DNA of 42,795 nucleotides from Jimgerdemannia flammicorona (Eukaryota): positions 1 through 42,795 of the forward strand of contig RBNJ01000084.1 in the NCBI GenBank assembly GCA_003990765.1, in the 5' to 3' direction. The translations under genes and the position numbers were made by a program. Every line of letters starts with the position of its first letter. Position 1 is the first letter of the stretch. Below are positions 1 through 42,795 of this stretch, piece by piece. The notes beneath the pieces were generated by a model. The model worked only from the letters and a program-made list of their open reading frames with translations. It was not told the origin of the DNA and did not search any database.

Positions 1-3000
1 CCCCCACCCATCCCCCAACCCCGCCACCAGCTATTCAAAATATCCAACATCAACCATTCCCACTGGGTCATCTTGTCACTAACTCTGACCCGGTGCCCTT
101 CCTCAAATACATAAACCCAATGCTTAGCCAGCCCAACCCATATAGCCAAAGCCCAACTAAGGGTCAGCCATTCATCCCCAACTCCACCCACCAGTCACTG
201 GCAGAGCTCTCCCCATCTCCCCCCTACCTCTCCCTCCATGGCACCCAGCCCTACTCTGTCCATAATACCTCTCCAAAACTCCTCCAAAACCTTGCATTCA
301 CCAAGCCAATGTTCAGGCATTTGTATCACTCTGTCCTCCTGACCAATATTGAAACAATCCTCACACTTGAATACCCCACCATCCATCAAGTGTCCAGACC
401 GATAGTTCAATATCACATTCTGCTGTAGGACCCACCACTACACCACCCAGAACTTGGGGGGACAGCTACTACCACACCTGTTTGCTCCAAAGCCAGAGTC
501 CATTCCAATCCCACTCCTCCCCAATTCCAACCCTCTGCCAGGCTTCTGGCCACAGGTCCCCACCTAGGCCTTGCAGATACTCCAGGCCCTCACCTAGCTG
601 AAAGTCCTCCACCAGAACACCACCCAATAGAAGCCTGTCCCACCGCCACATCCATGGTCTCCAAACCTCCTCAGCTTCATCACCTCACTACCGAAGTCCA
701 ATCTTCTTAGCACCATCCACCACCTCCCACCAAAAGCCCATAAACCGCATCTTCCTGCTCCCTTCCATGGCCACCATCGCAAGCTGATCCCCAGAGCCAC
801 CACGTGGGGAGTACCGAACCTCCCACAACCTCTGCATGAGTGGCACCCACTCCCGCCCCCTGAGCTCACTCGCCCTTCACAGCCACCAGGCTCTCAGATA
901 TAGAAGCCACTTAGTAAAGTCCACTAGGCCCAGCCCACCTCTTTCCAAGGGCAGTGTGAGCACCTCCCAACCAATCTGGCTTCGCCACCCTCCCCAGATC
1001 CATGACCTTGCCATCTTCAACAACTCCTTAACCACCCAGGTTGGGAAATCCAAATGATATCCAACATACCACAGCTTCGGCATCCAGTACATATTCAACA
1101 CCATCACCCTTCCAGTAAGGGACATATGCTGGCCTCCCCATCTCAGCAAGATATTACCCCACTTCAGAAGTTTATGGTCCCACCATGCCTGGGGAAGAAG
1201 AGATCTGAACACCAAGAAGTAGATCCCCAAGTAGCACACTGGTTCACCTGCTGGTACCACCATCCCAATAACATCACCGCCAACAATTCCAGTACCTAGC
1301 ACCAGCATCTCACATTTGTGCCAGTTAAGTTTAGCACCAGAACCCCGCTCATACCATTCCACAGTCCTCTGCAACTCTCCCACATCTCCCAAGGAGCCCA
1401 GCCTGACTACCATATTATCAGCAAAGGCCCCCACCTTCCAGTTCACCCCTAAAATGTCCAAGCCTCCAATCTTACACCGAATCCTGTCCAGTAGTGGCTC
1501 CAGGGAAAGAGCATACAATATGGGTGACAAGGGGTCCCCTTGTGGTACCCCACATCTCAGGGGAAAGGTCACCCCCCTGTAGCCATTGATGACCAATGCC
1601 ACCTGACTGTCCTCCAAGAGGCTGATTAATGATCTTCGGACCCCTGGTGGGATATCAATCCACTTCAGCACTCCCTCCAGCCATATTCTCCGCACTCTAT
1701 CATAAGCCTTCTCTTGGTCCAGAAACACCAATCTGCCATCCACCCCTGTTGCACAGGCACCTTCAATCACTCTATGAACCCAGGCTGTCCCATCTCGAAT
1801 CAACCAACCACTGACAAACCCACATTGCTCTATACCAAGAATCTGCTGAGCGATGCCTTACAACCTCATCACCAAGATTTTTGTTACCAATTTGCAGTCC
1901 ATGTCGAGAAGTATAATTGGCTGCCAGTTCTTCCAGTTCTCTTGCCTACCCTTGTCCTTAAAGAGCAAAGAGACCAGCCCTAAGCACTGTCCCCCAATCC
2001 AGGCACCAGACCGAAGAACTCCATTACACATAGCAGTCATTTCCTCTAGCACCTCACCCACCCCAGTCATCTTCTGCCAAAAATCCCAGAGAAGTCCATC
2101 CTCTCCTGGAGCTGTCCCCTTACTCATTGAGGCCACAACCCTGCAAATCTCCTCACTACTCACTGGGTCCCCCAATGCCCCAAGCCCCATCGCAGGGTCC
2201 AGGTGCCAATCCCCCAGCTGTCTTTCAATGTTCAGGGCATCCAATCCCCCATCCTCCTCACTCCAAAGATTCCCCCACCGGGTTTGCAGGAGGTCCAGAA
2301 TCGCCAGAGTCTCCACCACCAGCTTGCCATTCTCATCCAAAACTCCCTCCCACTGCTGCCTTGTTTGTCATGCTTGTAACAACTGTGACAAGAATCTGGT
2401 AGGCCTCTCCCCCTCCTCAAGCCTCTGCCACTGCAGGTGGGCCACTATTCCCTGCAGCTGCTCCTCCTCCTCCCTGCATAGCACCCCTTTGAGCTCCTCC
2501 ACCTCCTGCCAGATCCTCGCAATACACCAATCAGTCACAGCCCCATCCTCCAGCACACTTGCCCATCTCTCCATGAGTGCTGCCAGACACCGCGAGGCCC
2601 ACAGCTCCCACTGTCTTCACTAGGCACACTTCCCTTTCCCTGCTTCCCTCCAATACTCCTGAGCCTTCGCCTTCAGCCTTCTTCAGCGGTCCCCAATCTC
2701 CAGTCCTTGTTCCTGCCACCTGCTGATATTTCCAACCACCTCTGATTCCCATCCCTCCCACAACACTCTATTCTCCAACAGGGAAGAATTTAGTTGCCAA
2801 TATCCAGGCCCATCCTCATTTCCCCCAAACCTCCTCCCTCCAAGCAGCCCCCAGTGATCAGACAACAGACACCATATGACTTCCAGCACTGACTAGACAT
2901 CTGTTCCCCAACACTCGTCAATCCTGGAGCCTAGTCCTGCCGCCCAGTAGGTGTACATCCACCGATCAGCCCAAAAATGTCTTCCTGAGTCTACTAGAGA

Positions 3001-3519
3001 ATACAACCTCTCCATCTCTAACCAGTTACCCAACCCACCACTTTCACTTTGCATGCCTTTCCCTCCATCAGTTCTGTCCAACTCCTTATCCCATACCATG
3101 TTGAAGTCACCCCCCATATAGTCTAACCCAACTTCTCCCAATACATCAGCCTCTTTCAATCTGCAGATCCATTCCACCCTCTCTCCTCTCTCAGCTGGGC
3201 AGTAACAGGACCTAACTGTCAGTGGGCCCCATCCAGGCCTCTTCCACACTCTCCACACCACCCAAGACCCCTAATGTCCAATGTTCCCAATGTCCCCCAT
3301 CCCTTTCTGAACAAGAATACACACTTTCCCCCTCCAAACTGCTGCACTCCCCCATTCCTTAGTCCAATCCTGTAAGTCCACATCTGCCTCATAACGAATA
3401 TCCTGCAGTAAGAAGAGATCCATATCTAGTCCCTTAAGCCAATTAAATATATACTTCCTCCTAGCCAACCCCCATAGCCCATTAATGTTCAATGAGAAAA
3501 TCCTAGTTGTACTATTCAT
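1..3519 (-). pseudogene. LINE ORF2 (APE endonuclease, reverse transcriptase, C-terminal Cys/His finger), disrupted
   Basis: EN motifs IFSLNINGL, LLQDIR, GGDFN, SRID, SDH. RT motifs APGEDG, NWQPIILL, FLDQEKAYDRV, GVPQGDPLSP, AFADN, LPLERGGLG. C-terminal CEDC...H....C in ORF 195-416. The frame is split by in-frame stops. Confidence 0.93.
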
Positions 3520-3564
3520 ATTGAAGAAATGTTGCAATAGAGACCCCAACCTATAATTCCATGC

Positions 3565-5466
3565 TCATCTCATCTCCCACCAGATCCAAGCGCTGCTCAG
3601 CTTCCAATTCACCCTCTGCATTATTCTGAGCATCCAGTGCCCCCAAGATTTCCTAACATTCCACCCTGTCCACTTCCTCCATATCCACCCTGTAGTCCAA
3701 GCAGACAGCACGCCACTTCTCCAGTCTCTTTCTCGAATTCCACAAGAAAATTGCTCTGTCACTTGCAATCCTCCTAAGTTTCTCCTCTTGCTGATCATCA
3801 ACCTAATATTCAACTGACTCTAGGAGGACTGCCAGGATCTCATTCCTTATCTTCCTTGGCACCTCCTCTCCCCATAGGATCTTCTCCCAATGCTTCTCCT
3901 CCAACACCCTGAAGTCCTCACCCCCTAGCTCTTCAGCTGCTACCCCTTCCAAGGTCTTCTACATCCACTTCTCCTCATCTACTGCCTCTGCTGCCCCCTG
4001 AGCGATTTGTCCTCCATCCACCTCGGGGTCCACCAGCGTGCTCCTTCTCACCGACTCATCTCACTCCTCATCCGGCACATCCATCAGCTCCTCCTCCCCC
4101 TCTGCACCATTCAGAACACTATACTGAGGGTGTACACCCTCACCCATTTCGGCATCTGCCTCCAAATTGCCCTCCCTCTCCTCCCCACCTCCAATCCGAA
4201 CCCTGCCCTGGGCCATCTCTCTTCCCTCAGTCCAGGCACTCTCCCATGACCCTGTAACTCCCTCCCCTGAGCTTCCACCAGCCCCACCCCCACCCAACTT
4301 CATCAACAACTTCTTCTGGATCCTCCTCTCCTGCATCTTTTCCCAGGCCCCCTTCTCCATCCGGATCCTCTTCCCATCTACCTCCCCCACCACTGTTCTG
4401 GCCTCAAACTCCTTCCAGACCAATCTCCTCCTCGCCACTACCCCTTCTAGGTCCTCCAGAGCCTCCAACAGGTCCTCCTCCTCCTCCAGAGTCCCCTTCA
4501 CCCTGGTGACCTTACACTCCACCGGTCCCCACCACAGTGCCACTGGCCAGTCCCTTGACTTCCCCATATTCTCCTTCCCAGCCAGCCTCACCCTGACATC
4601 GATATTACCAGTTCTAAGCTCCGTGCCCTCCCAGACCTTGAACCCAACATCCACAATCTTGCCATACTCCTTGACTGCCTCCACAACCAACTCCCTGGTC
4701 CTTTCCTTTGACACAGTCAGGAGGTCCAACACCATCAACTGCACCACTCGGGGGTCCCAGTACAGGCACTGGGCCATAGGGACCACAACTCCGCTAACCA
4801 TCACCCCGTCTCCATAGCTGCCAATAAGGCATCTTCCTCCTCAAACCCCACCTCAACCCCTTTCTTTCTCCTCAAGAACTTCACTGATGCTACTCCCTTA
4901 GCCTCCTGCCCCACCAGCCCCAAAATCATCCTCGCTGTCACTGCCAAGCCCCAGAAGCACATCATGACCACAAATTCTGACCTCAACTTCTTGAGTAATG
5001 AGGCCGACACCATGCCCATCACTCCATCAGCCAGGTCCCCAGGCCTCGTGCCCACTCCAAGTTCCGAATTGCCAACCGCCATCACATCTGGATTTTCTGC
5101 CAGATCCCCAGTCACAGCCCCATCAACAGTCACATCTCCAGCCCCTACTCCGGCCCCTTCCCTACCACCAGAAGCACCCTGGGGTGTACCTCCCTGACCC
5201 CCAGCAGTAGCCATTGATGCCTTCCCCAGGCCCAGCCAATCATCTAGCCTAGAAGCCATCTTCCCCATTCTGACCTTGTTAGCAAAGGTCGACCTCTCCC
5301 CTCCTCTCTGCCTCAGACCACCCCTCCCTCCACCACCAGTACCTCAGCTAGCCATCAAGGCCCCTGACATCTCCAAACCATCCCCCCTCCTCCCCACCTG
5401 CTGCCAGCCAAAGGCACTGTCACCCCCCTGGCCAGTACACTCACCAGTTCGATTGTTGCCATCTAT
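3565..5466 (-). pseudogene. LINE ORF1 (nucleic-acid-binding gag-like protein), disrupted
   Basis: ORFs 5344-5529, 4801-5268 and 4061-4804 join across stops and include an STFANKV motif. They are homologous to the ORF1 pieces at 24563-24940 and 35115-36242. The probable ATG is mutated to ATA at 5466. Confidence 0.8.
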
Positions 5467-5548
5467 GTTGTTAGTCGTCAGATACCAAAAACATTGTAAA
5501 AAGTGTTGTCTGAGTCTTATGTCATCCAAATATTACTGGTGAAAAGGC

Positions 5549-6890
5549 CAACGAGAGCAACTGTCAATGATATCATCTCTGATAAAGTAGTTATCTAAGA
5601 AGAATAGTTTTTAGATTATGTCTCCTTATTCATTTATATAGTAATAGATTGAAATAATATCATTATCTCACAGGATAGTATCATCTGTTTTATATGCTGA
5701 GTAAGGTATCAGTAAGTGAAGAAGAGATATATCATCTTCACTTTTATTAAATTCACTATCTGTATATCTTTTATAGATAACAGCACTATGAGTTACAGAG
5801 TTGTAGTAAGCTGGTAGCTATAATTCATTTTATTTATACTTAAGGGATAGAGTTGTTGGTTCAATCTCAAGGATTGTCTGGAGGTACAGGTTATGTTCTC
5901 CAGTCTCTTCATTATAGTTGAAGTAATCAGATATAAATATAAATTAATACTCATGCTAGTGGTCATTATCTCAATAGGTCTTATAGATAGTTATGAACTG
6001 TTGTAAGTTTATCAGCAGGGTCAGTAGAGTGATCAGAGCTGACAGAAATCCTTAGCTGGAGATTATATCAATATCAGAGGGATCATTATCTTTAGCTTTA
6101 TTATTATCAAACTGAATTATATTATAGATATCCTTTATGGTATATCCAACTTAAAGCATTTGTAGGATATAGTCATCAGAATGGGGGAAGGATCTGTCTG
6201 TAGTTTAAATATACTCAATATACTTATGGTTAAGTTCTTGTACTATATAATTGATTTGACTATAGAACAGAGTAGTAATTATTTTAGTAGTAGTAACTTA
6301 GAGGTAGTGAATAAAGGTACTATATTTATAGAAGAGTTCTCAGTATTTATAGATAATGAGTTTCTGGTATTGAGACATCTGGATAATATCTATATCATGG
6401 TGATATTAAACTATATCTTCTAAAAATAGCCAATCTGGTAGTAGCTTGAGATTTGTCTAATTCAGTATACTTTGCTAAATATATTCAGGGCATTCTATTT
6501 AGCTTCTACAAAGTAGAGAGATTTCAAGCTATGGATATTTATAAGGAGTAGAAGAGGTGTGGCTTAATTGACAATGATATTCCAAATATTAGTATAGATA
6601 TAGTTGTAGATCTCAGTAGTTATGTTTGTTTATATATTTAAGAGTTATAGTTGTTTGTTTAATTTGTTATAGTTCTTTATTTTATTATATTTGTATTTTC
6701 AGTATATATACTTTTAGTCCTAATTAGTAAGACTTTATTTGTATAAATCTTATATTCTATAATTTTGAGTTGACTCAGCTTTATGTTCTATGACTTCAGT
6801 TTGACTCAGCTTCATAATCTTACATGTGATTTCTGGATTTGTTCTGAGGGTGATATGTGATTTCAGTAGCTTAGAGATTGTATACTTATA
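5549..6890 (-). mobile_element. Partial LTR of family B, interrupted by LINE copy 1
   Basis: Colinear with about 27500-28840 and in part with 41860-42444. Similarity stops exactly at the LTR end (tatacttata at 6890 vs tatactcata at 28840), and no PPT follows. Confidence 0.88.
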
Positions 6891-8082
6891 CTACTACTAA
6901 GAAAAAAGTAACTACATACCTATAACTAAAGATATATATCCAAATTCCAACTATATATAAAGCTATATCTAAGCTAAATAGAATAGTTCCCACTACTCTA
7001 AATAAATTAACAGATAAAGAAAAATCTCTTAAGAAATATAGAATAGTGAGTAGAGTCTAGCTTTTCTTAATAAAATAAGTAAGAAACTTATATATATATA
7101 TGATGAGAAGAGATATAATAGTTCTAGTTTCTTTATGAAGAAGTAACTAAGTCTGATAATTCTAGTGAGTCTAAAGTAGTTCGAAGAGATATTTATAGAT
7201 TTAAGTATTCTTAAAGAAATTCTAGAAAAAAATATACTGAACTTTATTTAAGTAGAGAATAAGAATATTTATATAAGATCTGAAAGAAATATTCAAAAGA
7301 ATTTTAAAAAAGAAGAGAAAAGCTAAGAAATAGATTTTTGACAAAAATGACTAATAGAATTCTACAATATTCCAAAAGGTTCTATAACTAGTAAAGATAA
7401 AATACTTAATACTAAGAAAAGATAAGAATGTTCTAGTAATATCTTAGTATTAAGAGAAGCTTTCTAGATATTTAAAAGATACTGAAATATAGTAGAATAT
7501 TTAAGAAAAGATAAGAAAAGACTAGAGAAAAGATATAAAAAAGTACTAAGACTAAGATATAACTGTGAAATTCTTATAAGAGATCTCTAATATCTCACTA
7601 CTTAAGTCTATAAGTCTTGATTATATTGCTATATCAGCTTCTAGTTCCAGTTAAGTATAGCTAAGATATCTAACTTAAGTTAAGATATAATCTTATATGT
7701 CATCAAGAGCTATTAAAAGTAATACTTACTATCTAATTATCTTATATCAATTAGAAGACTCTACCAATATAGTATTTGCTTCAGCTCTAATGATTACTAT
7801 ATACTAGTCTGATATCTACTAGTTTACTATAATTACTCTTTCTCTTATCTGTAATAGCTATCTTTCCTCCTATTCTGACTTTACTTAAAAAATAATTATC
7901 TATACCAGAACTATACTTACTGAGAAGCTTACTAAAGCTCAGAAGGCTCTACTATAGGTACTAGAAACCTATAGGTAATCTTTACTAGTACTTGATACTC
8001 AAGATTAGCTAACTCTCTATATAGTTTATAATATACTAAAATAATATCTTATTGATAATAGTAAAATGAAAATACCCAGATA

Positions 8083-8842
8083 CAGTACTCCTAAATAAAT
8101 AATTCAAATCAATTCAAAGTAGATATATATGGTATTTGAATTGATTTGATTTGATTTAATTCAAATATTATTTTTATTTCTAAATTAGATCACAAATGTT
8201 TTCCTCAATAACTTTATAAAATTTTATCTAATTTTGATATAACTAGTATTATTGGAAAGCTCTCTATAATGATTTTTCAATAACATCAAGAGTATCAAAA
8301 TTAGATAAAATCTTATAGAGTTATTGAGAAAAATAGTTATAGCCTAATTTGGAAATCAAAACAATGTTTAAATTAAATTCAATTCAAATATCATATATAT
8401 ATATTATAATGTAGCAGATGCAGAACTTGATGAGTTGGTTGGATTTTGTATAGGGGGAAGAGTATGTAAAGAAGACTTGTTTTGGAATTGAACTGACTTG
8501 ATCTGACTGAGGTTTATTTACTCTAAAATACTGAGTTATTTATACAGATTTGTGCACTAATTCTGCTACTAAATATGTGACTAAGTATTAAGTCTTTTTT
8601 GTGAAATTCTTAAGTAGAATCTCATGTGAAATCTTATCTGAAATTCATAAAAGTAATAAGAGTTTCACTGATAATATTTTAGATGCAGTGTCTATAGTAA
8701 AGATAATTTTCTACACTATACTAAATTAGAAATCGGATTCAGATACTATAATTAAATATCTATTTCCTATTTCTATTTTATACTATATGTCACAATATAT
8801 ATCCACTTTGAATTAATTTGAATCATTCATTTGGAAGCACTA
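8083..8842. mobile_element. Palindromic non-autonomous DNA transposon (MITE), hAT-like
   Basis: Perfect 8-bp TSD CCCAGATA at 8075-8082 and 8843-8850. Termini are CAGTA..GCACTA (ancestral CAGTG..CACTG). The arms are reverse complements almost to the centre at about 8265. Confidence 0.85.
8405..8794 (-). mobile_element. Solo LTR (~390 bp) nested in the MITE right arm
   Basis: Interrupts the palindrome within an (AT)n run. It ends in TGTCACA and begins with TATAAT, a transition-decayed TGTGAC. It has an ATAT TSD and TATA-like and AATAAA-like motifs on the minus strand near 8512-8545. Confidence 0.65.
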
Positions 8843-9050
8843 CCCAGATATAGTCAGAGATATCAAAAACTGCAAAAAAGTGGAGGAAGTACTAATCTGA
8901 TACTAATAAATTATAATTATCTCTCTTTTACTACTCTATAATAGATATAATTAACCAATCTGAAATAAAGAATGTATAAGTTGTAGAAAAGAGACTTGGA
9001 AGGTTGTTTACCAAAACCTTATAACCAGTATAATAGCAGAGAAAGAAGCA

Positions 9051-9260
9051 CCAGTTTTTAGCTTTGGCAGAAGTTAGTTAGACTTTTAGAGTTTAGTTAA
9101 AAATACTAAAGTAACTTAGAGATCATTACTAAAGAACTCAGGGAATATATATATGGAGAGGGATTTGTACTTAACTAAGAGCTAGTTTATTTCAAATACA
9201 ATTATTGGGATATTTATACATGTTGGCTAAGTAATATTTTATAGTTTTCTGGCTATCTAT
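9051..9260. repeat. Fragment of LTR family D (left part; target of element A)
   Basis: About 9060-9132 aligns with 42721-42795 (GGCAGAAGTTAG...ATCATTACTAA). Confidence 0.6.
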
Positions 9261-10774
9261 TGTCATATAGTGGTCGCTGAGTCCTTCAAATATGCTAGAT
9301 TCTCTTCAAGGTGTATCTCTTAGACTAACTCAAGTTTGTTATAAGCAAGTTCTTATTGGAGTATCTTCTCAAGGTCTTATAGTTCTCAAACTTCTTATCT
9401 TTAACTGTTTTGTTATCTCTTAGATTGTTTGCAAGAGAGTGTGTATAAGTAAAACCAGAACTGACTTTATTTCAGAGGAAATAAGAGGGGTATTTATACA
9501 AAATATAATTCAATGGTTGCTAAGATATAAAGCTAAATATAAATTCTAATAACTAAAACTACTAAGTTTCAGAGTTGGTACTGATGGTTGTACAGGTTCA
9601 GAATACTGGTATAATTCAGTATCACATCAGAATACTAGTGCTGGAACAATTTCACATCACTTCAGAATACCAGTACTAGCATTATCCAGTGTTACATGAG
9701 AATACTGATGCTGGCATTATCCAGTATAATAAGGAACTTAGAGCAGAAAGTTCAGGATCATGGAGGCTTCATCATCATTATCATCATTACTGAAGAAGAT
9801 GAGATCTGCGAATTCATCGTTTTCACATGCTTTGATGTCATGTGGGATGACATCATCACCAATGACGTCATCACATTTGGCAGGGAAATCAGAGGCTCTC
9901 TAATCTATGAGATTCTCTTCCACAAAATAAGGAACAAATGTAGAGTCTTGGGGAGGTCTAACCTGGATACTTGGGCCTTGGAATACTGAGATTAATCCTT
10001 GCAGAAATTGGTCTGAGTTGTTCTGAAGGATGGGATGCCAGAAGTCTTCTACTTCATCACTATTGAGGGTAATAGTGGACTGGGCTTCTGTAGCTACTCT
10101 GGCTTATAGGACATTGATACAGTGGGATGACAGGTCTCTGAAATCTGAGACTCTAATATACTCCAAGTTAGGGATCAACTATGGTGTATACCTGAAGATC
10201 TGATGGATCTTCTTAGCTGTTCTTGCCTTGTGTATATCCATAGGAGTGGTATCTTATAGCTCTTGAGGGCTGGCCTGTGGGAACTCCTGGCAGAAAAGGT
10301 TTTCTATTTTGTACTCCTACCATATTTGGAGATATTCGATAGTAATGATGATCCTTGTTTCCATTTTATAGCAGTAGAGGATAAAGTGATAGGGATCTGC
10401 AGTACCCAGGTTGACACTAGGAGTCCTCCTTGAGCAGGTCTCCATGGCTCTTCTGATGTCTTGGAACATTCTTTCTTCAACTGAGGTACCTTGGTAATTT
10501 CTTGACCATGAGGTTTAGCAGGCAGCAGGCATTTTATTTGTGGTAAGTCTTTGAGCTATTTTGGAATTGGTGGTTCTTGTTGGTTGCTGCTACTGCAGTT
10601 CCTTGATCCTTCTTTTATATTCTTCAGAATGCTTGTACTGTGGTCACAATGACTCACAGTTGGTCATCATTGCTTATCTCATATGCCATATGATCTTCTT
10701 ATGCTCCAATCTGGTGGCTTGCAAGGAAAGGCTATCTCCTGTGCTGATGTCATCATTCTAGAGTCACTGTTACA
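9261..10774 (-). repeat. 3' LTR of element A (1514 bp)
   Basis: TGTCA...GTTACA termini; direct repeat of 16473-17989; adjacent to the PPT. Confidence 0.95.
9738..10532 (-). pseudogene. LTR-encoded accessory ORF of element A (~265 codons), unknown function
   Basis: Same length frame as the 16950-17747 copy apart from one 3-bp indel. The stops read are TAA/TAG/TGA reachable by transitions. Confidence 0.65.
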
Positions 10775-10784
10775 TCTTTCTCCT
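10775..10784 (-). promoter_or_regulatory. Polypurine tract of element A
   Basis: AGGAGAAAGA lies directly before the 3' LTR on the minus strand. Confidence 0.8.
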
Positions 10785-11089
10785 GAATAAGGATCTTCTT
10801 GAGCATCCTTATTCATTAGTCCAGTCCTGAAAAATTTGCTGATTCCATAACCTCTAGCAGGAGTCAAAAAGTGGTGTTTATGAACTGGTGTCTTCTTTTT
10901 GTATTTTGGCATGATGGTGAAGGATCACTCTCTTCATATAGAACAAGGGTCTGATTCTGATCTTGACCAATTAGTTGATGGTTCAAACTCCTCTAACTTC
11001 GAAAGTCTCATGGATGAGTAGTTGCCAGTGCCATATTCCTTAGAGAATGGTCCAGACAGATAGCTTGCTGATTATGGAACATGCTATTA

Positions 11090-12140
11090 CAATTTGCAGA
11101 CTAGAACCTCACAGGCAGTCATTACATTTTGCTTCTCTTGTATAGGTTCATAGTACTTCTTGAGTCTGTTCCTGTATACTGTAGTAGACAGTATGGTCCC
11201 TGAGATTTTTCTAAGCCAGAAGGTGGTTCCCTTGATATCTTGCATGTAAAAGAGTCCTTCTCATTTGGGCTCCAGTTTTCACAACTATGAGGCTTCTACC
11301 ATATTTTGATATAGTAGAACCTTTTCTCTGATTCGGATGAGTTCTAGGGTCTTGTGATTCTTTTCCACATTCTTCCTTATCAGCACTTGTGACTTGGTGA
11401 TATAATCTTCAGCCTTCTTCCTGATTTGGTGTAGTCTCCAGATTTCTGCATCAACCCATCTCCAAGTTAGGTCTAGATTTGTGGCTGAGGTTCCATCAGA
11501 ATCTTCTTCTCTGAAGAGCAGCTCTCTTGGGGTAAAGTGTGTGCTCTGTGACTATATGTCTCATAGGATAGAGAGAGCAGTTGGGAGATAGTTATCCCAA
11601 TTCTCATATGTCTCTGAGATCTTTGCTAGGATGTTCTTGAGAGTCTTGTTGGTTCTCTCTGTCTGTCCATTTCCTTGAGAGTGGTACACAGTGGTCTTGA
11701 TGTGCTGGATCTTATATTTCTGATACATTATCTTGTGGAATCCATTGACAAATTCTGTTCCATGGTCTGTTGTAATTTGCTTTGGTGCCTTGTAGTGGCA
11801 GATGATTTCTCAGTATAGGAAGTTAGCTATAGAGAGAGCATTGGCTTCTTGTAGTGCTCCTGCCTCTATCCATTTGGTAAAGAGGTCTACAATAACTATA
11901 ATATAGCAGTTTTCTGATAGTGTTACTGGTAGTGGTCCAATGATATCCATTGTGATGTAGTGGAAGGAGATAGGCTCAATTCTTGATGACTCAGGTACCT
12001 GGTCTTGCTGATCTTGTTTTTGGCACTTGTCACACTCTTTGATGAATTGGTGCAGGTCTTCTTCCATCTTGGGCCACCACATGGTTCTTCTTGCCTTGTC
12101 ATATGTGTTAGTTCCTCTTAAGTATCCTTGCTTGTGTACT
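11090..12140 (-). pseudogene. Integrase (H2C2, rve core, GPY/F-type C-terminus) of element A
   Basis: WWPKM..CDKCQ, MDIIGPLP, VDLFTKW, TTVYHSQGNGQTERTN and KLEPK*EG..NRLKKY. No chromodomain seen. Confidence 0.9.
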
Positions 12141-12319
12141 TCCTTTATTACTTGATACTTTTTGTATTCAGATATTACTAGTTTTCCTCCTTTTCTGAGT
12201 ATAGTGTTGTCTAGTTCAAACTGTTTCTAAGTCTGGTTGATGATAGTAATTGTCTAGGGTTCAAGATGATTGAGCATCTTCCACTGTCCAAGGTAGCTGA
12301 GTAATCTATAGTATAGCTC

Positions 12320-13556
12320 CTTATTCATGTTGAATAGTCTTAATGGGGGTGTTTCAGGGTGTTCTTGAGAGTGTATTGGCATTAGTGTTGGTCTTTCCTG
12401 AGTGGTACTTGACAGTACAGTCATACTCTTGCAGCCTGTAGATCCATCTGACATATATTCCTTTGGGGTTCAGAGTGTGGAATAGCCAGATAAGAGCAGA
12501 GTGGTCTGTTTAAATGGTGAAGTGTTTCCCAGCTAGGTAGTAGTGGAACTTGTCTACTGCCCAAACTACTGCTAAGTATTCAAGCTTATATGACTCATAG
12601 TTTTGTTCTGCTCCACAGGTGCCTTGGCTTGCATAGGAGATGACATATTCATGTCTATCTTTCTTCTGAGCTAGGACTGCTCCAAGTCCTATAGTACTCA
12701 CATCTGTCTGCAGGATGAATTCTAGGTTCCAGTCTGGTCTTCTGAGGATAGGTGCTTGGGTCAATCTGGTCTTGAGTTTATTGAAGATTTCTTGGTGCTC
12801 CTTGGTCCATTCGAATTTGGTTTTCTTCTTCAGAAGCTCATAGATAGATGCTGCAATATTGGAATATCTTTTGATGAATCTTCTGTAGTAGCTGGTCAGT
12901 CCAAGGAAGGCATGGACTTCTGTGGTTGTTTTGGGTCTTAGGTAGGCTGTAACAGCCTCAATCTTCATAGAGTCTGTGTGGATTCTGGTCTGGTTGATGA
13001 GGTGTCCTAGGTAGGTGATTTCTTGAGCTACAAACTTGCATTTCTTGGACTTGATATAGAGGCCATATTTCTTGAGCTTCTTGAGGGCTAGCTGTATGTG
13101 ATTGATATGTTCCTGTGTAGTGTTGCTGAAGATGATCACATCATCAACATAGACAAAGAGCCATTTTCCAATCTCATTGCTGAAGACTCTGTTCATCATT
13201 CACTGGAAACTTACTGGAGTATTGCACATTCCAAATGGCATTCGCAGGTAAATGTAGGTGGTGTCAGGTGTGATGAAGGCTGATTTCTCACTGGTATCTT
13301 GAGTGAAACCAATCTGATGGAAGCCTGAGAACAGATCCAAGGTGGTGTAGTATTTGGCTTCACTTCCAAGAGTGGTAAGGATTTCTTGAATATTTGGCAA
13401 GAGCTGCCTATCCTTCTTAGTGATGGTATTGAGCTTTCTGTAGTCAATGCAGAGTCTTAGTACAAACTCTCCAGGCTTGCTTCCTTTCTTTGGGACAAAG
13501 ACAATGGGTGAGGTCCAGGGGCTAATAGCTTGCTTGATGATTCTGACTTCCTCCAT
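12320..13556 (-). pseudogene. Reverse transcriptase and RNase H of element A
   Basis: SPWTSPIVFVPKK, LCIDYRKLN, LDLFSGFHQI, MPFG, YVDD, FLGLTSYYRRFI, FILQTD.S..GLGAVLAQ. Confidence 0.95.
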
Positions 13557-13841
13557 TTCCTTGAGTTCTGCTCACAGCCACTCTCTGTAGACAGGTGGTA
13601 TGGGTCTGACTTTCTAGTAGATGAGCTTGGTATCACCAGTGTAAACTTCATGATAGTACTTGGGTTCTTGATTGTGGATATCTCTGAAGTCTGTAGCAAG
13701 TACTTCTTCATTCTGGTACAGGATCTTGACAAGTTGTTCCTCTAGGGGAAAGTTTTCTTCAATGGTATATGTGTGCTTATTCTGGTCCTTGTCTTTCTTG
13801 TGCTCAAGTTCAGTAATCTTGGTGGTAGCATAGACTCCTCT

Positions 13842-14252
13842 TCCAGTAGATCCAAAGCCTTGTTCTTCTCTCTTGGTCTTGATGAGTTTGATGGCTTCTA
13901 TGATCTTAGACTTCTTGACTTCGTGGATCAGCATCTGGCCAATCCTATCATGCTTCTTGACTTCAAAGAGGGTAGTGTAGTTGTGATTCCTGACTATGAG
14001 GAAGATCTCACCAGTGTAATCAGGGTCAATTACTCCTCCTTCAACTGAGATTTCACTTTTGGTCAGGCTGCTCCTGGTCTTGATAATTCTGGCATAGTTC
14101 TCTGGCAGTTTGGCTTCAATTCCAGTGCCAAGTAGGGTGGTGGTCTGTGGTTCAAGGATAGCATCTTGAATGCTGGCAAGGTCCATTCCTATGGCTTCTT
14201 CAGTCTTATATTCTGGGATCTTGGCTTCAAGGTGAAACTTTTTAACCTTGAG
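13842..14252 (-). pseudogene. dut: dUTPase domain between PR and RT of element A
   Basis: All five trimeric dUTPase motifs are present in ORF 13614-14432: GMDL, RSSL, GVIDPDYTGEI, DRIGQM, R...GFGSTG. Confidence 0.93.
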
Positions 14253-14699
14253 GATGATGTCTGATTCTTGTTCCTCCTTATCATTACTATCAGCCTGAAG
14301 CTCTGGGGACTGGTCATCTTCTTTGGCTTTCCTTTTTGCTTCAGTGGCTTCTTGCTCATGTTTCTGTTGACAAATTTTCCTGACTTTACTGATACAAGAC
14401 CAGCAGTCATTCAGGTGTTCAGAGCAGTACATCCTAGTACCATGGGGGCATCTTCCTTGAGGGGCATAGTCATCAATGATCTTGTTGTACTACTGCTCAT
14501 CTGTGAGCTTGGGTGTCTTGTTCTTGTTCTTGTTCTTGTTTACCAAGTGCATGAAGACCTCTGTGTCCTCTTCATCTCCTTCCTCCATGTCTGGTAGAAC
14601 TCCTTTATGGATATTGATAGAGACTCATACCTTTCTTCCTCTATAGTTAATCTGCATCTTCTGGACATTGAGGTCAATGATGGCCTTGACCTTGTGAAG

Positions 14700-14965
14700 C
14701 CATTGGTTGTCAATGAGGATGTCATAGTTGGTGGCACTTATAACAATCACGTCTACTGGGATAGTAGCTCCTCCTATCTTGATGAGGACTTCTCGGATTT
14801 TGCCAAGGAGGGTAGCTCATATACTATCTGCTGTAATATAGACCATCTTGGTGGACTCTTCAATGTCCCAACCTAGGCAGTCAATTGCCTTCTTGCTCAT
14901 GAGGTATCCTCTAGCACTAGTATCAATGATGGCATCAAAGATACAGTCTTCAATCTGGCAGGAGG
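14700..14965 (-). pseudogene. Aspartic protease of element A
   Basis: FDAIIDTSA is a decayed DTGA active-site motif. Confidence 0.8.
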
Positions 14966-15229
14966 TATAGGCTGATGTCTTGTGCTGGTATTCAGATTCT
15001 TCATCTGAGTTCTCGGATTCTTCCTGTGCATTGTGAGCTTCTACAATCTTGTACTCTTGATTCTTGACAGTAGTTGCAAGTCCTACTCTCAACTGCTGTC
15101 TGAAGGCAGGGACTTCAGCTAGCTGTCCAAAAGTGGTATTGACCTTCTATTCCTTAAGATCCTTGTAGATATCATACTGGTGAATCTTGGTCTTGTGCAG
15201 CTTCTGTTCCTTCTTGCTTTCACTTTCTT

Positions 15230-16420
15230 CTGAGACTGGAGTAGTACCTTCAATGATTTGGCAGGCAGCTTCATCTAACTCCATATCTTGATCAATCTTC
15301 TCAGGTTGGGTCTTGCTTTGAATAGTGATAGCTGGGGTCTTCTTTGGTCTTCCAACTGACTTGCTGTTGCTCTTCTTGTCATAGGGCTTGGACCAGGTTC
15401 TGGTACCTTCAGTAGTAGGGTAGAATTCAAGCTCCTTGTAGTATTATTCATCATCAGTGTCACCAATCTCCTCAATGACTACTGTATTGGTTTGTTCTCT
15501 GGTTCTGCTAATATTGCTTAGTTGGGCTTTGTGTCTTATTTCAGTTATGCAATTCTTTGCATAGTGGCCTTCTTCTCCACATCTGAAGCATGTGATATTG
15601 TGTTCTTCTGTAGCAGCTGCAAATCTCTGCACCGGTCTCCTGTTGGCACTTCAGACTTCTCTAACAACATCACTAAGGTGTGCAGTTATCTTGGCAAACT
15701 GCTTGGCAAGTTCTTTCACTGGATCAGCTTTGGCTGTCTTGGGGGTAGGTGGGGTTGGTTGTCTGTTTACAACTGTGGTAGATATAATACTAGTTGGCTT
15801 TGATGGCTCCATCTTGATGCCAGTTATTTTCTCCATTGAGTGTTCAGCAAGGTGTCTGGCAGTCCAATATCTCTGTGCAAAGATCACTTTCTGATCAAGG
15901 GTCAGTACAGCTAAGGTAGACCAGATTGCTAGAGCAATTTCAGGGTGAACTCCTTTGAGGAAGATTGAATCTACTATTTGTTCCTTGAGGGCATCATTAT
16001 AGCCAGCCAGGACAATCTGGTGACAGATTCGGGTATAGAATGAGTTGGGATCTTCACTAAGTTCCTGGCAGATAGTATTGAGTTAATCCTTGAGAGCTTG
16101 CTTGATCTCTTCGGTATAATATATTATTCTGAAGAAGGCCTTCATATTGACAAGTTTGGCTGTACCAGTATCAGCAATAGTAGTTGCATTGAACTTATCT
16201 CTGGTAGGTCCTCTGAGGCTGACTGGTAGAAGGGCCAATTGAGCATCCACACCAAGAGCTTATATAGTAGCGAATTGTTCAAAGTCTTCAATGAAGATCA
16301 GGATTAACTCTTCAGTAGTATATTTATAAAATGTTGGGGGGCACATTTCTATCTTGTCTTGAATTCTTATAGAGGTAACTCTTGTAGTTAAGGTAGTTGT
16401 TGTGGGAGTTGTTCGTTTTT
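15230..16420 (-). pseudogene. gag with CCHC zinc knuckle of element A
   Basis: CFRCGEEGHYAKNC at 15549-15590, with capsid-like motifs upstream (PPTF..., FIEDFE, Q..SEDPNSFY, FLKGVHPEI). Confidence 0.85.
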
Positions 16421-16472
16421 CAGCTTGAAAGTGAGGAATTCATCTTGAATTACCAGCCAATAGGTACTAAGT

Positions 16473-17989
16473 TGTCACATAGTGGTTACTGAGTCCTTCA
16501 AATATACCAGATTCTCTTCAAGGTATATCTCTTAGACTAACTCAAGTTTGTTATAAGCAAGTTCTTATTGAAGTGCCTTTCTAAGGTCTTATAGTCCTCA
16601 AACTTCTTATCTTTAACTATCTTGTTATCTCTTAGATTGCTTGTAAGAGAGTGTATGTAAGTGAAACTGGAACTGACTTTATTTCAGAGGAAATAAGAGG
16701 GGTATTTATACAAAATATAATTCAATGGTTAATAAGATATAAAGCTAAATATAAATTCTAATAACTAAAACTACTAAGTTCCAGGGTTGACACTGATGAT
16801 TGTATAGGTTCAGGATGCTGGTATAATTCAGTATCACATCAGAATACCAGTGCTGGAACAATTTCATATTACCTCAGAATACCAGTGCTAGTATTATCCA
16901 GTGTTACATGAGAATACTGGTGCTGGCATTATCCAGTGTAACAAGAAACTTAGAGCAGAAAGTTCAGGATTATAGAGGCTTTATCATCATCATCATCATC
17001 ATCACTGAAGGAGATGAGATCTGCGAATTCACCATTTTTGCATGCTTCAATGTCACACAGGATGATGTCATCACTGATGACATCATTACATTCAGCAGGG
17101 AAATCAGGAGCTCTCCAATCTATGAGGTTCTCTTCTACAAAATAAGGAACAAATATGGGGTCTTGGGGAGGTCTAACCTAGATGCTTGGGCCTTGGAATA
17201 CTGAGATCAATTTTTGCAGGAATTGGTCTGGGTTGTCCTGAAGGATGGGATGCCAGAAGTCTTCTACTTCATCACTATTGAGAGTAATAGTGAACTGGAC
17301 TTCTATAGCTACCCTGGCTTCTAGGGCATTAATATAGCAGGATGACAGGTCTCTGAAATCTGAGACTCTAATATACTCCAAGTTGGGGATTGACCATGGT
17401 ACATGCCTGAAGATCTGATAGATCTTCTTAGCTGTTCTTGTCTTGTGTATATCTATAGGAGTAGTATCTTGTAGCTCTTGAGAGCTGACCTGTGGAAACT
17501 CCCAGCAGAGAAGGTTTTCTATTTCATACTCCTACCACATTTGGAGGCATTCAGTAGCAATGGTGATCCTTGTTTCCATTTTATGGCAGTAGAGGATAAA
17601 GTGATAGGGATCTGCAGTATCCAGGCTAACACTAGGAGTTCTCCTTAAGTAGGTCCTCATAGCTCTTCTGATGTCTTGAAACATTCTTTCTTCAACTGAG
17701 GTACCTTGGTGATTCCTTGACCTTGAGGTTTAGTGGGCAGCAGGCATTTAATTTATGGTAAGTCTTTGAGCTATTTTGGGATTGGTGGTTCTTATTGGTT
17801 ACTGCTACTACAATTCCTTAATCCTTCTTTTATATTCTTCAGGATGCTTGTACTGTGGTTACAATGACTCACAGTTGGTCATCATTGCTCATCTCATATG
17901 CTGTATGATCTTCTTGTGCTCTGATCTGGTGGCTTGCAAGGAAAGGCTGTCTCCTGTGCTGATATCATCATTCTGGGGTCACTGTTACA
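16473..17989 (-). repeat. 5' LTR of element A (1517 bp)
   Basis: TGTCAC...GTTACA termini. About 13 differences from the 3' LTR in the first ~130 bp, all transitions. A decayed PBS-like TAGTACC lies adjacent at about 16464-16470. Confidence 0.95.
16950..17747 (-). pseudogene. LTR-encoded accessory ORF of element A, 5'-LTR copy (~266 codons)
   Basis: Includes listed ORF 17178-17381 in frame, with only three internal stops in my translation and an acidic DDDDDD tail. Confidence 0.68.
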
Positions 17990-18264
17990 CTATATATAAC
18001 TAATTAGATATATAGCTACTTTAGTTATTTATAATGTCCTTTGTATTCAGGACAGTTGCTTTTGGTTTTGTGATCAGTGCAATTGTTTTTGGTAATGCAT
18101 TAGTTAAGTAATACAGTTGCTACAGCACTGGTGCAGATTCCAGTGTTCAGGGGGTTTGGTATCTTGTTTTCTGCGTTCGTTCGTACGTCTCATTCGCGAC
18201 GTCATCGCTCGCCGGGTCACGTGATCGCCATTCGTGGTATGTTGCGAATGTAATTCTTATTACA
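17990..18264. repeat. Continuation and terminus of the LTR family D fragment
   Basis: Joined to 9051-9260 by the CTAT TSD. It ends in ATTACA, the inverted match of the TATAAT (TGTAAT) start at 42445. Confidence 0.5.
18174..18246. promoter_or_regulatory. CpG-dense micro-island with E-box and CRE-like motifs
   Basis: 14 CpGs in 73 bp, including GTCACGTGAT and CGACGTCA; the surroundings are nearly CpG-free. Confidence 0.55.
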
Positions 18265-18270
18265 CCAGCT

Positions 18271-18342
18271 AAAACACTTATTCCAAGTAGAATACCTGTT
18301 CTAAGTAGAATATCTGTCTCACAAGGAACACTTATTCCACAT
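18271..18342. repeat. Degenerate 18-bp tandem repeat, 4 units
   Basis: aaaacacttattccaagt / agaatacctgttctaagt / agaatatctgtctcacaa / ggaacacttattccacat. Confidence 0.7.
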
Positions 18343-18485
18343 AGAAACAGCAGTCATATCTTCTCTAAATTAGCCTTATTGCACATTCTATAATTATTTA
18401 GATAGTAATCAGATAGTAACCATACTTATATAAAATACCTCAGAGATTTGAGTGAATAACTCTTAGTCTGAAAAGTCAAAGCCAA

Positions 18486-21400
18486 TTTTTTTATAGTCAC
18501 TTGGACTCCTTTATTATGGTAACTATATAATACAACAATGACTCCATCTAATAACTACTATAACTATAAATATAAGAAAGAGTCCATCAGCCTACACCCT
18601 CTTTCCACTGCACTCTCTTCTCACCAAGCACTAGGTACTCCTGACTCCTCTGAACAATGTCTAGTACCTTCCTCATGGCCTCCAACTGGTGCCTCTTCCC
18701 CTGATACCACCACCCTTGTATCACTTCCAAAAGTAGTCCCTTCTATCACTCTACCAATTTGCTAATTCTCATCTAAGGATCTCTCTTGAACACCTATTGC
18801 CAGTACACTGCCATCAGGACCCAGATACCAATAATCTGACCCAGACCACTCCAAATGTCCCCAATCTCTCCCACCAGTTGCCACTTGACCACCCGACTAG
18901 TGGGGCCCCCTGCTCACTCACTCTTATCACCCCAATAGCTTTCTAACATCTGTCAAAATTCCTCAACTCCTGGATATGCCACTAAGATATGCTCTGACAT
19001 CTGCACCACACCCCCATCCAGCTCACAACACCACTCACATTCCCTTATACCTTTGGCCTCTATCTACCCCATCCTGTACTCCAGCATAATATTCCTTTAT
19101 AAAAATCTCTACCATACTATCCAAAACTTTGGTAGTACAACCTTGAGTAAGGAGGTCCCCCAACCCCAAACCTGACCCCACTTCTAATCTTCCCCAAACC
19201 CAGCCTTCTGCCAACCAACTGGCCACCTCTCAAGTAGACCCATCCAGATTCATTTCATTGTCCCAGACAGAGAGTATTCTGCTAACTAATGACCACTAAT
19301 ATGAATATCTCTAAGTTGCCACCATTGCTATTCCAGGTCCTTCTCTTTGCTTGGCTCTGGATCTGTGAGTCTCATTGCTAGCCAAGCCTCTACAATACTC
19401 CACTAGAATCTCTGGTAATACAATCTACTAACCCTTCCAACCTGAAGCAAGTCTCATATTTTTCTGAACCTTACTACAGAGGCAAAACCTGACTTCCCAA
19501 TTGTCTATAGCCAGTTTGCCCTAGCTATCCACTCCTAATTCTATCAGTCAACAACTCCACTAGCTCTGAAGTACCTTCAGCTGCCTCCTAAAGTCTACTA
19601 GCTCCAAACTACCATCTACTGTCTGCATTACCACTATCTCCTAACTAATCTGTGATCTTCTTTCTTGCCACAGCCATTCTTCTTCAGTTTCTGTACCACC
19701 TATCCAGGAAAGTCCAAATAGTATTCCAAATACTATAGCTTTGGTAGCCAATATACATTCAATACTACAATTCTCCCCACCAAAGAGAAGCCCCTTTCTG
19801 ACTAGTCTACCAAAGTGCTCTCCCATTTCTGTATCATTTCACACCACTACTCCTTTGGCAGTACCATCCCATATACTGAGAACTAGACACCCAAATATTG
19901 AACTGCCTCTCTAGTACTGACCAGTTGTCCAAAATGTCTATACTCTCCCAGACCAACTCCAAGCTCCATAGTCTCACACTTGCCCCAATTCAGCTTTACC
20001 CCTGCCAGCCTCTTGTACTGTCCTATCCCTTTCTGTAAGCTTGCCACATCTGCCATACAGTCTAACTCTACCACCATATCATCAGCAAAGGCCCCCAGCT
20101 TCCAGACCACATCCCCTATCTTCAGTCTGGTAAACCTCCCCTTCAGTCATACTAACAAAGACTCCAAAGACAAAATATAGAGCAGGGGTAAAAGAGGATT
20201 CCCCTGTGGCACACCTCTCCCCAAGACAAACTCTGGGCCACTCCACCTATTCATTAGTACTACAGCCCAACAGCCTCACACCAGACCCATCAGTTTCTGA
20301 GCCTCCACTACACTGAATCCTGCCTTCTACAGAACTGCCTCTAAATAGTTCTACTGCACCCTATTGTAAGCCTTTTCCTGATCTAAGAACACCATTCTTC
20401 CATCTACTTACCAGCTTCTACAGTTCTCCAAAATGTTTTGTACCTAGGCTGTACTGTCTCGAATCTGTCTCCTCTTCACAAACCCTCACTGTTCTTCACT
20501 CACCAATTGGCCAATCCATCATTGCATTCTCTCTACCAGAATCTTGGAGACCAACTTTCTGTCCACATTCAGTAACATAATGGGCTGTCAGTTCTGCCAC
20601 ATATGTCAATCCCCTTTCTCCTTATAGAGTAGAGAGACTAACCCTAAGGAGCTATTACTGATCCAGCAGTCTTTACTCAATATAAAGTTCACTATTTCAA
20701 CAAGTCATCCCCTAAACTCAACTTGAAACTCCTTCCAGAACTCCCAAGGCAGTCCATCCTCCCCTGGTGATGAACCAGTCTGCACTTTCCTCAGAATCTC
20801 CAATACCTCTTCAAGGGCCACTATACCTATTACTACTCCACCTATCTCAGGCACTACTACTACTGACCAGCTATCAACTAAATTATCATTATCCTTCAGT
20901 AAAGCCTCTCTCTCCACTGGCCCTTCTTTATCCTACCATAGAGTGCACTATTGACCAGAGATCTCTCCAAGCATATCAGTAATATCAGTAACCTCAACTC
21001 TATCCTCTCGCAACACCAAAGCCCAGCTATGCTATACCCTCCTAGCCTTCAAGATTCCTGATAAGTATTTAGTGAGTTGTTCTCCTTCTTCCAACCATCT
21101 TGCCTACAGTCTTATCAATAGCCCATCTACCACCCTATCTTCTGCTGCCTTCAAATCCAACCACAACTCAGTCACCTCCTTGGCTAACTGGGATTGTCAT
21201 TTCTCTGATAAATTCTCTCTTTCCAGAAATCTCAGCTACCAAAAAAGTCTCTGTTCAACTCTTCTTTCTCTATCCTTCTGCTCCCTTCTAGCTACCTCCC
21301 CCACATTATGTCAATATATACCTGCCAAATGTTTAAATTTCCCCCACTACTGTGCTATTGACTATCTACTGTTCTTCTACTGCATCACTTTCTGCCTTGC

Positions 21401-22930
21401 AATTATCACAAACTGGTCTCTCTCTATCTGTTTTTTGAGTAGTATCACATTGAGTTGCCATCTACCTCCACCTCTACTGACTATCTGAAATCTCCCACAT
21501 ACCTCTACTTCCCAGTGATCTGACCAAGAATACCACCATACTCCTGTTGAATCCAATATGTTACCCCAGCATTCTGCTATCAGAATCCAATCAATCCTCA
21601 TTCTAACCAAGTTCTTGCCAACTGGATACCACTTAGTAAATGGCCCTGGCCTCTTCCCTTAATGTTGTCATACCCCATTAACCAATTCCATATCTCTCTC
21701 AACCTGGAGCCATTATGAGAGCTCTGCTGATACAGCTACACCAACTCTACCATCAGATCTATCTAATGTCCTGTTATGTACTATGTTAGAGTCCTCCCCC
21801 AGAATGTCCAGCCTAATCTCATCTCAGTCTCCCCAAGTCAGCCAACCCTCCATCTATTGGTTTTACTCTCTACCAACTACCAGCAGATAGGTAGAGCCAA
21901 CTACTAGTCTATCTCCAGCTCTTCCTTTCAATCTCCCCCAGATCAATTGATCACTATATACCTTAACTTCCATCAGCTCACCTCTCTCCAAGCCAACCAA
22001 AATACCCACCTGCTCATTCAAACCTGTACTTCCATATCATTCTCTGCTCCAATCCTCATAATATTGCTCCCCATAGGTCCAAATATCCTGCAGAAACACC
22101 ACATCATATCTCCTGACCTTCAGCCAATGAAATAGATGCCTTCACTTTACTCTATCACACAAATCATTGATATTTAACAATAAAATACATAGACTGTTCA
22201 TCATCATAAATAAAAATGTTTAAAGCTCTGCTGGGATTACCATCACCTTTTCAGCCCAACTACAGATTATTGCCTTCCATTCCATACAGATAGCCCTCCA
22301 GATATGGGCTCTATTTATACTACTGCAGAAGATATCCACTTACTCAGATACCACCTTCCTGATGTCAGCCATATGGTCCTCATCTACCTCATATTCTTCA
22401 TCATCCAGAAGTACTGCCACTATCACCATTACTAACTTTGGCCCCTGTAATGCCATATTGAGGAACCCTTCCTAGGTCTCCTGAGATCCATTAAATACAT
22501 CCACTTCCTTGATATCCTCCTCCACAAGTCCCTCAAGTACTGCCTGATACCAGTCATCAGCCATCATTACCAGGGGCCCAGGAGTGGCTGGCCTCAGGGT
22601 CCTACTTAGTTCCTGTAGCATCTCTCTACCCACCAATACATCAGAGGCCACATCCATCAGGTCATCCTCCTCCATACCCTTCTCCAGCCACACCACTTCA
22701 CCTGTCTCTGGATATTCCCAATGAACATTTACTGCTCCTGCTATATGAATATCCTCCAACTGAGTCTTTGACACTATCTTAACAATCTCCTCAAAACCCC
22801 CTACATTTGTCTCCTCTCTATCAGCCTACTTCCCCTTCACTGGTATATGAGCCAAGCTCTCTACACCCCCCAGTTGCAAAAAGGACACCTCAGCTATCTC
22901 CACCTCTTCCATCTGACTCTTGGCCATCTC
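18486..22930 (-). mobile_element. 3' portion of a more divergent L1/Tx1-like LINE (ORF1 C-terminus, ORF2, poly-A)
   Basis: EN start MNSLCILLLNIN..FLQDI near 22200, then RIDWIL, WSDH, SPGEDGLPWEFW and LGAFADDMVV. A7 tail at 18486-18492. Confidence 0.88.
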
Positions 22931-25350
22931 TGCCCTTTCTTCTCTCTACCCTCTGCCCTCCATCAATTCTATCTAATAGTACATTTTTGACTATATTAAA
23001 GTTCCCACCAAGTACATCCACTCTAGCTCCTGTCAGAGTCCCTTTCTCCTGGAGACCCTTCAGCTACTCTACACACTCACCCTGTACTGCTAAATAGTAG
23101 CAGGATCCAACTGTAATCAGTTCCTGACCAGAGCAAATCTACTCACCCCAGACCAGCCTATCTTTCTAGTTCTGTATATCTCATATCTCTCCTCTGCTCT
23201 TCCTGACCAGAATCCCAACCTTGCCCTTCCAAACTGTCTCTCCTCTCCATTTCTTTGTCTATTCCAGTTTATTCAAATCACCCTCATATCTGATATCCTA
23301 CAAAAGAAAGAGATCAGCCTCCAATCACTTTAGTATTCTATTGATGAAATGAACCCTAAAGCCTATTCACATTTAAAGAGAAAATGTTGGTCATACTGTT
23401 TATAAGGAATAATATATAATAGTAGGCATATCCTCTACTGCTCCATGTTCATCTCATCCTGAGCCAAGTCCAGATTATATTCCACAGCTTTCTTCTCTTC
23501 AGTTCTCTTAGTCTCCATTTCAGTCAGAAGTTCTATAAACTCTCCATCCTCCTTCTCCTTGAATTCTTTACAATATTTCAGGCAGACCTCCTGCTAGAGC
23601 TACAACCCATACCACTCTGCTCAACAGAAAACAGCTCTCTCACCAGCAGTAACTACCAGTCCAGCCTCTCTCTCCTTATCAACCTCATACCCTTCCTCCT
23701 CCAGGAAAACTGCAAGAATCTCTGCCTTCAACACCTCCACCACTCTCTCACTATGCAAGATACATACCCAATATTCATCACTCATCACTTACAGATCCAC
23801 CTCTGATGCAAAGTTATTCATCATCTTACACATCCAGAGCAGATTTCCCACCTCCTTCCCCCCAGGAGTCACTGGCCACCCTCTATCCAGCATTAAGATA
23901 TCAGCTCCTACACTTGCAGCCTCATCCCACTCCTCTTTCTGAATATCTCCTCACTCACTACCACTACCTACCCCCCCCTTTGCCTTCTCTCCCCCTCCTG
24001 GTCCCTTCTCTGTATTCTCTCTATCCTTACTGGCCCAGATGCTCTCCTTGGCTCTCTCTATGATTTCAATACCACCAGCATCCTTCTTTGCCCTGCTTTT
24101 CAGTTTTGCCAACAACTCTCTCTGCCTCTTATGTTCTTGGGATCTTTTCCACTACCCCTTATCTACCTGAACTCTCTTTTCATATACCACTTTCAGATAT
24201 ATCAACTTGATATACACCTTCTAAGCCTTAGCCCTCCACTCTACAACATCACTCAGCTCTTTCAGTGTCTTCAGCAGATCCTCTTCCTCCTCCTCACTCT
24301 CCTTCACCCTCATCACCTTATACAAGAAAGCCCCCCAGACCATTACTAAAGGCCAGTCTCTAGCCTTTCTGGTAGTTTTCTTCTCTGCTAACCAAATTCA
24401 AACATCAATATCCCCAGTCCTGAATGAGGTCCCCTTCCAGACCCAAAACCCAACATTGATCACCTCACTATACTCAGCCATAACTTCCTCAACTCTTCTT
24501 CTTGTCTCCTCAGTGGTTATCATAGACACCCCCTTCACCAGTAATTGTGCCACCCTGGGGTCTCACCTTAAGTAGCACACCATTGGAACACACATCTCTC
24601 CAACTATCAACCCTACCTTCAGTGCCTCCTCTAATGGTCCAGTCTCCTCAAAACCAACTTCTACTTCTTCCAGTTCTTTCAGGAACTTCACAGATACTGC
24701 TCTAGCCACCTGCTTAGCAATCAGCCCCAGGACTATTTTCACCATCACTGCTAAGTCTTGGAAGCACAAAGTGATTGTAAACTCCAAAATTGACTTCTTG
24801 AGTAATGGTGTCACCACCAGTTCTATTATACCATCTGCCAAATTGCTAGGCCTTGTGCCTTTCCCACTGCTCAGTCTATTATCAGCAGTCCCATCTAGAT
24901 TTTTTTCCTGATTATCTGTCACACTCTCATCAGCAGTCACTCTCTCAGCCCCTACACCACCAGTCCCACTACTCTGACCCCCCAGAGAGACTCCCCCTCA
25001 AGGCTACTGCTCAGCAGTCTTCACCATCTCCTTATCCCTCCTAAGCCAGCCCTCCAGTCCAGCTCCCTGCTGACCCCCCCTTCATCTTATCCACAAAGCT
25101 TGTCCTCTCTGTCCCCTGATCTCCAGTGCTGTCTCCTCCCCTACTATATTCTCTTATCAGCAGACCCCTCATGCTTCCCCCCAAGCCTGGGCTCCTCTCT
25201 ACATACTGCCAGTTGAATACACTCAGACTACCCTGCTCAGTATACACCTCAGAATACTCTTTAGTTGCTATGATACTAGTAGCTTTTCTTTAAAAACTAT
25301 GTTGAAAGTGTTGTCAAAAGATTGTATAACCTGAATATTACTGAAGAAAG
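22930..25350 (-). mobile_element. 5' portion of a LINE close to copy 3 (5' UTR, ORF1, truncated endonuclease)
   Basis: Colinear with about 34050-36652. A second EN start NSMTNIFSLNVN lies near 23400, with GNFN..LDRIDGG ending near 22940. Confidence 0.85.
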
Positions 25351-25378
25351 ACATGCTATGGATTGAAACATAAAGTAC

Positions 25379-26805
25379 ATATAAGCAACTATTACTACTC
25401 TGCATCATCTCAATAATCTGACCATTAAGACAGTAGATTTTATTAAGTTAAAATCAACTACCAAGGCTCTAATCAAAGAAAGTCAAAAAGTAGCTAGATA
25501 TGACCTATATATAGCCAAAGAAGCTATAGTTTTCAACTAAGAAGTCAAACAAGTTTATATAGGAATCAGTATTCAAATTCCTGAAGGATATATTAGAAGA
25601 ATATACTGTTACAGCAGCCTAGCATTAAAAGGACTCTCAGTAGAAGAAGGAATCATTGATAAAGATTATATAAGTAAAATCATTATCCTTATCTGAAACT
25701 ATAGTTGGATACTATTCAAGATCTCTATTGATTTTTGTATTACTCAGATTCTATTTGAAAAGATTAAGTCAACTCTGACAATCAAGGAAGTCTCTGAACT
25801 ACTGCCTACTATCTAAGGATCTAAAGGATTTGGCTCATCAAATAAGGCCCCAGCCCAACCTACCATAAATAAGGAGAAATAATTCTATAAGAAAAGTGAA
25901 GATAAATTTATACCAAGTAGCTGATGACCTTATAGTATTAGAATATACTCTTCTTGAATAATTGAAAATTGCTTCTCTTATATCAATAAACTAGCTCAAA
26001 GAAGAACCAATAGAAGAAAAGCTTCTATAATTGAAATTACTACTATTGGATCAGACAAACTGCTTACTCTCCAAGCTTTTATTAATCAAGTACCTGTTAA
26101 GATCATAATAGACAGTAGTGCCTCTGGCAATTTCATCAATGAAGAAACAGCCAATAGACTCAAAGTTCTGACCTCTCCAATATAATAGACTCAAGCTATT
26201 GTTATAGCTGATAGAACCTCACATATTATTAATAAGGAAGTCTGCAACCTATCCTTCAGAATTGGCAATTACTAAGTATATATCACACTCTAAATCATAC
26301 TACTTCCTGATAATGAAATCATCCTTAGAACTCTATGATTAAAGCAAGAGAACTTCATGATTGATTGAGTAAACTATTCTCTAACTATTAAGAAAGGACA
26401 CTATAATATCAAACTATAAGACAAAAGAGACCCACTCAATTATAGACTCAAGGATTATATATATCAATAAGCTATAACTTAAGAAATTGGCCAAGAAATG
26501 CCCTCTTTTTGCTATCTCTATCTGACCATCTAAAGGAGAACCCAAGAATAATAAAAAAGACTTCTCTAAAGTTGACAGTTGCATTAGACCTCTACTCTAG
26601 AAATTCTGAGATATATTCTTAAAGAAACTCCTGAAAGGCCTACCATCTAAATGAGCAGTAGATTATATCATCAAGATCATCCCAGATACCAAGCCTACAT
26701 TCAAGTCAATCTACTATATATCTCTAAGAGAGATTGATATACTCAAGAAAGAAATCAATAAACTTCTAGAATAAGGATTCATTAGACCTAATATATCTCT
26801 ATATA
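25379..26805 (+). mobile_element. Internal fragment of a family-B gypsy element (dUTPase, protease, start of RT)
   Basis: Reverse-complement homolog of about 37810-39185. dUTPase at about 25436-25840 (YDLY, SSLALKG, GIIDKDY, GFGSS); protease IDSSASGNFI at about 26108. Cut at the IRP.IS.Y motif by the LTR starting at 26806. Confidence 0.88.
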
Positions 26806-28840
26806 TATAAGAGGGTTACTTATAAAAGTACTATTATATAGTTCTGAAAGAGTTTTCTAGAAGTTCTGGATATTCTGAAAGATTGTTTTCTTTAGGTCAA
26901 GATCAATTTTATATAGAGTATATTCTCTATACTATTGATTTTAAGATCAGATTGACATCTCAACTAAAGTTCTTTTTTAGACTAGTTCTGGATATTCAGA
27001 ATTTTCTATATTTCAGAAAGTTTAAGAAACTAAGACTAGCTTAGTTGAATTAGCATATCACTGCAGACAATACCCAATTAGGAAATTTTATGATATAGTT
27101 AGGAGTGAGACCTAACAGGATATAGATTTACTTAAGAGTAGTTTGTAGGTTATTAAATAGGTTTATAATATTACTATACTAGGAGTAGTGTGTAAATAGA
27201 TATTGTAAGGAAGTGTTCAGGAGTTCTTATATATTCAGATCTGTTCAAGTCTGAGTTTCTGAGATCTAAGAGAGCAGATATTTATACTAATAGAGGTTAT
27301 CTAGACTATACTAAATATGGATATATGTAGCACTTAGTGTCTTACTGAGTCAGAATATAGTCATATAATACAAGTGTGAACTGATATGTCAAGAGATCAT
27401 CTGACTGCTGAGTCAGTATATAGTCACATTATATAAGACTAATCTAACTATACTAATAACTGCTAAGCTATCTATAGATTTAGATACTATCTAGGTAGTC
27501 TTCAATGAAGTCACTATTGATATTATCTCTGATAAAGTAGTTATCTAAGAAGAGCAGTTCTTGGATTATATCTTCTTATTTATTTATATAGTAGTAGGTT
27601 GGAACCATGTTACTATCCTATAGGATAGTATCATCTGTTTCATATACTGAGTAAGGTATCAGTGAGTAGAGAAGGGATACATCATCTTTGCTTTCATCAA
27701 ATTTACTATCTGCATATCTTCTATAGATAATAGTACTATAGATTACAGAGTTGTAGTAGGCTGGTAGCTGTGATTCATTTTGTTCATACTTAGAAAGTAG
27801 AGTTGTTGGTTCAATTTCAAGAGTTATCTAAAAGTATAGATTATATTCTCTAGTTTCTTTATTGTAGTTGAAGTAATTGGGTATAAATGTAGATTGATAC
27901 TTATGCCAGTGGTCATTATTTCAATAGGTCTCATAGATGGTTATGAACTATTATAAGTTCATTAGCAAGATCAGTAGAGTAATCAGGGCTGGCAGAGATC
28001 CTTAGCTGGAGGTCATATCAGTATTGGAGGAGTTATTGTCTTCAGCTTCATTGTTATCAAACTAGATTATATTGTAGACATTCTTTATGATATATCCAAC
28101 TTAGAGTATTTGTAAGATATAATTATCAGGATAAAGGAAGGATTTATCTGTAGTTTGAACATACTCAATATACTTGTAGTTAAGTTCTTGTATTATATCA
28201 TTAATTTGGTCATAGGACAGAGTGGTAATCATTTCAGTAGTAGTAACTTAGAGGTAGGAAATAAAGATACTATACTTATAGAAGAGTTCTCAGTACTTAT
28301 GAGCAATGAGTTTCTGGTGTTAGGATATCTGAATAATATCTGTATTATAGTAGCATTCAACTATATCTTCTAGGAGGTGACTGATCTAGTAGTAGCTTGA
28401 GATTTGTCTAATTTGGTAGACTTCACTAAGTATGTTCAGGGCATTCCATCAGGCTTCTACAAAGTAGAAAGATGCTAGACTATAGATATTCATGAGGAGC
28501 AGAGGAGGTGTGGTTCAGTTGACAATAGTATTCCAAATGTCAGTATATATGCAGTTATAGATCTTGGTGGTCATATCTATATATATTCAAGAGTTGTAGT
28601 TATTTATTTGGTTTATTATAGTTCTCCATTTCAATGTATCTGTATTTTCAGTATATATATTTTTGGTCCTGATTAGTAAGGCTCTGTTTTATGTAAATCT
28701 TATATTTTATAACTTCAAGTTGACTCAGCTTTGTGTTTTGTGACTTTGAGTTAACTCAGCTTCATAATCTTATATATGATTTCTGGATTTGTTCTAAGAG
28801 TGACATGTGATTTTGGTGGCTTGAAGGTTGTATACTCATA
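26806..28840 (-). repeat. 3' LTR of element B (~2035 bp)
   Basis: The start TATAAGAGGG corresponds to TGTAAGAGGG at 41154. The end is defined by the 6890 copy and the adjacent PPT. Confidence 0.88.
27490..28574 (-). pseudogene. LTR-encoded accessory ORF of element B (>=200, possibly ~360 codons)
   Basis: ATG at 28574 (MTTKIYNCIYTDIW...). The frame is kept in the copy starting at 6623, and stops are transition-type. The 3' limit is uncertain. Confidence 0.58.
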
Positions 28841-28854
28841 ACTCTCTTCTTTTT
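28841..28854 (-). promoter_or_regulatory. Polypurine tract of element B
   Basis: AAAAAGAAGAGAGT abuts the LTR on the minus strand. Confidence 0.75.
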
Positions 28855-29289
28855 AGCTTTTGAGATTCTCATTGAGGTCTTCTAATTTGGTCTAGTGTTG
28901 TTACATCATTTGGATGATCAAAAGTCTGATAATGTTTATTTTTCTCAGAAAGTAGTATACTCATAGTATAGTTGCCTAATATATTGAATTTATATATTAA
29001 AGGGTTATGTATTCAATGCTGTATACTAGAAGTAATTCTGACATCATTCACTACTGGAGAATTTCCTCTAAGGAATCTTCTTAAATATCTATACCTCATT
29101 TTCCACCAGTGGTATGGGGAGAATAGGCTATCTTTTAGTTTTACTATTTTTCTAGAGAGTTAGTATTCTTTTGTCTTGACTTGCTGAGTTCTTGATTTCA
29201 TTCATGATAATTATAAGAGTACTTAATGTTCAGGAGGAATAATATATAGTATAGAGCTGATAGATTAGGTTTTAGTTATTCAAAGAATC

Positions 29290-29442
29290 ATATTCTTGAA
29301 CTAAGTCAGTAGTATTCTAGAGGTTGGTTTTGGATTCTCATGTTACATTATGAATCAGATAACCTTTCTATTTGATAAGATATTCTGGATGATTCTTGTG
29401 GCTATATTTGTTGAGGATTTGTTCAACTTTATATTCTTCTTG
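29290..29442 (-). pseudogene. Chromodomain at the integrase C-terminus of element B
   Basis: EEYKVEQIL...EYLIK*KGY....T*ES..NL matches the decayed consensus EYEVE.IL..YLVKWKGY...TWEP..NL. Confidence 0.88.
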
Positions 29443-30788
29443 ATTATTAATAATAACAGATACAGGTGGTTTGGCAGTTCAGTTTAAGAATAGCTTATCA
29501 TCATTTTCATTATATTACTTGAAATATTGAATATTGAAGACTGAGTGAATCTTAATAGTATCTGGTAGTATCAATATGTAGAAATTTAGAGAAACTTGTA
29601 TAATTACTTTGAATAGTCCAATGAATTTACTATTTAGCTTTATAGAGAATCTGTACTTGAGGTTGTCAACTTGGTATCCTCAAATATCTAGTAGAACCTT
29701 TTCTCTAATATCAAATGTTTCTTCTCAGCAATATTAGTTAATATACTATAATTATTATTCTTAAGTTTGAGATAAATTCTCAATTGCAATCTGGCTTAAG
29801 TTGTATATTTAGAGTAGAAATTCTTCAATGACTTTGATAGTAGAGAGTTTATCAGTAGTTCTGATAAGTATCAGAGGTGTTCAGATTTTGTCCAGTATTG
29901 GCAAAGAATGGAGTCATTCTTAGAGAGACTTGTTTACTATTATTATAAGAAAACTCAACTACAGTAAGGTGTTCATATCAATTATCTTATCTATAGGAAA
30001 TATAGTTCCTTAGTATTTATTTTAGAGTTTGGTTCATTCTTTCAGTTTGGCCATCAGTTTTGAGATAAAAGGCTATAGATAGTATAAGTTTCATTCTAAG
30101 ATATATATAGGGCTTTTCAAAAATAGCTGGTAAATTTTAGATCTCAGTCACTAACAATGATTTTAGGAAGACCATAATAGTAGAAGATATTGTCAAACAA
30201 GAGTATAGTGATGTCCAGTACTATTGTAGTAGTAGTAGTTGGTACAAAGTAGGCTTATTTGCTGAGATAATCTATGAAGACAACAATTGCATCTTTCTCA
30301 TTCTTGGTTCAGAGTAGTTATATAATGAAGTCTATAGAGATTTGTTCCCAATTAGCAGATAGTATTGAGATAGAGTAGAGTAATCCTGATTTTACTAAAG
30401 TTGAGAACTTGTTATATTGGTAGATATCACAGAAAGTAATATAGGTCTTTAGCTGATCAGCTATATAGAGTTAATAGAAGTTTCAAATTCTAGATATCTG
30501 GCTGTAGAGGCATTATGATATTCAAATAGAATAGTCCTTCAGAGGTCTCAATTATTAGGAATATACAATCTATCCTTATAATAGATAGTATTATCTTTTA
30601 GTTAGTATTGGTGATATTGAGAGTATTTGTCAATATCATCACTGTTCAGAATTTCTTAAAGTACTCGAGTTTCTTTATCATCAGTATATGCTATAATAAT
30701 TTGTTCCATAATGGAGTTGATAACCAAGGTGAGAGTTTGAATAACTTCTTCAATTAGTAATCTCAAAATTGTATCAGTAATAATATTC
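29443..30788 (-). pseudogene. Integrase and the last RNase H codons of element B
   Basis: WEQISIDFI, IVSD*DLKFTS, TDGQTERMNQTL and KLNSKFIGLF..KIHSVFN. Confidence 0.85.
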
Positions 30789-33700
30789 CTTTTTTATTTT
30801 TTTATTTTATTTTTAAAGTCACTTAGACTTTACCATTTATTATCAATCTATCACATAGAATTACATTATCTCCTCTTACTATCCAATACCCCTAAGGAGC
30901 CCCCCTCCTCTATACTCTCATACTTAAAAACCACCTTGCCACCCACTACTCCAACTTTTCCCTCACTCTGCCCACAAATTTTCTCTACCAAATAGTGCTA
31001 CTGACCTCTCTGCAGACTCTATCCCAGCCACCAGTCTGTCAAGATGTCCTCCATCAACCCTTCCTATCTTGCCAACTGCTCTCCCAAACTCAAATACTTT
31101 TCTTTCTCAAAAATAAACAGTCAGTGACCTACCAGACCTATCTATATCACTAATACTCAACTCAAAGTCAGCTACTCCTTCTCTACCCCCCCCTCCTATC
31201 AATCTATTTCTCAGATCCTCCTATCAGCCCTACTCACTATCCCCCCTATATACAACACTCAATCTATTTCCAACCACTAATCAGAATTTATCAAGTATCT
31301 TGTACTCTCTCAGCCAATATTCTAGTATCTGTATAAATCCTCTTTTCTGTCCCACATTATAATACTTCTCATATTCAAAATTCCCCTCCTCTATAAGGTG
31401 GCCCAAGTGAAAGTTGAGCATAACATTCCTCTATAGTATATACTACTAAACCACTCAGTATTTAGGTGGTAACTATTATCTTATCTCTATACTCTAGGCC
31501 CAGACTCTATTCTAGTCCCACTTCTCTCTAATTCCTGTCATCCACTAGCTGCTAGACCATACATCCTGTCCCATCCCCCTCTGGTACTCTACTCTATCAC
31601 CAATATCAAAGTTCATAAGGAGGGCACTCTCTAGCAATACTCAATTCCATCTCCAAATTTACTAGACTCCAAGGTATCTCTCCTTTATCTCTCTGCTAAT
31701 AAATTCTAATATAGTGAGCCCCATCTACTATTCTCTACCAGAAGCTCTTAAATCTCATACATCTACTATTTGGAAGCCCAACCAAGGACAGTAAATCCCT
31801 GATAGTTTCTCTTGATAAGCACCTTATTTCTTAGACCTTCTTCATCAGAGAAACCCAGCTATTACCCCTTAGTTCCACCACTCTCTTCAACTACCATACT
31901 CTCAGACAATGTAATCTCTTTGGGAAATCAACCAGCCCCAGGCCTCCTCTAGCCACTGATAATGATAAGACTTCCTAGCTAATCTAACTCCTCTGCCTAG
32001 CCCAGATCTAATCTTTGGCTAGCTTCAATAGTCTCTTTACCACCTAGGCCAGAAAGTCCAGATAGTATACCAAATATCATATCTTCAGTAGCCAGTAGAT
32101 ATTCAGAATTGTAATATACCCTATCAAAGAAAGTGGTGGTCTCCCTAATCTTACAGAATCTCTCCCCAGATAGCCACTCATCACTCCCACTAAGGTCATG
32201 GCAGAACTGATCCATATATAGAGAGATAGATGCCTAAGTACCTCACAGCCTCTCCAGCAGAGAAAATTGTTTCAATAACATCCCCTCCCACCAGACCATT
32301 ATCTAATACCATTATTTAATACTTGTACTAGTTATGTTTAGCCCCAGAGTGTGTCTTATACCACTTTACTGTTTTCTAGAGTTCCTCAACATCAGCAATT
32401 GACTCCAGACCAATCACTATATTATCTGTAAAGGCCCCAACCTTCCATACAATACCAAATATAGAGAGTCTCACAATCTTCTGCCTAATCCTATCCATCA
32501 ATAGCTCCAAGGACAGAATATACAAAATAGAGGACAGTGGGTCCCCCTAAGGAATGCCCCTTCTCAGCAGAAATGCCACTCCTCTATGCCCATTACACAT
32601 GAGCACCACTCTACTCTCTTCTAGTAGACTGATCATTACTACTCAGAACTGCTGAGAGACACCAATCCTGTTCAGAACCTTTGTTAGCCAAACTCACCAC
32701 ATATGATTATGCTTTCTTCTGATCCAAGAAGACCAATCTTCCATTCAGTTCTCTTCAATAACACCATACACCTAGGCTGTACTATCTCTAATGAGCTGGC
32801 CCCCTACAAAACCTCACTACTCCTCACCCAAGACTTACTGAGCCACATTCTGTAGTCATATCACCACCACCTTAGTGATCAACTTCCTGTCTATATCCAG
32901 TAGCATGATGGATCACTAATTTCTCCAGTCCTCTCTCCTCTTTCTGTTCTTAAAAAGCAGAGCCACCAGCCCCAGATCCTGCTCCCCCACCCACCTCCTA
33001 GACTATAATACTAAGTTACAGAGTACCATCAACTCTCCCATCACTCCAGGAACATCCACCATCTTCTTCTAAAAGTCCCAGGGCAGACCATCCTCTCCTA
33101 GTGTCATGCTCAGTATAGTTGCAGCAAGAACCTAGTGAATTTTCTCCTCCTAAACTAGTACTATCAAGCCATTAAGCCCATCAATCTATAGTGGGTATCA
33201 TTCCTCCAAAATGCATTCTATGGTGGCAGCATCAGCCTTACCCTCCTCTTCACTCCACAAACTACTCCACCTCTCCTTCAATGAGCTCAGAATATCTTGT
33301 GAACCATACACCAGCAGACCACCGGAATCAAGAACTCCTTTCCATTACTGCTTTACTCTCCTTATCCAAAGAGTCCTTGAAAGGTACCTAGAGGGCCTCC
33401 CCCCCTCCTCCAACCCCTGCCAGTGAAGATGTATAGCCAAACCCCACACTCTCATCTCCTTCTCCTTCCTCAATACCTATTGTAACTCTGCAACCTCCAG
33501 CCTCACCTGTATTACCCTCCAGTCCTCTACCCCCTCCAGGGCCAAGAGTTCAGCCCAGTCTTCCAAAAGCCCAGCCAATCTAGCAGAAGCCCAGGTCACC
33601 CTCCCCCTCCTCTGTCTTCCTGTCATCTTACCAGCTTCACTCTAGTAAACCCTAGCAGCCTCCTTCAACCTCACCTACTAGACACCAACTGCAGCCCCCT

Positions 33701-36652
33701 CTTACACCCAGCCCTCCATTCTCTGCTGAATGTTCTCTGCCCACTTATCCCACAAACCCTTCTCAGCCAATAAAGAGGAATTGAGATACTAATGTCCAGG
33801 CCCATCCTCACTCTCCCCAAAATGTTCCTGTCCCAATAGTTTCTAATAATCAGACTACAGACACTACTCAGCCTCTAGTGACTTCCAAACATCCAAGCCC
33901 CAGCAGTCTGTCATTAGTATCTAGTCAATCCTTGTACTCAGACCATTTGTCTAGTACATATACCCTCTGATTACTCTAGAACCCCCTACCAGTATCCACC
34001 AGAGCACTCAACCTCTCCACTTCTTCTTATATCTCCAACCCCCCACTCTTGTCCTCCATCCCCTGCCCTCCATCAGTCCTATCCACCAATGCCTTCTAGA
34101 CTATATTAAAGTTCCCTCCAAGAATATCCACTTCAGCCCTTGTGAGGGTCCCACTCTCTAGAAGTTTCTTCACCCAATCCACTCTCTCACCATGTACAGC
34201 AGAGCAGTAGCAGGACCCCATCATAACTGACTCCTAACCTGATCGAATCCACTCTCCCCAGACCAGCCTATTCCCCCAGCTCCTCATATCTTATATCTCT
34301 CCTCTGTCTCTCTATATCAGAATCCCAATCTTACCCTTCCAAACTGCTACACCTCTCTATTCTGTTATCTATTTTAGTCTATCCAAGTTATATTTACATC
34401 TAACATCCTGCAGAAGAAAGAGATCAGCCTTCAAGCTCTTCAGCTAAGTAAAAATGTTCTGATCTCTAACCAAACTCTACAGCCCATTCACATTCAAAGA
34501 AAAAAATATTTATTATACTATTTATAAGAAATAATATTAAGAGTTCTGCTCACTCTCTATAACTCCACATCTATCTCTTCTTGTGCCAAGTCCAAGTTGT
34601 GTTCCCCAGCCACCTCTTTCTCTTCAACTTTCCTTGCCTCCAATCCAACCAGAAGTTTAGTTAGTTCTCCATTCTCCTTTTTCTCAAAATCCTTATGATA
34701 CTTCAGGCAGGCCTCCTGCCAGAGCTATAATCCATGATACTCTACTCAACAGAAGACAGTCCACTCACTAGCAGCAACTGCCAACTTGGCCTCTCTCTTC
34801 TTATCAATCTCATACCCTTCTTTCTCCAGGAAAACTACAAGTACCTCCACCTTCAGTACCTCCACCACTCTATCACTATATAGGATCTGTGCCCAATACT
34901 CATCACTTATCACTCTTAGGTCCACTTCTCCCAGTTCTTCAACTACAAAGTTGTTTATCATCCAGCACATCTATAATAGGTTTTCTACCTCCTTCCTCCC
35001 TGGAGTTACTGGCCTTCCTTCACCCAGTATCAAGATATCTGCCCCTGTACTCACAGTCTCATTCCACTCCTCCTCTGAGATATCTACCAGTTCATCCTTA
35101 CCAGTCACTACTACCTATCCTCCCTTTGCCACCTCAGAAACTCTAAAGTACACTTGCTGAACACTATGCATTGGTATATCCTCTGCTGCTTGACCTCTCA
35201 CAGCTGGTCTCTGCCTGACAAGAGGAGGAGGAGTATCCTCCCAGACTTCAAACATACCATCCTTATATAAGTCCTTGCTCAGTATCTTTCTGGCCTCCTC
35301 TAGACCTACCTCTACATTCTCTCTACTTTTGCTGGCCCAGACACTCACTTTGGCTCCTCCAGTATCCTCACTACCACTAGTAGCTCTCTTTATCTCACTC
35401 TCTAGTTTTGCCAGCAACTCCCTCTGCCTTTTGTGATCCTGAGACCTCTCCCACAGCTCTTTATTAATGTGGATATGCTTCTCCTCAACAATCTCAAAGT
35501 GTGTTGACTCCATGTATGCCTTCCAAGCCTTCACTCTCTGCTCTACTATATCACTCAGCTTCTCTAGCACCTCTAACAGATCCTCTTCCTCCTCCTCACT
35601 CCTCTTCACCCTTATCACCTTATATACAAAGACTCTCTACACCATCACTAAAGGCCAATCATGAGTCTTCCCAGTAGCCTCTCTCTCTGCCAACTGAATC
35701 TGGATGTTAAAATCTCTTGTTCAGAAGGAGGTCTCTTCCCAGACCCTGAACCCTACATCGATCACCTCTCTATACTTGGCCATGACTTTCTCAACTATCC
35801 TCCTCATATCTACAGCAGTCACTGTAGGAACCCCTTTCACTAGGAGCTATACCACCCTGGGATCCCACCTCAAGCAGTATGCTATTGAAATATATACTTC
35901 CCCAACTATCAACCCAGTCTTCAGTGTATCCTCTAATGGCCCAGCCTCCTCAAAGCCCACCTCCACCCCTTTCAGGCCCCTCAGGAACTTAATAGATACT
36001 GCACTATTCATTTGCTTCATAATTAGCCCTAGGACTATTTTTGCTATCACTACTAAGCCTCAGAAATACAAAGTGACTATGAACTCCAAGATCAACTTCT
36101 TGAGTAATGGGGCCACTACCAGACCTGTTACACTATCAGCCAGGTCACTAGACCTCATGCCCTTTCCATAACTTAGTCCACCATCAGTAGTTCTATCTAG
36201 ATTTTTTTCCAGATTGCCTATCATACTTCTATCAGCAATCATCTCCTCAGCTACTACACCACTAGCCCCACTACTCTGGCCCCCCAGAGGGACTCTCTCC
36301 TGCAGCTGCTGCCTTATATTCTTTGCTGTCTCCTTACCCCTCCTCAGTCAACCCTCCAGTCTAGTTACCAGCTGTCTCTCCTTCACCTTATCTACAAAGC
36401 TTATCCTCTCAATTTTCTGTCCTCTAACACTGCTCTCTTCCCTTTTACATCCTCCTGCCAGCAAGCCTCTCATACTTCTCCCCAAGCTAGGGCCTCTCCC
36501 CATATATTGTCAGTCAAATGCATTTGGGCCTCCCTGCTCAGTATATATCTCAGAATACTTATTGCTTGCTATATTACTAGTATCTTCTCTCCAAAAACTG
36601 TGTTGTGAGTATTGTCAGAAGGTTGTGTAATCTGAATGTTACTGGAGAAAAG
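30789..36652 (-). mobile_element. Full-length L1/Tx1-like LINE (copy 3), degenerate
   Basis: A-rich tail at about 30790-30814 and the conserved 5' end at 36652. Imperfect 16-bp TSD ATCAGTAATAATATTC (30773-30788) vs ATCCACAATAATATTC (36653-36668). Removing it restores the host RNase H motif YHS(G)KENI..D.I.R. Confidence 0.92.
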
Positions 36653-37990
36653 ATCCACAATAATATTCTCCTTACTAGAGTGATACTGGATTTTGTAGTC
36701 AAAATTAGTGAGAACTTTCATCTATCTGGCTTGCTTTTGAAAAAGAGTAGCCTGGGTCTTAATATTGATTAATAGTTTATAATTTATCAGTATAGTAAAG
36801 TGGGCTCCTTTGTGGTATAGTTACTATTTAATCAGAGTATCTACAATGACTAACATTTTCTTCTTATAGGTTATATAGTTAATTTCAGCATTATTGAACT
36901 TACAAGAGTGGTAGGCTACAGGGTGTCCTTCTTTCATGAGTACTGCTCTAAGGGCTAGATTAGAGGCATTGGTAGTAACTTTATATAGTAAGGCAGAATT
37001 TGGTGCTTGAAGTACTGAAGTGGTTATCAAGGTATCTTTCAACACTTGAAAGGCTGTGTCTTATTCAGGTCTCCAATTTATAAGATTGTTGAAGTCTTTT
37101 TCTTATATTGTGGTCCAGAGTTGTTCTTCTTTTTTACTATGTTTAGTTATTTGAGTCAGGGTAGTAGTAATCTTAGTGAAGTTTGTAATAAATTATCAGT
37201 AATAGTTTGCTAGTCCTAGAAATAACTGAAGGTCTTTTAACTTTTGAGTCTGGTCTATTTCTTAATCATGAAGATTTTGCTGGAGTTTACTTTGATTCTA
37301 TTGAGAGTGACAATGTGTTCAAGAAATTGAATTTCCTTTAGAAGGAATTCATATTTGTTGAGTTTCACAAAGAGTCAGTTTTCTTAGAGCTTCAGTAGTA
37401 CTAGTTTAAGATATTCAAGGTATTTCTCTAGGGTTTTGCTGAAGACTAGGATGTCATTAATGTAAACAATAACAAATTTGTCTAGATACAGGTATAGGAT
37501 GGTATTTATCAGTATCTGGAAGATTACAGGAGTATTAGTTAAGCCAAAAAATATAACCAGAAACTCAAAATGTCTATAGTGAGTTCAGAAGGCAGTTTTG
37601 TAGATATCTTCTTCTTTTATAACAATTTGTCAATAGTTATTTCATAGGTCAAAAGAGCTCATAAACTGTGTATTAGTAAGCCTATTGAATATTTCATTAA
37701 TTTAGAGTAGTGGGTAGCAGTTCTTGATAGTTTTCTTATTGAGGTTATGATAGTTTATATATATTTATAGGTCTCCTTCTTTCTTGATCTCAAAGAGGAC
37801 TGGTATACTATATAGTGATATACTAGATCTAATGAATCCTTATTTTAGAAGTTCATTGATTTTTTTCTTGAGTATATCAATCTCTCTCAGAGATATATGA
37901 TAGATTGACTTAAAGGCAGGCTTAGCATCTGAGATAGTCTTGATAGTATAGTCTACTGCTTTTTTAGGTGATAGACCTTTTGAGAGCTTT
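36653..37990 (-). pseudogene. RT and RNase H of element B
   Basis: FVIVYINDILVF (decayed YIDD), FLGLANY and VTTNASNLALRAVL..HPVAYHS. Confidence 0.88.
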
Positions 37991-38289
37991 TTTGGAAATA
38001 TGTCTCAGAATTTCTGAAGTAGAGGTCTAACATAACTATTAACTTTGGAAAAGTCTTCTTCATTATTCTTAGGTTCTCCTTTGGATAGTTAGATAGCAAT
38101 AGCAAAGAGAGAGCATTTTTTGGCTAGTTTCTTGAGTTGCAGTTTGTTGAATAGATGATCTTTAGGCCTATATTACTAGAGTTGTATGGGTCCTTTTTAC
38201 CTTGCAGTTTGAAATTATAGTATTCTTTCTTAATAGTCAGAAAATAGTTTACCCAATCAATCATAAGGTTCTCTTGTTTTAACCATAGG

Positions 38290-39130
38290 GTCCCAAGGAT
38301 GATTTCATTATCAGGAAGTAATATGATCTGAAGTATAATATATACTCAGTAGTCACCAAATTGGAAGAGTAGATTGTAGACTTCCTTACTAATGATATGA
38401 GAAATTCCATCAGCTATAGCAACTACTTGAGTCTGTTATACTGAAGAGATCAGGACCTTGAGTCTGTTGGTTGTTTTTTTATTGATGAAGTTGCCTGAGA
38501 TACTGCTATCTATTATAATATTAACAGATACTCTATTGACAAAAACTTGAAGCAGTTTGTCTGATCTAATGATGGTAATTTTAGTAGTAGGAGCTTTCCA
38601 TCTATTAGCCCTCCTTTGGGCCAGTTTGTTGATATAAAAGAAGTAATAATTAATTATTTAGGAAGAGTATATTCCAAAATTATAGAGACATCAGCTACTT
38701 GGTATAAATCTATCTTTAATTTTCTTATAGAATTATTCTTCTTTATTTATAGTAGGTTGGGCTGGGACCTTATTTGATGAGCCAAATTCTTTGGATCCTC
38801 TGATAGTAGGCAGTAGTTCTGAGACTTCCTTGACTATTAGAGTTGACTTGATTTTTTTAAATAGAATCTGAGCAATGCAAAAACCAATAGAGATCTTGAA
38901 TAATATTCAACTATGGTTTTGAATAAAGACAATGATTTCACTTATATAATCTTTGTCAATGATTTCTCCTTCTACTGAGAGTTCTTTTAATACTAGACTG
39001 CTATGACAGTATATTCTTCTAATATATCCTTCAGGAATTTGAATGCTGATCCCTATATAGATCATGTCTAGCTACCTTTTGGCTTCTTTTGATTGGGGCT
39101 ATAGCAGTTGGCCTTAACTTGACAAAGTCT
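38290..39130 (-). pseudogene. dUTPase (~38775-39130) followed by aspartic protease (~38290-38560) of element B
   Basis: DFVKLRPTAIAP...HDLY, SSLVLK.LSVEGEIIDKDY, FGSS, then IDSSISGNFI. Confidence 0.82.
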
Positions 39131-39299
39131 AGTATCTTAGTAGTTAGGTTGTTAAGGTGATACAAAGTAGTAACAGTTGCTTATATTGTTGTTCAGAGTT
39201 TTCAGTTAGAGCAGACACTGGTTATATATCCTGTATTTCAGTAATAGAAGTATACTCTACTTCTTCAGAGTTCATTTCTTTCTCCTTTAGTGAGTTTCT

Positions 39300-41114
39300 T
39301 GAAGGTACTCAGCTGGGTGGGGTTGAAATTCTAGGGTATTCAAGAGGTAGATGTAGGGGGAGCTTAGAATACTTCATATTTGAGTTCTTTTTTCTTAATC
39401 TAAGATTTTTCCTTATTATTAAATTGTCTTCAAGGCAGAATTGGTTTAGCTATTAGAATATACTTAATCATAGTCTTGATTCTTGCCAGGTACCATTATT
39501 GGTAATTACAACCAACTGGGTGTCTTTGTTCTCAGATATTTCTTATAAGCTATTCAGATAGTATATCAAATAAATAGTCTGCTCTTGTACTATTTCATGC
39601 TTCATCATTAGTAATATATCCTAGGCCAATAGTGTTCAGAAGTAATTTGAGTTTTATATAGAAGAGTTTGAATTCCTCTTTGCCATACGTATCAAATTTA
39701 AGATTGTAGAGTTTTACTTGAGATTTGGTAATCAGAGTTTTACTGTGATATTGAGCAATTATGAGCTATTTGAGCCTGGGGGCCATAGAATGGTCTCTAT
39801 GTTCAGGGGTGTTATTTGCTACATTCTGAGCAATAACTACAGATTGGATATCCCATATGAGGAGTTTTTCAGAAAGAGTTTACTATCATTCTTTAGCAGG
39901 TCTTTAGAAGAATATAACAACTTGCTGTAGTAGTAGCAAAGAGTTGTTCCAGAGTATGGTCTTAATCATTTATCAGAAGGTAGTTAGCAACTTACTCATT
40001 GATCTATTAGTTAACTTCAAAATTAGTATCAACTATACTAATAAAGTTTTGGACTTCCTATATAGTACTATTGAAGATAGGTAGGCTCAAACTTTTTGTT
40101 GGTCAGGTCTGCTCAGCTAAGATAGTAATGATTGCTACTATTATGGCTACCTAGGCTATGAGATCTAGAATCTGTTAGTTTACCATATTATTTACTAAAG
40201 GTAATTGGACTACTAGTAATAAGATTACTGATATAACTTGAGATACTGATACAGAGTATAATAGTATTCTTTGAGTATATATAAGTTACTAGAGTAACTA
40301 TTATAGATCTGATATAAGAGCTTAATAGATAACTGTCTGTTGTGCTATAGATATGTTTTGTTCTGAGAGAGATATGTCTTCTTCAGTAGTATATTTGAGA
40401 TCAAATTTAGTGAGATACTTCTCCTCTTCTTCACTTAGATCTCTATATAATTGAGTTTATTTAGTATCAAAGTAGATAGTATCAGTTATATATTAGATTT
40501 CAGATGAGTTTAAATCAAAAGCTGATTTTGTCTCAATATCAGATTTAGTTTTAGATAGAGTTGTAGCTAGATCTGCTTCTGACTCAGGGGCTGATTATTG
40601 ATAAAGAGTTTTTCTGTTTTCTTCTTTAAGAATATAGCAGATCTTGTAATTCTGGAAATAGTAGTATAAGGTAGTCTTGGTTCTGATATGGTAATAGTCA
40701 GTAGAGTTGAGCTACTTAGCTACAGAGGCTCAGGCTTTATAGAGAACTAAGGCTAGAAAGACAGCTACTGATTATCCTAGATTGCTTAGGTTTGTAGAGC
40801 TGATAAAACTCTTGTTGAGAAGAGTAAAGAAGGCTTCTATAAGACCTTATTCATCTTGACTTACAGAATATAGAATAATAAGTTTAGTATATAGAATTTT
40901 ACCTATTTACTGATTTATATAACTAGAGTACTTCTTTTTGTAGATAAAGTCTGTCCCACTTATTACAGGTATGGAGGTCAAATTGTCCTTATACATTAGG
41001 TTCAATTCACTTCAGATTGTCAGATAGTTCTTGAATAAATTCCTGTTTAAAGATTGGGCTCTATACTAACTTGTAGAAATTCTAGTAAGAGATTATAGTT
41101 AGGTGAGAAAGCAT
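39300..41114 (-). pseudogene. gag region of element B with a long N-terminal extension, heavily decayed
   Basis: Lies between the PBS and the dUTPase. An LPIFN(D)S(G)...V.NF capsid-like motif is near 40080, and there is an ATG at 41114. Confidence 0.5.
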
Positions 41115-41138
41115 CTTAAAGTAAAATTGGATTGTAAA

Positions 41139-41150
41139 TCACTGCTACCA
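41139..41150 (-). promoter_or_regulatory. Primer-binding site, probably tRNA-iMet
   Basis: TGGTAGCAG begins 3 nt from the 5' LTR and is complementary to the TGCTACCA 3' end typical of eukaryotic initiator tRNA-Met. Confidence 0.75.
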
Positions 41151-41153
41151 AGT

Positions 41154-42444
41154 TGTAAGAGGGTTACTTATAAAAGTACTATTATGTAGTTCTGAAAGAG
41201 TTTTCTAGAAGTTCTGAATATTCTAGAAGACTGTTTTCTTTAGGTTAAGATCAATTTTATATAAAGTATATCCTCTATACTTATTGATTTCAAGATTGGA
41301 TTGATATCTCAACCAAAGTTCTTTTTTGAACTAGTTCTAGATGTTTAGGATTTTCTATATTTCAGAAAGTTCAAAAAACTAAGACCAGCTTAGTTGAATT
41401 GGTATATTACTACAGATAATACCTAATTAGAAAATTTTATAATATGGTTAGAAGTGAGACTTAATAGAGTGTAAATTTACTTAAGAGTAGTTTGTAGATT
41501 ATTAAATAAGTTTATTTGGTATTCATGATATTACTATACTAGGACTAGTGTGTGAAGAGATATTTTGAGGAAGTGTTCAAGAGTTCTTATATATTTGGAT
41601 ATATTTAAGTCTGAGTTTCTGAGATCTAAGAGAGCAGGTATTTATACTAATGGGGGCTATCTAGACTATGCTAAATATAGATATAGTACTTAGTATCTTG
41701 CTGAGTTAGAATACAGTATAGTACAAGTGTGAACTGACATATCAAGAGATTATCTGACTGCTGAGTTAGTATATAGTCATATCATATGAGGCTAATCTAA
41801 CTATACTAATAACTACTAAGCTATCTATAGATTTAGATACTGTCTGAGTAGTCTTTGATGAGATCACTATTAATGATATCATCTCTGATGAAGTAGTTAT
41901 CTAAAAAGAGTAGTTCTTAGATTATATCTCCTTATTTATTTATAGTAGTAGATTGGAACTATGTCACTATCTCACAAGATAGTATCATCTATTTTATATA
42001 CTAAGTAAAATATCAGTAGATAGAGAAAGAGTGCATTATCTTTACTTTCATTAGATTTACTGTCTACATATCTTCTATAGATAATAGTACTATGGGTTAT
42101 AGAGTTATAGTAGGCTGGTAGCTATGGTTTATTTTACTCATACTTGAGAGATAGAATTGTTAGTTTAATCTTGAAAGTTGTCTAGAGATATAGGTTGTGT
42201 TCTCCAGTCTCTTTATTGTAGTTGAAGTAATCAGGTATTGATACTCATATATACCAGTAGTCATTATTCCAATAGGTCTTATAGGTGATTATGAATTATT
42301 GTAAGTTTATTGATAAGATCAGTAGAGTGATTAGGGCTGATAGAGATTCTTGGCTGAAGATCATATCAGTATTGAAGGAGTCATTGTCTTCAGCTTCATT
42401 ATTATCAAACTTGATTATATTATAGACATCCTTCATAGTATATC
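41154..42444 (-). repeat. 5' LTR of element B, interrupted at 42444
   Basis: Colinear with 26806 to about 28096, after which similarity ends abruptly. Confidence 0.9.
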
Positions 42445-42795
42445 TATAATAACTCTCACTTCTACCCCTCTCTTATCCTTTGGATAATTAGAGAAGTAGA
42501 CTATTACTTAGGGACTTAGTATACAATGTGTATCAAGAAGCCTTCAGTTTGAGGAAGCGCTCGCTTAAAGTAGTTTGTAGTGGCAGTGCCTTATCTTTCA
42601 AAGGTCCTTCTCTTGTGCCCTATTTCGAGAGTCTTATTCTTTGCTGTACACAGACTGAATTCACCTTAGAATTCAGGTTCAATGGGTTTACTTAAGTCTT
42701 TGGGGATTTATATACTGGTCTCAGTTCTGGCAGAAGTTAGCTAGGCTTCTGGAGTTTAGTCAGAAACACTAGAGTCACTTAGATATCATTACTAA
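42445..42795. mobile_element. Probable LTR (family D) inserted in the 5' LTR of B; runs off the window
   Basis: Starts with TATAAT (decayed TGTAAT) exactly at the breakpoint, has a TATA-like motif near 42705, and matches 9060-9132. Confidence 0.55.

Follow-up and report, generated by a model that had tools for sequence, protein, structure and literature searches.

A conserved gene within the U3 of a Ty3/gypsy LTR and its putative decayed homologue in a chromovirus LTR

The window analysed here, a repeat-rich and probably fungal stretch of 42,795 nucleotides from contig RBNJ01000084.1, contains two Ty3/gypsy retrotransposons on the minus strand, elements A and B (Table 1). Element A is complete and carries ATAG, a 4-bp target duplication, on both flanks. 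Pfam searches of its read-through frames gave the domain order gag(CCHC)-PR-dUTPase-RT-RNaseH-IN, with matches to dUTPase (2.4e-25), RT_RNaseH_2 (2.9e-34), RVT_1, Integrase_H2C2, rve, zf-CCHC and Asp_protease; no chromodomain was found at E<=0.1 in the three read-through frames. Its LTRs form a repeat pair of 1514-1518 bp, 89.6% identical, and alignment of the two copies places TGTAAC as the first and GTGACA as the last shared bases. The 35-bp tandem repeat of LTR-A has a placement suggestive of an enhancer-like element. A TATA-like box lying upstream of the reading frame described below is present in both LTR-A copies, the second at 10612-10620, and is a candidate LTR-internal promoter, TATA-like strings being common in AT-rich DNA.

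The internal region of element B is split by a LINE insertion (about 31000-36650), and its domains follow the order dUTPase-PR-RT-RH...IN-SH3-chromodomain. The Pfam matches SH3_Tf2-1 (4.1e-8) and Chromo (1.3e-5), slightly over the gathering score, mark it as a chromovirus. LTR-B ends in ...ACA and has a TATA box at 27288. A first-pass annotation of this DNA had distinguished two gypsy lineages, and they are indeed separated by PR-dUTPase with no chromodomain found in A against dUTPase-PR with a chromodomain in B. Likewise, LTR-A and LTR-B have no significant nucleotide similarity, as it had claimed: the best blastn match at word size 7 has an E-value of 0.049 and is not collinear.

Table 1. 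Positions of the retrotransposon features in the window
Feature	Position	Strand	Basis
Element A, complete Ty3/gypsy retrotransposon, 8.7 kb	9261..17989	-	LTR pair, Pfam, flanking ATAG
5' LTR of element A, 1517 nt, TGT...ACA ends	16473..17989	-	LTR alignment
3' LTR of element A, 1514 nt, polypurine tract (10775-10784) immediately before	9261..10774	-	LTR alignment
ORF-A, 5'-LTR copy, 265 codons + stop	16950..17747	-	translation; 401-bit profile match
ORF-A, 3'-LTR copy, one frame throughout, 6 in-frame stops	9738..10532	-	translation; profile match
TATA-like box ATATAAAAG, 88 nt upstream of ORF-A ATG	17827..17835	-	sequence, both LTR-A copies
Main LTR-A TATA box (16699-16711) and AATAAA (16678-16683), downstream of ORF-A	16678..16711	-	putative role, from position
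35-bp tandem repeat, 3.2 copies, between ORF-A stop and LTR TATA box	16816..16943	.	Tandem Repeats Finder
LTR-B, full copy, about 2.03 kb, 3' LTR of the B chromovirus	26806..28840	-	repeat alignment; purine tract 28842-28854 precedes
ORF-B, about 332 codons, 14 in-frame stops in this copy	27576..28574	-	translation
LTR-B copy truncated by LINE; ORF-B at 5626-6623 with 1-nt frameshift	5560..6890	-	repeat alignment
LTR-B, 5'-truncated, 5' LTR of element B; ORF-B C-terminal part 41932-42444	41154..42444	-	repeat alignment
PBS-like TGGTAGCAGTG after 5' LTR of element B	41140-41150	-	sequence
Element B internal 5' part: dUTPase, then PR, RT, RNaseH	36651..41153	-	Pfam on read-through frames; tblastn
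Element B 3' part: IN-SH3-chromodomain	28841 to about 31000	-	Pfam on read-through frames

Each LTR family holds one reading frame, ORF-A or ORF-B. Motif look-up and translation located both frames on the minus strand at the places reported by the first-pass annotation, in the sense orientation, gag and pol lying on the minus strand as well, and within U3, upstream of the LTR TATA box. The LTR limits had to be redrawn. The two intervals taken for LTR-A (9738-10532 and 16950-17747) are the ORF itself, from its ATG at 17747/10532 to its TAA at 16950/9738, and the true LTRs occupy 9261-10774 and 16473-17989. Similarly, the starts given for LTR-B, 28574 and 6623, are the first methionine of the ORF; LTR-B runs from 28840 to 26806 and its truncated copy from 6890 to 5560.

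ORF-A begins 242 nt into the LTR and ends upstream of the TATA box at 16711, thus lying wholly in U3. One frame is kept over 265 codons in both copies. Three in-frame stops interrupt the 5' copy, one TAA (codon 7) and two TAGs (codons 87 and 205), and two stops are common to both copies, at positions where relatives carry Q. Nearly all ORF-A stops are C>T or G>A changes, in agreement with the transition-derived stops proposed earlier. Of the 156 differences between the LTR-A copies, 152 are transitions, 96 of these being in CpA context, and the LTR-B pairs show a similar mutation pattern. The observed/expected CpG ratio is 0.00-0.06 in all window repeats except one LINE copy (0.2). Changes between copies are therefore near-exclusively C>T / G>A with a preference for CpA, as in RIP-type mutation. 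Since two stops are common to both copies, element A may have inserted with ORF-A already dead; about six double CpA mutations are expected over the whole of LTR-A.

Searches with ORF-A recovered seven relatives among 5.8e9 proteins and five representative clusters among 1.84e9. The ten distinct relatives (P0001-P0007, P0009-P0011) are uninterrupted ORFs of 138-342 aa with 30-83% identity; across the family the core is invariant, indels preserve the frame and the N-terminal start is conserved. Five members begin at the conserved N-terminal region (P0001, P0002, P0009, P0010 and the window copy), and in these the charge over the first 40 residues is +1 to +8; in the tail it is -10 to -13 for every 40 residues, and the pI is 4.1-5.9. 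The ORF-A family is a small, conserved, unnamed protein family.

ORF-B is also wholly in U3 and on the sense strand; about 266 nt of LTR precede it, and 288 nt separate its end from the TATA box at 27288. It had been read as ending at the first acidic stretch (about 180 codons) and in fact continues for about 150 codons, to 27576. A blind C/G restoration, drawing on three LTR-B copies, reopened the frame in part: the last 161 codons are free of stops, whereas six stops are left among the 334 codons; the other five frames have 8-40. Where three copies exist, the restored frame has one stop in 166 codons and the other five frames have 5-25; beyond the end of ORF-B, stop counts are alike in all frames. 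ORF-B is quite probably a decayed gene at the position that ORF-A occupies in its LTR. None of 460 candidates proved to be a relative of ORF-B, so that no B profile could be built.

Are the two ORFs homologous? The motif match noted earlier between the two raw translations is at chance level: their Smith-Waterman score of 29 lies below the mean of the shuffles (31.6) and is reached by 70% of 1000 of them. The restored pair scores 50 (p 0.013), unrelated frame pairs giving up to 67. A profile of the A family (A4) matched restored ORF-B in HMMER with 8.8 bits (E 5.1e-5 for Z=1, one target), a score that had risen from 4.0 bits once three more distant relatives were included. None of 3000 composition-matched shuffles of restored ORF-B reached it (maximum 6.1), and the reversed sequence scored -5.1. 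When this profile was run on 15 translated B frames, 12 gave no domain; raw B2 in the ORF-B frame gave 2.3 bits and raw B1 in frame 2 gave -2.2. When the window was cut into 252 six-frame chunks, the top non-A match was again the ORF-B frame of raw B2. Summed local scores of eight family members against ORF-B gave a z of 4.35, no sum among 500 shuffles reaching it. With long gaps allowed, seven members gave a z of 3.55 against global shuffles (0/400) and of 2.8-3.0 when block shuffles were used, of which a fraction of 0.0025 (of 400) reached the sum; since family members are not independent, z-scores summed in this way make the support look stronger than it is. The blocks that match are collinear and lie at an equal offset from the LTR start, and both LTR families share one layout: about 250 nt, the sense ORF, 240-290 nt, then the TATA box. 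On the other hand, hhalign of the A family against ORF-B returned a probability of 10.4% (E 0.003, 26% identity over 74 columns), and semi-global scores were at chance level (z 0.08). The earlier claim of homology thus gains from the profile search and not from the raw pairwise, semi-global or hhalign comparisons. Collectively, these comparisons of sequence lend modest support to homology of ORF-A and ORF-B, which we consider fairly likely.

The alternative that fares best is that both U3 ORFs are real but unrelated, having been gained separately at one permissive site that the polypurine tract and the promoter flank, with the profile match arising from chance and an acidic, helical composition. 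The chance-level raw pairwise and semi-global scores and the low hhalign probability agree with it, as do the differences of the two elements in domain order and chromodomain. Furthermore, ORF-B is about 65 codons longer, and the alignment needs an insertion of about 80 residues. Composition, however, does not reproduce the profile score in shuffled or reversed sequence, and block shuffles that preserve local composition seldom reach the long-gap sum. The A profile also matches solely the ORF-B frame in the window, although raw B1 frame 2 reports a domain at its negative score, and separate gains would have to account for the collinear blocks at the same offset. We regard separate origins as unlikely, though they deserve consideration.

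Much less probable is that the frames are not genes at all but stretches left open by chance or in the course of decay within long LTRs, such as a captured piece of host sequence, the relatives being gene-caller ORFs on other repeat copies. Both window copies are broken, and the relatives all come from short contigs (778-1625 nt) without informative name or domain. Nor is there a fold or family match: Pfam has no family for the ORF-A pieces or relatives, the PDB sequence search gave no match at E<=1, Foldseek returned a best E of 0.67 from a low-confidence AlphaFold model (pLDDT 52.5), and the best Atlas score of 0.86 is under the useful range. Nevertheless, P0005, P0009, P0010 and P0011 are still open for 200-342 codons at 30-51% identity, and gaps among the relatives are confined to the acidic tail while core residues are invariant; neutral decay at such a distance would break the frame. 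In both LTR families, moreover, the scarcity of stops is limited to the ORF frame and to the extent of the ORF. We hold with high confidence that ORF-A is a real, conserved gene resident in U3, as read from the window copies, where it has been pseudogenised by RIP-like C>T changes. A recent exchange of the module between lineages, an option of the first-pass annotation, by LTR recombination or template switching of co-packaged RNAs, would suit the LTR layout common to lineages of different domain order and the LTR recombination between subfamilies described in an account of the fungal element crapaud (PMC10787394), but is highly improbable, since the LTRs lack nucleotide similarity and the ORF, with about 26% identity, is at least as diverged as RT and dUTPase (30-37% between A and B), which old common descent fits better.

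The whole is best explained, with a moderate degree of probability, by ORF-A as a conserved U3 accessory gene and ORF-B as an old, mutated homologue by common descent. ORF-A would be an accessory gene of a Ty3/gypsy retrotransposon, contained entirely in the U3 of a 1.5-kb LTR. Because U3 comprises everything from the polypurine tract up to R, each new insertion receives the gene at both ends through reverse transcription, and solo LTRs would keep it. The first-pass proposal of such an accessory ORF, duplicated at both ends and riding on solo LTRs, is strongly upheld for ORF-A by its ten intact relatives. In genomic RNA, the gene would lie 3' of pol, as do the 3' accessory genes of retroviruses, and its expression could depend on the TATA-like box that precedes the ATG by 88 nt, or on a sub-genomic RNA. 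Its product is probably basic at the N-terminus and helical in the core, with a C-terminal tail that is acidic and hydrophobic. Both window copies of ORF-A are dead through RIP-like C>T / G>A mutation, chiefly at CpA, and ORF-B would most likely be the heavily mutated descendant of a common ancestor. The protein might conceivably be a nuclear regulatory factor that activates transcription from the LTR or serves as an adaptor in RNA handling; this is a guess, and a doubtful one, and the transactivator or anti-silencing role put forward in the first-pass annotation is likewise conjecture. Bolder still, and improbable as it stands, is the idea of a fungal Ty3/gypsy clade with a U3-encoded regulatory protein, its own TATA box and the LTR polyadenylation signal, in which each LTR, solo ones included, would be a self-contained trans-acting gene (LTR activator or RNA-export/anti-silencing adaptor) predating the split in dUTPase position and chromodomain.

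Retrotransposon LTRs are usually seen as non-coding promoter/terminator modules, and their variation in length is credited to regulatory sequence. If U3 holds a conserved gene, a whole gene family systematically escapes annotation pipelines with LTR masking, solo LTRs could stay protein-coding, and env-less fungal retrotransposons would have a content resembling that of complex retroviruses, with a 3' accessory gene in U3. If ORF-A and ORF-B are homologous, the gene is old and has been retained, which would argue that it serves the life cycle of the element or helps it to escape silencing under RIP-like attack.

Accessory frames are known from other Ty3/gypsy elements; one of them, brtn, is an antisense gene. 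It is the extra ORF of Botrytis BcGypsy1/Boty (10.1101/2021.04.13.439636); fungal chromoviruses have an "add. ORF" (PMC2864245), and bdelloid rotifer elements carry additional ORFs (PMC5408684). According to the passages concerned, these resemble ORF-A and ORF-B as frames besides gag and pol with no assigned function; they are described there as parts of the element with no LTR location stated, whereas the window ORFs lie entirely in U3. Ty3/gypsy elements bearing dUTPase are reported from Postia placenta (PosPlaTy3-3/-4/-5), Phanerochaete and Tuber (Tmt1) (PMC2864245) and from Entomophthora (10.1101/2023.09.13.557621). The place of dUTPase between PR and RT in A and before PR in B agrees with the variable positions described for Postia (PMC2864245), and the relevant passages of both accounts describe no LTR-resident ORF.

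Retroviral genes in or overlapping U3 include MMTV sag (the "LTR ORF"), HIV/SIV nef and foamy-virus bet. ORF-A shows no sequence or fold similarity to them in Pfam, PDB sequence or, on the low-confidence model, Foldseek searches, and unlike retroviruses, the elements hosting ORF-A and ORF-B are env-less Ty3/gypsy, apparently fungal. As in MMTV sag and the retroviral U3 genes, both ORFs are on the sense strand, 3' of pol, inside the U3 of an LTR longer than 1 kb, and duplicated at both ends; what the window presents is a retrotransposon with an accessory gene in U3 after the manner of retroviruses.

Self-comparison, ORF and Pfam scans and tblastn with the proteins of element A revealed a nest of minus-strand retroelements in the window. 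Element A, a Ty3/gypsy retrotransposon, is bounded by long terminal repeats (LTR-A) with exact limits, beginning with TGTAAC and ending with GTGACA; a purine tract adjoins the 3' LTR copy and ATAG is present at both flanks. The RT/RNaseH ORF matched gypsy RT families in the ESM Atlas, mostly from Streptophyta. The second Ty3/gypsy retrotransposon, element B, is a chromovirus whose internal part is interrupted by a LINE and whose terminal repeat (LTR-B) is about 2.03 kb long. The dUTPases of the two elements are 35-37% identical.

Retroelement features of the window
Feature	Position	Strand	Description
Element A	9261-17989	-	complete Ty3/gypsy, gag(CCHC)-PR-dUTPase-RT-RNaseH-IN
LTR-A pair	16473-17989 and 9261-10774	-	89.6% identity over 1518 bp (self-comparison)
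dUTPase of element A	13617-14489		after protease
Element B, 5' part	36651-41153	-	dUTPase, then PR, RT, RNaseH
Element B, 3' part	28841 to ~31000	-	IN-SH3-chromodomain
dUTPase of element B	38709-39065 and 25562-25849		before protease
LTR-B, full 3' copy	28840->26806	-	
LTR-B, 5' copy, 5'-truncated	42444->41154	-	followed by PBS-like TGGTAGCAGTG
LTR-B, further truncated copy	6890->5560	-	
C-rich blocks	1-5560, ~18000-25350, ~31000-36650		one LINE, present in three diverged copies

The LINE copies, on the minus strand, are 64-73% identical to one another; their RT has LINE-1 ORF2p as best match (7e-20) and an APE-like N-terminus is found near 3564->2893. Their plus strand shows an extreme skew (C 32-39%, G 12-14%), and since it is C-rich, the sense strand of the LINE is G-rich. 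B-gypsy sequence adjoins every LINE copy. An inverted partial duplicate of the B dUTPase-protease region, 25556-26809 (+) versus 37804-39059 (-), with 82% identity, directly adjoins the B 3' LTR and is a rearranged piece of another B copy. The segment 42445-42795, which lies upstream of the truncated 5' LTR of B, is without match to the other LTR-B copies; it represents an insertion or else the terminus of a different element. The segment 6891-9260 (24% GC), which separates element A from the truncated LTR-B copy, gave no Pfam match when all minus-strand read-through frames were checked; it may be B internal region mutated past recognition.

The first-pass annotation had reported a reading frame in each type of LTR, and motif look-up and translations confirmed that both frames, ORF-A and ORF-B, exist on the sense strand of their elements. 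The coordinates assigned there to LTR-A are those of ORF-A itself, from the ATG at 17747/10532 to the TAA at 16950/9738, and positions 28574 and 6623, taken as LTR-B limits, are actually the first Met of ORF-B. As had been proposed, both ORFs lie wholly in U3, judging from their position relative to the LTR start and the TATA box, and the two LTRs have no significant nucleotide similarity. The distance from the LTR start to the ORF is 242 nt for ORF-A and about 266 nt for ORF-B. The end of ORF-A is separated by 239 nt from the TATA box at 16711, after which comes an AATAAA at 16683-16678, and the end of ORF-B by 288 nt from the TATA box at 27288. Neither self-comparison nor the LTR-A alignment displayed internal repeat boundaries in the ORF, and its origin by nested insertion was rejected on this ground. 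A 35-bp tandem repeat (3.2 copies) occupies 16816-16943, after the ORF-A stop and ahead of the LTR TATA box, which is an enhancer-like position; it has a counterpart in the 3' LTR near 9600-9730. The frameshifted C-terminal tail of P0007, a database relative of ORF-A, contains a CWNNF-type string that this repeat also yields when translated antisense, which hints that the P0007 contig carries the same LTR region.

Comparison with database proteins and between frames provides strong evidence that ORF-A is a real gene under selection, pseudogenised in the window. A single frame is kept over 265 codons in both copies, with 3 and 6 stops. Stops are depleted in this frame (3/266 codons, versus 8-24 in the other frames), and outside ORF-A their counts are alike in all frames. 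A search of 5.8e9 proteins yielded 7 relatives among 112 candidates, and when 1.84e9 representatives were searched exhaustively with a profile, only 5 clusters reached E<=0.001. The 10 distinct relatives, which form an unnamed family (the A family), are uninterrupted ORFs of 138-342 aa, with identities of 30-83% among themselves or with the window copy. An invariant core and a conserved N-terminal start characterise these relatives, gaps occur only in their acidic tail, and Q stands at the positions of both stops common to the two ORF-A copies. Longer, fused forms of the family were absent among 7999 candidates, a search rated as weak evidence. The conserved U3-embedded gene is a real finding and worth follow-up.

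The process that killed ORF-A is RIP-like. Transitions account for 152 of the 156 differences within the LTR-A pair, 96 of them in CpA context, and for about 97% of the differences between repeat copies across the window, mostly at CpA. The CpG observed/expected ratio is 0.00-0.06 in the repeats other than the first LINE copy, where it reaches 0.2. The pattern of the whole window is a RIP-like signature with near-total CpG loss. The CpA hit rates of 17% and 15% in the two LTR-A copies predict about 6 double hits across the full LTR, and therefore the two shared ORF-A stops may be either parallel hits or inherited.

The raw ORF-B frame contains 14 stops in 327 codons. It was restored by placing C or G wherever at least one of three copies retains C/G, blind to ORF-A. 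Restoration opened a stretch of 161 codons, and 6 stops remained in 334 codons, versus 8-40 in the other five frames. In the three-copy part, the restored frame has 1 stop in 166 codons, versus 5-25 in other frames, and no frame stands out beyond the end of the ORF. ORF-B therefore comprises about 332 codons and runs, past the end previously given, to a second acidic stretch. A database search with X at the stops found no ORF-B relatives among 460 candidates.

ORF-A and ORF-B had been described as homologous, and the matched blocks are indeed collinear and reproduce the alignment proposed, although its strength was overstated. Several results speak against homology. Pairwise Smith-Waterman comparison of the raw translations remained at chance level (29 versus a null mean of 31.6), and semi-global alignment of A-family members to ORF-B gave z 0.08. 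The pairwise score of 50 for C/G-restored frames (p 0.013) was rejected, since unrelated frame pairs reach 67. With hhalign, the A family aligned to ORF-B over 74 columns at 26% identity, with a probability of 10.4% and E 0.003. Other results favour homology. On the restored ORF-B frame, an 8-sequence A profile reached 4.0 bits and an 11-sequence profile 8.8 bits (single-target E 5.1e-5), a score attained by 0/3000 shuffles (maximum 6.1; reversed sequence -5.1). Over 15 B frames, the latter profile found no domain in 12 and gave 2.3 bits for the ORF frame of the raw LTR-B copy B2 and -2.2 for frame 2 of raw copy B1; when the window was cut into 252 six-frame chunks, the raw B2 frame was the best non-A match to the A profile. 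The local scores of 8 A-family members against ORF-B, when summed, gave z 4.35, with 0/500 shuffles reaching the sum, though such summed statistics overstate the support because these members are themselves related. In long-gap local alignment, 7 members gave z 3.55 against global shuffles (0/400) and 2.8-3.0 against block shuffles keeping local composition (fraction 0.0025). Taken together, the comparisons make homology of the two ORFs moderately probable. A recent exchange of the module between A and B is opposed by their divergence: ORF-A and ORF-B are about 26% identical and the RT and dUTPase of the two elements 30-37%, so the ORFs have diverged no less than these enzymes.

The gene is located between the PPT and the promoter, 3' of pol in genomic RNA, and is therefore duplicated with U3 by reverse transcription. 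A TATA-like box precedes the ORF-A ATG by 88 nt, at 17835 and 10620; transcription could start from it and use the LTR's own AATAAA as terminator, or expression could proceed through a sub-genomic RNA. A-family proteins are acidic (pI 4.1-5.9) and have an acidic, hydrophobic C-terminal tail; in members that retain the N-terminus, the first 40 residues are basic. The AlphaFold2 model from the 11-sequence alignment, of low confidence (pLDDT 52.5, pTM 0.41), is mostly helical. These properties suggest that the protein could act as a nuclear regulator or adaptor. An env-like gene was set aside by eye, given this acidity and the lack of a long hydrophobic stretch in the sequences. Pfam gave nothing above cut-off for the ORF pieces and relatives, the sole listing being NpmA (E 0.026, far below its own cut-off). 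The family profile had no matches among PDB sequences at E<=1, nor did Foldseek with the low-confidence model against PDB at E<=0.001. In the ESM Atlas, the best value for the relative P0001 was 0.86, under the useful range, and the nearest clusters are unnamed and mostly basidiomycete.

According to the parts of the sources available, dUTPase occupies variable positions in fungal gypsy elements (PMC2864245) and is enriched in Entomophthora (10.1101/2023.09.13.557621). Extra ORFs are also described there, namely brtn in a Botrytis gypsy element (10.1101/2021.04.13.439636) and an 'add. ORF' in a figure legend on fungal gypsy elements (PMC2864245); as far as these partial texts go, neither is placed inside the LTR, whereas ORF-A and ORF-B lie wholly within U3. 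Among the titles, abstracts and passages surveyed, none describes an ORF residing in the U3 of a fungal LTR retrotransposon, which does not prove that none has been reported. In layout, MMTV sag and the retroviral genes overlapping U3 come closest. Without relation to them in sequence or fold (Pfam, PDB, Foldseek), ORF-A is alike in its layout.

Follow-up and report, generated by a model that had tools for sequence, protein, structure and literature searches.

A dead copy of a probable accessory gene inside the long terminal repeats of a dUTPase-bearing Ty3/gypsy retrotransposon in Jimgerdemannia flammicorona

Long terminal repeats (LTRs) are usually regarded as promoter and terminator modules without coding content, and genes are not sought there by annotation pipelines. 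In the betaretrovirus mouse mammary tumour virus (MMTV), though, the LTR is unusually long and its U3 part contains the entire sag gene, which follows the polypurine tract in the genomic RNA and is present twice per provirus; the gene product, Sag, belongs to the type II membrane glycoproteins and has a Pfam family of its own. The foamy virus genes tas and bet and the lentiviral gene nef encode small intracellular accessory proteins at the 3′ end of the genome and run into U3. Judged by titles and abstracts, the phrase "LTR ORF" belongs mostly to papers on MMTV. Extra open reading frames (ORFs) are also carried by LTR retrotransposons, where excerpts of two papers describe them as lineage-specific, of diverse or unknown function, placed in gag-pol orientation and, in many cases, expressed from spliced messages (PMC5408684, PMC2864245). 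None of these extra ORFs is described as LTR-internal in those excerpts, whereas the ORF reported here begins 242 nt inside an LTR. The full-text literature, outside which most subscription journals lie, yielded no description of a protein gene inside a Ty3/gypsy LTR. An LTR accessory gene is thus known from MMTV, and what we describe here is probably one in a Ty3/gypsy element, with an orphan protein family.

The window (the whole stretch of DNA that was analysed) comprises 42,795 nt of contig RBNJ01000084.1 from assembly GCA_003990765.1. On its minus strand, at 9261-17989, lies an old Ty3/gypsy LTR retrotransposon of 8.7 kb, hereafter element A, which was delimited by its LTR pair and its Pfam domains. 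Self-BLAST and MAFFT alignment revealed a single direct-repeat pair for this element, formed by a 5′ LTR of 1517 nt (16473..17989, minus strand) and a 3′ LTR of 1514 nt (9261..10774, minus strand) that are 89.6% identical over 1518 columns in self-BLAST, which placed the repeats at 9260-10774 and 16472-17989. Read in element orientation, the LTRs start with TGTAAC and finish with GACA, and so are of the TG..CA type, and by sequence the insertion is bounded by a minus-strand target-site duplication, ATAG, whose upstream copy (17990..17993) matches the downstream copy (9257..9260). A polypurine tract, AGGAGAAAGA (10775..10784, minus strand, by sequence), abuts the first base of the 3′ LTR; inspection by eye of the sequence beside the 5′ LTR turned up no primer-binding site, and a tRNA gene with which to compare is absent from the window. 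The internal region (10775..16472, minus strand) is rich in stops, with 15 of them in frame from gag to IN, and its Pfam matches follow one another on the minus strand as zinc knuckle, aspartic protease, dUTPase, RT, RNase H, integrase zinc domain and integrase core (RVT_1 2e-31, RT_RNaseH_2 7e-33, dUTPase 4e-24, rve 9e-09 and Integrase_H2C2 2e-12, with gag, through its CCHC knuckle (zf-CCHC), and Asp_protease also matched). Direct LTRs with TG..CA ends, a short duplication and the order PR-RT-RNase H-IN, in which integrase comes after RT, are together the features of a Ty3/gypsy element.

The dUTPase domain sits between protease and RT, within a 291-aa stop-free stretch of pol (13614-14489, minus strand). 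A protease-dUTPase-RT order is given, in excerpts, for PosPlaTy3-5 of Postia placenta, and the dUTPase-bearing fungal Ty3/gypsy elements as a set (PosPlaTy3-5, those of Phanerochaete and Tmt1 of Tuber) agree with element A in this respect (PMC2864245), as do elements of bdelloid rotifers (excerpts of PMC5408684). The likeness to these named dUTPase families is one of domain order, the best Pol relatives of element A being just 41-49% identical to it. A search with RT/RNase H returned 1590 Pol relatives at E<=1e-20, none of them above 49% identity; those that carry names come from sources as diverse as plants, Rhizophagus, fish and a pseudoscorpion, and among the 120 matches listed 8 bear a dUTPase.

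Around this element, the window is occupied by other decayed repeats. Pfam searches of 1-5500, 10775-16471, 18000-25500 and 30500-37000 on the minus strand recognised no cellular protein-coding genes, everything matched being retroelements, and tRNA and Rfam scans found neither tRNA genes nor Rfam RNAs in the window. Three blocks (1-5500, 18600-25300 and 31000-36700) have a GC skew around -0.5, with a C-rich plus strand. Each is a non-LTR (LINE-like) retrotransposon in decay, oriented along the minus strand, with RVT_1 matches at E 1e-21, 3e-18 and 2e-08 in turn, and blocks two and three share 72-73% identity. Three direct copies (5560-6890, 26808-28840 and 41156-42444) represent a second repeat family, which is AT-rich and of 80-84% identity; an inverted repeat pair joins 25556-26809 to 37804-39059, and RNase H of another Ty3/gypsy element survives as a remnant near 36700-37000 (minus strand). 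The AT-rich repeats, the inverted pair and this remnant suggest that LTR elements from a different family are nested or rearranged here. CpG observed/expected ratios are 0.00-0.20 in every segment of the window, which holds 108 CpGs in its whole 42.8 kb and 7 in 20001-42000. Of these CpGs, 14 are found within 72 nt at 18174-18245, about 185 nt outside the 5′ LTR, in a patch that contains CACGTG, has no Rfam match and may represent either a very recent insert or an island free of methylation.

Each LTR of element A contains, on the same strand as gag-pol, a long reading frame, the LTR ORF. By translation and tblastn, the copy in the 5′ LTR (16950..17747, minus strand) has 265 codons and that in the 3′ LTR (9738..10532, minus strand) has 264, each closed by TAA. 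The frame spans LTR positions 243-1040, or 798 of 1517 positions (53%), in good agreement with a first-pass annotation of this DNA that had described an ORF of about 265 codons filling half of the LTR and present in both LTRs. The same annotation was right that the copies differ in length by one codon of an Asp run: a GAT accounts for the gap, and this 3-nt difference is the sole indel in the 1517-column LTR alignment. It had also treated preservation of the frame in both LTRs as telling, an argument to which we give no weight, since the 719 non-ORF positions are equally without indels.

Both copies of the LTR ORF are broken. The 5′ LTR copy has in-frame stops at codons 6 (TAA), 72 (TAG) and 190 (TAG), and the 3′ LTR copy at codons 6, 72, 93, 118, 143 and 211. 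As already read from the bare sequence, two of these are common to both copies, namely codon 6 (TAA) and codon 72 (TAG, directly after TGG), and others are private to one, including the CAA versus TAA difference (codon 93) and the TGG versus TAG difference (codons 118 and 211); private stops are found as well at codons 190 (CAG/TAG) and 143 (GAA/TAA, a transversion). When 13 proteins of the family described below were compared with the window by tblastn, the 5′ LTR copy was matched at up to 79% identity (E 2e-120), and no ORF copies besides the two in the LTRs were found in the window. All nine ORF stops being TAA or TAG had suggested a ciliate-type code, in which both would be read as Gln; such a code was ruled out because TGA makes up 7 of the 15 in-frame stops in the gag-pol frames of element A. 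Two antisense open frames, at 16827-17204 (plus strand, 125 aa) and 9639-9989 (plus strand, 116 aa), run across the part of the LTR ORF that encodes its acidic tail, where the GAT repeat is read as poly-Ile; they probably result from the composition of the sense ORF.

In both LTRs, the ORF lies between the LTR start and a pair of promoter- and terminator-like motifs. Its ATG is 242 nt inside the LTR, the start of which is abutted upstream by the polypurine tract, and this 242-nt leader contains several ATGs. Directly 3′ of the ORF, after a gap of 6 nt, Tandem Repeats Finder located an array of 3.2-3.3 copies of a 35-nt unit (16816..16943, minus strand), candidate U3 enhancer repeats, across which the 3′ LTR aligns without gaps. 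By sequence, a TATA motif, TATAAATA (16703..16710, minus strand), follows, and 20 nt downstream of it stands AATAAA (16678..16683, minus strand), a candidate poly(A) signal. That the ORF ends just before tandem repeats and a TATA-like motif, as the first reading of the sequence had it, is therefore correct. We assign the ORF to U3 because the TATA and AATAAA motifs lie downstream of it; the transcription start and the U3/R border would be those marked by this one TATA motif and this one AATAAA motif.

A third ORF behind pol is a common feature of LTR elements (excerpts of PMC5408684; "add. ORF" in excerpts of PMC2864245), and a frame of this kind could be taken for a misplaced env-like or third ORF, or for the C-terminus of Pol, that the repeat boundary includes only in appearance. 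The anatomy of the element makes this very improbable, as the LTR begins right at the polypurine tract, 242 nt before the ATG, and the entire ORF is contained in both repeats. The protein itself is equally ill-suited to such a reading: it lacks a hydrophobic segment, 6 of its relatives begin at the same MP, and its longest match in a representative search without length limit is 342 aa, so that no Pol fusion is seen.

A second alternative is that the frame is non-coding U3 left open by chance, and that its database matches are gene-caller artefacts on related LTRs. The stops themselves bear on this, since over the span of the ORF there are 3 and 6 in the ORF frame of the two copies versus 8-30 in the five other frames of each, and mononucleotide shuffles of the 5′-LTR copy gave a best frame with 11.8 stops on average and reached three or fewer stops in any of the three same-strand frames in only 6 of 20000 cases. 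Relatives without internal stops were gathered from three protein searches and one cluster member, giving a set of 14 proteins (P0003-P0008, P0011, P0019-P0022 and P0143-P0145) that are 25-82% identical to the window copy and match with E-values of 1e-118 to 2.5e-06. The first search contributed 6 proteins at E<=0.01 among 155 candidates; the second, with no length limit, contributed 5 at E<=0.001 among 1.84 billion representatives, with a longest match of 342 aa; and the third, with a profile of alignment A2, contributed 11 at E<=0.001 among 8000 scored candidates. The window copy is similar to these proteins significantly and over its full length, with the same start, core and tail. More specifically, 6 relatives share the start MP(A/P)..R, conservation is highest in the core (roughly residues 140-215 of P0004), and in most members whose sequence extends to the C-terminus an acidic run precedes a terminal LNFLL or a variant of it, with four near-invariant columns in the family alignment in addition to the conserved core block.

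The relatives are automatic predictions on JGI/ENA contigs of 540-4848 nt, annotated at most as "hypothetical protein", and they show no recognised domain or fold, as gene-caller artefacts might. Nevertheless, we hold a chance-open frame to be extremely unlikely, given the rarity of equally open shuffles, a conservation that is patterned into near-invariant columns and a core block, and the persistence of 214-342 open codons at 25-38% identity, a divergence at which non-coding DNA would be stop-saturated. Because frames of that length remain open at that identity, the ORF is not accidental; judged by its protein relatives, the LTR ORF is a genuine conserved protein gene, now decayed.

The same alignment shows what the relatives have at each of the broken codons. 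Opposite the shared stops they have Gln in 6 of 6 cases (codon 6) and, among 10 cases, an even split of 5 Gln and 5 His (codon 72), which bears out the earlier view that these stops are secondary; at the protein level, in stop-free relatives, the shared stops are not fixed in all copies. Among the stops private to the 3′ LTR, codon 118 corresponds to Trp in 9 of 11 relatives, codon 143 to Glu in 13 of 13, codon 211 to Trp in 11 of 11, and codon 93 to Gln in 4 of 11 with the others mixed; codon 190, stopped in the 5′ LTR, corresponds to Arg in 5, Gln in 5 and Thr in 2 of 12. Several relatives are N-terminally shorter and may be truncated reads of decayed copies. One of them is the closest relative, P0003, which begins at the Met of codon 22, a start that may also fit a codon-6 stop in P0003.

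A conserved gene could also have come from the host, as a cellular gene or gene fragment captured into the LTR by one lineage and carried there as a passenger without a role, in which case the database relatives would be a cellular family or other captured copies. The protein is indeed unlike any retroelement protein and any other part of the window, its relatives are known here from protein sequence, apart from their genomic context, and the stops shared between the LTRs suggest that the ORF was dispensable for this insertion. Yet identities of 25-82% that retain the same start, core and tail fit long maintenance in a diversifying lineage better than a single capture event. P0144 and P0143, moreover, differ at 45 of 175 aligned positions, 14 of which are Arg->His/Cys/Trp/Gln, and such losses of Arg are the footprint of C->T decay at CGN codons and an indirect sign, at the level of protein sequence, that the relatives are repeats; one relative is in this sense an Arg->His/Cys/Trp decayed version of another, as in methylated repeats. 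No relative carries a name either, which is a weak point given that the closest Pol relatives of the element are also unnamed. On balance, we regard a transduced host gene as unlikely, and a gene long maintained by the element as the better account.

To the history of this insertion, the differences between the two LTRs are the main witness. They amount to 155 substitutions (151 transitions, 4 transversions) and one indel, of 3 nt. Within the ORF, they are distributed 32/27/34 over the three codon positions, at a density (93/798) slightly above that outside it (62/719). Because the differences fall evenly over codon positions, neither copy has been under selection since insertion, in keeping with neutral drift. 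When the private amino-acid changes are polarised against the relatives, C->T or G->A suffices for 26 of the 29. CpG is saturated, with 1 kept in both LTR copies and 15 TG/CA pairs that represent CpGs hit in both copies on opposite strands, and the largest class, with 66 of the 151 transitions, is CpA/TpG->TpA (38 CA/TA and 28 TG/TA pairs). Since C->T or G->A makes up 97% of the differences, dating by LTR divergence with a neutral clock would overestimate the age of the element.

The sequence context of these changes is itself unusual. Per copy, the odds of an isolated change are about 0.19 at CpA, about 0.21 at CpC and 0.016 at CpT, such that C->T in the LTR pair is about as frequent at CpA as at CpC (odds about 0.2 per copy) and 12-fold rarer at CpT. 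This signature does not match plain CpG decay, and it is also unlike the usual pattern of RIP, which we take to be CpA-only.

The stops had been ascribed, in the first-pass annotation, to CpG-type decay, and the shared ones either to convergence by such decay or to an origin before insertion. With respect to the first of these ideas, C->T/G->A decay is what is seen, but the stops arose at CpA/TpG and not at CpG, all the stop-creating transitions (CAA->TAA, CAG->TAG and TGG->TAG) being of that type. With respect to the second, 15 codons are one transition away from a stop in both copies and 4 such codons have been hit in one copy, from which a simple equal-rate model expects 0.27 convergent shared stops, with P(>=2) = 0.03. 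Convergence at both sites is thus unlikely, and one or both of the shared stops probably arose before insertion, or else spread by LTR-LTR conversion. As two convergent shared stops are unlikely, the insertion may stem from a source in which the ORF was already broken, and if so the gene may be dispensable in cis for transposition. The copy of the LTR gene in this window is dead.

The protein that the ORF would encode has a pI of 4.5-5 and an uneven distribution of charge, with a basic N-terminal segment of 60 residues (+4/+4 per 30 aa) and a strongly acidic C-terminal third (-6 to -11 per 30 aa). No hydrophobic or membrane segment was found, the maximum 19-residue hydropathy being 0.64-0.97. 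AlphaFold2, run on alignment A2, returned a weak model (mean pLDDT 56, pTM 0.49) with helices at 18-149, where blocks reach a pLDDT of up to 91, and a tail at 216-271 below 50; on this model the acidic tail is probably disordered, with conserved hydrophobic motifs DLISF and LNFLL. Pfam offered no family for the two window copies and 7 relatives, giving a sub-threshold match to GAE_BBS1 only (E 0.23), and a profile search of PDB sequences gave 0 matches at E<=1. Structure-based comparisons were similarly negative, with best scores of 0.83 and 0.86 for two queries of the ESM Atlas, under the 0.9 lead level, and 0 Foldseek matches at E<=0.001 against PDB and against BFVD in turn. The features of an envelope-like ORF3 are absent, there being neither a hydrophobic segment nor a PDB or BFVD fold match at E<=0.001, and the absent Pfam match speaks against sequence similarity to the enzymatic and envelope-like ORF3 types. 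The LTR ORF product would not be an envelope or structural protein.

These properties set the gene beside, and apart from, the systems with which we began. As with MMTV sag, the ORF would lie inside U3 of both LTRs; unlike Sag, the protein has no hydrophobic segment and no Pfam match, and its carrier is a Ty3/gypsy element and not a vertebrate retrovirus. To the tas, bet and nef products there is no similarity of sequence or fold, although the combination of a basic N-terminus with an acidic tail would resemble activator-type regulators in its architecture alone.

Taking this evidence together, we consider it quite likely that the window preserves a dead copy of a genuine accessory gene within U3 of a dUTPase-bearing Ty3/gypsy element. 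Reverse transcription would copy U3 to both ends of the element, each insertion would begin with two identical copies of the gene, and both copies here would then have decayed neutrally through strongly biased C->T/G->A mutation. The LTR would be laid out, in order, as the integrase end and the 242-nt leader, the ORF with its own ATG, the 35-nt repeats, TATA, AATAAA and U5. With such a layout, the 5′ copy would be upstream of the LTR promoter, and genomic RNA would carry only the 3′ copy, in its 3′ part and downstream of the polypurine tract. The 3′ copy might be translated from a subgenomic and probably spliced message, which is favoured by the several ATGs in the leader and is the route described for other third ORFs (PMC5408684). 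Its product, predicted to be soluble and to join a basic head to a helical core and a motif-rich acidic tail, would then be an intracellular trans-acting factor serving the element.

If the LTR ORF is such an accessory gene, we put at about even the chance that it acted as a regulator of the element's own expression or as an adaptor or antagonist of a host factor, going by its sequence and its predicted structure. Much more tentatively, and with considerable doubt on our part, the family might be a new one of nuclear transactivators or anti-silencing proteins, with a basic N-terminus and an acidic tail of activation type, that act on their own LTR, for example on the 35-nt repeats directly after the gene.

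For the biology of LTR retrotransposons, the gene indicates that acquisition of accessory genes by Ty3/gypsy elements can use the same site as MMTV sag, and that long LTRs may hide orphan genes. The family that it belongs to is small and unstudied, with 14 clusters among 5.8 billion, and its likely job is to help a retroelement cope with its host. Were the family to act as transactivators, it would represent an independent "complex retrovirus" strategy outside the vertebrate retroviruses, in a non-retroviral LTR lineage.
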